NCBI GenBank assembly: GCA_039815375.1
Contig: JBCBZJ010000017.1
Coordinates: 1-64,000, forward strand
Direction: 5' to 3'
Origin: Verrucomicrobiota bacterium
GTDB taxonomy: Bacteria > Verrucomicrobiota > Verrucomicrobiia > Opitutales > Coraliomargaritaceae
Length of the DNA stretch: 64,000 nucleotides
Under the pieces are notes generated by a model that saw only the letters and a list, made by a program, of their open reading frames with translations, ran no database searches and was not told where the DNA came from. Positions 1-64,000 of this stretch are shown piece by piece. Position numbers and translations under genes: made by a program. Positions within the stretch are counted from its first letter, which is position 1. Each line of letters starts with the position of its first letter.

Positions 1-1
1 C

Positions 2-178
2 CAATTCGGAAACCGTAGAGCCGGCATTATCAGCCCGACGCTGAGCCCCACTGACCTCACGACGTTTGGTCGTCACCTTTGCCTCAAGCTCATTGAGTTC
101 ATTGGCGAGTGGGACTTTTTCTTCTCCGATGCTTGACTGTAGGGCAGCATATTCAGCAAGGGCCTTGCTATGGATGAA
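2..178 (-). pseudogene. Start-less fragment of a coiled-coil protein, resembling the periplasmic N-terminal region of long MotA/TolQ/ExbB proteins
   Basis: Open frame SKALAEYAALQSSIGEEKVPLANELNELEAKVTTKRREVSGAQRRAD runs off the window edge; upstream in-frame TGA at 214-212 with no start codon between it and the coiled coil. Confidence 0.35.
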
Positions 179-1674
179 GATGGCTCGTCTATAATCATCA
201 AATCTCCTGGATCAGAAGATAGGGCAAGAGCAGCTGACTGAGCATTAAAGCTGTCTAGGCCAGGTCCCATGTGTATCGTGAGTTTACCCCCATCCCTAAC
301 TTGAATGGTATCGGTTTGAAAGAAACCGGTTCTGTTGAAATGCAGAATAACGTTACTACCAGAATCAACAATAATGTTCTTTTGAACGTTGCCTCTGCTG
401 TTTACTTCAAACCTTACGGGTTGGTCATTTGAAACACTTCCTCCTTGGATTAGTATATTCTTTTTATTGTTATATCTCGACGCAGAAGATGCAGTTGCGC
501 CAGACGGCGTGCTATCTGCTGTAGCTGTATTGATCGATCCTGCTCGTAAGTTAATCTTCCCGCCAAAGTAGGGAGTGTGTTCGTAAATAGCGCCATCAAA
601 AGGATTTTTTATTGGCGCATTTCCAGCTGTTTCATGGAAGATGTATTGCGTATTGTCTGGGAAATAATTGATGTTTGACGTCAACTCATCTTGAAATGCG
701 AGTATTTCCGCTTCCGTATCAATATTATCGAAGTCGGTTGTACCATTACTATCCTGAGCGGCTTGCAGTGACTCTGCCTCGTTGGCTCCTGTAATGAAAT
801 CAAAAAACGTTTTTCCATCGCCCGGGACCAATGTTGTATTTTGAATATCTTCGACGTCAGTTCTGCGCGCATAGTAAATGTTTATCGCTGAAGATGTTCC
901 CCCGCCACCGGCAAGATCTCGGGAGTAATAGGAAACGTAGGGAATATTTGAGCCCTGGGGCGCATGCCCCCAGCTTCCAATAAATAAATCGAGTGGTTCG
1001 TAGCTTAAGAGAAGATCAAACCCAGGATCATTTTGCAAAGTTTGACCTGCATAAGTCAGGTTTGGGGTTGTATCTAATACGAAATCAGAATCGTAACTAT
1101 ATAAGTCTAAACCTGAGATAGGATCGATAGAACTGTCATAAGTTCCGATTTGATCAAGTTGCCATTCACTTCTTGCGTTGTCCATCAACCGCATACCTGC
1201 TAAATCCTGCACGATGGCTAAATCTTCAGTAGAGACGGTCAATCCATCCGTTGCTTGTATTCCGCTTACGCTGGTGACGCGGGCAACCGCTTCTATTGTG
1301 TATAAGTAGCTTGAAGTTCCCCCGGTTGGTAGAGTCGTTCTGCTTACTGTTTGTTCGATTAATCCTATGCGGTTGTCCCTACTTAATCCTGAGTCTGTTC
1401 TGGTGTAAATCGTAGTATTACCAGTATTTGAACTACTCCAGGTGGGGTCCGAATCCATGGTGTTTTGTCGGACATACCAGAATGCTTCTTCGACTCCTTC
1501 TTCTGCAAGTAGCCTCGCTTGCACTCTAACATTTGTTTTCTCAACACTTGACCTGGTATAGCTTAAAACTGCATTTAACGAAGCAATGATAGCGGACAGG
1601 ATGATAATGGCAATCAGGGTTGATAAGAGAACAGACCCGCGCTTTTTTTCGATATTATCTTTGTTCAATTTCAT
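73..1674 (-). CDS. PilX-like minor pilin/pseudopilin (large), C-terminus probably non-native
   Basis: N-terminal KKRGSVLLSTLIAIIIL and QARLLAEEGVEEA (PilX-type N-terminus); third gene of a prepilin cluster; the last ~30 codons overlap a different protein-like frame. Confidence 0.7.
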   Translation of the reverse strand: MKLNKDNIEKKRGSVLLSTLIAIIILSAIIASLNAVLSYTRSSVEKTNVRVQARLLAEEGVEEAFWYVRQNTMDSDPTWSSSNTGNTTIYTRTDSGLSRDNRIGLIEQTVSRTTLPTGGTSSYLYTIEAVARVTSVSGIQATDGLTVSTEDLAIVQDLAGMRLMDNARSEWQLDQIGTYDSSIDPISGLDLYSYDSDFVLDTTPNLTYAGQTLQNDPGFDLLLSYEPLDLFIGSWGHAPQGSNIPYVSYYSRDLAGGGGTSSAINIYYARRTDVEDIQNTTLVPGDGKTFFDFITGANEAESLQAAQDSNGTTDFDNIDTEAEILAFQDELTSNINYFPDNTQYIFHETAGNAPIKNPFDGAIYEHTPYFGGKINLRAGSINTATADSTPSGATASSASRYNNKKNILIQGGSVSNDQPVRFEVNSRGNVQKNIIVDSGSNVILHFNRTGFFQTDTIQVRDGGKLTIHMGPGLDSFNAQSAALALSSDPGDLMIIDEPSSSIARPLLNMLPYSQASEKKKSHSPMNSMSLRQR

Positions 1675-1686
1675 AATTAATCCTAG

Positions 1687-2289
1687 TTAAATAGTCGGTT
1701 TATAAATAGTGAAAACAAACTCGTTCTCGCCGCTTTTTTGATCCCTATATGTTGTATAGTTTCTATACAAAGTTAGGACAATTTTGTTAACGCTCTCGAG
1801 TTGTGTTGCTGTTAGTGCGACGTCATTTGCAGTCGTAAATTTTGTTCCACCTTCATCCTGATATTCGATTTTTGGAAATCCTGCTTCGGACGATGCGATC
1901 TGAGAGAAAATTTTAATTTCCGTAAGAACAGTAGTTAAGTCACTTGGATCATAGGTCTTCCGGATGAAATCATAAGATGAACCACTCTGAATTAAATTGT
2001 ATGTAACTATACGGTGTTCAGCACTATCATTAAAACCTTCGGATTTTATTGTAAATTCATTCCCGTAAGCAGAACTGAGTGAAGCTGCGTAGCTCATGTC
2101 CTGGTCGATCGCCTTAAGCGCTATGCTGCGTTCATTAACAAAAAAACTTTTTTCTGTCAACGTAGCGACTGTAGCCAGAGTGTAGATCATTAAATTGGCA
2201 AAGATTATACCGAATATCGAAAAAATCGACATCGCAATTAAGAGCTCAAGAAGGGTAAAGGCCCTCTTGCTTTCTTTTAATTGCATCAT
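1687..2289 (-). CDS. Prepilin-type N-terminal cleavage/methylation protein (PilW/GspJ-like)
   Basis: KRAFTLLELLIAMSIF type IV prepilin motif with Glu at +5. Confidence 0.85.
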   Translation of the reverse strand: MMQLKESKRAFTLLELLIAMSIFSIFGIIFANLMIYTLATVATLTEKSFFVNERSIALKAIDQDMSYAASLSSAYGNEFTIKSEGFNDSAEHRIVTYNLIQSGSSYDFIRKTYDPSDLTTVLTEIKIFSQIASSEAGFPKIEYQDEGGTKFTTANDVALTATQLESVNKIVLTLYRNYTTYRDQKSGENEFVFTIYKPTI

Positions 2290-2726
2290 TGCATAACTCC
2301 TCTGTTTAAAAAAGTACTTTGAAATTCTCTGGACATTGATTTGTTTAATACGGACCAGTTGACAGTAAGTTTTATAATTAGTGAATCGTCGGCAGTAGCT
2401 CCGTAAATAGAGTCTGGTGTGGCTATGCCGCTTATACTGTAGCCGTCTGTGGTCGTTTGGATTGTCGTTTCTACTGAACTGCCGGTGCTTGTAGAGGTAA
2501 GCCCAAAAAGAAACACGAGGTCAGTAAAATCTCTCGAGCGAAAATCTTTGAAAATGTCGTCTGCTAATTCAATCGCACGAACAGTACTATACTGCTCATG
2601 TACGGCTGCAGTATAATAGCGTATGCCACTTAGCAAGCCAGCTGCGAAGATTGAAAAGATGAAGAGACCTACGACGATTTCTGCCAAGGTGAAAGCTTCG
2701 ATTCTATTTTTCTCTGATGCAGACAT
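2286..2726 (-). CDS. Prepilin-type protein (PilV/GspI-like)
   Basis: EAFTLAEIVVGLFIF prepilin motif; ATG at 2726 preferred over the upstream TTG. Confidence 0.8.
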   Translation of the reverse strand: MSASEKNRIEAFTLAEIVVGLFIFSIFAAGLLSGIRYYTAAVHEQYSTVRAIELADDIFKDFRSRDFTDLVFLFGLTSTSTGSSVETTIQTTTDGYSISGIATPDSIYGATADDSLIIKLTVNWSVLNKSMSREFQSTFLNRGVMQ

Positions 2727-3015
2727 CAAAATTAGTTCAAATGCAATAGACAAGCTATAGTCTCTTGAATAATCGGGAATTAATCAGCGTGTAGTAGATA
2801 AAGCTGTACTAATATAGTGAAGCAGACAAATCTATTATGGATTTGTAAGTCTTTTTTTATTGGGGACTTACATATGAGGGAAATCCCTATATTAGATCGT
2901 GGTTTAAACGTATATTCTTACAAGTGGAATTCTTTTGGAAGGCTCTATGCTGAAATGGATGATTTAAATTTTCCTACGTTTATCGGTAAACCATCATTCG
3001 ATATCGGAGCGTGAT

Positions 3016-3798
3016 TTAAAGGACGAGAGACACCGGGCAGTGATCCGACCCCGTGACTTCGCTGAGCAGATTAATCTCTTTCGCTTTGTCCTTTAACCTT
3101 TCAGAAATGCAAAAGTAATCGATACGCCAACCTACATTTCTTTTCCGAGCCCCTGCCCGGTAGGACCACCAAGTGTAACACCCGGATTTATCCGGGTAGA
3201 AATATCGGAAGCAATCAACAAACCCTGATTCCAATATCGTATCAAAACGGCTGCGTTCTTCATCTGTGAATCCGGCATTTTTTCGATTTGTTCCAGGGTT
3301 TGCCAGGTCAATTTCTTTGTGAGCTACATTGATGTCGCCACAGAAAATCACCGGTTTCACTTGGTCAAGACGCATGACGTAATCAAGGAAGTCGACGTCC
3401 CATTCCTCAGTGCGGTAGGTCAATCGGCGGGGTTTTTTTGTTTCGTCGTGATTTTGGGAATTTGGTGTGTAAACATTCACTAAATAATAGTTCGGAAACT
3501 CGGCTGTGATGACCCGGCCTTCCTTGTCGTGTTTCTCAATGTTGATCCCGTTCTTGACCGATATGGGCTCGACTCTACTCAGAATCGCGGTGCCGGAGTA
3601 GCCCTTCTTTTCCGCGCAGTTCCAGTAAAGGTAGGGGAAGTCTTCAAACTGGAAATCTCCGGTCAGGTCAGAGGAGATTTTTGTTTCTTGTAGGCAGACA
3701 ACATCCGCACCGCATCCTGCCAGAAAATCGTTGAAACCTTTTTTCAGCACAGCTCGAAGGCCATTAACATTCCAGGAAATTAAAGTTGTCCGGCTCAT
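3016..3798 (-). CDS. xth: Exodeoxyribonuclease III / AP endonuclease
   Basis: [35 protein letters not shown] and GSDHCP motifs. Confidence 0.95.
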
Positions 3799-5550
3799 AG
3801 CAGACAGATTCGCCAAACCGCGGCCTATGGCAAAGGCTATTTAATGAAAATTGGCTGTAGAGTTTCTTGCCAACGACAAGCAACAGAAGGCATGAATTGG
3901 AAAGCTTCCTGTCCTAAGGGCTTTTTTTTATTTTGTGATATCTCTTCAGCGGAAACTGTATTCGGATCTTCAAATTTACTAAAGGTTGCAAAGGATTTCA
4001 GATAATCAACGAATCTGGAAAGCAGTTGCTCAAAATTCTTAGCTTTCGCTGAAAAGAGATTCGGGCGCCGGGCCGACTTAGGTTGCCTGATTCTACTTGG
4101 GCCCTGCTTTGAATTTCAACTTCCTGCAAATAGACAAATTTTCTACGTAAGGGGTAGAGTTCGTTGATCGGTTCGTCTGGATGTATCAATTTCCATTGTT
4201 TAAAAACTACATGATTTTTGATGCCGTGTTCTACTGGGTAGTGAAGTGAAAGATCTTAGGATGCTTTAGTGCAAAATACGACCTTCGATACTTTTTTAAA
4301 ACATCACTTGGATCATCGAAAATGGTATTTCCTCGGAGGCTCCGACTTTCCTTTTGAGGTCTGAGCAGTTGATTGATCTGCATTAAATAAGTTCTCTCAT
4401 TTACCCTTAATGAAGGCTATACCTCAGTTGTATGAAAGATAAATTAAAAAAGTCATAAAGTATTGATTTTGAATATCTTAAAACTAATTAAATGGTTAAA
4501 AATTTAGATATTCGAGGCTTTTATTTTATTCAATTAACCCTTGTTGCAGCTACTAAAGGTTTAGGATTTCCTGTTTTGTGTTTTCCGGAGACGTTTTTCT
4601 AGCCTGTTGAGAATGTTCTGGGTCAGCTGAATCATGACCAAAAGATCGTTCTGATTGATGCCCGTAATACTGTCACACTTGTGATTGGATTGGCCAGGAT
4701 TTCGGGCCCGATCAACTCTCGTAGAGTCCCTTTCGATGCTTTACGGGCTTAAATCGATAATCGCACTGAATGCATAAAAGTTACCGTGATCTCGCCCTGG
4801 TTGGAACGGCTCAGACTGTAATCTTTCATCTTATTTTTGTGCCATAGGTATCCAGGGTGCTAACTTGTTGCCATTGGATTAGTAACTCTTAACGGAATTC
4901 AAGTTGCTCTATATCAGTGCATTGCAGAGAAATTGATCGGTCCATCTAATCGGTTTCGACGACTAAAATGCCACCTAGTCAAAGGCAATCCAGCTATCTG
5001 GCCTACTGATGAGGCTGTTTCTTTCGCTCCAATCGGAATTCTTAGATATCTAAATATTTTCTTCTGTATCGCTCTCTGCCGGCAGCGGATCGCCGCATTG
5101 TCGGTATTTTGGCGATACATTCAGCGTTTGTTAAGAAGCCGGCTGAGGTTAGTTCGGAGCAGGAGTTTAAAACCTTGGAGGGAAAGCTCCTAGGCGAAAA
5201 AATTGGGCGATCATCTGGTAAGGCTGATGCAAGTTGTCAGGCGTTTCTAGAAGATTTTCTAATGACATAACTATTAAGACTTATACTGCATTTTATGCAA
5301 ATAATGTAGGTAGTATAGTGTATTAATAGTTATGGGGTAATGGGCCTATATGAGAGACAACAACCTTGTATTTAGGTGCCTGGAGGATACCTAAAGGCAC
5401 ATGTATAAACACCTTTTAAGCCGCTTGTTTCCTACAATGCTAATATTACCTAATTTATATTACGATACTTAAAAATGTTACCTATCTACACTGCTTTTTT
5501 CGAAAAAAATAAGACATCTAAAAAAATTTTATCACACAACCACCAACACA

Positions 5551-6048
5551 ATGCTTATGCAAAAACAGTTCAGTCTTTTAGCAGGCCTTAGCGTTCTAAT
5601 CGCTTCGGTCTTAACTGCGCAGGAGGCAAAACGCCAACCGCTCTCCCTTGAAGTTCGGGCGGAGCTCGAGACGGTTCGCATCCAACCGGATGGGCGGCGC
5701 CTCGTTGAGCTGGTCAGTGCCGAGAAGGTGCTGCCAGGTGAGACGATCGTCTATACCATAACCTACACGAATCCGGGCGAAATTCCGGCCGAGAATGTAG
5801 TTATCAATAATCCTGTGCCCGAAGAGATGATGTATCTCGACGGCAGTGCAGTCGGGGAGGGAACACAGATCGATTTTTCAGTCGATGGTGAGACCTATGG
5901 AAAATCTGCAGATCTTGTCGTCTCACTTTCGGACGGCACTACCAGACCCGCGGAGCCGGGCGAATACCGAGCCGTGCGCTGGACCCTCGTCGAGGATATT
6001 CCGGCTAACAGCAGCGGGTTCGTTCGCTACAGGGCAATCCTCAGATAG
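5551..6048 (+). CDS. Secreted stand-alone DUF11-type Ig-like protein
   Basis: Signal peptide; PGETIVYTITYTN...NVVINNPVP DUF11-like motif. Confidence 0.8.
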   Translation: MLMQKQFSLLAGLSVLIASVLTAQEAKRQPLSLEVRAELETVRIQPDGRRLVELVSAEKVLPGETIVYTITYTNPGEIPAENVVINNPVPEEMMYLDGSAVGEGTQIDFSVDGETYGKSADLVVSLSDGTTRPAEPGEYRAVRWTLVEDIPANSSGFVRYRAILR

Positions 6049-6107
6049 TCGCTCCGCGCTCTATCATTTTTCAAGTCAAAGATTAACTAAACCAAACCAA
6101 AAACATA

Positions 6108-7208
6108 ATGAAAATGCACAATACACGAATAAGCCTCGGCTTATATCTCGCAGGTTTGATTGGCCTTCTGGCCTTCACACCTGCTGTTACATTCGCGCAG
6201 GACACTGCCGCGGATACCGACGTAAGCAACACCGCCACGGTCTCTTATGAGTTCGATGGTGCACCGCAGCCAGACGAAACCGGCGAAGAGTCCTTCGAAG
6301 TGGATGCACGTGTCCAACCCGTCGTCACACTCGATAATGCACCGGAAATCACCATTGGTGAAGATGATACCGTTACTGAGTTTACAGTTACCAATAGTGG
6401 TAACCAGACTCAGGACTTTATTATTGATCTGGTTCAGCCGACCGACGATGACTTCGACCTCGAGAATGTTGTTGTCTATCGAGATGGTGGAGACGGCGTC
6501 TTCGACCCAGACGATCCTTTAGGTGGTGACGACATTGTGATCGTTATCAGCACTCAGGACGAAACGCAGGTTGGCCGAATTGATGATATCGCGGCAGGTG
6601 ACGACGTTACGGTCTGGGTAGTTGGCGATGTGCCGGAAACAGGTGTCGATCCCGATGATTCCGTTGATCTTGATTTGATCGCAACTGCTTTCAAGTCAGA
6701 CGGCAGTGGTATCGAAGTAGCGACTTCTGCCGGTTCAGCCGATATCGACACAGTGGATACCGTTTTTGCTGATGCTGACGGTCCTGCTACAGTCGACGAT
6801 GCAACCGATGGTCAAGCTTCCGACGATGCGACCCTCACAACTCCTGATGATACAATCAGTGTAACCAAGGGAGCCGAAGTTCGCAACTCTGACGGAAGCG
6901 GTGGCGCAGACCAGTTCTATCTTCCCGGTGAGCGCGTTCGTTACACCATTACTCTGGATTACAGCGGCCTCGACGAAGAGGATGCGAGTAACATCGTGAT
7001 GGCCGACCCGATTCCAGCTAACACGACCTACGTCGCCGGTTCGATTACCTTGAATACCGTAGCCCAGACCGATGCTGATGATGATCCGGGCACAGACTTC
7101 TCTGACTTCGGAGCCACAACTGCTGACACAGTCACTGTAGTAATTCAGGGCACGCGTAATAGCAGTAGCTCGGATGACGTCATTACTTTCGACGTCACCA
7201 TTGATTAA
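6108..7208 (+). CDS. Secreted acidic DUF11-type protein, putative major filament subunit
   Basis: Signal peptide ending VTFA; N-terminal SNTATVSY; C-terminal VTK...PGERVRYTI...ADPIP domain; Asp-rich loops. Confidence 0.8.
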   Translation: MKMHNTRISLGLYLAGLIGLLAFTPAVTFAQDTAADTDVSNTATVSYEFDGAPQPDETGEESFEVDARVQPVVTLDNAPEITIGEDDTVTEFTVTNSGNQTQDFIIDLVQPTDDDFDLENVVVYRDGGDGVFDPDDPLGGDDIVIVISTQDETQVGRIDDIAAGDDVTVWVVGDVPETGVDPDDSVDLDLIATAFKSDGSGIEVATSAGSADIDTVDTVFADADGPATVDDATDGQASDDATLTTPDDTISVTKGAEVRNSDGSGGADQFYLPGERVRYTITLDYSGLDEEDASNIVMADPIPANTTYVAGSITLNTVAQTDADDDPGTDFSDFGATTADTVTVVIQGTRNSSSSDDVITFDVTID

Positions 7209-7210
7209 AC

Positions 7211-7280
7211 GAAAAGGCCGTCCATAGGCTTTTTCGAACATATTGTGCGTAAAGCACCGTCCGCAGCGCGGGCGGTGCTT
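7211..7280 (+). terminator. Two consecutive hairpins (terminator or mRNA stabiliser) after the 366-aa gene
   Basis: gaaaaggcc/ggctttttc (7211-7235) and a 13-bp stem aagcaccgtccgc/gcgggcggtgctt (7252-7280). Confidence 0.6.
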
Positions 7281-7328
7281 CTTCGCGCACATGGACGTGT
7301 AAGTTCCCGCATTTGCGGGTGCTTGCGA

Positions 7329-10300
7329 ATGGCTGTGCCTACTCTATTGCCGAGATCTCGGTGGTGGGGTAGGCGCAGCCTCCCGGTCCAAATGGTTGCC
7401 GTTTTGGCAGCTATTTCTCCAACCCTTTCCAAGGCTCAAACTCAAGTCGGCACTGAAGTGCTGAATGTGGTTCGTGTGGACTACACGAATGTCTTTGGCG
7501 TTGAAAAGGATCCTGTGACAGCGTCCGCATTATTTACCGTCGATCCGGTCCGGACACCTTCCACAATTATATTCTATAACTATGCGCCCACCGTTAGCGG
7601 CGCGGAGTCGATCAACATCGACACCATAAACTATCAAGACGGTCCAAATGGACCGCTCACGCCATTGGCTCCGCCCAATGATTTCGGTAATCCGATTGAT
7701 TTGAATGTGCCGGTTCCGTTGCTTCCAACGGGGCTCTATCATGCGGGCCAACCAATTTTCCTTACCCTTGAAGATATCGATCAGAATCTTCAACCGGACA
7801 TACGCGAGACTGTGCTGGTCACTCTAACTGTTTCAGCCACAGGTGACGAAGAGGTCTTGCGCTTTGTCGAAACCGGTCCGAACACCGGTCTCTTTGCGGG
7901 CTACATTCCATCCGCGAGTGGTTCGACTACGATTTTCGACGGAGTGCTCACACTAGAGCCCGAAGCTGAAATTGTTGCAAGCTACATTGATGTGATCGAT
8001 GGCACGGATGTTTCTAGCGCGGCTGCCTTGATCGACCCATTCGGCATTGTCTTTGACAGCCAGACCGGTCTGCCGGTTAACGGGGCGATCGTCACAATCA
8101 TCAACAACGCGACTGGTTTACCTGCCACAGTGATTGGTGATGACGGTTTCAGCTTGTATCCATCGGTTGTCGTTACCGGCTCGACCGTTCAGGACAGTAG
8201 TGGCACGAGTTATCCAATGCCGGATGGTGGCTTTCGCTTCCCGCTTCTTGCTGCTGGGGACTACCGCCTTGAAGTGGAGCCGCCCGCGGGTTACACTTTC
8301 GCAAGTACGGTAGACGATGTCGACCTGCAAAGCCTGCCCGGTGCTCCATTTGAACTAGTTGTTGGTTCGCGCGGCGAAGTGTTTACGCTGCTTCCCGGGC
8401 CGGCTCTCGAAATCGACGTGCCGATTGATCCGGCCCCGGACCTCGATCCGGGAGTGGGTCTCTTCCTGCAGAAGTCTGCGTTCGATGCGAGTGTCGCGAT
8501 CGGTGACTTCCTGCGCTATGACCTCGTTCTTGAGAACACTGGGATTGATGACGCCACAAACATTGTTCTTGAGGATACATTGCCCCACGGTTTCCGCTAT
8601 CAATCCGGTTCGGCTTATCTGGGCAACGTCAAGTTACCGGATCCGGATATCGCTGAAAACGGTCGCGACCTTACCTTTAACGGACTTGGATTCGTTCCCG
8701 CCGGTGAATCTGTTGAACTGCGCTATGTCGTTGAAGTTACATCTGCCACGCGTTTGGGTGATGCAACGAACAGGGCAATCTTCTTTGGCTCAGGGAATGC
8801 CGAGTCCAATGAAGCACGTGCTACCGTTACGGTTGTCGATGACCTGCGTGGAGATAACATTTTGATTGGCCGTGTCATGATCCGTCCGATGGATCGGGAT
8901 CTGTGGACGAAGGATGATCAAACCATCGGACTGCCGGGTCTCGAAGGTGCCCGTCTTTACCTCGAAGATGGTTCTTATGTCATCACCGACGATGAAGGGC
9001 GGTTCCACTTCGAGGGAGTCAGCCCGGGAGTGCACGTGGTTCAGCTCGATGGATTGAGTGTGCCCGAGAAATATGAGATCATCGGTGTTGAGAACACGCG
9101 TTTCGCTGGTCGGGATTATTCGCAGTTCGTCGACTTGCAGGCGGGCGTAATGTGGCGGACCGACTTCTTTGTTGTTGAACGTGCACCACGTCAGGGTGTG
9201 CTCAGCGCGGAAGTCTGTGAATTGGTTGAGGATGGTTTTGCCGGTGCGGTCGTTTCCTTGAAGAGTGATCTGCTCGAGGTTTCGCGTCTGCGAGCGATCT
9301 TTATGTTGCCTGAAGGCGTCGAAGTAGTCGGGAAGGAGGCCCGGTTTGGCGAACGAAGTATAGCGATGGATATTCGTGGCAAGACGGTCACAGTTGACCT
9401 AGGTGCATTTGCAGCCGGTGAGTCCGGTAAGCTTCGTGTGCCGTTTAGCCATGATGCACCTGCTGATATAAATGTTTTGCTCTTTGCCGATGCAAACGGT
9501 GAAAAGAACATTCGATCCGATAAGCTCACCTTCCGTCTCGATGGAGCTGCAGACTGCAGCGCCGAAGTTCGAATCGAACGAGAAGTTGAGTGGGGTGAAG
9601 TCGAGCCAGTCAATACACCGATCAAAATTTCGGAAGATTCCAGACTGTCACACGATGCGGACTGGTTGGACAAAGTAGGTTCTTCATTCGAATGGGTCGA
9701 ACCAGCCTTGGATTACGTGCCTACGATTCCTGTCTTGAGTATGGGTATAAAGTACCCGACTGGTCATCGTATTGAGCTCTATAATGATGGTGAACTGGTT
9801 AGCGGTCTGTTCCTTGAAGGCTCAATTACGGGAACAAAACGAGAGACGACGCTAAGGCGCTGGACTGGTCTGAACATCGAGCTCGGCTCGAATCCGTTTA
9901 CAGCGGTTATTATTGATTCGGACGGCAACGAAGTCGAGCGCATCGAGCGGAACTTCCACTACTCCGGCCCGGCAGTGAGGGCCGAGTATGTTAAGGAGTC
10001 TTCTATTCTGGTAGCCGACGGTCGAACGAATCCGGCCATTGCTCTGCGTCTGACCGATGCTGAGGGTAAACCTGTCCGGCCGGGTATGCGTGGAAGCTTC
10101 CGCGTCGATCCACCTTATGAGGCGCTATCTTTTGAAGAGCAGCGCATCGACCGTTTCTTACGAGTTGGAGAGCGGGAGCGCCAGGTTGAATATGAGGTCG
10201 GCGAGAATGGTGTCGCGCTTCTATACCTCGAGCCGACTGCGCAGTCCGGTGAAGTTACAGTTCGACTCGACCTGAATCAACGTGAGTTTGATTTCCAAGC

Positions 10301-12794
10301 TTGGCTCGAAGCAGCACCGCGTGACTGGATTCTGGTCGGCCTCGCAACAGGCACGGTCGGATACAATGATATCTCGTCGAGGATCGACGACTTTGAGGAC
10401 GGTGAAATCGAAGAAAATTATTATGAGGACGGCCGTGTGGCCTTCTTCGCCAAAGGTCGCGTCAAGGGCAAGTGGTTACTGACTGCTGCTTACGATAGCG
10501 ATAAGAAGAGCGAGCAGCGTGGACAGGAAAGCCTGCATCAGATCATCGATCCTGACACTTATTATACGCTCTATGGCGATGAGACCGACCAAGGCTATGA
10601 AGCATCGAGTGCAGAAAAGCTCTACGTCAAACTCGAGCGCGAGAAATTCTATGCCATGTTCGGTGATTTTGATACTGGTCTGACAGTTACCGAACTCTCC
10701 CGATATAGTCGTAGCCTAACCGGATTCAAGACTGAGTATCATGGAGATAATTTCACCTTCAACGGCTTTGTCAGTGAGACCGATTTCACCTATGTCCGTG
10801 ACGAAATTCAGGGTGACGGCACATCCGGTCTATACCGACTTTCCAGAAACAGTATTGTGATCAATTCTGAAAAAATCCGCATACAGACCCGAGATCGATT
10901 CCAGAGCGAAGTCATAATTGAAGAACGGGAGCTGAGCCGCCATCTCGACTACAACATCAACTACGATGATAGCACGATCTACTTCAAGAGCCCGATCTTC
11001 AGTCGTGACGAGAATCTGAATCCGATCTTCATTATTGCAGAGTATGAGGTCGAGGGTGATGGAGAATCCTATAACTATGGCGGCCGTGCCTCGGTTAAGA
11101 CAGAGGATGATCGCGTGGAACTCGGTGTGACTTATGTGCACGAGGAGGATTCCGAAACAGAAGGTGATCTTGTCGGTGCAGATCTGCATGTAAAAATCAA
11201 CGAGCAGCACGAGTTCCGTGCCGAGATCGCAAGAACTGAGGTCGACGCAGTCAGTTCAGATGCTTTCGATGCTGAAGGTAACGCTTACCTGGTCGAGCTG
11301 ACACACCGTTCGGTAGTGGCAGAGGGTTCCATATACTATCGCCAACAGGATTCCGAATTCGGACTGGGTCAGCAAAACGTTAGCGAAACTGGAACGCGCA
11401 AGTATGGTTTCCGCGGCAGCTACTTAATTGATCGTGAGATCAATGCGGTGGCAGAGGTTTATCATGAGGAGCTACTCGGCACCGGCGATACGCGAAATCA
11501 CTTTGGTGCCTATCTCGAACGTCGATTCGACGATACTGCCTACCGTCTCGGTTACATCTGGACCGAGGACGATATCGATGGCGATGATTCCTATGCTTCA
11601 AGCCAGTTGCATGCCGGTGTATCACGTAACCTTTTCTCGGACAAATTCATCTTCCGTTTGGATCACTACCAGTCACTTGGAGACGATGGTGAGAGCAGTG
11701 ATTATCCGACACGCTCGATTCTTGGTGTGGATTATTTCCTCAATGAGAAAGTCCGCTTCTTCACCGAATACCAACTCGCCTTTGGTGAAGAAACCGACAG
11801 TGAAAATGCCCGGGCTGGCATGGCCTTGCTTCCATGGACGGGGGCAAACATCGACACTTCGGTTCAACAGGAGATCAGCGAGGACGGTGGCCGCACTTAT
11901 GCGAACTTCGGCCTTGGCCAGATACTGCAGCTCAATGACAACTGGAGTATCGATGGCGGTTTCGATAGTGGTCGAACCTTCAACGAATCAAGTTCGGGTG
12001 TTAGCGGCGAACCGCTTAACTTTAATCCGAATACTCCATCCGCCTCAGGTTCGAGCGAGGACTTCACTGCACTCTCACTTGGGGCGACCTACCGAGAGAA
12101 GACATGGAGTTGGAGTGGCCGTGCCGAACAGCGCTACGCGGAAATCGATGATCGCTGGAGCCTCTACACCGGTATCATTGGAGAGATTAGCGATGGTCTG
12201 CACATGGCTTTGCAAGGCTCGCTTTTTGAGACGCAGGCTGAAAACGGCAATGATTCTACGAACGCCGACGTTCGTTATTCCATTGCCTATCGTCCACTCG
12301 ATTCAGAGTGGATATGGTTAAACAAACTCGAGTTGCTCTACGATTCGATAGGTGGTAATAATGCTTTTGAGAACTTCAGGATCGTTAACCGTGGTGATGT
12401 CAACTATCTGCCGCATGAAGATCTACAGATTGCCTTCCAATATGGCCACAAGTACGTCTTCACCACTATTGAAGGTGATGAGTTTGACGGCTTCAGCGAC
12501 TTTTACGGAATCGAAGCTCGTTATGATATCCATGAGCGCGTCGACCTTGGTATTCGCGGCAGCGTGCGTCACAGCTGGAATAGCCATGTATTTGATTTCT
12601 CATTCGGTCCTTCGATTGGTGTGAATCCGGTTGATAATATGTGGATCAGTCTCGGCTACAATGTAACCGGTTTCACCGATGAAGATTTCTCCCGAAGCGA
12701 CTACACAGCACAAGGTCCTTACATTCAGTTCCGTGTTAAATTCGACCAAGAGACCTTCAAGGATGTCGCCAGCCTGCTTAAACACGACATGTAA
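7329..12794 (+). CDS. Very large DUF11-containing outer-membrane protein with predicted C-terminal beta-barrel
   Basis: Ig-like and DUF11 domains followed by a long region of amphipathic beta-strands ending ...QGPYIQFRVKF; true start probably 7329 or 7392 because 7245 lies in the hairpin region. Confidence 0.8.
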   Translation: MAVPTLLPRSRWWGRRSLPVQMVAVLAAISPTLSKAQTQVGTEVLNVVRVDYTNVFGVEKDPVTASALFTVDPVRTPSTIIFYNYAPTVSGAESINIDTINYQDGPNGPLTPLAPPNDFGNPIDLNVPVPLLPTGLYHAGQPIFLTLEDIDQNLQPDIRETVLVTLTVSATGDEEVLRFVETGPNTGLFAGYIPSASGSTTIFDGVLTLEPEAEIVASYIDVIDGTDVSSAAALIDPFGIVFDSQTGLPVNGAIVTIINNATGLPATVIGDDGFSLYPSVVVTGSTVQDSSGTSYPMPDGGFRFPLLAAGDYRLEVEPPAGYTFASTVDDVDLQSLPGAPFELVVGSRGEVFTLLPGPALEIDVPIDPAPDLDPGVGLFLQKSAFDASVAIGDFLRYDLVLENTGIDDATNIVLEDTLPHGFRYQSGSAYLGNVKLPDPDIAENGRDLTFNGLGFVPAGESVELRYVVEVTSATRLGDATNRAIFFGSGNAESNEARATVTVVDDLRGDNILIGRVMIRPMDRDLWTKDDQTIGLPGLEGARLYLEDGSYVITDDEGRFHFEGVSPGVHVVQLDGLSVPEKYEIIGVENTRFAGRDYSQFVDLQAGVMWRTDFFVVERAPRQGVLSAEVCELVEDGFAGAVVSLKSDLLEVSRLRAIFMLPEGVEVVGKEARFGERSIAMDIRGKTVTVDLGAFAAGESGKLRVPFSHDAPADINVLLFADANGEKNIRSDKLTFRLDGAADCSAEVRIEREVEWGEVEPVNTPIKISEDSRLSHDADWLDKVGSSFEWVEPALDYVPTIPVLSMGIKYPTGHRIELYNDGELVSGLFLEGSITGTKRETTLRRWTGLNIELGSNPFTAVIIDSDGNEVERIERNFHYSGPAVRAEYVKESSILVADGRTNPAIALRLTDAEGKPVRPGMRGSFRVDPPYEALSFEEQRIDRFLRVGERERQVEYEVGENGVALLYLEPTAQSGEVTVRLDLNQREFDFQAWLEAAPRDWILVGLATGTVGYNDISSRIDDFEDGEIEENYYEDGRVAFFAKGRVKGKWLLTAAYDSDKKSEQRGQESLHQIIDPDTYYTLYGDETDQGYEASSAEKLYVKLEREKFYAMFGDFDTGLTVTELSRYSRSLTGFKTEYHGDNFTFNGFVSETDFTYVRDEIQGDGTSGLYRLSRNSIVINSEKIRIQTRDRFQSEVIIEERELSRHLDYNINYDDSTIYFKSPIFSRDENLNPIFIIAEYEVEGDGESYNYGGRASVKTEDDRVELGVTYVHEEDSETEGDLVGADLHVKINEQHEFRAEIARTEVDAVSSDAFDAEGNAYLVELTHRSVVAEGSIYYRQQDSEFGLGQQNVSETGTRKYGFRGSYLIDREINAVAEVYHEELLGTGDTRNHFGAYLERRFDDTAYRLGYIWTEDDIDGDDSYASSQLHAGVSRNLFSDKFIFRLDHYQSLGDDGESSDYPTRSILGVDYFLNEKVRFFTEYQLAFGEETDSENARAGMALLPWTGANIDTSVQQEISEDGGRTYANFGLGQILQLNDNWSIDGGFDSGRTFNESSSGVSGEPLNFNPNTPSASGSSEDFTALSLGATYREKTWSWSGRAEQRYAEIDDRWSLYTGIIGEISDGLHMALQGSLFETQAENGNDSTNADVRYSIAYRPLDSEWIWLNKLELLYDSIGGNNAFENFRIVNRGDVNYLPHEDLQIAFQYGHKYVFTTIEGDEFDGFSDFYGIEARYDIHERVDLGIRGSVRHSWNSHVFDFSFGPSIGVNPVDNMWISLGYNVTGFTDEDFSRSDYTAQGPYIQFRVKFDQETFKDVASLLKHDM

Positions 12795-12809
12795 GCGCTT
12801 TTATTTTCA

Positions 12810-14102
12810 ATGATTTACACATTATCAAACTATTCAATTTGTCGCTTGGCTTGCGGCTTTCGGAAAGTCTTTTTGTGGCTCTCTTACAGTAAGCTTGTAA
12901 TTTTATTTCTGTCTTCAAATGCCTGCTTACACGCCCTCAATATTACGAGTTCTGCGAATAGCATTTCTATCACATCCATCACTTTCGATGATAACGGATC
13001 AACGGTTGTTCAGTCTTCTCCATCTGGTGCTGACGACAACGATCCGGAGCCGGTCCTGCTGGATCTCATGAACCTCCAGGGCGGAACCGTGCTTGATGAA
13101 TTCAACACCGGAGTAGTCACCGCGATTGCCCTTAACTTTACTCCTTCTCCTGGATTTGATGCATACCTCGATAACCAAACTATCAGTAGCACAGATACTG
13201 ATTTTGCAGAAGCTGTAAGGGTAATTTATTCTGACCGAAATCTCCGCAATTACGTAAATAAGAACTCAAGTGCGAACGCCAATAATCCTAACGGCGACTA
13301 CGACATACTCTATGAGTTTGCGTTGTCCAATGATGACTATATTATAGTAGCTGAACGAAGTGGAAATAGCGCAATTTCCATTCAGGCAATCGACGAAAAT
13401 GCCATTGTGATTCCGGGTTCTGAAACGCTCAACTTCGTTGGCGGCGGGAACGCGCCTTTTACTTGGGACACGGGCTATCGGTCGGATCAGGATCCGAACA
13501 GCAATCAGACACTTGAACTCGCCGTAGTCGATGTTAGACTCTTCAATACGAATGATAACATTTTTGGACTCAGGGTAATTAATAACTCCGGTGCAGATAA
13601 CAAAATTCTCGTCGCTTCTGAGGATACCTTTGCCAACAACATACCTAATCCCGGTGCCACTCTGTTTCCACTCTTTACTGTTCTGAAGTTTGCTCAGGTT
13701 GACGATGGTAACTCGGATCCGGGTGACGATTTTTACGTGCCGGGCGCAGAGATTATTTACCGTGTAGTCGTAACGAATGGAGGGCCGGGCATCCCCGATT
13801 CAGGGACCTTTGTGTTCTCCGATGATCTTCCTGATGAGGTCGACCTTTTCGTCGGTGACTTTGCTGGAGGAGGTGGCGGCCCGATCGACTTCGACGACGG
13901 TTCCGAGCCCAGCAATTTGGGCTTTAGTCCGGGCAGCGTGATCTACCGAAATGTAGGTGGGACAGCCATTTCACCTGGAACGTCAGGATACAACGAACTG
14001 ATTCGTTCTTTTGAGATTCCGTTCACCGGTTCCTTTGAGCCTTGGGATGGGAGCGGTCCACAGCCTAATTTCGAGATCGAATATCGGGTTCGGCTTAAGT
14101 AG
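12810..14102 (+). CDS. Secreted protein with an N-terminal beta-rich domain and a C-terminal DUF11-type domain (putative tip)
   Basis: Hydrophobic N-terminal segment; TVLK...VPGAEIIYRVVVTN...SDDLP domain ending IEYRVRLK. Confidence 0.7.
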   Translation: MIYTLSNYSICRLACGFRKVFLWLSYSKLVILFLSSNACLHALNITSSANSISITSITFDDNGSTVVQSSPSGADDNDPEPVLLDLMNLQGGTVLDEFNTGVVTAIALNFTPSPGFDAYLDNQTISSTDTDFAEAVRVIYSDRNLRNYVNKNSSANANNPNGDYDILYEFALSNDDYIIVAERSGNSAISIQAIDENAIVIPGSETLNFVGGGNAPFTWDTGYRSDQDPNSNQTLELAVVDVRLFNTNDNIFGLRVINNSGADNKILVASEDTFANNIPNPGATLFPLFTVLKFAQVDDGNSDPGDDFYVPGAEIIYRVVVTNGGPGIPDSGTFVFSDDLPDEVDLFVGDFAGGGGGPIDFDDGSEPSNLGFSPGSVIYRNVGGTAISPGTSGYNELIRSFEIPFTGSFEPWDGSGPQPNFEIEYRVRLK

Positions 14103-14131
14103 AGTCACGAAAGAATACTTAGGCAAATACT

Positions 14132-15202
14132 CTATTTGTAAAAGCCTCCTCCAATAAGTTTATCGCCGTCATAGATAGCTAGCACCTGGCCTGAGGCGAG
14201 TGCGCGCTGAGGCTCCTTGAAGGCAACATTTGCAGTGTCAGGTCCTGTAGGTGTGTAGGTAATCATCTGTGAAGGGTCCCGATAGCGCGGCTTTGCGAGC
14301 AGTTGGCAGGTCGATCTTACAGGATGGTTCGTAAAGCTCAGCCCATACAGTTCAACCTCTGATGTGTAGAGGTCGGGAGAGTCGGTTCGGTCAAATGCGA
14401 CGATCAGCTCATTGCGCTCCATGTCGAGCCGAGTGACGACGTAGGCTTCGTTATTGGTATTGGATGGCACCCCGATCCCACGGCGTTGCCCCGTGGTGTA
14501 GCGGTGTAGGCCCCGATGTTGACCGAGAACTTTGCCCTCGCTGTTTACGATGTCCCCCGGCTTGTCCTCAATGTAGTATTCAAGGAAGCGGCTGATGTTC
14601 ATGTCGCCGAGGAAGCAGATACCCTGGCTATCTTTCTTCGTGGCGTTGGGTAACTTGTGTTTTTGCGCGAGTTCACGGACCTGCGGTTTTCCGAGTTCAC
14701 CGACGGGGAAACGCGCACCCGCAATCTGTTCCTGACGCAGAAGGGCGAGAAAGTAGGTCTGGTCTTTGTTCTTATCCAAGCCTTCATAGAGGTCGAAGCT
14801 GCCGTCCTCCTTTTTGAGCGAGCGCACGTAGTGGCCGGTAGCGATGCCATCGAATCCATTGTCCAGAGCATACTTTTCGAAGATGCCGAACTTCATCTCG
14901 CGGTTACACATCATGTCGGGGTTGGGTGTGATGCCGCGCTTGTATCCATCAACCAAATATGAAACCACACGTTCGCGGTATTCGTTGACCAGATTGACGA
15001 TATCATAGTCGATACCGAGATGTGTCGCGACTGCGCGTGAGTCTTCAATGTCCTGCTGAGCCGGGCAATCAGCCAGTGGCATTTCCTCGTTCATCCAGGT
15101 GCGTATGTAAGCACCTGATACATCATAGCCCTGCTCTTTTAAAAGAAGGGCAGCCACGGAGCTGTCGACTCCGCCTGAAAGGGCGACGAGGATTTTCTGC
15201 AT
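14132..15202 (-). CDS. mnmA: tRNA-specific 2-thiouridylase
   Basis: [42 protein letters not shown]. Confidence 0.97.
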
Positions 15203-15611
15203 GGTTCAGAAGAAAGCCATCAGGCTGACACCGTCAACAGGGCAAAAATAGATGTCTTCAGCTAAGCTTCTCACCGGCGCATTGACCAAGTTGGAGTTTT
15301 CACCTTCCGCAAGGTATCGATGAAAGACTGTTCTCTTAGTCCGATTCAAAGCCTGAATGATCTCATCACTTTAGGTCGAAAGTGAAAAAGAGATATTTCC
15401 GCAAATTTCCTGCCAAGCGTTACCTGAAAAACGAATCAGTCAGAGTAATAATTGCAGATGCACGGCGGAGATATTCTGCTAATAGCGGTATTTTCTGATC
15501 TATTCGACTTGCGATTGGCAGGGGAACTTTAAGCTCTATTAGTATTGATGCATGTATGCCGTGATACGCTGAGGCATACACGTCCACCATTTCACAAACT
15601 TTAATATAGAT

Positions 15612-17084
15612 ATGACACAGACCATTGAATCGATACCCGAATATATTGATGATATCCCCAATATCGCCGGCTCTGAAGCGTTGATCGAAAGCACGATTAA
15701 AAATGCTGCGGCCAAGTCATCTTATGCGGGCGACAACTCCATCAACTTTGAAAACATAAAGGCCGCCTTCGCCATTGCCTTGCACCAGCATCAGCCGCTC
15801 ATTCCAGGGCGCGGCGACATCACTCAGACTCCACTCATTAGCAATCTCAAGGACATGATGGATCACCCGAACGAGGGGGATAATCACAATGCCTCCGTCT
15901 TCAAGTGGTGCTACGAGCGCATGGGCGACTTCGTTCCTGAACTCATTTCTCAAGGTAAGCAGCCGCGTTGCATGCTCGAATACTCCGGCACGCTCTTTCA
16001 CGGTCTCCGTGCGATGGGCTGTGGCGACGTGCTAGATAAGCTCAGGGCTATAACGGTAAACCCCGACTACCGCCATTGTATCGAGTGGTTGGGCATGCCT
16101 TGGGGGCACGCAGTCGCACCATCCACGCCAGTGCAGGACTACCGTCTTCATGTTAAGGCGTTCCAACATCACTTTGCAGCCATCTTCGGCCTTGAAGCAC
16201 TCGAACGTGTTCGCGGTTTCTCGCCGTCTGAAATGGCGCTTCCAAATCACCCGGACATCGCCTACGAATACATTAAGACTCTCGTTGACTGTGGCTACGA
16301 ATGGCTGCTCGTTCAGGAGCATACGGTAGAGCAACCGGAAAATGGCCATAGCCCGGCACGTCCTCATTTGCCGAACCGTCTTGTCGTGCGTAACTCCAAG
16401 GGCGACGAAGTCAGCATTATCGCGATCGTTAAGACGCAGGGAAGTGATACTAAGCTCGTCGCCCAGATGCAGCCCTACTACGAGGCCAAGAGCCTCGACC
16501 GTTGGGAGCTTGCCGGCAAAATGGTGCCGCCACTCGTGACCCAGATCGCTGATGGCGAAAACGGTGGCGTGATGATGAACGAATTCCCGCCGATGTTTAA
16601 TCAGGTCATGGCTGAGTGTTCTCACACCGACGTGCCTGCTATGAATGTCTCGGAGTATCTCGACAAGCTCTTCGCCATGGGCATTCATGTGGAGGATTTC
16701 GATGTCATCCAACCCGTTCACCAGAAAAAAATATGGGATTGCGTCGAGCCCGGCTGTGGTGCCGAGCAGCTCGAGGCTGCGATTGAAGGGATCAAAAAGG
16801 AAGACCACCAGTTTCACATGGATGGTGGAAGCTGGACAGACGATATCTCCTGGGTCGACGGATACGACAATGTCCTGGGGCCCATGGAAGAAGCCAGCCA
16901 TGCTTTCTATAAGAAGGTGATCGAGCCCGGTATGCCAACCGATGAGACACGCTACCGCAATGCGCTCTTTAACCTGATGAGCTCGCAGACTTCCTGCTAT
17001 CGCTACTGGGGTCAAGGTGCGTGGACCGACTTTGGCCGCGAGATCTGCCGCCGGGTGGGGGCCATCGTCGAAAACGATTACTAG
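15612..17084 (+). CDS. Glycoside hydrolase family 57 protein
   Basis: HQHQP, YSGTL, GFSPSEM, ADGENGG and GGSWT motifs. Confidence 0.8.
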   Translation: MTQTIESIPEYIDDIPNIAGSEALIESTIKNAAAKSSYAGDNSINFENIKAAFAIALHQHQPLIPGRGDITQTPLISNLKDMMDHPNEGDNHNASVFKWCYERMGDFVPELISQGKQPRCMLEYSGTLFHGLRAMGCGDVLDKLRAITVNPDYRHCIEWLGMPWGHAVAPSTPVQDYRLHVKAFQHHFAAIFGLEALERVRGFSPSEMALPNHPDIAYEYIKTLVDCGYEWLLVQEHTVEQPENGHSPARPHLPNRLVVRNSKGDEVSIIAIVKTQGSDTKLVAQMQPYYEAKSLDRWELAGKMVPPLVTQIADGENGGVMMNEFPPMFNQVMAECSHTDVPAMNVSEYLDKLFAMGIHVEDFDVIQPVHQKKIWDCVEPGCGAEQLEAAIEGIKKEDHQFHMDGGSWTDDISWVDGYDNVLGPMEEASHAFYKKVIEPGMPTDETRYRNALFNLMSSQTSCYRYWGQGAWTDFGREICRRVGAIVENDY

Positions 17085-17221
17085 ATCCACGAAATTCGGA
17101 ACCACCTCTGGCGGCGTTACGCAGCGGAACCGGCGCAGTCAAGCACCTCAGTGCGCTCCTTTGACAAATCCGTTCCAAGCCTTGCCAGAGTCACTTCTGA
17201 GTCTCGTGAATAAGTGATTTC

Positions 17222-17254
17222 AGTCCCTGCTCGTGAGAGTAGGGACTTTTCTTT
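17222..17254 (+). terminator. Intrinsic terminator
   Basis: agtccctgctc-gtga-gagtagggact followed by tttcttt. Confidence 0.7.
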
Positions 17255-17311
17255 GTGAACTTCGTGCGCTTCGTGGTTTAAAAATACATCTGCTTGGTTC
17301 TAATTGTGCGT

Positions 17312-18508
17312 ATGTCCGCGATTCATCACGCTCTTGTCCTGAACCTGCACCAGCCGCCGAACAATCTCGACGATCTACTCGCGGAACAGGAATGGGAGGT
17401 CAAGGAAGTGCTCTTTGCACTCGACCGCATGCCTCGCGCATGCTGGGACTACGAGGATATTGCCCGGGTGCATCTTTCCATGTCCGGATCGCTGCTCGAG
17501 ACTTTGGGTAGCCCGGACTTTCAGGAAAAGATGTATGGTGCAGTCAAAGTGGGTGATATGCTTTGGCACCTTCAGAATGAAAAGATCTTCAATATTCTGG
17601 GAACCGGTTACTACCATCCGGTTCTCCCGCTTACTCCCGAGGCCGACTGGGATGCCCACATCAAACGTTGGCAGGGCATAGGTAAACACCTCTTCTGGCG
17701 CGAACAGTTCCAAGGATTCTGGCCGCCCGAGATGGGTTTCTGTATGGAGATGATCCCGCACCTCGTGAAGCACGGCTACCGCTACGTGTTGGTCGACGAT
17801 ATCTATATTGAATCACTTGAGGGCGAAATGAGCTGGCAGGAGCTGCGCTACCGTCCGCACATTGCGGAGTATGGAGGCGAAGAAATCATAGTTGTCGTGC
17901 GTGACCGTGAGCTCTCCAATGCCCAGCTCTCCGGCATGGACCCCGGTTGGTTTATTCATGAGCTGGAAGAGCGCACCAAGTGGTGCGACTTCGAGCCCCT
18001 TGTCACTACCTGCTCGGATGGTGACAACGGCGGTTGGTTTCGTAATCACGATAAATTGGCGAACTTCTGGCATGTTTTCTACCAATCCATGCTCGAAAAA
18101 GTCCGGGCCGGGCAAACCCGCATAAAACCGACCTTCATTCACGATTACCTCGACCAATTCGGTGTGCACGGTCGCGTCAAAGTTCATACCGGCGCATGGA
18201 ACACGGAGGACCACTACGGTGACGACTTCACTCAATGGACTGGCACGCAGGAACAGAAAGATGCGCATGCGCGAGTGAGAGAGGTTAGCGCCGCCTTCCA
18301 TATACTTAAGGTTAAAATCGACGAGCTGCCGGATGGTCCCGAATCCATGCAGGCTGAGCATCTAATCAATGAAGCGCATTGGCGACTTTTGCGCGCCGAG
18401 ACTTCCTGCAACTTTTATTGGGCTCAGGCTTGGGTGCCTAAGGTCCACGAGGACCTTAATATGTGCGAGCATCATCTCTACCACGCTGATCGGGTGGTCA
18501 CGTCATAG
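17312..18508 (+). CDS. Glycoside hydrolase family 57 protein
   Basis: NLHQP, SGSLLE, YYHPVLP, GFWPPEM and SDGDNGG motifs. Confidence 0.85.
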   Translation: MSAIHHALVLNLHQPPNNLDDLLAEQEWEVKEVLFALDRMPRACWDYEDIARVHLSMSGSLLETLGSPDFQEKMYGAVKVGDMLWHLQNEKIFNILGTGYYHPVLPLTPEADWDAHIKRWQGIGKHLFWREQFQGFWPPEMGFCMEMIPHLVKHGYRYVLVDDIYIESLEGEMSWQELRYRPHIAEYGGEEIIVVVRDRELSNAQLSGMDPGWFIHELEERTKWCDFEPLVTTCSDGDNGGWFRNHDKLANFWHVFYQSMLEKVRAGQTRIKPTFIHDYLDQFGVHGRVKVHTGAWNTEDHYGDDFTQWTGTQEQKDAHARVREVSAAFHILKVKIDELPDGPESMQAEHLINEAHWRLLRAETSCNFYWAQAWVPKVHEDLNMCEHHLYHADRVVTS

Positions 18509-18767
18509 CTTCTTTCCTGATTCTGGCTTTCAGTGCATCTTAATGGTAGGCAGCTGTTCTACTCATGGGATGAAAATTCGTTCAGTGTTTGTTTGGCAGC
18601 TATATCTTGGATTGTGCTTGTTTTGAGGCACCCTTCATCTGGAGGCGTGAAATCAATCCCAGCGCCTGAATCAGAAAAATGACACAATATGGAATCTGGC
18701 TCTCGATCTATGCTGAAACCAGCCCGGCGCCACCATCGTTCAGTAGCTTCAGTCAATCGAATTTTAC

Positions 18768-18798
18768 AGCAGCCTCCGAGTGGATTTCGGAGACTGCT
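18768..18798. repeat. Palindromic REP-like hairpin
   Basis: agcagcctccga...tcggagactgct inverted repeat with one mismatch. Confidence 0.45.
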
Positions 18799-18824
18799 CT
18801 ACAAAGTGGGCTAAATCTGCTATC

Positions 18825-18852
18825 TTGACAGCATTATGCTTGGAATCATTAT
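18825..18852 (+). promoter_or_regulatory. Putative sigma70 promoter of vapBC, with a palindromic operator candidate
   Basis: TTGACA-16 nt-CATTAT; agcattatgct palindrome overlapping the spacer. Confidence 0.55.
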
Positions 18853-18859
18853 GTCCATC

Positions 18860-19111
18860 ATGCGCACAACAGTTACAATCGATGCGGATACAGAGCATCT
18901 CTTGAAAGAGGAGGCCGAGCGCACAGGCCATTCGTTCAAAGTCGTCTTGAATGAGGCGATTCGTGCGGCACTTGCCAAACCCCAGAGAGAGCGTATCCGC
19001 GTGGAACCTCTATTCGATACGCCTTTTCCTGCTGAGTTTACTGGTATTAGCATGAATCACCTCGCTGATATACTCGATGACGAAGAGACGTTACGTGAGT
19101 TGTCGCGATGA
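18860..19111 (+). CDS. vapB: VapB-type ribbon-helix-helix antitoxin
   Basis: MRTTVTID...SFKVVLNEAIR; ATGA overlap with a PIN toxin gene. Confidence 0.85.
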   Translation: MRTTVTIDADTEHLLKEEAERTGHSFKVVLNEAIRAALAKPQRERIRVEPLFDTPFPAEFTGISMNHLADILDDEETLRELSR

Positions 19112-19536
19112 TTCTTCCGGATATCAATTTGCTCCTCTATGCCTATAATAAACAGGCACCTCAGTATGAGCGCGCCAGTATGTGGTGGGAAGAAGTCCTG
19201 AATGGCCGCGAATTGGTAGGCATGCCTCATGAGGTTTCGCTCGGATTCTTGCGTATCGCAACGAATCCACGAATGGGTCAGCTTGCTATCCCGTTTGAAG
19301 CGGCGCGTCAGGTCGTTACCACATGGCTTGCGGCTCCTAATGTCAGGGTGCTGCTTCCCCGAACAGACCACGCAGTGAAAGTGCTCGAGCTCATGCAGCG
19401 TGCTGCTGGCAGCGGACAACTCGCTTCAGATGCTTCTCTGGCGGTCTATGCGATCGAGAATCGAGCGACGCTTTGCTCGAACGATTCAGATTTTGTGCGC
19501 TTCGCGGGGCTGGATTGGAAGAATCCGCTGCTTTAG
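19108..19536 (+). CDS. vapC: VapC PIN-domain ribonuclease toxin
   Basis: MILPDINLLLYA, FLRIATN, DASLA and SNDSDF PIN motifs. Confidence 0.92.
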   Translation: MILPDINLLLYAYNKQAPQYERASMWWEEVLNGRELVGMPHEVSLGFLRIATNPRMGQLAIPFEAARQVVTTWLAAPNVRVLLPRTDHAVKVLELMQRAAGSGQLASDASLAVYAIENRATLCSNDSDFVRFAGLDWKNPLL

Positions 19537-19857
19537 TTTTGGCCCGGAATCATCTTTTATATCACTGCTGATCCGATTCGTCCGTGGTTAAAAAGATAGT
19601 ATTGTGTTGGCCGTGCACCGCAAGATGCGCCTGCGTGACCTGAATGATTGATGTTCATTTATGTCCGCTAGCGGTTTCCATCTTTCATTCTCGCAGCAAA
19701 ATATTTTTTAAATTTCCTGAAATCAGGGGTTGACGAGCCACATCGAAATCCCTTTTTTCCGCTGCTCGTCTCCCAAAGAGGCGCTAAATACACATTTTTT
19801 AACCCACTAACGCAGGTTTAGGAAACGGAGCCTCTGCTCCACCTGCCAATTAGTATC

Positions 19858-20502
19858 ATGAACGTAGCCCTACTTGGTAAAAAGATAGGAATGACTCAGG
19901 TATTCGACGATGATAATCGTCTAGTGCCTGTTACAGTCATTGAAGCAGGACCCTGTCCAGTCACGCAGGTGAAGTCCACAGAGAAGGATGGTTACGATGC
20001 CGTGCAAATCGGCTATCGTCCTCAAAAAGAGCACCGCCTCTCCAAGGCAGCACTGGGTCACTTTAAGAAAGCAGGCGTCGAGCCCATGGCTGAACTCCAG
20101 GAGTTCCGCACTAATGGCGATACCGAACTTAACGTTGGCGATGTGCTGACTGTTGAGAAATTCGAGGAAGGCCAGAAGATCGACGTCGTCGGCACGTCCA
20201 AGGGTCGCGGTTTCCAAGGTGTTGTGAAGCGCTACGGTTTTGCCGGTGGTCCTGCCTCCCACGGTTCCATGTTCCACCGTCGCGGTGGTTCTTATGGTAT
20301 GTGCCAATGGCCGGGTCACGTGATCAAGGGCAAAAAAATGCCGGGCCATATGGGTGATGTGCGCCGCACGGTGCAGAACCTTCAAATCGTCAAGGTCGTT
20401 GCCGAGAAGAACCTAATCCTGATCAAGGGTAGTGTTCCCGGTTCTCGTGGCAGCCTTGTTACAGTCCGCACTGCGGTTAAGAAAAAAGCCTCCAAGGCAT
20501 AA
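19858..20502 (+). CDS. rplC: 50S ribosomal protein L3
   Basis: GKKIGMTQVF, KGRGFQG, KKMPGHMG. Confidence 0.98.
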   Translation: MNVALLGKKIGMTQVFDDDNRLVPVTVIEAGPCPVTQVKSTEKDGYDAVQIGYRPQKEHRLSKAALGHFKKAGVEPMAELQEFRTNGDTELNVGDVLTVEKFEEGQKIDVVGTSKGRGFQGVVKRYGFAGGPASHGSMFHRRGGSYGMCQWPGHVIKGKKMPGHMGDVRRTVQNLQIVKVVAEKNLILIKGSVPGSRGSLVTVRTAVKKKASKA

Positions 20503-20523
20503 CGCAGGAAAGGAAACGATACG

Positions 20524-21162
20524 ATGAAACTAAAGGTATTTACAGCTGACGGGTCTAAGAGCGAAGAGAAAGAGTTCGCCAATTTCCCGGCTTTCGATGG
20601 TGACAAGGGTGTCGCCGCTGTTCGTCAGGTCGTGATTGCGCACCAGGCTAACAAGCGTCAAGGCAATGCCTCAACCAAGACCCGTGCCGAGGTAGCCGGT
20701 TCCGGTAAGAAGCTTTTCCGCCAAAAAGGCAGCGGCACCGCTCGTCAGGGCACACGTCGCGTTCCTCACCAGCGTCATGGTGGTGTAGCCCACGGCCCGA
20801 AGCCTCGCGATTACTCCCAGAAGATCAATCGCAAGATGAAGGCGCTTGCTTTCCAACGCGCTCTTTTTGACCGTGCATCCGGTGGTGGCCTTTCCGTTAT
20901 CGAGGCTCTCGAGGTGAAGGAGCCAAAGACAAAGCTCTTCAATCAGGTGCTCACTTCCGTGCTTCCGGAGCGCGGCAAGGTCCTGATTGTTGACGACCAA
21001 TTTGAAAACAATGCCGCTTTGGCTGCTCGCAACATTGAGGGAGTGTCCCTTTCTGAGGCCGGCGATCTCAGCACACTCGATGTCGTGCGTTACCGTCACA
21101 TCATCGTTAGTTCCAAGGGCATCGAAACCATTATCGCACGTGCGAACGGAGGTGAATCCTAA
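20524..21162 (+). CDS. rplD: 50S ribosomal protein L4
   Basis: KTRAEV, RQKGSGTAR, GPKPRDY. Confidence 0.98.
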   Translation: MKLKVFTADGSKSEEKEFANFPAFDGDKGVAAVRQVVIAHQANKRQGNASTKTRAEVAGSGKKLFRQKGSGTARQGTRRVPHQRHGGVAHGPKPRDYSQKINRKMKALAFQRALFDRASGGGLSVIEALEVKEPKTKLFNQVLTSVLPERGKVLIVDDQFENNAALAARNIEGVSLSEAGDLSTLDVVRYRHIIVSSKGIETIIARANGGES

Positions 21163-21452
21163 TGATTTCTGCAGATAAAATCCTACTCGAATACCGTGTT
21201 ACGGAAAAAGCTGCGAACCTCGCAGCCAACCTCAATCAATACACCTTCGAAGTTACACCGAGCGCCAACCGCAAGGAAGTTGCCCGCGCAGTAGCTAAGG
21301 TGTTCAACGTCGAGGTGACTAACGTCAATATTCTCAACAAGAAGCCTAAGCTCAAGGTCGACCGCACGCGTCGCGGCCGCCCCGGCACCAAGGGTGGCCA
21401 CAAGAAGGCTATCGTTACACTCAAGGAGGGCGACAAGATCGAACTCGTCTAA
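21162..21452 (+). CDS. rplW: 50S ribosomal protein L23
   Basis: TEKA, KKAIVTL; operon position. Confidence 0.97.
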   Translation: MISADKILLEYRVTEKAANLAANLNQYTFEVTPSANRKEVARAVAKVFNVEVTNVNILNKKPKLKVDRTRRGRPGTKGGHKKAIVTLKEGDKIELV

Positions 21453-21473
21453 GACACGAAGGGACCAGCTATC

Positions 21474-22319
21474 ATGCCACTCACAGATTCCAGACCTTTG
21501 ACACCGGGCCAGCGCTTCCTCGTTCGCAACAAGCAGAACGTGTCGAAGAAGAAACCCGAGCGTCGCCTCACCATCAAGATTCACGACAAGAAAGGCCGTA
21601 ACTGTTATGGCCGTATCACTTCTCGTCGCCGTGGCGGTGGTCACAAGAAGGCTTACCGCATCATCGACTTTCGTCGCGATAAAATCGACATACCTGCCAA
21701 GGTTCAGGCGATTGAGTATGATCCGAATCGCACTGCAAACTTGGCACTACTTGCTTATGCCGACGGTGAGAAACGCTACATCCTTGCGCCTCGTGGTGTA
21801 AAGGAAGGCGACACACTTCTCAGTGTGAACGAGCGCGTTGAGTTTTCACCGGGCTATAGCCTGCCGCTTGCGATCATTCCGCCTGCCACGAAGATCCACG
21901 CAATCGAGCTTCACCCTGGACGTGGTGCACAAATCGCGCGTTCTGCGGGTCAGGCAGCACAGCTTGTTTCTGTTGATGGTGAACGTGCCACCGTGAAGCT
22001 TCCTTCTGGTGAAATTCGTTACCTAAATTCACGTTGCCGCGCCACAATTGGTGAAGTTGGCAATCATGAGCACCAGAACCAAAGCCTCGGTAAGGCGGGC
22101 CGCAATCGCTGGCTCGGTCGTCGCCCACGCGTTCGTGGTGTTGCGATGAATCCCGTCGATCACCCAATGGGTGGTGGTGAGGGCCGCACCTCCGGTGGTG
22201 GTCACCCGCAGTCTCCATGGGGCCAGCTCTCGAAGGGCTTCCCGACTCGTAAGAAAGCTAACCCAACCAATTCGCAGATCGTTGTCCGTCGCAACGGCCG
22301 TCAATTGAAGAAGAAGTAA
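21474..22319 (+). CDS. rplB: 50S ribosomal protein L2
   Basis: [24 protein letters not shown]. Confidence 0.99.
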
Positions 22320-22333
22320 TTCACTGATTAATC

Positions 22334-22597
<264 letters not shown>

Positions 22598-22617
22598 TTT
22601 CATTTTCTGATTTCGCC

Positions 22618-22989
22618 ATGCAATCTTTCGCACAACGTTTCACCAAGCTGCTCGGCCTGTTCCTACTCGGAGCGATCTTCCTTGCCGGTGTTGTGCGTGC
22701 GGATGTGCCTGGCTTCGTCAAGGAAAGCTTTTACAGCTCTAATGCGGCTCCGGTTACCAAGGTCATTCCTTCACTCGCAGCAGATGTCGTCATTCTTGAC
22801 GGTGGTCTCGAGCAAGGTCTCCGCCTCGGCATGGTATGCCGTGTTGTTCGAGGCTTCGAAGAAGTCGGCGAGCTTATCATCATCGAATCCAAAACGGATC
22901 GTTCTGCAGGACTTATCCTCGAACTCTCCGAAGACTCTTTCATTCAAGCGGGTGATATTGCCCGGATTAAAACACTTCAAAACAGCTGA
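22618..22989 (+). CDS. Hypothetical exported small beta protein (FlgT C-terminal-like pattern) inserted in the S10 operon
   Basis: Signal-peptide-like N-terminus; VVILDGGLEQGLRLGM...GELIII...IQAGD; fills the rpsS-rplV gap. Confidence 0.75.
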   Translation: MQSFAQRFTKLLGLFLLGAIFLAGVVRADVPGFVKESFYSSNAAPVTKVIPSLAADVVILDGGLEQGLRLGMVCRVVRGFEEVGELIIIESKTDRSAGLILELSEDSFIQAGDIARIKTLQNS

Positions 22990-22994
22990 TTACC

Positions 22995-23330
22995 ATGCAG
23001 GTCCAAGCTTACACAAAATACGCACGTATGTCGCCCCGTAAGGTGCGCGAGATCACCAAGGCCATTCAGGGCCGCAACGCTGCCGAGGCGGTTGAAGTTC
23101 TTCGCTTCATCCCACGCAAGTCGGCACGCCTCGTGAGCAAGACACTCCAGTCTGCCATCGCGAATGCGGAGAATAACAACAACCTTTCCTCCGACTCTCT
23201 TATTATCGAGTCGGCCACAGTCGAAGAAGGTCCGGCTTTCCGTCGCTTCCGCCCCGCTGCACGTGGCTCTGCCCACCCTTACAAGAAGCGTACTAGCAAC
23301 ATCCGCATCATCCTCTCCGACGAGGCATAA
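22995..23330 (+). CDS. rplV: 50S ribosomal protein L22
   Basis: RMSPRKVR, SAIANAENN, PAARGSA. Confidence 0.98.
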   Translation: MQVQAYTKYARMSPRKVREITKAIQGRNAAEAVEVLRFIPRKSARLVSKTLQSAIANAENNNNLSSDSLIIESATVEEGPAFRRFRPAARGSAHPYKKRTSNIRIILSDEA

Positions 23331-23350
23331 GCATTTAGATCTTTTACATT

Positions 23351-23983
23351 ATGGGACAAAAAACTCATCCAACCGGTTTTCGCCTGGCAGTCACACGTGA
23401 CTGGGACTCCCGCTGGTATGCAGGTAAGAAAGACTTTCCTGCCTACATCAAGGAAGACCACACTATTCGCACCTTCCTGACTGAGAGGCTCCGTTATGCT
23501 TCTGTGCCCCGTATCTTCATCGAGCGCGCCTCTGGTCGTGTCCGGGTCAAGATCTTCACTGCTCGCCCGGGTGTTGTTATCGGTCGTAAGGGACAGGAGC
23601 TCGACAAGCTCAAGGCTCAGCTCAACAAAAAAGTCGGCAAGGACATCATGCTCGATATTCAGGAGGTCAAGCGTCCTGATCTCTCCGGCCAGCTTGTCGC
23701 AGAAAACGTTGCGCTCCAGCTTGAGCGTCGTATCGCCTTCCGCCGCGCTATGAAGCGTGCGGTCCAAACCACCATGGCGATGGGTGCCGACGGTATCCGT
23801 ATCCAGGTTTCCGGTCGTCTCGGTGGTGCTGATATCGCTCGGACCGAGCAGCAGCGTCAGGGCCGTGTGCCTCTCCAAACACTTCGTGCCAAGATCGACT
23901 ACGGCTTTTCCGAAGCGAGCACCGTTTACGGGATCATCGGAGTGAAGTGCTGGATCTGCCTTCCTGACGACGACGACGCATAA
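23351..23983 (+). CDS. rpsC: 30S ribosomal protein S3
   Basis: MGQKTHPTGFRL, GRVPLQTLRA. Confidence 0.98.
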   Translation: MGQKTHPTGFRLAVTRDWDSRWYAGKKDFPAYIKEDHTIRTFLTERLRYASVPRIFIERASGRVRVKIFTARPGVVIGRKGQELDKLKAQLNKKVGKDIMLDIQEVKRPDLSGQLVAENVALQLERRIAFRRAMKRAVQTTMAMGADGIRIQVSGRLGGADIARTEQQRQGRVPLQTLRAKIDYGFSEASTVYGIIGVKCWICLPDDDDA

Positions 23984-24020
23984 TTTAAACAGATTTTCTT
24001 AACTCTTTACTCAGCGAACA

Positions 24021-24437
<417 letters not shown>

Positions 24438-24466
24438 ACCAATTTTCAATTTAAACACTATTTACC

Positions 24467-24670
24467 ATGAGCACAAAAGATATTCGTGAAATGTCCGAAG
24501 CTGAGATTGAAAAGCAGCTCCGCGATACCCGTGACGCTCAAGTCGATCTCCGTATGCGCAAGCAAACCGGTCAAGTCGAACACCCACATCAATTCAAGGA
24601 AATGCGCCGTCAGATCGCACGTCTTGAAACCATCCTCAAAGAAAAGAAGTTGGCCGCAGTCAGCGCTTAA
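24467..24670 (+). CDS. rpmC: 50S ribosomal protein L29
   Basis: RRQIARLETIL; operon position. Confidence 0.95.
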   Translation: MSTKDIREMSEAEIEKQLRDTRDAQVDLRMRKQTGQVEHPHQFKEMRRQIARLETILKEKKLAAVSA

Positions 24671-24690
24671 ATTTTTAGCCGATCACCCAT

Positions 24691-24972
24691 ATGGAAGCCG
24701 TCGCTACACGTAATTCTCGTAAGTCCCTTGTTGGAACTGTCTCCAGCCGTTCCGGCGACAAGACCATTAAGGTTACTTACTCCTACAAAGTTCCACATCC
24801 GCTTTATAAAAAGGAAATTAAGCGTAAAACGGTGGTGCATGCTCATGATGAAGCGAACGAGTGTGGACTCGGTGACAAGGTGGAGATCATGGAAACTCGT
24901 CCGCTCAGCAAGCTGAAGCGCTGGCGTGTTACCCGTGTGCTTGAAGTCGCGCCAAAGCTTGGTGGTGAGTAA
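24691..24972 (+). CDS. rpsQ: 30S ribosomal protein S17
   Basis: [17 protein letters not shown]. Confidence 0.97.
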
Positions 24973-25019
24973 TCCAGGTAAACGCATTTCGATTTTTCTA
25001 TAATAAGGAGACTTTAGTT

Positions 25020-25382
25020 ATGATTCAGATGAACAGCCGCGTTTTCGTCGCGGATAACACAGGAGCCAAGTCTGCGGAGATGATCCGCCGCCTTGGGCAG
25101 AACAAGCGCAGCGCCGATGTCGGTGATGTCGTGGTTTGTGCTGTCAAAGAAGCTTCGACGGATGCATCCGTAAAGAAGGGCGACGTGGTTCGCGCTGTTG
25201 TGGTCCGCACCAAGGCACCCGTTCGTCGTGGAGATGGAAGTTATCTTCGTTTCGACAACAACGCTGTCGTTATTATCAATCCGGATGGTAATCCGAAAGG
25301 CACTCGCATCTTTGGACCGGTCGCTCGTGAGCTCCGGGCCAAGTATATGAAGATCATCTCACTCGCACCGGAGGTTCTCTAA
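25020..25382 (+). CDS. rplN: 50S ribosomal protein L14
   Basis: [26 protein letters not shown]. Confidence 0.98.
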
Positions 25383-25383
25383 C

Positions 25384-25626
25384 ATGGCACAAGCAATCAA
25401 ACGTGAACAGGAAGTCGTCGTCATCTCCGGCTCCCACAAGGGCAAGCGCGGCAAGGTTCTTGAAGTGAAGGCTCCGAACAAGGTCCTTATCGAAGGCGTT
25501 AACCTCATTACCAAATATGAGCGTAAGTCTCAGGATAATCCCGAAGGCGGCTCCGTCGAAAAGGAAGTTCCGATTCACTACTCCAACGTTATGCTCGCAG
25601 AAAAGTATGACGCGAAGAGCAAATAA
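25384..25626 (+). CDS. rplX: 50S ribosomal protein L24 (short form)
   Basis: VVVISGSHKGKRGKV KOW motif, PIHYSNV. Confidence 0.95.
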   Translation: MAQAIKREQEVVVISGSHKGKRGKVLEVKAPNKVLIEGVNLITKYERKSQDNPEGGSVEKEVPIHYSNVMLAEKYDAKSK

Positions 25627-25728
25627 GCGCTTGCCAGCCGAAACAAGAAAGCCAGTTTCACGCTCTTTTTTCTCACACTCATCGATAACCATTAGCTAAT
25701 CGGGTTAGAAATCCGATTACCAAGAACG

Positions 25729-26337
25729 ATGTCCAACGCACTACTCAAGAAACTTTACACCGAACAGGTGATACCCGAACTCAAGAAGAAGTTCGGTTAT
25801 GCAAATGCGCACCAGATTCCTGCGGTCAAGAAGATCGTCATTAACTCTGGTTTCGCTGCCACCGCAGACAAAAACCATATCACCTACGTGACCGAAGAAA
25901 TCGGCAAGATTGCCGGTCAGCGTCCAGTGACCACCAAGGCGAAGCTCAGTATCTCGAATTTCAAGCTCCGTGAAGGACAGCCCATCGGCTGCAAGGTCAC
26001 ACTCCGTGGAGAAGCCATGTATGACTTCATGATGCGCCTTATCAATATCGCGCTTCCTTGTATTCGTGACTTCCGTGGTGTGCCTGCCAAGTTCGATGGT
26101 CAGGGCAACTACACACTCGGTGTTGGCGACCACACGATTTTCCCTGAAGTCAGCGCCGAAGGCACTACTGCTACAATCGGTATGGACATCTCCTTCGCGA
26201 CCAGCGCGGCTACCGATGAAGAGGGCCGCGAGCTCCTTCGTCTCTTCGGCATGCCTTTCCGTAAGTCCAGCTCCGAAATCGAAGCTGAAGAGAGCGCCGA
26301 AGCTCCTGCTGCAGAAACTGAAGAAGCCACCGCTTAA
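25729..26337 (+). CDS. rplE: 50S ribosomal protein L5
   Basis: FKLREG, RDFRG, FDGQGNYTLG. Confidence 0.98.
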   Translation: MSNALLKKLYTEQVIPELKKKFGYANAHQIPAVKKIVINSGFAATADKNHITYVTEEIGKIAGQRPVTTKAKLSISNFKLREGQPIGCKVTLRGEAMYDFMMRLINIALPCIRDFRGVPAKFDGQGNYTLGVGDHTIFPEVSAEGTTATIGMDISFATSAATDEEGRELLRLFGMPFRKSSSEIEAEESAEAPAAETEEATA

Positions 26338-26358
26338 TTTTACGACCCAGGACACACC

Positions 26359-26664
26359 ATGGCTAAAAAATCCGCAATCCAACGCAACCTCAAGCGCGAG
26401 CGCATGATCGAGAAATATGCGAACAAGCGCAAGGAGCTGAAGGCAATCCTGACTAATCCGGAAACCTCTGATGAGGAATTCTATGAGGCTCAGGCAAAGC
26501 TGACCAAGCTTCCCAAAAACAGCTCTCCCATCCGCGCCCGCAACCGCTGCTCTGTCACCGGTCGTCCTCGCGCGTTCATCCGCAAGTTCGGTCTTTCCCG
26601 TATCACATTCCGTGAGCTCGCCACCCAAGGCAAGATTCCCGGTGTGACCAAATCCTCTTGGTAA
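26359..26664 (+). CDS. rpsN: 30S ribosomal protein S14 (long form without zinc ribbon)
   Basis: [20 protein letters not shown]. Confidence 0.97.
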
Positions 26665-26708
26665 GCACCGCGCTTACTCATTACTGAAAACCCAGCAGTT
26701 TAAATACT

Positions 26709-27107
26709 ATGGCAGTTCACGACACAATCGGCGATTTCCTCACCATCATCCGCAACGCCAGCATGGCGCGCAAGGATGCCTGCACCACGCAGCACTCCAA
26801 AATGCGTGCAGCTATTGCAGCAATCCTCAAGGATGAAGGTTATATTAACGACTTCAGCGAAGGCGAAGATGAAAAGGGCTTCAAAACCCTTACCGTTTCT
26901 CTCAAGTTCGTTGGCAGCACCCCGGCTATCACCGGAATCGAGCGTCACAGCACACCGGGCCGCCGTCTCTACTACGGTGTCCGTGAGATTCCGCGCGTTC
27001 TTGGTGGTCTTGGTGTAGCGATCCTCACAACTTCCAAAGGCGTGATGCGCGCCCGCGATGCCCGCGAAGCAGGTGTCGGTGGTGAGCTCGTCTGCAAGGT
27101 CTGGTAA
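26709..27107 (+). CDS. rpsH: 30S ribosomal protein S8
   Basis: DFLTIIRNA, STPGRRLY, GGELVC. Confidence 0.98.
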   Translation: MAVHDTIGDFLTIIRNASMARKDACTTQHSKMRAAIAAILKDEGYINDFSEGEDEKGFKTLTVSLKFVGSTPAITGIERHSTPGRRLYYGVREIPRVLGGLGVAILTTSKGVMRARDAREAGVGGELVCKVW

Positions 27108-27123
27108 TAAGAAAGGAACTACG

Positions 27124-27660
27124 ATGAGCAGAATTGGTAAACTTCCCGTCCCCGTCCTCGACAAGGCAACTGTAGCTGTCGATGGTCAGACCGTTCGTGT
27201 CGAAGGCCCGAAGGGTAAACTCGAAAAGACTTTTGACAGCGCCGTGAATATCGAACTCGCCGAAGGCGAAGTCCGTGTCACCCCGGCAAACAGCAGCCGT
27301 CACGCTCGCGCGATGTATGGCACTGCACGCTCCATCATTAACAACATGGTGGTTGGTGTAGTCGAAGGCTATAAGAAGGAGCTGGAGCTTAAGGGTGTTG
27401 GTTTTCGCGGCGCACTTAAGGGCAACGTTCTCGATATGGCACTTGGCAAGTCTCACCCGTGCATGATCGATATACCTGAGGGTATCACTGTGACTGTGAA
27501 GGAAAATACAAAGATCACGGTCGAAGGTGCGGACAAGCAGATGGTTGGCGAAATCACCGCCTCTATCTTCGCATTCTATCCGGCCGAGCCTTACAAGGGC
27601 AAGGGCGTCCACATCGTTGGTAAGTATGTCCGCCGTAAGGAGGGCAAGAAGTCCGCTTAA
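27124..27660 (+). CDS. rplF: 50S ribosomal protein L6
   Basis: MSRIGKLP, EPYKGKG; true start at 27124. Confidence 0.97.
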   Translation: MSRIGKLPVPVLDKATVAVDGQTVRVEGPKGKLEKTFDSAVNIELAEGEVRVTPANSSRHARAMYGTARSIINNMVVGVVEGYKKELELKGVGFRGALKGNVLDMALGKSHPCMIDIPEGITVTVKENTKITVEGADKQMVGEITASIFAFYPAEPYKGKGVHIVGKYVRRKEGKKSA

Positions 27661-27681
27661 TATTAGCTGAGGCCAAAAGAA

Positions 27682-28038
<357 letters not shown>

Positions 28039-28045
28039 GAAATAA

Positions 28046-28573
28046 ATGAGCACACAAAAAAGATCATTTTCCCCGGTAGACAAAGCCGAAGAAGCCCCTG
28101 AATACGTTGAGAAGGTTGTTCACATCAACCGTTGTGCAAAGGTTGTGAAGGGTGGTCGCCGCTTCAGCTTCGCAGCACTTGTCGTCGTCGGTAATCAGAA
28201 GGGTGAAGTTGGCGTCGGCTATGGCAAGGCTAAGGAAGTTCCCGAGTGTATCCGCAAGGGCACCGAACAAGCCAAGAAGAATCTCGTCGAGATCAAGCTA
28301 CGCGGCGACACAATCCCGCACCACGTCCTCGGCGAAGCTGACGGTGGTAAGGTTCTCCTTCGCCCGGCATCGGACGGAACCGGAGTGATCGCTGGTGGCG
28401 GCTGCCGCGCAGTGCTTGAGTCCGTTGGCATTAAAAATATTCTCTCCAAGTCCCTCGGTTCGAACAACCACCTGGCTATGGTCAACGCTACTATGGCGGC
28501 GCTCAAGCAACTCCGTTCCAACGAGGAAATCCAGAACGTTCGCTTCGGCGACAAAGTGGCTTCTGAAGCCTAA
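28046..28573 (+). CDS. rpsE: 30S ribosomal protein S5
   Basis: [19 protein letters not shown]. Confidence 0.98.
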
Positions 28574-28585
28574 GGATCCCAAAAC

Positions 28586-29077
28586 ATGAATCTCGAAAAA
28601 ATTCCCACCATCCAAGGTGCCACCCACCCGACCAAGCGTCTCGGACGCGGCGAGGGAAGTGGTCACGGCAAGACTTGTGGCAAGGGCCACAAGGGGCAGA
28701 AGGCTCGTTCCGGCGGCGGTATCCGTGTCGGTTTCGAAGGCGGTCAGATGCCTCTTTACCGTAAGCTTCCGCGTCGTGGCTTTAATAACTTTAACTTCCG
28801 CACGACTTACCAGACCGTTAATGTGAGCGAACTTGAGCGCGTCGAAGGTGATACCGTCAACCGTGAGTCTCTCGTTAGCGCGGGCCTGATTCGTGACAAT
28901 GACAAGGGTATCAAGCTTTTGGGTGACGGTGAAGTCTCCAAGGCATTCACCGTTGAAGTTGATAAGGTGTCCGGTTCCGCAAAGTCGAAGATCGAGGCTG
29001 CAGGCGGTAAGATCGTCGAAGCTGCAGCTGAAGAGGCTCCTGCTGAAGAGGTTGCTGAAGAAAAGGAAGACACATAA
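28586..29077 (+). CDS. rplO: 50S ribosomal protein L15
   Basis: GRGEGSG, GFEGGQMPLYRKLP. Confidence 0.98.
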   Translation: MNLEKIPTIQGATHPTKRLGRGEGSGHGKTCGKGHKGQKARSGGGIRVGFEGGQMPLYRKLPRRGFNNFNFRTTYQTVNVSELERVEGDTVNRESLVSAGLIRDNDKGIKLLGDGEVSKAFTVEVDKVSGSAKSKIEAAGGKIVEAAAEEAPAEEVAEEKEDT

Positions 29078-29115
29078 TCCGATTCTAAACGGATCGGCCT
29101 AAAGGGCTATCACGG

Positions 29116-30630
<1,515 letters not shown>

Positions 30631-30731
30631 ACTGAGTTCGTGCCGGTTGATTTTCCCGAAGACGATTCTGATTTACGGAAACCGTTTCGCCTTCGAATCC
30701 GTTCTTTGATCCAAGATACCTACACAGACCG

Positions 30732-31499
30732 ATGAAATACATTCGTTCCGACGAAGAAATTGAGTCGATCCGTGAAGCCTGTGTGGTCGCAGCGACAGTT
30801 TTGAAGAAGCTTGTCGATTCGACCGAGGAGGGTATCACCACCTATGATCTGGACCAACTTGGTCGCAAAGAGATCGAATTGCTCGGTGCCGAGAGTGCCT
30901 GTTATGGTTATCGCTCCGGAAACAGTGTTTTCCCTGCCTACACTTGTATCTCGGTTAACGACGAGATCGTGCACGGCATCGGCAGCATGAAGCGTGTCAT
31001 CAAGTCTGGAGATGCAGTATCGCTCGATGTCGTTGTTCGCCATAAGGGTTATATTGGCGACAACGCGACTACCATTCTCATTGAACCGATTGCGAAAGAG
31101 ACTGCTGACTTGATTACTGCGACAAAAGAATCTCTCGACTATGCAATTACCTTTGCCCGTGCAGGTAATCGAGTAGGGGACATTTCCAATGCGGTCGAGC
31201 GCTTTATCAAACGCCACAATTATGGCATTGTCCGTGAATTCGTTGGTCACGGCGTCGGCAAGACGATGCACGAAGCCCCCCAGATTCCGAATTTTGGTCG
31301 TCGCGGTAGTGGAACTCTCCTCAAACCCGGTATGGCACTCGCCATCGAGCCCATGATCAACCTCGGTACCGGCAAGGTGAAGATGCTTGATGACGGCTGG
31401 ACCGCTGTTACTCAGGACGGCCAACCTTCCGCCCATTTCGAGCACACTGTCCTCGTTACAAATGGGGATCCCGAAATTTTAACAATTCCGAAAAAATAA
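30732..31499 (+). CDS. map: Methionine aminopeptidase type I
   Basis: SVNDEIVHGI, GHGVG, AIEPM, AHFEHT. Confidence 0.97.
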   Translation: MKYIRSDEEIESIREACVVAATVLKKLVDSTEEGITTYDLDQLGRKEIELLGAESACYGYRSGNSVFPAYTCISVNDEIVHGIGSMKRVIKSGDAVSLDVVVRHKGYIGDNATTILIEPIAKETADLITATKESLDYAITFARAGNRVGDISNAVERFIKRHNYGIVREFVGHGVGKTMHEAPQIPNFGRRGSGTLLKPGMALAIEPMINLGTGKVKMLDDGWTAVTQDGQPSAHFEHTVLVTNGDPEILTIPKK

Positions 31500-31572
31500 C
31501 TTTTCAAACTAACTTAAACTGCTATTTTCCACCGCTTTCCTGCATTTCAGCGGGTTCAAAACACTTTTTATT

Positions 31573-31935
31573 ATGCCACGTATCCTTGGAGTTGATATAC
31601 CTGCCAACAAGAAGCTAGAATACTCGCTTCGTTATGTTTATGGCATCGGGCCAACACGCGCGAAGACAGTCGTTGCCGAATCCGGTTTCGATCCGGATCG
31701 TCGTGCCGGTGACCTCAGCGAAGAGGAAGTGAACAAGCTCGCATCCATCATCGCCGACAAGCAATACGTCTGCGAGGGTGACCTCCGTCGTGAGCGCACG
31801 GCCAATCTTAAGCGCCTCTCCGCGATCCGCAGTATCCGTGGCATGCGCCATATGCGCGGTCTCCCTGTCCGTGGCCAACGTACCAAGACCAATGCCCGCA
31901 CACGTAAGGGCGCTGTAAAGCCCGTCCGCAAGTAG
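31573..31935 (+). CDS. rpsM: 30S ribosomal protein S13
   Basis: YGIG, LPVRGQRTKTNARTRKG. Confidence 0.98.
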   Translation: MPRILGVDIPANKKLEYSLRYVYGIGPTRAKTVVAESGFDPDRRAGDLSEEEVNKLASIIADKQYVCEGDLRRERTANLKRLSAIRSIRGMRHMRGLPVRGQRTKTNARTRKGAVKPVRK

Positions 31936-31961
31936 TCCGGCACTGTAAATAGGAATTTCCC

Positions 31962-32501
31962 ATGAGCGAAGAAGAAGTTAAAGCATCTGAAGAAGAAAAA
32001 GTCGCTGTTGCTACAGAAGAAGCAGCTGCTAGCGGTGAGTCTGCTGAATCCAGTGGATCTGCTGAGCCGGAAAAGAAGAAAGAAGAAACCGCAGAGGACC
32101 TTCTCAAAAGCGATCTTGACGGCGTTAAAATTCGCCGTGCCAAAGGCAGCAAGAACATTACCTCCGGTGTGGTCAATGTGCTCGCTACTTTTAACAATAC
32201 CAAGGTCACTTTTACTGATGCTCGTGGCAACGTTATCTCTTGGTCCAGCGCCGGTAAGTGCAACTTCCGTGGTTCACGTAAGTCCACTGCATATGCTGCT
32301 CAAGTCGTCACACAAGACGCCGGCCGCGTTGCCATGTCTCACGGCATGAAGGAAGTCGTCGTTAAGCTCAAAGGTCCAGGTATGGGCCGCGACTCCGCCG
32401 TTCGTGCCCTCCAATCTCTCGGTATGATTGTCACCGAAATTGTTGATGTGACTCCTGTCCCTCACAACGGTTGCCGTTCACCGAAACGTCGTCGCGTCTA
32501 A
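31962..32501 (+). CDS. rpsK: 30S ribosomal protein S11 with acidic N-terminal extension
   Basis: [16 protein letters not shown]. Confidence 0.97.
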
Positions 32502-32559
32502 GCTGATTCTGCCAGCCTGACGTATTTCTACAAGTTAGCAGATACAATATAGTAACATT

Positions 32560-33168
<609 letters not shown>

Positions 33169-33237
33169 TCCGGACAGCTTTGTCTCCGGTTAGCCGGTTT
33201 TCACAATTCCCTTTCAACAGTAAATATAGAGCCCATC

Positions 33238-34239
33238 ATGCCAAAGCGCTTAGGAAAATTTGAACTTCCCAACCGTCTGGTAAAAGTCGAAGAGACTGCT
33301 ACCGACACCTTTGCAACCTTCCAAGCCGAGCCATTTGAGACCGGTTATGGACACACTATCGGCAACTCCCTCCGTCGGGTGCTTCTCAGCTCCATCGAGG
33401 GTGCTGCGATCTCTTCTATCAAGATTGATGGCGTGCAGCACGAGTTCCAGAGTATCGAAGGTATCCTCGAAGACGTAACCGACATCGTTCTTAACCTCAA
33501 GAAGGTGCTTCTCGTTTCCGAGTCACGCGACACCGCGACACTAGTCATCGATGTGAATCGCGATGGTGTCGTGACAGCCGCTGACATTCAGGAAGATACC
33601 AACTTCAAGGTCATCAACCCAGAACAGGTGATTTGCACGCTCGACAAGAAGCAGCGTTTCCTTGCCGAACTCGAAGTTCGTGTCGGCCGTGGCTACTGCG
33701 CAGGTGAAGATAACAAGAAGCCGGAACAAGCTATCGGCGTCATTGCAATCGATTCACTCTTTAGCCCGGTCAAGCTCGTAAAGTATTCTGTTGAGAATAC
33801 ACGTGTTGGCCAGGAAATGGACTATGATAAGCTCATCCTTGAGGTCACTACCGATGGTCGTATTACACCGGACGATGCTCTCAAGCAAAGCGCTGCTATC
33901 CTGAAGCACCACCTCGACGTATTCGACGAAGTTTCTCAAGACGAGATCGAGTTCGAGAGCGAAAGCAAGGAAATCAGTGAAGAGCAAAATCGCCTCCGCA
34001 AGCTTCTCAATATGAGTGTAAACGAAATCGAACTTTCTGTTCGTGCGGCAAACTGTCTCAACAACGCAAACATTACTACGGTTGGTGAACTTGCGATGAA
34101 GTCTGAGCAGGAAATGCTTAAATACCGCAATTTCGGTAAGAAGTCTCTCAACGAAATTAAGGATAAACTCGAACAACTCGGTCTCTCGCTCGGCATGAAG
34201 ATCGATGAGCGTCTCCTCGACAAGGGCGCCGAACTTTAA
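33238..34239 (+). CDS. rpoA: RNA polymerase subunit alpha
   Basis: GNSLRRVLLSS, LSVRAANCL, NFGKKSLNEI. Confidence 0.99.
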   Translation: MPKRLGKFELPNRLVKVEETATDTFATFQAEPFETGYGHTIGNSLRRVLLSSIEGAAISSIKIDGVQHEFQSIEGILEDVTDIVLNLKKVLLVSESRDTATLVIDVNRDGVVTAADIQEDTNFKVINPEQVICTLDKKQRFLAELEVRVGRGYCAGEDNKKPEQAIGVIAIDSLFSPVKLVKYSVENTRVGQEMDYDKLILEVTTDGRITPDDALKQSAAILKHHLDVFDEVSQDEIEFESESKEISEEQNRLRKLLNMSVNEIELSVRAANCLNNANITTVGELAMKSEQEMLKYRNFGKKSLNEIKDKLEQLGLSLGMKIDERLLDKGAEL

Positions 34240-34273
34240 TCAGCAAAGTATACGCTAGAAAGACATTTAGATA

Positions 34274-34861
34274 ATGCGTCACGGCAAAAAAAGACACAAA
34301 CTCGGCGTATCCGGTCCGCACCGCTCTGCAATGATGGGTAACCTCTCGGTCGCTCTCATAACTCACGGTCGTATCGAAACCACCCTCGCCAAGGCCAAAG
34401 CCCTCCGTCCCTTCATCGAAAAGATCATCACCCTCGCGAAGAAAGCTGAAAAAGCTAATGACGCGGCCCGTAAGCTTCATTTTCGCCGTTTAGCGATTGC
34501 TCGCGTGCGTGATAAGAAGGCGGTTGCTCAACTCTTCGACGAGCGCGTCAGCGAATTCGTGGATCGTAGCGGTGGTTACACCCGCATCTACAAGCTCGGT
34601 CAACGTGTTGGCGATGCTGCAGAAATGGCACTGATTGAGCTGATCGATGGCAACGACGAAGGTTATGAGAAGCCTAAGAAGAGAACTGCGAAAAAAGCTG
34701 CGAAGAAGGTAGTCGCCAAGGAAGAAGCACCAGCTGAAGAAGCTGAAGCTGCAACCGAAGAGGCCCCTGTTAGCACTGAGACAGTCGAACCTGTTGAAGA
34801 AACTCTAGCCGAGGAAACACTTGAAAAGGAATCCACCGAAGAGGAAAAAAAGGACGCTTAG
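34274..34861 (+). CDS. rplQ: 50S ribosomal protein L17 with Lys/Glu-rich tail
   Basis: MRHG, IETTLAKAK, GGYTRI. Confidence 0.98.
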   Translation: MRHGKKRHKLGVSGPHRSAMMGNLSVALITHGRIETTLAKAKALRPFIEKIITLAKKAEKANDAARKLHFRRLAIARVRDKKAVAQLFDERVSEFVDRSGGYTRIYKLGQRVGDAAEMALIELIDGNDEGYEKPKKRTAKKAAKKVVAKEEAPAEEAEAATEEAPVSTETVEPVEETLAEETLEKESTEEEKKDA

Positions 34862-34881
34862 TTCTCTATTGATATATTTTC

Positions 34882-34913
34882 AAAAAGCGCATCCTGATGG
34901 ATGCGCTTTTTTT
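34882..34913. terminator. Bidirectional intrinsic terminator
   Basis: aaaaagcgcatcc-tgat-ggatgcgcttttttt between convergent genes. Confidence 0.9.
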
Positions 34914-34917
34914 GTGC

Positions 34918-35877
34918 CTAGTTCCTCGAAGCTTCTTGAATAAAATCCAAGGTTTTTCGCTCCGACCAATAGAGTTTGTCTTTCTCGAACTGAATAAATC
35001 CAAGATGGCCGCCATACTTTGGTGTCTCCAGGAACAGCTTTGGATTAGAATCGGCCAGCTCGTGCGGGTAGCAAAGGGGTGAAAGAAAAGGATCGTCTTC
35101 TGCGTTTATCAGTAGGCTCGGAATCGATATATGCCCTAGAAACTGACGGCAGCTCGACGTTTCCCAATACTCTTCAGCACCAGAAAATCCGTGTATGGGT
35201 CCTGTGTAAACATCATCAAATTCCGCGAAGGTCCTCATTTTATCCAGACCTAGGTCTTCGATCTCTTTCGGAAATCGAAGTATCTTTTCACGGACTTTTT
35301 CTCGTAGCATCTTCATGAAACGATGCATGTAGATTCGGTTTTGAAGTGCTTCGAGGCGGTGTGCGCTAGTCTTCAGATCGCAGGGCACGCTCAGTGCTAC
35401 TGCTGCGCAGATTCTTTTGTCTACCGAACTTCTCCGTTCGCCTATGTATTTAAGAGTTAAATTGCCACCCAGGCTAAAGCCAATGAGTGCAACCTGAGCA
35501 TCTGGAGCTCTTTGCCATAGGTGATTGAGAACGATGTCCAATTCGTCGGTGGCACCACTGTGGTAGCTTTGAAGCTTTCGATTTGGCTCGCCGCTGCAGC
35601 CACGGAAATTCCATGCCAGAACACTCCAGCCGTTTGCTACCAGAGCTTTCGCCATACCTTGGCAGTAAGCACTCCGAGAGTTGCTCTCAAGGCCGTGCGT
35701 TAATAGAGCTACACGATCGGGAACTTCGTGGGTCGACCAATCCAAGTCGAGAAAATCACCATCCGAAGTGTCTAGTCGTTCTCTCGTTCTCGTAATTAGA
35801 GGGACTCGACGGAATAGTGTCGGATAGATGGTTTGAAGGTGAGGATTTTTAAAACCTAATGGTGGCCTGTAGTCCAC
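34918..35877 (-). CDS. YheT-family alpha/beta hydrolase
   Basis: HLQTI, HGLE, GFSLGGN nucleophile elbow, DDPF, GGHLGF. Confidence 0.9.
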   Translation of the reverse strand: MDYRPPLGFKNPHLQTIYPTLFRRVPLITRTRERLDTSDGDFLDLDWSTHEVPDRVALLTHGLESNSRSAYCQGMAKALVANGWSVLAWNFRGCSGEPNRKLQSYHSGATDELDIVLNHLWQRAPDAQVALIGFSLGGNLTLKYIGERRSSVDKRICAAVALSVPCDLKTSAHRLEALQNRIYMHRFMKMLREKVREKILRFPKEIEDLGLDKMRTFAEFDDVYTGPIHGFSGAEEYWETSSCRQFLGHISIPSLLINAEDDPFLSPLCYPHELADSNPKLFLETPKYGGHLGFIQFEKDKLYWSERKTLDFIQEASRN

Positions 35878-35892
35878 AGCCTTTAGAAATGT

Positions 35893-37746
<1,854 letters not shown>

Positions 37747-37893
37747 TTTTTCTGTATTTTATTGTGTTCTGGGTCGTGGTTATCATGTGAATAGAAATAT
37801 GTTCCACACACAAGTCTAAGAGCTTGTATCTTTCTAAAGGAGTTGCCTGGGCCACAAGTTTTTACGCATGGAGCGATGGCCAGTTCTGCTGGC

Positions 37894-38742
37894 TTATTTT
37901 CGGCCAGCGTGAACTCTCAAAAGCTTTTTTCCGAAAACGGGGTAGCGTGCAAGAATACCACTGAAAGGCCCACTTTCCATGATGAAACAGGAAGTCTCTG
38001 TCAGGGCCGTTACAGTTGCAGAGCAGGGCTTCTTTGTCAGTAAAGAGCCCTCGCCAAAGCAAGCACCCGGGCCGAGCTCTGCGATCTGGTTACCGCTTTT
38101 GTTGATTCCGACAACTCCCTCTTCAATGAGGAAGAAAGTGGTGCCTTCGGCACCTTCACAGATCAGCACCTCATCCTTGGCATAGGTCTTCCTGATCAAA
38201 ATTTGTGCTAGATCATTGATAAAGTCGCTGCTTGCACCAGCTAGAAAGGGAGCATTCTCAAGCAAATTACGTTCGATCGAGTTTTTGATCCCTTCAGCGC
38301 GCCGTTGGGAGTGAAGTTCCTTCAAGCGGAAACGGACCTTAAGATACTTTTCTGTGAGGCCGGAAAAGGAGTCACGCTTGAGTTGAAACAAAGTGGCCTC
38401 TTCAGTCGCTGTGATCGTTGCCCCGCGAACCTCATCGGTCAGCAGGGCACCTTCACCGAAACATCCACCGACACCAAGATCGGCAATATCCTCACCCTTA
38501 CTGCTGACACGAACGGAACCCTTTACGACGAGAAAAAAGCTGTCGCCGATGTCCCCTTCCTTGAAAATTACTTCATGTTTACCGTAATCAACCGACTCAA
38601 TCGCCTCAGCTAAATCCGAGATGAGCTTGTAGTCCGCGCCTTCCAGAAAGGGAACCCTGGACAGAAGAACAGTTTCCACCTGTTCTTCGATGGCTTTCCT
38701 ACGCTTCGAATCACGAGCTGACCCAATGAGCTTCTTGAACAT
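37894..38742 (-). CDS. Tandem cyclic-nucleotide-binding domain protein
   Basis: Two CNB repeats: FGEGALL...RGATI and FGEGSLL...CSATV. Confidence 0.9.
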   Translation of the reverse strand: MFKKLIGSARDSKRRKAIEEQVETVLLSRVPFLEGADYKLISDLAEAIESVDYGKHEVIFKEGDIGDSFFLVVKGSVRVSSKGEDIADLGVGGCFGEGALLTDEVRGATITATEEATLFQLKRDSFSGLTEKYLKVRFRLKELHSQRRAEGIKNSIERNLLENAPFLAGASSDFINDLAQILIRKTYAKDEVLICEGAEGTTFFLIEEGVVGINKSGNQIAELGPGACFGEGSLLTKKPCSATVTALTETSCFIMESGPFSGILARYPVFGKKLLRVHAGRK

Positions 38743-38842
38743 AGTACTGATACTATAGCCTTTTTCTAGGCTTAGGCAATAGCGTGTTGCTCCCCTTTAG
38801 TCCCATGTTTTTTTTGGAATTGGAGTGCTTTGTGATCGAGAC

Positions 38843-39736
38843 CTACTTTGTAAGTGGTTCGCCCATGTTCATCAACGGGAGTGGAGCAGGGGACTCGCCG
38901 TTAAGGAAATAGACTTTTGAGGAATCGTCCTTGGAAATCTCTTTTAGAGCCTCAAGAGCCTGAAGTTGGACATAAGCTGGATTACTGGCGATGGCTTCGT
39001 TGAGTTTTTCGATTTCGTAGGCCTGAGCATCGGCAAGAACCCGCCTTTGTTCAGCTGTTAGTTCGGCGGCTTCTCGTTTGGCCTGAGCTTCAGCAATTAT
39101 CTGCTGCTGTTCGGTGCGGAAGCGTTCGAGCTCGGCTTTTTGTTTTTCTACTTCTTGTTCACGCTCCTTCTTCGACTCGATTGCCCGGGTAATGAAAGGA
39201 GGTAAGCTGATATCGCGGATTAAGATATCCAAACAGATAATACCGCGTGGTTCCAGGTATTCGCGCATCGTTTCGAAAATGGCTTGTTGCAGGTTCTCCT
39301 GCGTTTCCTGAAGGAAGAAGTCTTCGGCTCGAACAATGCTCTTACCTTGTTCGCGAACGGCAGAGCGGAGCTTTGGCTGAATCTGGACACGGATAGCATC
39401 CTCGAAGGTGCCGGTTTCCTGAAGCATCCGCGGTGCATCTGCGCCGTTAATTCGAAATTTGATACTCACGTCGACAGACGTGGTGAGCTGGTCCTGGCTC
39501 GGGACGCCTGCAGTTTCTTTCAGTTCCTTTTCACGAATGTCATAGAAGGTGAATTCGTAGAGTGGGTTAACGGGGATGTGTAAGCCTTCGGCATAAGGCT
39601 TTTCCCGGACCTCACCGAAGAGTGTGGCGACCGCGACATGACCCGCGGGAACACTGACGAAAAAGCGACTGGCAGCGAGAAGTGCTATTGCCAAGACAAT
39701 GATAAAAATGGTGGCTAAGACGGTTTGCTTGTTCAT
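38843..39736 (-). CDS. SPFH/prohibitin (Band 7) family protein
   Basis: N-terminal TM, VPAGHVAV...GLH, RAIESK followed by a coiled coil. Confidence 0.9.
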   Translation of the reverse strand: MNKQTVLATIFIIVLAIALLAASRFFVSVPAGHVAVATLFGEVREKPYAEGLHIPVNPLYEFTFYDIREKELKETAGVPSQDQLTTSVDVSIKFRINGADAPRMLQETGTFEDAIRVQIQPKLRSAVREQGKSIVRAEDFFLQETQENLQQAIFETMREYLEPRGIICLDILIRDISLPPFITRAIESKKEREQEVEKQKAELERFRTEQQQIIAEAQAKREAAELTAEQRRVLADAQAYEIEKLNEAIASNPAYVQLQALEALKEISKDDSSKVYFLNGESPAPLPLMNMGEPLTK

Positions 39737-39796
39737 GGCTGTAGGCATAGCTTCTTTTCCTTTGCTGTCACCTGAAAATGGCGCATTCCTGATGGA

Positions 39797-40822
39797 ATGA
39801 TTCAGAATGCAGCCCATGCGCGTGAGCGTTTAGAAGCTGAGGCGAAAAGCCTTGGTTTCCATGCATTCGGTGTGACTACAGTTCCGGTCGATTTGCGGCG
39901 AGAATACTACCAAAAATGGATTGCCGCCGGTCAGCACGGGACCATGGGCTGGATGGAGCGCAACAACGACCGCCGCCTTCATCCTGACAAGCTTATTGAA
40001 GAGGCGCGTAGTGTCATTGTGGTAGCAATGAACTACTACCAGCCGGATCCCGAACGCCCCTACCGGATCGCGAAATATGCTCTAGGGGATGATTATCATA
40101 ACTTGATTTTGAGGCGTTTGAAGAAGTTGTGTCGTTTATTACGCGATGAGTTTGGCAGTTCGCAACGCCCGTATGTAGATACCGGGCCAATGCTTGAGAA
40201 GCCGATTGCAGCGGCTGCCGGCATTGGCTGGCAAGGGAAGAGCACGATTCTGGTCGAACCCAAACGAGGCACTTGGTCTTTTCTTGGCAATATTGTGACG
40301 ACGATTGAGCTGCCGACGGACCAGCCCGGCAAAGATCGTTGTGGCAGCTGCACTCGTTGCATTGATGTCTGTCCGACCCGGGCGATCACTGCGCCTTATC
40401 AACTCGATGCGCGAAAGTGTATCTCTTATCTTACGATTGAGCACGATGGCTCCATTCCTGAGGAATTTCGTAAGGCTATCGGTGACCGTTTGTATGGATG
40501 TGATGAATGCTTGGATGTTTGCCCCTGGAACAAGTGGGCCCTCCGCAACGGTGAAGCTAAGTTTGCCGTTCGCGAACTGCCACTGTTGAGGGAAATGCTT
40601 CTTTGGGATCAATCTACTTTTTCAGAACGTATGCGGGGCTCCCCTATGCGACGTTTGAAGCTACATCGGTTTAAGCGTAACATTTGTGTAGTATTGGGTA
40701 ATGTGGGTAAGGAAGAAGATGTTGAATCATTGCAGTATTTGCTTTCGTCGGATGATGCGATGTTGGTGGAACACGCGGATTGGGCGATATGCCAAATTCG
40801 ACGGCGTTTACCTATGTCATGA
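39797..40822 (+). CDS. queG: Epoxyqueuosine reductase
   Basis: YALGDDYH, VDTGPMLEK, CGSCTRCIDVCPT, GCDECLDVCPWN. Confidence 0.95.
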   Translation: MIQNAAHARERLEAEAKSLGFHAFGVTTVPVDLRREYYQKWIAAGQHGTMGWMERNNDRRLHPDKLIEEARSVIVVAMNYYQPDPERPYRIAKYALGDDYHNLILRRLKKLCRLLRDEFGSSQRPYVDTGPMLEKPIAAAAGIGWQGKSTILVEPKRGTWSFLGNIVTTIELPTDQPGKDRCGSCTRCIDVCPTRAITAPYQLDARKCISYLTIEHDGSIPEEFRKAIGDRLYGCDECLDVCPWNKWALRNGEAKFAVRELPLLREMLLWDQSTFSERMRGSPMRRLKLHRFKRNICVVLGNVGKEEDVESLQYLLSSDDAMLVEHADWAICQIRRRLPMS

Positions 40823-40923
40823 ATTTATGTTAGGATATTTATCCTAACTCTATTTAGTAGTGATATTTTTATATTTGATAAGATTGCATTATATTGATAT
40901 CTAGCGTTATTCCTTACGGTATT

Positions 40924-42060
40924 ATGAAGATATCCCAATCGCTTTATTACCCCTCACTGCCGACTAAATGGAAAGAACTCTATACGGGTCCGGCTTCTGA
41001 AGATGCAGAATTGGTATTTGCATTCGGACTTCGTCAGATTCTTGAGGCTGCAGAAACGTATGAATCCTTGAGCAAACGTTATCCAAATGCGTTTATTGCG
41101 ATGGCTTCTACCTCTGGCAATCTTGCAGATCAGGTCCTAATGGATGATGCGGTTGTCTGCACCGCCATTGTATTTGATCACGCGAGTTGTAAGTGTGCCT
41201 CAGTCGACCTGAATGAAGGATTTGATGTTGCTGAGGTTTGCAAAGGGCTTATTCAGGCAGTAAGAACTGATTCGTTGAAACATATTTTTGTTTTGTCTGA
41301 TGGAGGCACTGTCAACGGCACGACCTTGAGCGAGTCATTGAATCGGTTGCTTCCGGCAGATGTTACCTTGAGTGGAGGCCTTGCAGGAGATGGGACGGAT
41401 TTCTCCAAAACTGTTGTTGGTCTGAATCAGGTTCCAACTGCAGGAAGTATTGTTGCAATTGGTTTCTCGGGCGAATCGCTGGAAGTTGGGTTTGGCAGTT
41501 CCGGTGGTTGGTCCGTATTCGGCCCTGAGCGTGTTGTCACAAGGTCTTCCGGAAATGTTCTTTTTGAATTGGACGGTCAGCCGGCACTGAAGCTTTATAA
41601 GACTTACTTAGGTGACCAAGCTGAGCAATTGCCTGCTTCGGCCTTACGTTTCCCTCTCTGTGTCCAACCGGATGATGGTCAGAGTTCAGTTGTCAGGACG
41701 ATATTGTCGATCGATGAGGAGCATGACTCAATGACCTTCGCAGGTGATATACCCGCTGGTGCTTCGGTTCATTTTATGCGGGCCTCCTATGAGGATCTGA
41801 TCGATGGTGCCGATGCTGCTGCGGTGCAGGCTAGAAAGCATGATGAGGAACTTGTAATGTGCGTTAGTTGTGTAGGGCGACGTATCGTACTGGGCCAGAG
41901 AACAGAAGAAGAGCTTGAGTGTGTCCGTGAAACATTCGGCTCGTTTCCGGTTATTGCGGGATTCTATTCCTACGGGGAGTTGGCGCCAACCGGCGATGAA
42001 CAGGCTTGTCAGTTACATAACCAGACAATGACGATTACCTCTTTCCGGGAGATTTCTTAG
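40924..42060 (+). CDS. FIST-domain sensor (NosP-like)
   Basis: GGLAGD, ELDGQPAL, SCVGRR, GFYSYGE, LHNQTMT. Confidence 0.9.
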   Translation: MKISQSLYYPSLPTKWKELYTGPASEDAELVFAFGLRQILEAAETYESLSKRYPNAFIAMASTSGNLADQVLMDDAVVCTAIVFDHASCKCASVDLNEGFDVAEVCKGLIQAVRTDSLKHIFVLSDGGTVNGTTLSESLNRLLPADVTLSGGLAGDGTDFSKTVVGLNQVPTAGSIVAIGFSGESLEVGFGSSGGWSVFGPERVVTRSSGNVLFELDGQPALKLYKTYLGDQAEQLPASALRFPLCVQPDDGQSSVVRTILSIDEEHDSMTFAGDIPAGASVHFMRASYEDLIDGADAAAVQARKHDEELVMCVSCVGRRIVLGQRTEEELECVRETFGSFPVIAGFYSYGELAPTGDEQACQLHNQTMTITSFREIS

Positions 42061-42063
42061 TCT

Positions 42064-44013
42064 ATGGCGCTCCACCCTCTTCTTGCACGCCAGTTGCGGC
42101 GCGCCTTCGGCTCTGCCGATGATTTGCCGGAAAAGTCGAGAGGTTTTGTAGAATTGGTCGGCCAGGCCTATGAGCAATTTGATAGTGACCGAAAGCTTAT
42201 CGATAACGCTATGCGGCAGAGCTCGATCGAACTAACCGATGCGAATCGCTTGTTGCGTGAAGAGAACGACGCGAAGGTCGATATCTTTGATCGCTTGTTA
42301 GAGACGCTCAAGATACTGGACGCGAATGAGCATGATAGTTCATTTAGCTTGAAGGATATTGTCGGTACAATTGAGCGTCTGGTGAAGGAGCGACAGGAAA
42401 CAGTTTCGGAACTAAGGCTTGCTAAGCGTGAAGCTGAATCGGCAAGTCGCGCAAAGAGTGAGTTTTTGGCTAATATGAGCCATGAGATTCGTACCCCGCT
42501 GAACTCGATTGTCGGCATGGTCAGTCTGTTGGGCGAGACACCATTGGAGAAGGAGCAGCTAGAGTTTGTGAATACTATTCAGCAAAGCAGTGACGCGTTG
42601 ATTAATACGATCAGCGATATCCTTGATTTTTCCAAGATCGAGGCAGGCGAGATGATGATTGAATCAATCCCTACTGACGTGACCATGCTTTGCGAGCAGG
42701 TTGTCGACATGTTTCTTGGGCAGGCCCGATCGAAGTCGCTTGATCTAGCACTGTACATTTCGCCCGAACTTCCGGATGGCGTGCTTTCGGACCCGACGCG
42801 CATAAGGCAGATTCTGACAAACTTGATTGGTAATGGCGTGAAGTTTACCAAGCAGGGAGGGGTCGCGTTGATCGTAGATGCAGAGCGCGATGGTGATGGT
42901 TGGCGTATTGATTTTGTCGTTGAAGATACAGGTATTGGTATCCCGGAGGATCATTCGAAGCATATCTTCAACTCATTCAGCCAAGTGGATTCATCTACGA
43001 CTCGAAAGTATGGTGGCACTGGCCTTGGATTGGCGATCACGGAACGTCTTGTTCAATGCCTTGGCGGTCAAATAGGTGTGGAGAGCACCTTAAATGAGGG
43101 TGCATCATTTCATTTTAACATTCATGCTGGTAGTTTGCAACCGATCGAAAATGGTCGAATAACTCAATGCGTCATTTTGAATGACCTGAGAATCTTGATT
43201 GTTGATGATGAGCCTCTGAGTGGACGGATATTGAGTGCGCAGCTGCAAAGCTGGGGGCTGGAATCGACTGTTTGTGATGGTGCCAAGAATGCAATCGCTC
43301 ATCTCAAGAAAGATATGGCCTATGATTTCATTCTCATGGATTTCAATATGCCTGAGATGAATGGTGCTGAACTGGCAATAGAGCTGAAGCGTCTGATGGG
43401 CGACAGCCTTCCTAGGATTGTACTGCTTACCTCGCGCGGAGTTGAGCCTGACGTTGCTGGCGAGATAATCAGCCGGCGTATTGCCAAGCCCATCAAACCG
43501 AACGAATTAAAGTTATGCATATCGGAGCTTCTAAACACGAATGACTCTGTTCATGAAAATCAAGTTAACTCAGATACGAGCAATCCATGGTCCGGTCAGA
43601 TGAGTCAGGACTTTGCCAGATCTTCCCCAATGAGTATACTCATTGCGGAAGATGTAGCGGTTAATCGAAAAGTCATCGAACTCTATTTGTCGCGTTTGGG
43701 TTATACCTGCACCACTGTAAATTCAGGTATAGATGCGGTAGAGATGTTTCATTCTGATACATTTGATCTGGTCTTTATGGACATGCAGATGCCCGAAATG
43801 AGTGGATTAGAAGCAAGTCGTCTGATTACAGAATCTACCAAGTTTGGAAAATCACCTTACATTATCGCTCTCACGGCCAATGTATTTTCGGAGCAAAGGG
43901 AGGCTGCGGAGGAGGCAGGTATGAAAGATTATCTAACAAAACCATTGCGCCCACTGGTCTTAATGCAGGCCTTGAAGAAGGCCTATAAAGTGATCAGTTC
44001 GTCTTCATCTTAA
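42064..44013 (+). CDS. Hybrid histidine kinase with two receiver domains
   Basis: [15 protein letters not shown]-box, GGTGLGL, two REC domains. Confidence 0.95.
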
Positions 44014-44899
44014 TCAGGGTTATTCCGACTAGGAGTATGAGAATGCAAAGTGCTTTGAGGCGAAAATTCTTCTCTTTGTATAGAGTGATACTACCGATAA
44101 AGGTTACGACTACCGCGGTTCGGCGAACTGGTGAGATGACTGAGATAAGGGCTTCTTCATGAGTTATAGCGGTAAAATACATGTAATCGGCGATTAAAAG
44201 GAGGATACCGATCAATGGGATCGACCAGCGCCAAACAAATCGCCCTCTCGGCCAGACACCTTTGAACCAGCCTATGTAGAAGGGGAGGATAACCAGGGCG
44301 AGGTAGATTGAGAACCAGGCTTGGACGGTGGCTGGTTTGAGACAAGCGTTCTGGAGCAAGTATTTATCGTAGATGGCACTACAGGCTCCGAGAAGTGTCG
44401 CGACAATCATATAGGCAACCCATTTGTTGCGGTGAAAGCGAATGCCCTCTAATTTGCCAACAAAGGAAAAGGCGTAGAAAGCCAGAAGCACGATGATGAC
44501 GCCCAACCATTGCCAAGTGTTTGGACGTTCGCTCATTACAAGAACCGCCAAGAGTATTGTCCAAAGCGGACTGGTTGCACGAATTGGAGCGGCTATTGAA
44601 AGCGGCAGATGTTTGACTGCAAAGTAACCAAACATCCACGAAGCACCGACCAGGCTGGACTTAGCGAAGAGTTGGATGTGCTCAAGTGGTCCTATGGAAT
44701 CGACTAGGAATTGAGCAGAGGGGTAGCTCATCGGCGCGTAGTATGACCATAGGACAAGAGGTAACCAGATAAGCGCGCTTGTGAGTGTGCCTAGAAATAG
44801 TACCGGCAGGACGGCGTTGTCTCTGAGGGAATGTTTCTTCGCAAGGTCATACAATCCAAGGAAGAATGCGGAGCAGATACTGAGAAAGACCCAGGACAT
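43994..44899 (-). CDS. EamA/DMT family transporter
   Basis: About 10 TM segments in two repeats. Confidence 0.85.
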
Positions 44900-45143
44900 C
44901 CTTCTCTAAGTCAAATCATGCAAACGCGGTTTCGAAATGAAGAAGGTCGGTGTATAGCTTTTCATAAATCAGTTGTTTCGCTGATTCGTTGTATTTAGGA
45001 GATGGGCTATCCAAGTAGGATTTCACAGTTGCTTCAGCTAGAAGAGGATGTCGCTACCTCTCCGATTCGCAGTCACTTGTTCTGTGCGTTCCTTCATTCG
45101 TTGGTTGGGTAGCTCGCTTCTAATCAACAACCCAGGCTTGATT

Positions 45144-45174
45144 AAAAAAAGCACAGGTTGGTGGCCTGTGCTTT
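45144..45174 (-). terminator. Intrinsic terminator
   Basis: aaagcacagg...cctgtgcttt stem with an A-run, giving a U-tract on the minus strand. Confidence 0.8.
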
Positions 45175-45196
45175 CGTAAGAGAGTTTATGGCTGGT

Positions 45197-45880
45197 TTAG
45201 CGCTGCTGTTGATACATTTGCATTCGCTGCTGCCATTGTCCCGCAAGCTCGCTGCTTGACACTTGAGCAGCATAGCTTTCGAACGTGGCGCGATCGCCAG
45301 AAACATCTGCCTCTACGGCGAGATGATAGGCGGCCTCAGCTCGGATGCTTTCAGGCAGTTTGATGTCAGCGGCAACCGAATTAAGCTGGCTCAGGCCTGC
45401 ATCTTTGTCGCCTTTATAAAATGTCGAAAAAGCAAGTCCTAGTCTTGAGCGTCCATTCAAAACGTCGTTTTCGAGGGCTTCAGCAGCGATTGCGTAGTAT
45501 TCTACTGCTTTATCAAAGTTGCCGCTTGTGTAGAACGTGTCACCAGCTGCAAGTGCGGCAAGTCCGCCCAATGTCTTGTTGCTGTATTCCTTTGCGAAGA
45601 CTTCAAGCGCTTCGTTTGCCATCGCTTCCGCATAGGCCTCCTGGAGTTTGGCGTCGGAATGCTGTGCGTAAATGCGCATTCCATTCAGTCCGATAATGAC
45701 CAGAGCGATTACTGTGATGCAGCCCGAGATGAAGGCCTTATTCTCGACCCAGTACATGTGGATACGATCTTCAACTGAGATGTCCTCGGACTCTTCCGCA
45801 TCGATCAGATTGCGCTCATCGATCTGCTGATCCTCCGGAAGGGTTGGGTTCTTGATTTTGTTTTTCTGTGGGCGGTTCAT
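45197..45880 (-). CDS. YfgM-like membrane-anchored TPR protein
   Basis: WVENK followed by a single TM and a helical TPR-like region. Confidence 0.7.
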   Translation of the reverse strand: MNRPQKNKIKNPTLPEDQQIDERNLIDAEESEDISVEDRIHMYWVENKAFISGCITVIALVIIGLNGMRIYAQHSDAKLQEAYAEAMANEALEVFAKEYSNKTLGGLAALAAGDTFYTSGNFDKAVEYYAIAAEALENDVLNGRSRLGLAFSTFYKGDKDAGLSQLNSVAADIKLPESIRAEAAYHLAVEADVSGDRATFESYAAQVSSSELAGQWQQRMQMYQQQR

Positions 45881-45937
45881 TCTTGAGTGATGGTAAAGGT
45901 TTGAATGGTGTTACTTGGAATGAGCAAAACAGCTCTT

Positions 45938-46789
45938 CTAATCAAAGACGACAGTCTTGTTATTGTAAACGAGTATACGGTTGTCGAGATGGAGGCGGAT
46001 GGCTTGGGCAAATACGGACTTTTCCAAATCTTTGCCCTTTCGGATGAGATCCGGAATCGCGTTACGGTGATTCACTCGGGTGACGTCTTGGTGGATGATC
46101 GGGCCCTCGTCAAGATCGGCGGTTGCGTAGTGTGCGGTTGCGCCAATCAGTTTTACTCCGCGAGCATGAGCCTGATGGTAGGGCTTGCCTCCCGCGAATG
46201 CCGGAAGGAACGAGTGATGGATATTAATTACCGGGCAACCCACGTTAGACAGGAACGCATCCGACAGCACCTGCATGTAGCGGGCCATGACGACCAGATC
46301 GCAGCCGTGCTCCTTGACGTATTTGATCTGCTCCGCTTCGGCAGCTTGTTTGGTTTCTTTGCTTACTGGAACATGGTAAAAGGGTAGGCCATAGGTGGCG
46401 GCGTCGCCCTTGAGTGATTCGTGGTTTGAAACGACACAGGCCAATTCGCCACACATCTCTCCGGCACGAAAGCGCAGAATCGTGTCGTGAAAGCAATGCT
46501 CGGTCTTGGAAACAAAAAGCGCAACTTTCGGACGATCGCTGGAGAGTGCAACTTTGGTGTTCAGGCCAAGGTCTTCTTTCGCGAATTTCTCAAACGAAGC
46601 AGCTTCATCATGAGTCTCTCCCGAGGGTGACCACTCGATGCGCTGAAAGAAAATGCCAGCGCCTTGATCCTCATGTTGATCTGCGTGGATGATGTTGCTG
46701 CCACGCAGAAATATCCAACTGGAGACCCTCGAAACGAGACCCGGTTGATCCGGCCCATATAAGAGAGCAATGATGGTAGGCGCTTTCAT
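45938..46789 (-). CDS. purU: Formyltetrahydrofolate deformylase
   Basis: ACT domain, ARYMQVLS, INIHHSFLPAF, GATAHY. Confidence 0.96.
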   Translation of the reverse strand: MKAPTIIALLYGPDQPGLVSRVSSWIFLRGSNIIHADQHEDQGAGIFFQRIEWSPSGETHDEAASFEKFAKEDLGLNTKVALSSDRPKVALFVSKTEHCFHDTILRFRAGEMCGELACVVSNHESLKGDAATYGLPFYHVPVSKETKQAAEAEQIKYVKEHGCDLVVMARYMQVLSDAFLSNVGCPVINIHHSFLPAFAGGKPYHQAHARGVKLIGATAHYATADLDEGPIIHQDVTRVNHRNAIPDLIRKGKDLEKSVFAQAIRLHLDNRILVYNNKTVVFD

Positions 46790-46792
46790 CAA

Positions 46793-50029
<3,237 letters not shown>

Positions 50030-50156
50030 AAAATTCCGGTGAGGGTGGATGTTTTAAACGGCCATGCAAGCATGAACACCTTGGTGGCGAGGTAGCTGTT
50101 TTTCGCGTCGCCTTGTCGCACTTCCTAAACCTATTATAGTCTGAAATCTCCAATTT

Positions 50157-51758
50157 ATGTCACGAAGTAAGAAACCTGTTATCATTGTCGCGATCGCCTT
50201 TGGTGCTATTATTTTCCTACCGATCATTCTTCTAATGATTTCGAGAATCGGAGGCGGTGGCGGTACTGTTTCGCCCGGCGTTATAGATTCGCCACCTGTA
50301 GGTAATGCCGAGGTGGTCGATTTCGATCTCAGTCAAATTGCAGAGAAAGCTGAGAAGCTTCTCTCCGAGGATCTCGCAGATGCTCTCCGAAAAGGTGACA
50401 TTTCTTTGGATTTTATGGCTGGCTTGAAGAAAGAGGCGGATAAGGCACGCGAGGATATGCGCGATGGAAAACTACGGCGAGCGAAGGAACGCTACGCTTC
50501 AGTCGTGGATACTGCCGAAGGCGAGTTAGCAACAATTGCTGCAGCTGATCGAGCACGCGCGTTGAAGGACGCAACCTACGAGGAACTTCAGCGTTTGGAC
50601 TTCCTGCGCTCGGCTTTCGAAAACACATATCGCGAAGCAGTTGAAAACTACAACAAAGCGCTACGCGGAATGGAATCGGGTGATTATGTTCAGAGCGTGG
50701 CCGATTTTGAGTTGGCGGGTGCCATCCTCGGGGATCTTGAGGCACGCTCCATACAACAAATCGCAAACTTACTCGAAGCAGCTCAAATTTCTCTCGAGAA
50801 ATATGAGCTCAAGTCGGCTCGGCAGGCCTACGAGGCGGTTCTCGATATTGATACTGCCAACGCTGACGCGACAGAAGGCCTGACAATGATCAGCGCGCTG
50901 GAAGGGATTGCCGAGCAAGTCAAAGCCATCCGTGCCCTTGAGGATGCCGGGCAGCTCGAAGAAGCCCTTGCTGCGCTGGAAAGCCTTTCGGCCGAACAGC
51001 CGAACAATCCATTCATTAGAAATCAGCGCGCTTCGATTGAAGCACGTATTCTCGAGAACGAGTTTAAGGCTTTAGTTGATAGCTCGGTGCAGGCTGAAAC
51101 GGCGGGTGATTTAGAGAAAGCTATTACTGAACTTGAAGCGGCCTTGAAGCTAAAGTCCGACCCGACTCAACAGGCACGCCTTGCCAAACTAGAGGAGCAG
51201 TATAAGGCTGCCCGTCTCGAGATGCTCCTCGCCGACGGCTTTCAGGCGCTCAAGGACGGACGTTACGAAGCGGCTCGCAACCTTTACAAAGAAGCAGTTG
51301 CCCTCAATCCGGAATCCAAGGAAGCACGCACCGGTCTGGAAAAAGCCTCCAGCCTCTACCTTGCGAATATTCGCTACAGTCAGAATATAAAAGGCGCTGA
51401 GCGCTATATCAAAGAAGGGCGCTACCCGCTTGCTGCGAAACTTTTTAACGAGGCCATGACCAGTCGACCTGCCACGATCGTGGCAGCGCAGCTCCAGAAG
51501 GAAAGTCAGATCCGCAGCACGCTTGAAGCTCAAAGCAAGGAAGTCCCGGTAGAAATCACCTCTGATGGGCGCACTTACGTTAGTATCATCGGAGTATTGC
51601 CTCCGAAGCGTCTGAAATCGTCGGACCTTACTCTCTTTCCTGATGTCTATAAAGTTCGAGGGACACGCAAAGGCTATTCCGATGTCGAATTCGACCTGAA
51701 AGTTGATGCGACGCTTGGACGCCAGGCCATCAATGTTCAATGCACACAAAAAATTTAA
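50157..51758 (+). CDS. Membrane-anchored TPR-like helical protein with a C-terminal beta domain
   Basis: N-terminal TM, repeated TPR-like helices, beta-rich C-terminus. Confidence 0.7.
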   Translation: MSRSKKPVIIVAIAFGAIIFLPIILLMISRIGGGGGTVSPGVIDSPPVGNAEVVDFDLSQIAEKAEKLLSEDLADALRKGDISLDFMAGLKKEADKAREDMRDGKLRRAKERYASVVDTAEGELATIAAADRARALKDATYEELQRLDFLRSAFENTYREAVENYNKALRGMESGDYVQSVADFELAGAILGDLEARSIQQIANLLEAAQISLEKYELKSARQAYEAVLDIDTANADATEGLTMISALEGIAEQVKAIRALEDAGQLEEALAALESLSAEQPNNPFIRNQRASIEARILENEFKALVDSSVQAETAGDLEKAITELEAALKLKSDPTQQARLAKLEEQYKAARLEMLLADGFQALKDGRYEAARNLYKEAVALNPESKEARTGLEKASSLYLANIRYSQNIKGAERYIKEGRYPLAAKLFNEAMTSRPATIVAAQLQKESQIRSTLEAQSKEVPVEITSDGRTYVSIIGVLPPKRLKSSDLTLFPDVYKVRGTRKGYSDVEFDLKVDATLGRQAINVQCTQKI

Positions 51759-52423
51759 CCTACGCCGCGTTTATGCTGGTAATTTTACCGGCACTTTCCT
51801 TCTCGGCAACGGACCCGGACATCTTTGATGGTCGTGCCATCCGGCAGCAGGCCGCGAGCAGTGCCGCTTCGCAGGACCAGGGTGGGAGTGAAAATTCCAG
51901 TCAACCCGAAGGCAGTCAGGCTCAGAGCTCCAGCGATACGGCTTCGGAAAGTGCCGGTCGTGATTTTTCTGAAATCGGCCAGGCCGGCGGTGGGCAGCCT
52001 GTTTCTTCGCCCGCAACCGGCGAAGCTGTGAGCGGCAGCGCCTCGTCCAGTGGCCAGGCTCCCATTGCCGATTCTACGCAAGCCTCCGGTTCTCCCTCTG
52101 GAGGCAGTCCAGCCAGCCAACAAGTAAGCGAAGGAAACGAAGCTTCCTCGAGCGCATCAAGTTCCGGTAACGGCGAACCTCGCAACTTTGAGGACATCGG
52201 TACCATTGGCGGTGGTAGCTCTAGCCAAGGCGTCAGCGTGAATTCTTCCAAAGCTTCTCCGATACCACCGAGCACGAGCACGCCCGCATCGACTTCGACT
52301 TCTGCGTCATCGAGCCAGAGCGACCAGACGAATCAAAGTAGTGGTTCTGGTGGCAGCGGCTCACAGCCAACCACTGGCAGCGGCCAGGGTGACTTCGGTA
52401 ACACGCTCCCCTCCGGAATATGA
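51740..52423 (+). CDS. Secreted Ser/Gly-rich disordered protein
   Basis: Signal peptide, low complexity, overlaps both neighbours. Confidence 0.6.
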   Translation: MHTKNLTYAAFMLVILPALSFSATDPDIFDGRAIRQQAASSAASQDQGGSENSSQPEGSQAQSSSDTASESAGRDFSEIGQAGGGQPVSSPATGEAVSGSASSSGQAPIADSTQASGSPSGGSPASQQVSEGNEASSSASSSGNGEPRNFEDIGTIGGGSSSQGVSVNSSKASPIPPSTSTPASTSTSASSSQSDQTNQSSGSGGSGSQPTTGSGQGDFGNTLPSGI

Positions 52424-52893
52424 AAAGTCTCACGTCCATCTTTGTCCTATCCATTTGCCTGACACCTTTTGCTTCTGCCGTTCGTGTGATTGAGGAGGAG
52501 GCGATTCCTTTTACATCCTTTCTTTCAAAGGCAGATTTCGACCTTCGTTATCCAGGCAAAGAAGTATCCGACCTATCGACGATTGATCCCGGTTGGTATG
52601 TGATCTACGAGCACGAATCGATCAGCTACTATTTTGGACCGATTCTCCTGCAGTCGACCGGTGAAGATTATCTCTCTCAACTAGAAGGAACGGTCGAAGC
52701 CGCCGTGGCACAACGGCCCTCGATTCAGGATTACCGCCTGGAGCTCAGTTACGAGCCGAACCAGGTTAACAGCCAGCCTCCGGCTTCCTCAGGCGGCAGC
52801 AGCAGTTCAAATTCATCGGGTGGTTCCGGCTCCCCGCAACCAGCACCGCAATCTGGTATCTGGGGCTTCTTCCGTCGTCTTTTTGGCTTCTAG
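52420..52893 (+). CDS. Secreted hypothetical protein
   Basis: Signal peptide; amphipathic WGFFRRLFGF tail. Confidence 0.7.
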   Translation: MKSLTSIFVLSICLTPFASAVRVIEEEAIPFTSFLSKADFDLRYPGKEVSDLSTIDPGWYVIYEHESISYYFGPILLQSTGEDYLSQLEGTVEAAVAQRPSIQDYRLELSYEPNQVNSQPPASSGGSSSSNSSGGSGSPQPAPQSGIWGFFRRLFGF

Positions 52894-53007
52894 TTCAAGT
52901 AATTCGTTTTTTGCGGTATATCCTGCGAGGTCATTTTTTAGGTCGAAGGTTTTGATTGAATTGTAGGTATCTTTGCCAGATAAGACTGACGCGAAAAACT
53001 GACTACC

Positions 53008-53334
53008 ATGAACCAATCTTTCCTAAGCTCTGAAGGGCGGATCAGCCGCCCAATCTACATTGTTCGAATTGTCCTATTGGCATTGCTTACCGCAGCGATT
53101 TCAAAGGTAGCTATCGATTATTTCAACGAATGGCACAAAGGGCATTACGCACCTCTAGGGATATTTGTGACGATAGTTACTTCCATCATTTGTGGTTTCA
53201 TTGGCATGATGCAGTTGATCAAGCGCCTTCATGACATGGGCAAGGGCCCCTTTCTGGCTGTCCTACTGATTGTCCCCGGCGCTAACGTCCTGCTTCTACT
53301 CTATGCTGCAATTGCACCTGCTGCGAAAGATTAG
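53008..53334 (+). CDS. DUF805 membrane protein
   Basis: EGRISR, KRLHDMG. Confidence 0.85.
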   Translation: MNQSFLSSEGRISRPIYIVRIVLLALLTAAISKVAIDYFNEWHKGHYAPLGIFVTIVTSIICGFIGMMQLIKRLHDMGKGPFLAVLLIVPGANVLLLLYAAIAPAAKD

Positions 53335-53349
53335 TTGTGAGGTAACAAG

Positions 53350-53817
53350 TTAATCGGATTTAGGAACCCAGCGCTCGATCGTGAAGTCGTTATTTTCCTG
53401 AACGACCTCTGCCAGTTCAAATTGATCCTCAAATCTGGGAAAGAAGGTATCACCTTCCACTGTGCGATGCACCCGGGTGATGAATAACTCATCGCAGAAA
53501 TCCAGAGTCTGCCGATAGATCTCTGCGCCACCTGCGATCCAGACTGTTTTTTCAGTTTCGAAGTGTTGAAGCATTTCGAGATCGGTGAAGCTGTGCACTC
53601 CGGGAATGGCTTGAGGTTTCCGGCTGAGCACAAAAGTGTCACGTCCGGGCAAGGGCTTGCCTATACTGTCGTAAGTCTTACGCCCCATCACGAGGATACC
53701 ACCCATCGTCGTCTTTTTGAACCACTTAAAATCCTCGGGCAGGTGCCAGGGGATGTCGCCAGCGTTGCCGATCACACGGTTCTCCGCCATCGCGGCGATC
53801 GCCTTAAAAGCTTTCAT
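53350..53817 (-). CDS. folA: Dihydrofolate reductase
   Basis: [30 protein letters not shown]. Confidence 0.97.
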
Positions 53818-54608
53818 ACCGCGATAGGAGCCTTAATGGCAGGGTGTGGCTCATAGTTGACCAGTTCGAAGTCTTCATACTTGAAGCCATCGATGGTTTT
53901 GACTGCAGGGTTGATCTTCATCTGCGGTTCGCTTCGAGGACTGCGCGAGAGTTGCTCTTTTGCCTGATCAACATGGTTTGCGTAGAGGTGTAGGTCACCG
54001 AAGGTATGGACAAACTCTTTCGGTTTCAGCCCGCAGACTTGCGCCACCATCATGGTGAGTAGTGCATAAGAGGCGATGTTGAAGGGAACGCCGAGGAAGA
54101 TGTCAGCGCTGCGTTGGTAGAGCTGGCAGCTGAGCTCACCGTTGGCCACATAGAATTGGAAGAGGGCATGGCAGGGGGGTAGGGCCATGTGCCTGATTTC
54201 GCCCGGATTCCACGCGCAGACGATGTGGCGGCGGCTGTCCGGGTTGTTCCTGAGGGAGTCAATGACTTCGGTCAGCTGGTCGACTCTTTCACCATCGGGG
54301 GCAGCCCAGTCTCTCCACTGAGCACCATAGACGCGACCGAGGTTGCCCTCCTCGTCAGCCCATTCGTCCCAAATGGAAACTTTATTCTCCTTGAGATAGC
54401 CAATATTGGTATTGCCCTGAATAAACCAAAGTAGCTCATGAATGATCGAACGCAGATGGAGCTTTTTCGTCGTCAGCAGAGGGAAGTTTGGGTCGAGCGA
54501 GAATCGCGTTTGAGCACCAAAGATAGAGTAGGTTCCTGTCCCGGTTCTGTCGTCTCGGTAGGTGCCGTTTTCGAGAACGGTTCGGAGTAGATCAAGGTAG
54601 GTTTTCAT
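53814..54608 (-). CDS. thyA: Thymidylate synthase
   Basis: DRTGTGT, ALPPCH, YQRSAD, PFNIASY. Confidence 0.98.
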
Positions 54609-54779
54609 TCGCTCCAGAGGCTTGGCTGATGCTGGGAGTTGTCAAACTCAAGCAGGGCTGAGCGAGGTATTGAACTTAAAAAAAAAGTAATTTTATGGAA
54701 AGTTCTGGCGAGCTTGGGGTATTACATCTGTAGAACTTACACGAAAATCCCTTAGAAGCCCTGCTTTCAATCCAACCCG

Positions 54780-56360
54780 ATGTTCCGCAATTTGCTCATT
54801 CATTTTCTTTGCTCTGCTTGTCTGGTCTTTTCTGCATCCGCGCAAACGTCGCAACCCGAGACCGAGACCGAGCCAGAGCCAGCCGAAATGATCCGCCTTG
54901 AGGTAGCGCTGGATCGTGCACTCGCGAATAATTTGGGCCTCGCAACGCAGCGCTTTGCCGTGGCTAATGCAGAAGACGATATCGAGGTTCAGGAGGCGGT
55001 TTTCGACGTTGAGCTCTTTGGTAATACGAACTATTCCGAGAGTGTGGCGGCAGCACGAACCAGCGGTTTGGACGATGCCGATATACCAGAGAGCGAAACG
55101 CGGAATGCCAGTATTGGTTTTGATCAGCGCTTGAGCACCGGTGCGACAGTCACAGTGGATTCAGGGCTACGGCGCCGTGAATCGAACAACAACTCGGTTC
55201 GTAATCCAGACTACTTTGGCGATGTCGGTATTTCTGTGAATCAACCTTTACTAAAGGATGCTTGGAAAAAGATAAATCTCGCACCAATTGCGCGGGCTCG
55301 GGTGAGCCGTGACATCTCGCTCTTTGAGCTCCGTTCGGACGTCTTGGATTTGTTGCGTGAGTCTGAGCTGGCCTACTGGGATCTGGCCTATGCGAAAGCG
55401 GACCGTATGTTGATCGCTTCCAGTATCGAGCTTGCGACCAACTTGCTTGAGGAGAACTCGGAGCGTCAAAGACTCGGACTTACGACATCCTTGGAAGTGC
55501 TTCAGGCTGAAAATGAATTGAATGACCGGCAGGAAGATTTGCTACAGGCGGAACGGGAGATTTTCGAAGCGCTGGACGACTTGCTGGATTTGATGGGAGC
55601 CACCTCTTTTTTGCAACCGATAGAAAAAGATCTTGAGGTGGCTGCTTTGCCTCAGCAAATCCCGGTTTTGCGGCCCATTGAAGTGGTGCTTCGTGATGCG
55701 ATCGATACGGATTTGGAAGCAAGTGCTCAGGAGCGAGCTATCGAAGTGCAAAAGATTAATCGTCTTTTAGCGGAGGATGAGATGCGGCCCGATCTTTCCC
55801 TGGTGGCGGGTGTCGCCTACAGTGGGCGCGACACCGCCGGTGACGAGGCTTTCTCAGGTGCGCTTGGGCGTGATGGCCGGGATTGGAATGTCGGTCTTCA
55901 GCTTCGCTTCCCCTGGGGCTTCCGTGAGGCCAAGGCACGACTGAGGCAGGCCGAGCGTGATTTGGAGCGGGAGACCTGGCTGCTCTACGAATTAAAACAG
56001 GACAAAGCCTTGGCCACCCGCACAGCCTGGCGAGCTGTAGACACGAGCTTGCGGCGTATCACTCTGACCCAGAAGTCGCTCGAGCTTAATCAGGAAGCAT
56101 TTGAACAGGAGCGCGCACGCTATGGCTCTGGCTTGGTCGCGTATCGGAATGTTTTGGAAGCGCAGCGAGACTTTGATTCTGCGAGGCGAGATCGACTCTC
56201 TGCTGTAATTGAGACGATGCGAGCTCAGGTGAATCTGAGCCGGATTGATGGGACAATTCTCGACCGAAACGGTTTCACCTGGGAACGACTCGATGAGCTC
56301 GCAACTCCACCCGAGCTTGATCAGCATCCGCTCGCTGAAGACCTTCAATCCGATTCATGA
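54780..56360 (+). CDS. TolC-family outer membrane efflux protein
   Basis: Signal peptide, two OEP-like repeats; first gene of the efflux operon. Confidence 0.9.
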   Translation: MFRNLLIHFLCSACLVFSASAQTSQPETETEPEPAEMIRLEVALDRALANNLGLATQRFAVANAEDDIEVQEAVFDVELFGNTNYSESVAAARTSGLDDADIPESETRNASIGFDQRLSTGATVTVDSGLRRRESNNNSVRNPDYFGDVGISVNQPLLKDAWKKINLAPIARARVSRDISLFELRSDVLDLLRESELAYWDLAYAKADRMLIASSIELATNLLEENSERQRLGLTTSLEVLQAENELNDRQEDLLQAEREIFEALDDLLDLMGATSFLQPIEKDLEVAALPQQIPVLRPIEVVLRDAIDTDLEASAQERAIEVQKINRLLAEDEMRPDLSLVAGVAYSGRDTAGDEAFSGALGRDGRDWNVGLQLRFPWGFREAKARLRQAERDLERETWLLYELKQDKALATRTAWRAVDTSLRRITLTQKSLELNQEAFEQERARYGSGLVAYRNVLEAQRDFDSARRDRLSAVIETMRAQVNLSRIDGTILDRNGFTWERLDELATPPELDQHPLAEDLQSDS

Positions 56361-57445
56361 AAAGATTCTTAATTACAATCATCATTTTAGGTGCTCTTGG
56401 CTTTGGTGGCTATAAGGCCTACGAATTCCTGGATACCAAGCAGCCCGAACAAACTGGACGATTTCGAACCGACACGGCCAAAGTGCGCGATCTCGAATCC
56501 GTCGTCAGTGCTACCGGGGAGGTTCTTCCTCTCCTGAGCAGTATTGTTAAGTCGGAGATTAGTGGTCGTATCCAAACTGTTTTTGCCGGTGAAGGCGATG
56601 AGGTGGCTAGGGACCAGATGCTCCTTGAGCTTGATCCAACCACCCTCAAAACCCGCGTCAGTGAAGCGCAACGCAGCTTGGAGGCAGAGCAGCTGCGGCT
56701 CGAAAAGTCGAAACGTAATTATGAGCGGCTTAAGGAACTCTTTGGGAAAGAGTTTATCGGAGAGCAGGAGTTCCTCGATGCTGAGACGGATTTCGAGCTT
56801 TCGAAGATCAATCTGGATATTGCTCAGGCTAGACTGGAGGAGGCGGAGGAGGATTTGTCGAAAACTGTCATCCGGGCACCACACGAGGGTATTCTTACTT
56901 TGATCGAGGTGGTTGAAGGCGAGGTTATTTCAGGAGCGACATCGGTTTCCAACGGCACCGAACTGATCACTGTGGCCCAACTGCGTGAGCTTTACATGGA
57001 GGCTAATATCAACGAGGTGGATGTAGAGCGCTTGCACCTCGGCCAGCCGGCCCGATTGACCTTTGATGCGATCCCGGACTTTGAGTTGATTGGTGAGATT
57101 GGTGAGATTGCTTTGTCGGCTCGGAGAGATGGAGACGTGCGTATTTTTCCGATCGAAGTGGTTTTCGCGGCTGAAAACACGCAAGTGCGACCTGGGATTA
57201 GTGCGACTGTAGATATTCCAATCGCAGCTGCAGCCCAGGCGATTTCGGTTTTGCTATCGGCCGTCTTTTACGACGACGAAGGTGGCGGCACATACGTTTA
57301 TGTGGAGGATGGAAGTAGTTGGCAAAAGCGCTTTGTAACGGTCGGTATAAACAATCTGCAATACGTCGAGATTCAGGAAGGTCTTGAAGTTGGCGATGTA
57401 GTTGCGCTCAGTCGTCCCGCAAAGTTTCGGATCGGTGATGAATGA
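56357..57445 (+). CDS. MacA-like periplasmic adaptor
   Basis: VSATG, KSEISG, IRAP, INEVD. Confidence 0.9.
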   Translation: MKRFLITIIILGALGFGGYKAYEFLDTKQPEQTGRFRTDTAKVRDLESVVSATGEVLPLLSSIVKSEISGRIQTVFAGEGDEVARDQMLLELDPTTLKTRVSEAQRSLEAEQLRLEKSKRNYERLKELFGKEFIGEQEFLDAETDFELSKINLDIAQARLEEAEEDLSKTVIRAPHEGILTLIEVVEGEVISGATSVSNGTELITVAQLRELYMEANINEVDVERLHLGQPARLTFDAIPDFELIGEIGEIALSARRDGDVRIFPIEVVFAAENTQVRPGISATVDIPIAAAAQAISVLLSAVFYDDEGGGTYVYVEDGSSWQKRFVTVGINNLQYVEIQEGLEVGDVVALSRPAKFRIGDE

Positions 57446-58130
57446 TTCTGAGAGCATTTTTAAGCTGAAGGGCATTCGCCGCACCTATGTGGTCGGCGAC
57501 GAGGAAGTTCATGCCCTGGATGGGATCGATTTACGCATCGATACGAGTGAGTTCATTGCTGTGATTGGGACTTCAGGTTCGGGCAAGTCCACTCTGATGC
57601 ATGTGCTCGGCTTCATGGACACGCCAACTTCTGGAGAGATGCACTTTGAGCGTGAAGACGTTTCCAGTATTGATGGCGGTCGACGAGCTCGATTGCGGTC
57701 CAGTCGGATCGGCTTCGTATTTCAAGCCTTCAATCTGCTTCCGCGTTTGACGGTGGCTGCAAATGTTCAGCTCCCATTGACTTACAACCGTGACAAAGTC
57801 GATGATTCCCGTGGACTTGCGATGACTGCACTGAAGCGAGTCGGTATGGAGCACCGTGCAAACCATACACCGAATCAGCTTTCCGGGGGTGAGCGTCAGC
57901 GGGTCGCGATCGCCCGCGCGTTGATCAACAAGCCGCGCTTGATTCTGGCGGATGAGCCGACGGGAAATCTGGATACGAAAAATAGGGGCCTGATCATGGA
58001 GCTTTTTGCCTCACTTCTCGATGAGGGGATCACGCTGGCATTGGTCACGCACGATGACGAGGTGGCGCAGTTTGCGCAGCGCCGTATCCGTATGCAGGAT
58101 GGGCTGATTGTGGAGGATAGTGCATCATGA
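57438..58130 (+). CDS. ABC transporter ATP-binding protein (LolD/MacB-type)
   Basis: GTSGSGKST, LSGGERQR, LADEPTGNLD. Confidence 0.95.
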   Translation: MNDSESIFKLKGIRRTYVVGDEEVHALDGIDLRIDTSEFIAVIGTSGSGKSTLMHVLGFMDTPTSGEMHFEREDVSSIDGGRRARLRSSRIGFVFQAFNLLPRLTVAANVQLPLTYNRDKVDDSRGLAMTALKRVGMEHRANHTPNQLSGGERQRVAIARALINKPRLILADEPTGNLDTKNRGLIMELFASLLDEGITLALVTHDDEVAQFAQRRIRMQDGLIVEDSAS

Positions 58131-59374
58131 ATCCGATTGCAGATATAGCGACTGGGGCCCGCAATGGCCTACTTGAGATTTGGGCGAACAAGGTTCGTTC
58201 ACTCCTTTCGATGAGCGGGATCGTGCTCGGGGTTGCCGCGCTTGTAGCCATGGTTGGTATTGTTCAAGGTATGCTCCAAAATATGCGTGCTTCTTTTGAG
58301 CGCAGTGGCGGTATTCTCAAAATCGAGGTTCAGGAAGCGGAGGCACCCGAATCGCAACAGCACATTGCAAGCATCTCACCAGGGCTAACTTGGCGCGATA
58401 TCCTTGCCATCGAACGTGCAACTCCTCTGGCAGAATATATTACTCCCATAGTAGACATGAGATGGGAACGTTTCGTTGCCAACGGGAGACGAGAAGGTGG
58501 TTTGCTGCATGGCGTCACACCGGATTTTATTTCGATTCAAAACCGAGAGCTCTCTCACGGACGTTTTATTTCGGAAACCGATATCATCCAGAAGAGTCCT
58601 GTCATTGTTCTGGGCGATCACGTAAAGAGTGATATCTTTCGTGATTTCGATACCGCAGTCGGTCAGCAAGTAAGGGTCAAAGGTGATGTCTATACTGTAG
58701 TCGGCCAGTTGGCCCCTGTTGATAATAGCGGTCTAACCGGTGGACGTCGTTATAATTGGGAGTCGCGCTTGAATTTCATGCCTGCGACTACTGCAATGTC
58801 GCGCTATAAGGGGAGCGATGAGGTGGATAAGATCGAGATTCTTGCGGCGAACATCCAAGAACTGCCGGATTTGATTGCACAGGTCGAAAACACCCTGACG
58901 CAAACGCACCGCAGTATCCGGGACTTTGAGATCGTCACGCAAGAAGAGCAGTTGGCCGAGATGAAGAAACTAGAGAACTCTTTCGTCTATTCGCTTGGTG
59001 GTATCGCCGGTATTTCTCTCCTTGTCGGTGGCATCGGTATAATGAATGTGATGTTGGCTTCGGTTAGCGAACGGATTCGGGAAATCGGTGTCCGTAAGGC
59101 GATTGGCGCGAGAAGCCACGATGTTTTTATCCAGTTCCTGGCCGAGGCGGTAGTGATTAGTATCCTGGGAGGACTTCTTGGTCTTGCTGCCAGCGTGGGC
59201 TTACTTGCGTTCGCCCGTGAGTTCATCCCCGAAGGCAGCGGGATCAATGTTATGCCTCTGGTTGCGATGTTTTACGGCTTCCTCTTCAGCTCCGGGATTG
59301 GTCTCCTTTCAGGCATTTATCCAGCACTGCGGGCATCGCGACTGGACCCCATTGATGCCTTGCGCTACGAGTAA
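58127..59374 (+). CDS. MacB-type ABC permease
   Basis: GGIGIMNVM, ERIREIGVRKAIGA, PIDALRYE. Confidence 0.95.
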   Translation: MNPIADIATGARNGLLEIWANKVRSLLSMSGIVLGVAALVAMVGIVQGMLQNMRASFERSGGILKIEVQEAEAPESQQHIASISPGLTWRDILAIERATPLAEYITPIVDMRWERFVANGRREGGLLHGVTPDFISIQNRELSHGRFISETDIIQKSPVIVLGDHVKSDIFRDFDTAVGQQVRVKGDVYTVVGQLAPVDNSGLTGGRRYNWESRLNFMPATTAMSRYKGSDEVDKIEILAANIQELPDLIAQVENTLTQTHRSIRDFEIVTQEEQLAEMKKLENSFVYSLGGIAGISLLVGGIGIMNVMLASVSERIREIGVRKAIGARSHDVFIQFLAEAVVISILGGLLGLAASVGLLAFAREFIPEGSGINVMPLVAMFYGFLFSSGIGLLSGIYPALRASRLDPIDALRYE

Positions 59375-59391
59375 GATAGTCTCTCTTTCGG

Positions 59392-59754
59392 TCAGAATCG
59401 CACAACCAATTCATTGATTGCTTCGCAGTGATCCAAGCGCTGGATTTTATTCAGGATTTCACGTTTCCTGAACTGGAGCTCAGAGCGGAGCGTTTGATTT
59501 GTCACCGAAATGATAAGTGTTTGGCCATTTTTGATGCGAACCGGATTGCAGCGTCCAGCAATGTTTCCGAATACCTCGCCCCAGTTCTCGACCAAGCTTC
59601 GTTCCGGGCTTGGTTCTTCGAGCTTATATTGCCCCTGAAGAACAACCAGAAGATTGTCCAAAGGCACCGGATCCTTCCTCGAAGAAGAGGTGACGGTTCG
59701 AGGCAGTTCTCGAAAGTCGGCAATAACATCCTCTACATTCTTCGAAAATTTCAT
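59392..59754 (-). CDS. DUF721 / DciA-like protein
   Basis: W.EVFG...PVRI...LIISV...SELQF pattern. Confidence 0.75.
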   Translation of the reverse strand: MKFSKNVEDVIADFRELPRTVTSSSRKDPVPLDNLLVVLQGQYKLEEPSPERSLVENWGEVFGNIAGRCNPVRIKNGQTLIISVTNQTLRSELQFRKREILNKIQRLDHCEAINELVVRF

Positions 59755-59856
59755 TTTTGACCAGAAGTAGGGGGTTCATCCGAGTCTGTCGCTAAATTAA
59801 AGGCTAGCCGGGTAAAATAATACTTAATCTGGTCAATTTTGAACCAGCGATTGGAT

Positions 59857-59872
59857 TGGCACGGCACCTGTT
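59857..59872 (+). promoter_or_regulatory. Possible sigma54 promoter
   Basis: TGGCACGgcacCTGTT: perfect -24 element, deviant -12 (CTGT versus TTGC). Confidence 0.45.
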
Positions 59873-59897
59873 ATACTACTTATTATAGTATAAATCA

Positions 59898-59985
<88 letters not shown>

Positions 59986-60107
59986 CTATAAATACAATAC
60001 ATAAGAGAATCTTATTCTAAGTATAAGTAAAAGTAGATAGTGTAGTTGGTTGAGACTCTGTGCTTGCGGATAAAGATTTTTTACCTTTCTGTCTTATTCA
60101 TCAACAA

Positions 60108-60194
<87 letters not shown>

Positions 60195-61189
60195 ATGCAG
60201 GTGTGAAGACTTCGTCCGTATCAAGTTTTTGAACGAATGTAGCGTGCGATGATAGTCGATAGATGTCCTATACTGACGGGGAGCGTCGTGATTAGGATAC
60301 CCCGGAACTGGGTTTGGAGGCTACGAAGGGCGGATTTGGAAATCTGGAACGGTAGCCTCGACTCTCGGAGTCGGGGAACGTTGGTTTGGCGCGCGAATCC
60401 CGAAACAGAGTTTCGAGGTTACAAAAAAATCGGGAATTGTCGCCTTGGCTCTAAGCGTGTGTCTAATAAATTGCTCAAAGCGTTACTTTACTTCTCATGT
60501 GTCTCGAAATCGCAGTCAGCGAAGCGGATGTAATAAATGAAGATGGCGTAGCAAATCGCCATCCAAATCGATCGCGACCTCGATTTGGATATCGACTTCG
60601 TCCACTTTGCCTTCGGAGGTTAACCGTAACTGGATTTTATTGAACGTCCTTTTAGGCGAAAAGCCCACATCGCTGCCCATCAGAGCTGTAGTCAGGTATG
60701 ATGATACGTTTCTTCGCTCTTCGGTTGCCGAGCACACTTCTCAGCCTATGGCATCATCCGGATTCAATGTGCCGCTGCAGTGTTTGGTCGGCGTTATGTT
60801 TTTCACTACTTGAATTCTTTGGTTGGAATCCGGTAGCAACCATCTGATTGAGCCGATTTTAACTACAGCTTTAAACTGCATCATGTGGGTTGGCTGTGTA
60901 CTATTTTGACTAATCACTTGGGCAGAAATTTAGTGTAGCATCATCCATATCGAACTAAAAAAAGCCTGAAGTATACTTCCTGAAGTCTTGGTGCGTTTTC
61001 ACGATATAGTCAAAATCGCTCATTTTCCTTACGGTAATAGTAGTCCTTAAAAACCATTCAGCGTTAGGCATGAGAATTTAATCAATTCTCATATTTAATT
61101 TTTCTTTGCCTTGGATTTCCGTTGCTAGCGCAGAGTGCGGGTCATTTTAGGATACAGATATCTGTTGCACCCATGTGTCGAAAGTCTGT

Positions 61190-61205
61190 TGGCATGCATA
61201 TCGCT
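61190..61205 (+). promoter_or_regulatory. Putative sigma54 promoter upstream of viperin
   Basis: TGGCATGcataTCGCT with correct GG-N10-GC spacing. Confidence 0.55.
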
Positions 61206-61310
61206 AAGATTATGTATGACTTTTTCAACTAGCAGTTATTCCGTGTAATCTGCTCTTCTGATTCGGAACCGTTACTAAAAAAATTCCCAATCATTACTAC
61301 ATACACACCG

Positions 61311-62246
61311 ATGCCCATATCTTCAGCAGAGAAAAATCCAACGACTAGTAAAGTTCTAGCATCGGCGAAAAGTGGGAAGTCATCGATTGTATCCAGTAAT
61401 TGGATATCGGTGAACTGGCATATTACGGAAGTTTGTAATTACCGTTGCCGTTTCTGTTTCGCGACTTTTGCCAATGCGCCGAAGGCAAGCCGTATTGGCG
61501 AAGAAGAAGGTTGGGCAATTATTGACCGGCTCAAGGAGCTCGGTTGCCAAAAGCTGACTTTCGCCGGCGGGGAGCCACTCCTGCATCCGCATTTACATAG
61601 CTGGATCTGTCACGCCAAGAGCGTGGGCTTAACGACGATGCTCATCACAAACGGTCATTTCTGGAAGGAAGACACGGCAGACCGGTTCGCTGGCCGGTTG
61701 GATTGGGTCGGCCTGAGCGTAGATGCATCCACACAAACACTCCAAAGTAGTCTGGGTCGGGGAAACTATGATCCGCTCACCCGTGCGGAATTCGTCAGCC
61801 GGACGGCCAAGACTAATGGGATACGTTTCAAGCTAAACACCGTAGTGACCGCTTTAAATAAGGAAGACGATATGTCTCCTATTGTTGAAGCGTCCATGCC
61901 GGAGCGCTGGAAGATTTTTCAATACCTGCCTGTTGAGGGTGAGCGGGTGGATCCTGAGCTTATTCTATCCGAGGCAGATTTTGCATTCTATGTTCAGCGT
62001 CATCGATACCTTGAAGAAATCGGCGTCTCCGTCGTGCCTGAGGACAATGACGCGATGACCGGATCTTACCGCATGTTGGACCCGTGGGGGCAGCCCTATG
62101 ATAATCGCGAAACTGGCAGTGCTGGTAAGGCAGCCTATGGCAAACGAACTTACGGCGAGTCGTTACTCGATTCTTTGCCGGAGGAGAAAGAGCTCAACTT
62201 TAGTCTGGAGAAGCTACAGAAGCGCCGCGGCCTCTATCAGTGGTAG
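61311..62246 (+). CDS. Viperin-family antiviral radical SAM protein (prokaryotic viperin-like)
   Basis: SVNWHITEVCNYRCRFCF, FAGGEP, FKLNTVV, PERWKIFQ, EDNDAMTGSY.MLDP, terminal KRRGLYQW. Confidence 0.9.
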   Translation: MPISSAEKNPTTSKVLASAKSGKSSIVSSNWISVNWHITEVCNYRCRFCFATFANAPKASRIGEEEGWAIIDRLKELGCQKLTFAGGEPLLHPHLHSWICHAKSVGLTTMLITNGHFWKEDTADRFAGRLDWVGLSVDASTQTLQSSLGRGNYDPLTRAEFVSRTAKTNGIRFKLNTVVTALNKEDDMSPIVEASMPERWKIFQYLPVEGERVDPELILSEADFAFYVQRHRYLEEIGVSVVPEDNDAMTGSYRMLDPWGQPYDNRETGSAGKAAYGKRTYGESLLDSLPEEKELNFSLEKLQKRRGLYQW

Positions 62247-62270
62247 AAAGTATTTATTTTATAAAAGCAT

Positions 62271-63431
62271 ATGAAAATCATCCAAAAGTTCACAATCGCA
62301 GCTTTTTGCCTCTCTTCGGTTTCGGCTGTTTTCGGTCAACGAAGTATGACGGTGACGACCGATGCAAATTCGGCAGCGTTATTTCGTTTATCAGGAAACC
62401 ATCCTGTCGTTGAATTTGTCGAAGTCGATCCGGCAGCCGTCATTGAAATTACCGGAGTTGTGAACGGGTCCCCAATACGCCGTTTTGTCGATAATGATGC
62501 TACCCTTGCTTCGGGTAATTACTACATCGAGTTCTTTACCATGGCGAAGTTGAATAACGGGGAGCTGCCTTTGCAGGTCTATTCTTCCCCGGTTGAGCTC
62601 ACGTTGACCGCTCTGGAGGATAAGCCAAACCTCTTCCCGGATGATGACCTGTTCAACATAAGTTCTGAAGAAGAACGTGTGTTGGCTGTAGACCGTATCG
62701 CTGAGACCTACCTTGCTGATTCGGCTGCTCAGCAGATTGCAAAAGAGGCTGCTCGGGTGCCGCTTAGTTATCTAAAGGGCGAAGGCTTTGAGAAAAATGC
62801 CGATGGGACATCGCCTTACTTTCATGAACTGATGTCGATCACGGCGGGACACCCTCAGTCCTACAAACTGAAGCCACGACTCAAGGTGATCGCTAAGCAG
62901 GTTGCCGAGGATACGTCTTCCAAGGAGCTGGAGATCGAAGCTTCTGTAGAGCTTCAAAAGGGGGCGCAGAAGCTACCGATTACGATTATGGGTAAGAATC
63001 AAACGCGGGATCTTGGCATTCCCTATGCGAAGTTGCGGGATCTTGTTCAGGACATTGTCGCGCCACGCCTCTTTAACACGGGTAATGCGTATCCAGACCC
63101 AAATATGGATATTTACCGTTCGTTCCGTCTCCCTGGAGACACGCGCAAGGCAATCAGCCTAAATGATCTGGCGAAGGCAGTGGTTCGCAAGCTGAAGGTC
63201 AATGGAGTTAAAGCAGAAGATGTCTCCATCGAGGTGATCGCCTACAATGGCTACACGTGGAACTTCCGGTTCATTGATCCCGAGGTCTTCCTCATCGTGC
63301 CGAAGGTGCAGGTTGAGGACCCGCTGTTCTTAGCATGCACCAACAATGTCGATGCCGAAGGTGCCCCACTTAAAGATATTCCATTAGGCGTTTTCGGTGT
63401 GAAGTCCATTAACCTCATTTACATCAAATGA
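62271..63431 (+). CDS. Secreted hypothetical protein
   Basis: 386-aa ORF with a signal peptide; no family recognised. Confidence 0.7.
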   Translation: MKIIQKFTIAAFCLSSVSAVFGQRSMTVTTDANSAALFRLSGNHPVVEFVEVDPAAVIEITGVVNGSPIRRFVDNDATLASGNYYIEFFTMAKLNNGELPLQVYSSPVELTLTALEDKPNLFPDDDLFNISSEEERVLAVDRIAETYLADSAAQQIAKEAARVPLSYLKGEGFEKNADGTSPYFHELMSITAGHPQSYKLKPRLKVIAKQVAEDTSSKELEIEASVELQKGAQKLPITIMGKNQTRDLGIPYAKLRDLVQDIVAPRLFNTGNAYPDPNMDIYRSFRLPGDTRKAISLNDLAKAVVRKLKVNGVKAEDVSIEVIAYNGYTWNFRFIDPEVFLIVPKVQVEDPLFLACTNNVDAEGAPLKDIPLGVFGVKSINLIYIK

Positions 63432-64000
63432 TCGATTTGAAGCGTAGCGTTCAGTTGCTCTTATTCGGGGCAATGTCTATAGGCTGGGCTGTTGGCAGCA
63501 CGGTCACAACCGTTCGTAGCAGCACTTATGATGACGGGAGTGGCTCAACAAGCACCAACATGCTCAACTGGGTGAATACAAGTTATGGCACGTCACACAC
63601 AACCCTGTCTGATGCGCTGAAAGATGCTTTTATGACGGATAAGGGTGCTGCGTTGGGAACCTATCCAAATGCCTACAGCCATTCCAATACAACGATCAGT
63701 GCGACAAACTGGACACAGACTGAATATCCAACCGGCACACACCCGACGAATCCTTATCTGACTGGTGAGACCGTTGTAAGCGAAGCTTTCTGGGGCGAAG
63801 CAAAGGATAGTGGCGGTAGCACTGCCGGCGGCGGTTTGCTTATTGGCATTTACACCCGTGTGGTTCAGGTCGGTGGAGGTTGTGGAGGTACCACTTATGA
63901 GACACGGACCTATAGCTATGTTGAACGGGCTGATTTTAACAACTTCGATCTGGATATCGACGACTTACCGGATGAGTGGGAGGCGCAATACGGTCTGAAT
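63428..64000 (+). CDS. Secreted Thr/Gly-rich protein with a thrombospondin type 3-like Ca-binding repeat (partial)
   Basis: Absent from the ORF track because it has no stop in the window; ATGA overlap; MIDLKRSVQLLLFGAMS...DLDIDDLPDEWEAQYGLN runs to the window end. Confidence 0.75.
   Translation, partial: MIDLKRSVQLLLFGAMSIGWAVGSTVTTVRSSTYDDGSGSTSTNMLNWVNTSYGTSHTTLSDALKDAFMTDKGAALGTYPNAYSHSNTTISATNWTQTEYPTGTHPTNPYLTGETVVSEAFWGEAKDSGGSTAGGGLLIGIYTRVVQVGGGCGGTTYETRTYSYVERADFNNFDLDIDDLPDEWEAQYGLN

Follow-up and report, generated by a model that had tools for sequence, protein, structure and literature searches.

What can be built from proteins whose last domain stops before it is finished? The window, a 64,000-nt stretch of verrucomicrobial DNA, carries four co-oriented open reading frames (ORFs), all on the forward (+) strand and, in its ORF listing, 15 to 59 bases from their neighbours: a 165-aa protein (5551–6048), a 366-aa predicted major pilin (6108–7208), a large outer-membrane protein (7245–12794) and a 430-aa predicted tip adhesin (12810–14102). 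The large protein counts 1849 aa from its first GTG; its start is uncertain (7245, 7329 or 7392), and the database record begins at residue 50, corresponding to nt 7392. An earlier note had read a surface-filament operon from these letters. Its four ORFs and all the motifs it quoted are present at the positions it gave, residues 41, 254 and 300 of the pilin being N, K and D.

The operon is flanked by what we take, from their motifs, to be an xth-like (3016–3816) and an mnmA-like gene (14132–15202), and the ORF listing contains no signal peptidase ORF between the two. Promoter and terminator scans of the window stayed at or below chance level, and a look for RNA runs gave none listed. Ribosomal-protein genes lie near the operon.

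Our answer is a real and conserved fibre system of diderm bacteria, apparently undescribed, that joins known parts in a new arrangement. We propose a tip-rod-anchor fibre, assembled by two-strand donor exchange, secured by an intermolecular Lys-Asn lock and passed through a barrel, and give this reading a probability of roughly 60%.

Split domains and their conserved triad

The recurring unit is CLIPPER (PF01345; PDB 9IFR), which the accessible text of its description presents as an intramolecular isopeptide domain of fibrillar adhesins (PMC12617251), with a K715-D748-N806 triad in the crystal structure (PMC12617251, section 2.4). The domains encoded here are likewise CnaA-like, with a Lys on the first strand, an Asp ~33 residues later and an Asn near the end, and an intact copy sits within the large protein (8463–8837; K410-D444-N509). 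Unlike in CLIPPER, three of the genes stop short of the Asn hairpin and two begin with it, so that a bond would join separate chains. The word 'donor' is absent from the main text of the CLIPPER paper, where the chemistry of the domain is published, as far as that text goes, as intramolecular only (PMC12617251).

Profile searches assign the 165-aa protein to PF01345 (33 bits) and TIGR01451 (42 bits). The PF01345 cut-off is exceeded by this and the large protein, that of TIGR01451 by the pilin, and the 430-aa protein falls below the latter (17.5 vs 24 bits). The complete DUF11 domain that the earlier note saw in the large protein is borne out by 43.6 bits against PF01345 and by its triad, with K410 kept in 107/108, D444 in 108/108 and N509 in 106/108 relatives (the 108 of 119 that covered the N-terminal region; the 11 without coverage were dropped). 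Its K-to-D and K-to-N spacings (+34/+99) compare with +33/+91 in the solved CLIPPER, and the family profile matches 9IFR weakly (E 0.04). For this domain we predict an intramolecular bond.

It is also the only one with Lys, Asp and Asn in one continuous domain, as each of the three terminal domains breaks off ahead of the Asn. In the pilin, a signal peptide (6108–6197) precedes a donor hairpin (6198–6308, residues 31–67; N41 at 6228–6230), a middle Ig-like domain (6309–6845) and a truncated acceptor domain (6852–7205, residues 249–366; K254 at 6867–6869, D300 at 7005–7007). Against the large protein's intact DUF11 domain, the pilin acceptor profile scores a probability of 97.9 (hhalign, E 3e-13) over positions 13–93 of 126; the match stops at the acceptor C-terminus, before the bond-forming Asn, which agrees with the two missing strands claimed earlier. 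None of the 120 pilin-type proteins (window pilin included) has a C-terminal match past position 95.

How constant are these features? From 189 pilin relatives the best 120 were taken, and 119 were aligned after removing the window's own record. The window's proteins (P0001, P0121 and P0241) were dropped before counting, except in the tail-profile count below, and we mark the counts that include them; a partial match, P0118, was left out of alignment A1 and of the coevolution run. K254 and D300 are each found in 119/119 of the aligned relatives and N41 in 116/119, with all three together in 116/119, and the C-terminus falls in the same column as D366 in 115/119. Conservation of the three residues in homologues, named in the earlier note as a way to check its idea, thus came out in its favour, and among the results obtained there was none of the outcomes by which that note would have been refuted. 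PF01345 itself is matched at E<=0.01 by 74 of the 119 members. At the sequence level, conservation of the triad and of the split end is confirmed and an origin by chance rejected; the near-invariance of K, D and N argues for an isopeptide bond. Across loci, the catalytic Asp occurs in 32/32 pilin-type and 2/2 long fused pilin-type proteins (window protein included).

The pilin finds little company among known structures. Foldseek returned generic multi-Ig chains for its model (best TMq 0.33 among the matches listed), and sequence searches of the PDB gave no meaningful match and no close relative for the pilin, and no meaningful match for a single CLIPPER domain. It also had no match among plasmids.

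The donor hairpin and its partner

Is the N-terminal hairpin the missing strand pair? Compared directly with the tail of the intact domain, profile against profile, it matches poorly and out of register (probability 9%). A profile of that tail finds its best match within the first 90 residues in 85/120 pilins (all 120 used, the window's own included) and in 147/600 shuffled sequences. Natural fusions are more telling. At locus L022, a 602-aa protein runs donor-middle-acceptor-donor-middle-acceptor, and its internal donor (29 bits) comes directly after the last strand of the first acceptor; by eye, the same acceptor-donor junction recurs in the 932- and 1063-aa proteins of loci L023 and L026. 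In these fusions an acceptor and the donor that follows it make up one intact CLIPPER (DUF11) domain, and we regard them as the strongest evidence that the hairpin would be the missing piece. A chain of pilins would then equal a tandem fibrillar adhesin delivered as separate parts. The placing of the missing strands at the N-termini of pilin and large protein, proposed before us, is supported by the motifs, the conserved Asn residues (N41, 116/119; N74 of the large protein, 107/108) and the fusions. So is the view of the pilin as a subunit with both donor and acceptor, since N41 occurs alongside K254 and D300 in nearly all relatives.

Of the 60 highest-ranked pairs in mean-field coevolution (Meff 115), 6 link donor and acceptor, a share no different from the 9.8% background; the pair A43–I302 ranks ninth. 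Whether the hairpin acts in cis or in trans we judged from gene layout and fusions, and on that footing consider pairing in trans with a covalent bond very probable.

Predicted barrel, predicted tip and dead acceptor

Where would such a chain end? The large protein consists of an N-terminal donor hairpin (7446–7544; N74 at 7464–7466), an Ig-like arm, the intact CLIPPER domain, a CarboxypepD_reg domain, an invasin-like Ig domain and a plugged giant beta-barrel. The hairpin is present in the surveyed loci, and we predict it to serve as terminator and covalent anchor. The predicted barrel (10320–12749) has ~38 strands by hand count from DSSP, and a predicted beta-sandwich plug (about 10782–11057) is inserted after approximately the seventh. 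AF2 modelling of residues 900–1849, from 50 alignment rows, yielded an Ig-like domain followed by ~38 membrane-type strands with a plug (pLDDT 81.6, pTM 0.79). The best VIA-align match was the usher pore PapC (Z 14.1, rmsd 6.6, 314 aligned), leading MtrB (Z 12.9) by only 1.2 Z; FimD scored Z 11.8, with model residues 129–659 against chain residues 139–652, and the Ig domain matched invasin (Z 8.1, rmsd 2.6). Foldseek gave generic barrels with TMq at most 0.22 among the matches listed. The model thus predicts a layout that is usher-like and a size that is not (~38 vs 24 strands), which fits the donor-only base or usher that the earlier note proposed. Pfam finds no usher match in it, and the genome of origin (99.9% complete) has 0 matches each to the usher PF00577 (control positive in E. 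coli), the PapD-type chaperone PF00345 and the sortase PF04203.

An OmpA-like peptidoglycan-binding motif occurs in 81/119 barrel relatives and lies between arm and barrel in 79/119, and PF00691 is matched in the family, with no such match for the window's large protein in the Pfam search. This position suggests that the N-terminal arm is periplasmic, which we regard as probable. The TonB-receptor label attached to barrel relatives was rejected because their plug is inserted within the sequence of the barrel.

The 430-aa protein has a terminal acceptor (13671–14099; K293, D338) and no donor hairpin that we could see. Its class retains the catalytic Asp in 12/12 members (window protein included). 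The N-terminal payload has no Pfam match in the window's protein, and at other loci the constant acceptor carries ice-binding (204 bits), P_proprotein or GEVED domains. Varied payloads on one acceptor are the behaviour of tip adhesins, and by this analogy we predict such a role, in line with the acceptor-only tip proposed earlier. Two other assignments were rejected: exosortase XDP2 (24 vs 75 bits) and S-layer protein, the latter resting on a match of 26 bits to an anammox S-layer model with a cut-off of 1400.

The 165-aa protein, secreted judging by a signal peptide recognised by eye, also ends in a truncated CLIPPER/DUF11 domain. It had been counted with pilin and tip among three truncated proteins, and the truncation stands; an ordinary acceptor it is not. 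The window's protein has V35 at the expected Lys and N87 at the expected catalytic Asp. Throughout the type, that Asp is found in 0/19 proteins, with Asn in its place in 14/19 (window protein included), and by eye the Lys equivalent to K254 is found in 0/18 complete proteins; six further relatives agree on the Lys, and 6/6 of them have Asn at the catalytic position. With both residues absent across the family, this is a conserved dead acceptor, which likely binds donor hairpins without bonding to them. We predict a non-covalent donor-binding helper, either a chaperone or a reversible cap.

These elements suggest the following route. The proteins would reach the periplasm via Sec, where the dead acceptor would hold donor hairpins reversibly and prevent premature locking; as a chaperone it would be the reverse of PapD, which donates a strand. 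The acceptor-only 430-aa protein would enter first, as the tip with its adhesive payload. The two-strand N-terminal hairpin of each pilin would then fill the CLIPPER domain left unfinished in the previous subunit, and a self-forming Lys254-Asn41 bond, catalysed by Asp300, would lock each predicted junction, with pilins joining at the base before travelling through the barrel. Finally, the hairpin of the barrel protein (Asn74), on its probably periplasmic arm, would occupy the last open acceptor, which would end growth and tie the fibre covalently to the pore. Sortase, protease and ATPase would all be unnecessary. Underlying this proposal are the split domains, the triad, the donor and acceptor layout, the co-occurrence of the genes and the fusions, all established from sequence, together with a plugged ~38-strand barrel whose usher-like layout is a model prediction.

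Rival readings, known systems and distribution

Our main doubt is whether the fibre grows into a long pilus or stays a short stalk, and a stalk of short, fixed length is also compatible with the data: the same lock would then join a tip, one or two pilins and the barrel. We think this unlikely, while taking it seriously. Two distinct pilin paralogues occur in 13/20 loci that have pilin and barrel, three loci encode fused pilins of 600–1060 aa, the donor of the anchor comes from the same operon and could cap immediately, and a giant SdrD_B-type protein adjoins barrel relatives in Devosia. Against a stalk, the window's single pilin has both donor and acceptor, nothing in its sequence limits repetition, and the conservation of the dead acceptor would fit better with delayed locking. 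Should long covalent filaments of split CLIPPER domains form, with a 38-strand usher-like pore bearing its own terminator and anchor, an inverse chaperone and swappable tips across several phyla, this would be a separate class of diderm pilus and a natural tag-and-catcher polymer, a reading to which we give an even chance.

Could the pilin instead be a circularly permuted monomer, its own hairpin completing its own acceptor and the bond intramolecular? AF2 models the pilin monomer with a confidently placed donor (pLDDT 91–98, pTM 0.80), perhaps folded back into its own acceptor, and closed monomers are described, in the accessible text, for TafA (PMC11821415). However, the acceptor-only and donor-only proteins of the same operon are unable to complete themselves, the donor in the fusions comes after its acceptor and continues into the next middle domain, and DSSP of the pilin model traces a strand that runs almost unbroken out of the donor and into the middle domain, so that self-closing would require a tight U-turn. 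We therefore think this improbable; a closed monomer could also be a transient state within the fibre model. Much the same low probability attaches to strand exchange that yields a lattice in the envelope or a tether in the periplasm, or that remains non-covalent. The OmpA-like motif in 81/119 barrel relatives and the weak anammox S-layer match would suit a lattice or tether, but subunits with a single donor and a single acceptor each make a line, not a sheet, payloads such as the ice-binding domain must point outward, and the near-invariant K/D/N favours the bond.

How new is the fibre that we propose? The earlier note knew of no named pathway with this logic, which was too strong, as BsaA (PMC11580942) and the archaeal thread (PMC9715654) follow it in other protein families; here and below we go by the accessible parts of the cited papers. 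BsaA of Clostridium perfringens combines donor-strand exchange with an isopeptide lock, and N35/K74/E56 mutants lose their oligomers (PMC11580942). As proposed here, an N-terminal donor Asn bonds the Lys of its neighbour and an acid in the acceptor catalyses, without sortase; in our pilin relatives donor Asn, acceptor Lys and acceptor acid coincide in 116/119, their closeness in space being judged from CLIPPER. BsaA differs in belonging to the TasA/camelysin family, in SipW processing, an N-E-K triad, a monoderm host and the lack of an outer-membrane barrel, whereas the present system has the CLIPPER fold, an Asp catalyst, a two-strand donor and a two-domain subunit. No TasA/camelysin Pfam match occurred among the 119 members of the pilin alignment. 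In the archaeal thread Saci_0406, donor strands join the subunits head to tail and isopeptide bonds link them (PMC9715654), and its layout with a donor-only cap resembles the one predicted here. Its bond, however, links Asn57 to the N-terminal amine of subunit n+2, and it is archaeal, has no barrel and adopts a type-1-pilin-like fold (PMC9715654). In our case the invariant Lys speaks rather for a side-chain bond, and Saci_0406 is absent from the 50 Foldseek matches listed for the pilin model.

Chaperone-usher pili have an N-terminal donor, an acceptor-only tip adhesin and a plugged outer-membrane barrel (PMC13721041), the layout that we predict here, but their links are non-covalent single strands and they require a 24-strand usher, a PapD chaperone as well as a separate terminator (PMC13721041); the present system has ~38 predicted strands, no PF00577 or PF00345, a pore protein that brings its own donor, and a lock that we predict to be covalent. 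Operons of tip, rod and terminator are published for these pili, for tafi (PMC11821415) and for the Elr (WxL) pilus of Enterococcus faecalis, in which a helper shares the operon and a constant attachment module bears variable payloads (bioRxiv 10.64898/2026.10.17.759780). Elr differs by its WxL fold, a strand-donating membrane chaperone, sortase anchoring and restriction to Bacillota (same preprint). Traits of sortase pili are likewise missing from our locus and genome, which lacks PF04203 and whose proteins here end at a beta-strand rather than an LPxTG signal. In the Type V pili of Bacteroidota, a lipoprotein precursor releases its donor strand by proteolysis (PMC9715654); the window's pilin contains no Cys and hence no lipobox. 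A cyanobacterial paper used a DUF11 signal peptide and, in its accessible part, nothing further of DUF11. Our searches of the openly accessible literature turned up no description of split CLIPPER subunits together with such a barrel.

Covalently linked pili are a textbook trait of sortase-bearing monoderms. A 2026 review does not list them for diderms in the text available. From the present locus we predict that diderm bacteria make a covalent fibre without the help of enzymes, and we name its key residues. If true, this assigns a function to thousands of proteins that now bear the labels 'DUF11', 'OmpA family' or 'TonB-dependent receptor', adds an outer-membrane barrel that ranks with the largest predicted, and provides protein engineering with split isopeptide pairs from nature, similar to tag-and-catcher pairs; if long filaments occur, it also adds a separate pilus class.

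How widespread is the system? The survey of gene neighbourhoods that the earlier note suggested supports it, with the barrel gene present in 19/19 loci picked by pilin match. Among 20 loci having pilin and barrel, a gene of the 165-aa type occurs in 18, with none in the stretch fetched for the other 2, and an adjacent acceptor-only gene in 9, with none adjoining within the stretch fetched in 11. Since many of the loci are related to one another, these counts cannot be treated as independent; L025 (a duplicate of L001), L028 (an unrelated DUF11 gene) and L005–L008 (copies of the window) had been dropped. Pilin relatives occur in 13/401 genomes sampled around genome G201 (itself included), and, for the genome of origin, in 3/201 of its phylum, 3/101 of its family and 0/8 other genomes of its genus, which makes the system patchy. 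Scanning the genome contigs with a single pilin protein gave 4 loci, and 8,000 scored candidates included 2,178 barrel relatives. The barrel gene occurs in Novosphingobium sp. THN1, and the pilin matches listed include a 45% relative in Coraliomargarita akajimensis. Other matches carried the names Desulfosudis, Nitrospirota, Gammaproteobacteria, Asticcacaulis and cyanobacteria.

Genes and the gap around the operon

Upstream of the operon, three ORFs with prepilin-like N-termini lie on the minus strand (window 73-2753; GC 39-46%), two of which match the N_methyl family PF07963; the 533-aa ORF of this cluster is PilX-like. These are putative type IV minor pilin or pseudopilin genes. Closer to the operon, 1.7 kb (window 3817-5550) lack any ORF of 100 aa and are AT-rich in part; the gap is bordered on one side by the operon and on the other by an exonuclease III-like gene. 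This stretch is likely a regulatory region; a promoter scan of window 4800-5550 returned no signal above chance. Downstream, two GH57-family genes in tandem (window 15612-18508) are followed by a PIN-domain-like ORF (window 19108-19536), going by its motif.

Relatives of the barrel and its plug

A stand-alone barrel relative of 1,118 aa, labelled TonB-dependent receptor, is encoded on a Devosia neptuniae plasmid (L030 1-11658) and adjoined by an SdrD_B-like protein of >2,600 aa, so that barrels of this family may act for giant adhesins as well. In VIA-align, the plug region (window ~10782-11057) matches a neck protein of phage DT57C (8hqo_R) with a Z of 7.9 and an rmsd of 2.0 over 70 aligned residues, at 26% identity. 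At the comparison locus L003 (11166-16194), the barrel gene consists of two overlapping ORFs (757 + 1125 aa), a split that is a frameshift or assembly error.

Related loci and dispersed acceptor genes

A related locus on an Acinetobacter haemolyticus plasmid (L029 4534-16899) comprises DUF11 genes, the barrel, a separate OmpA gene and another DUF11 gene, and is adjoined by a transposase; the short genes on its upstream side are possibly broken into fragments. Elsewhere, a tip-type protein (L018 606-1817, minus strand) carries a PF11999 ice-binding domain (204 bits) on the acceptor module. Acceptor-only genes distant from the operon (L024 10742-12139; L027 9983-12013) occur in genomes whose operon has no adjoining tip gene, and are possibly orphan tips. 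The genome of the window itself holds a further DUF11-like gene (497 aa) outside the operon, at G000:C24 ~36550-38040 (L028 8550-10043).
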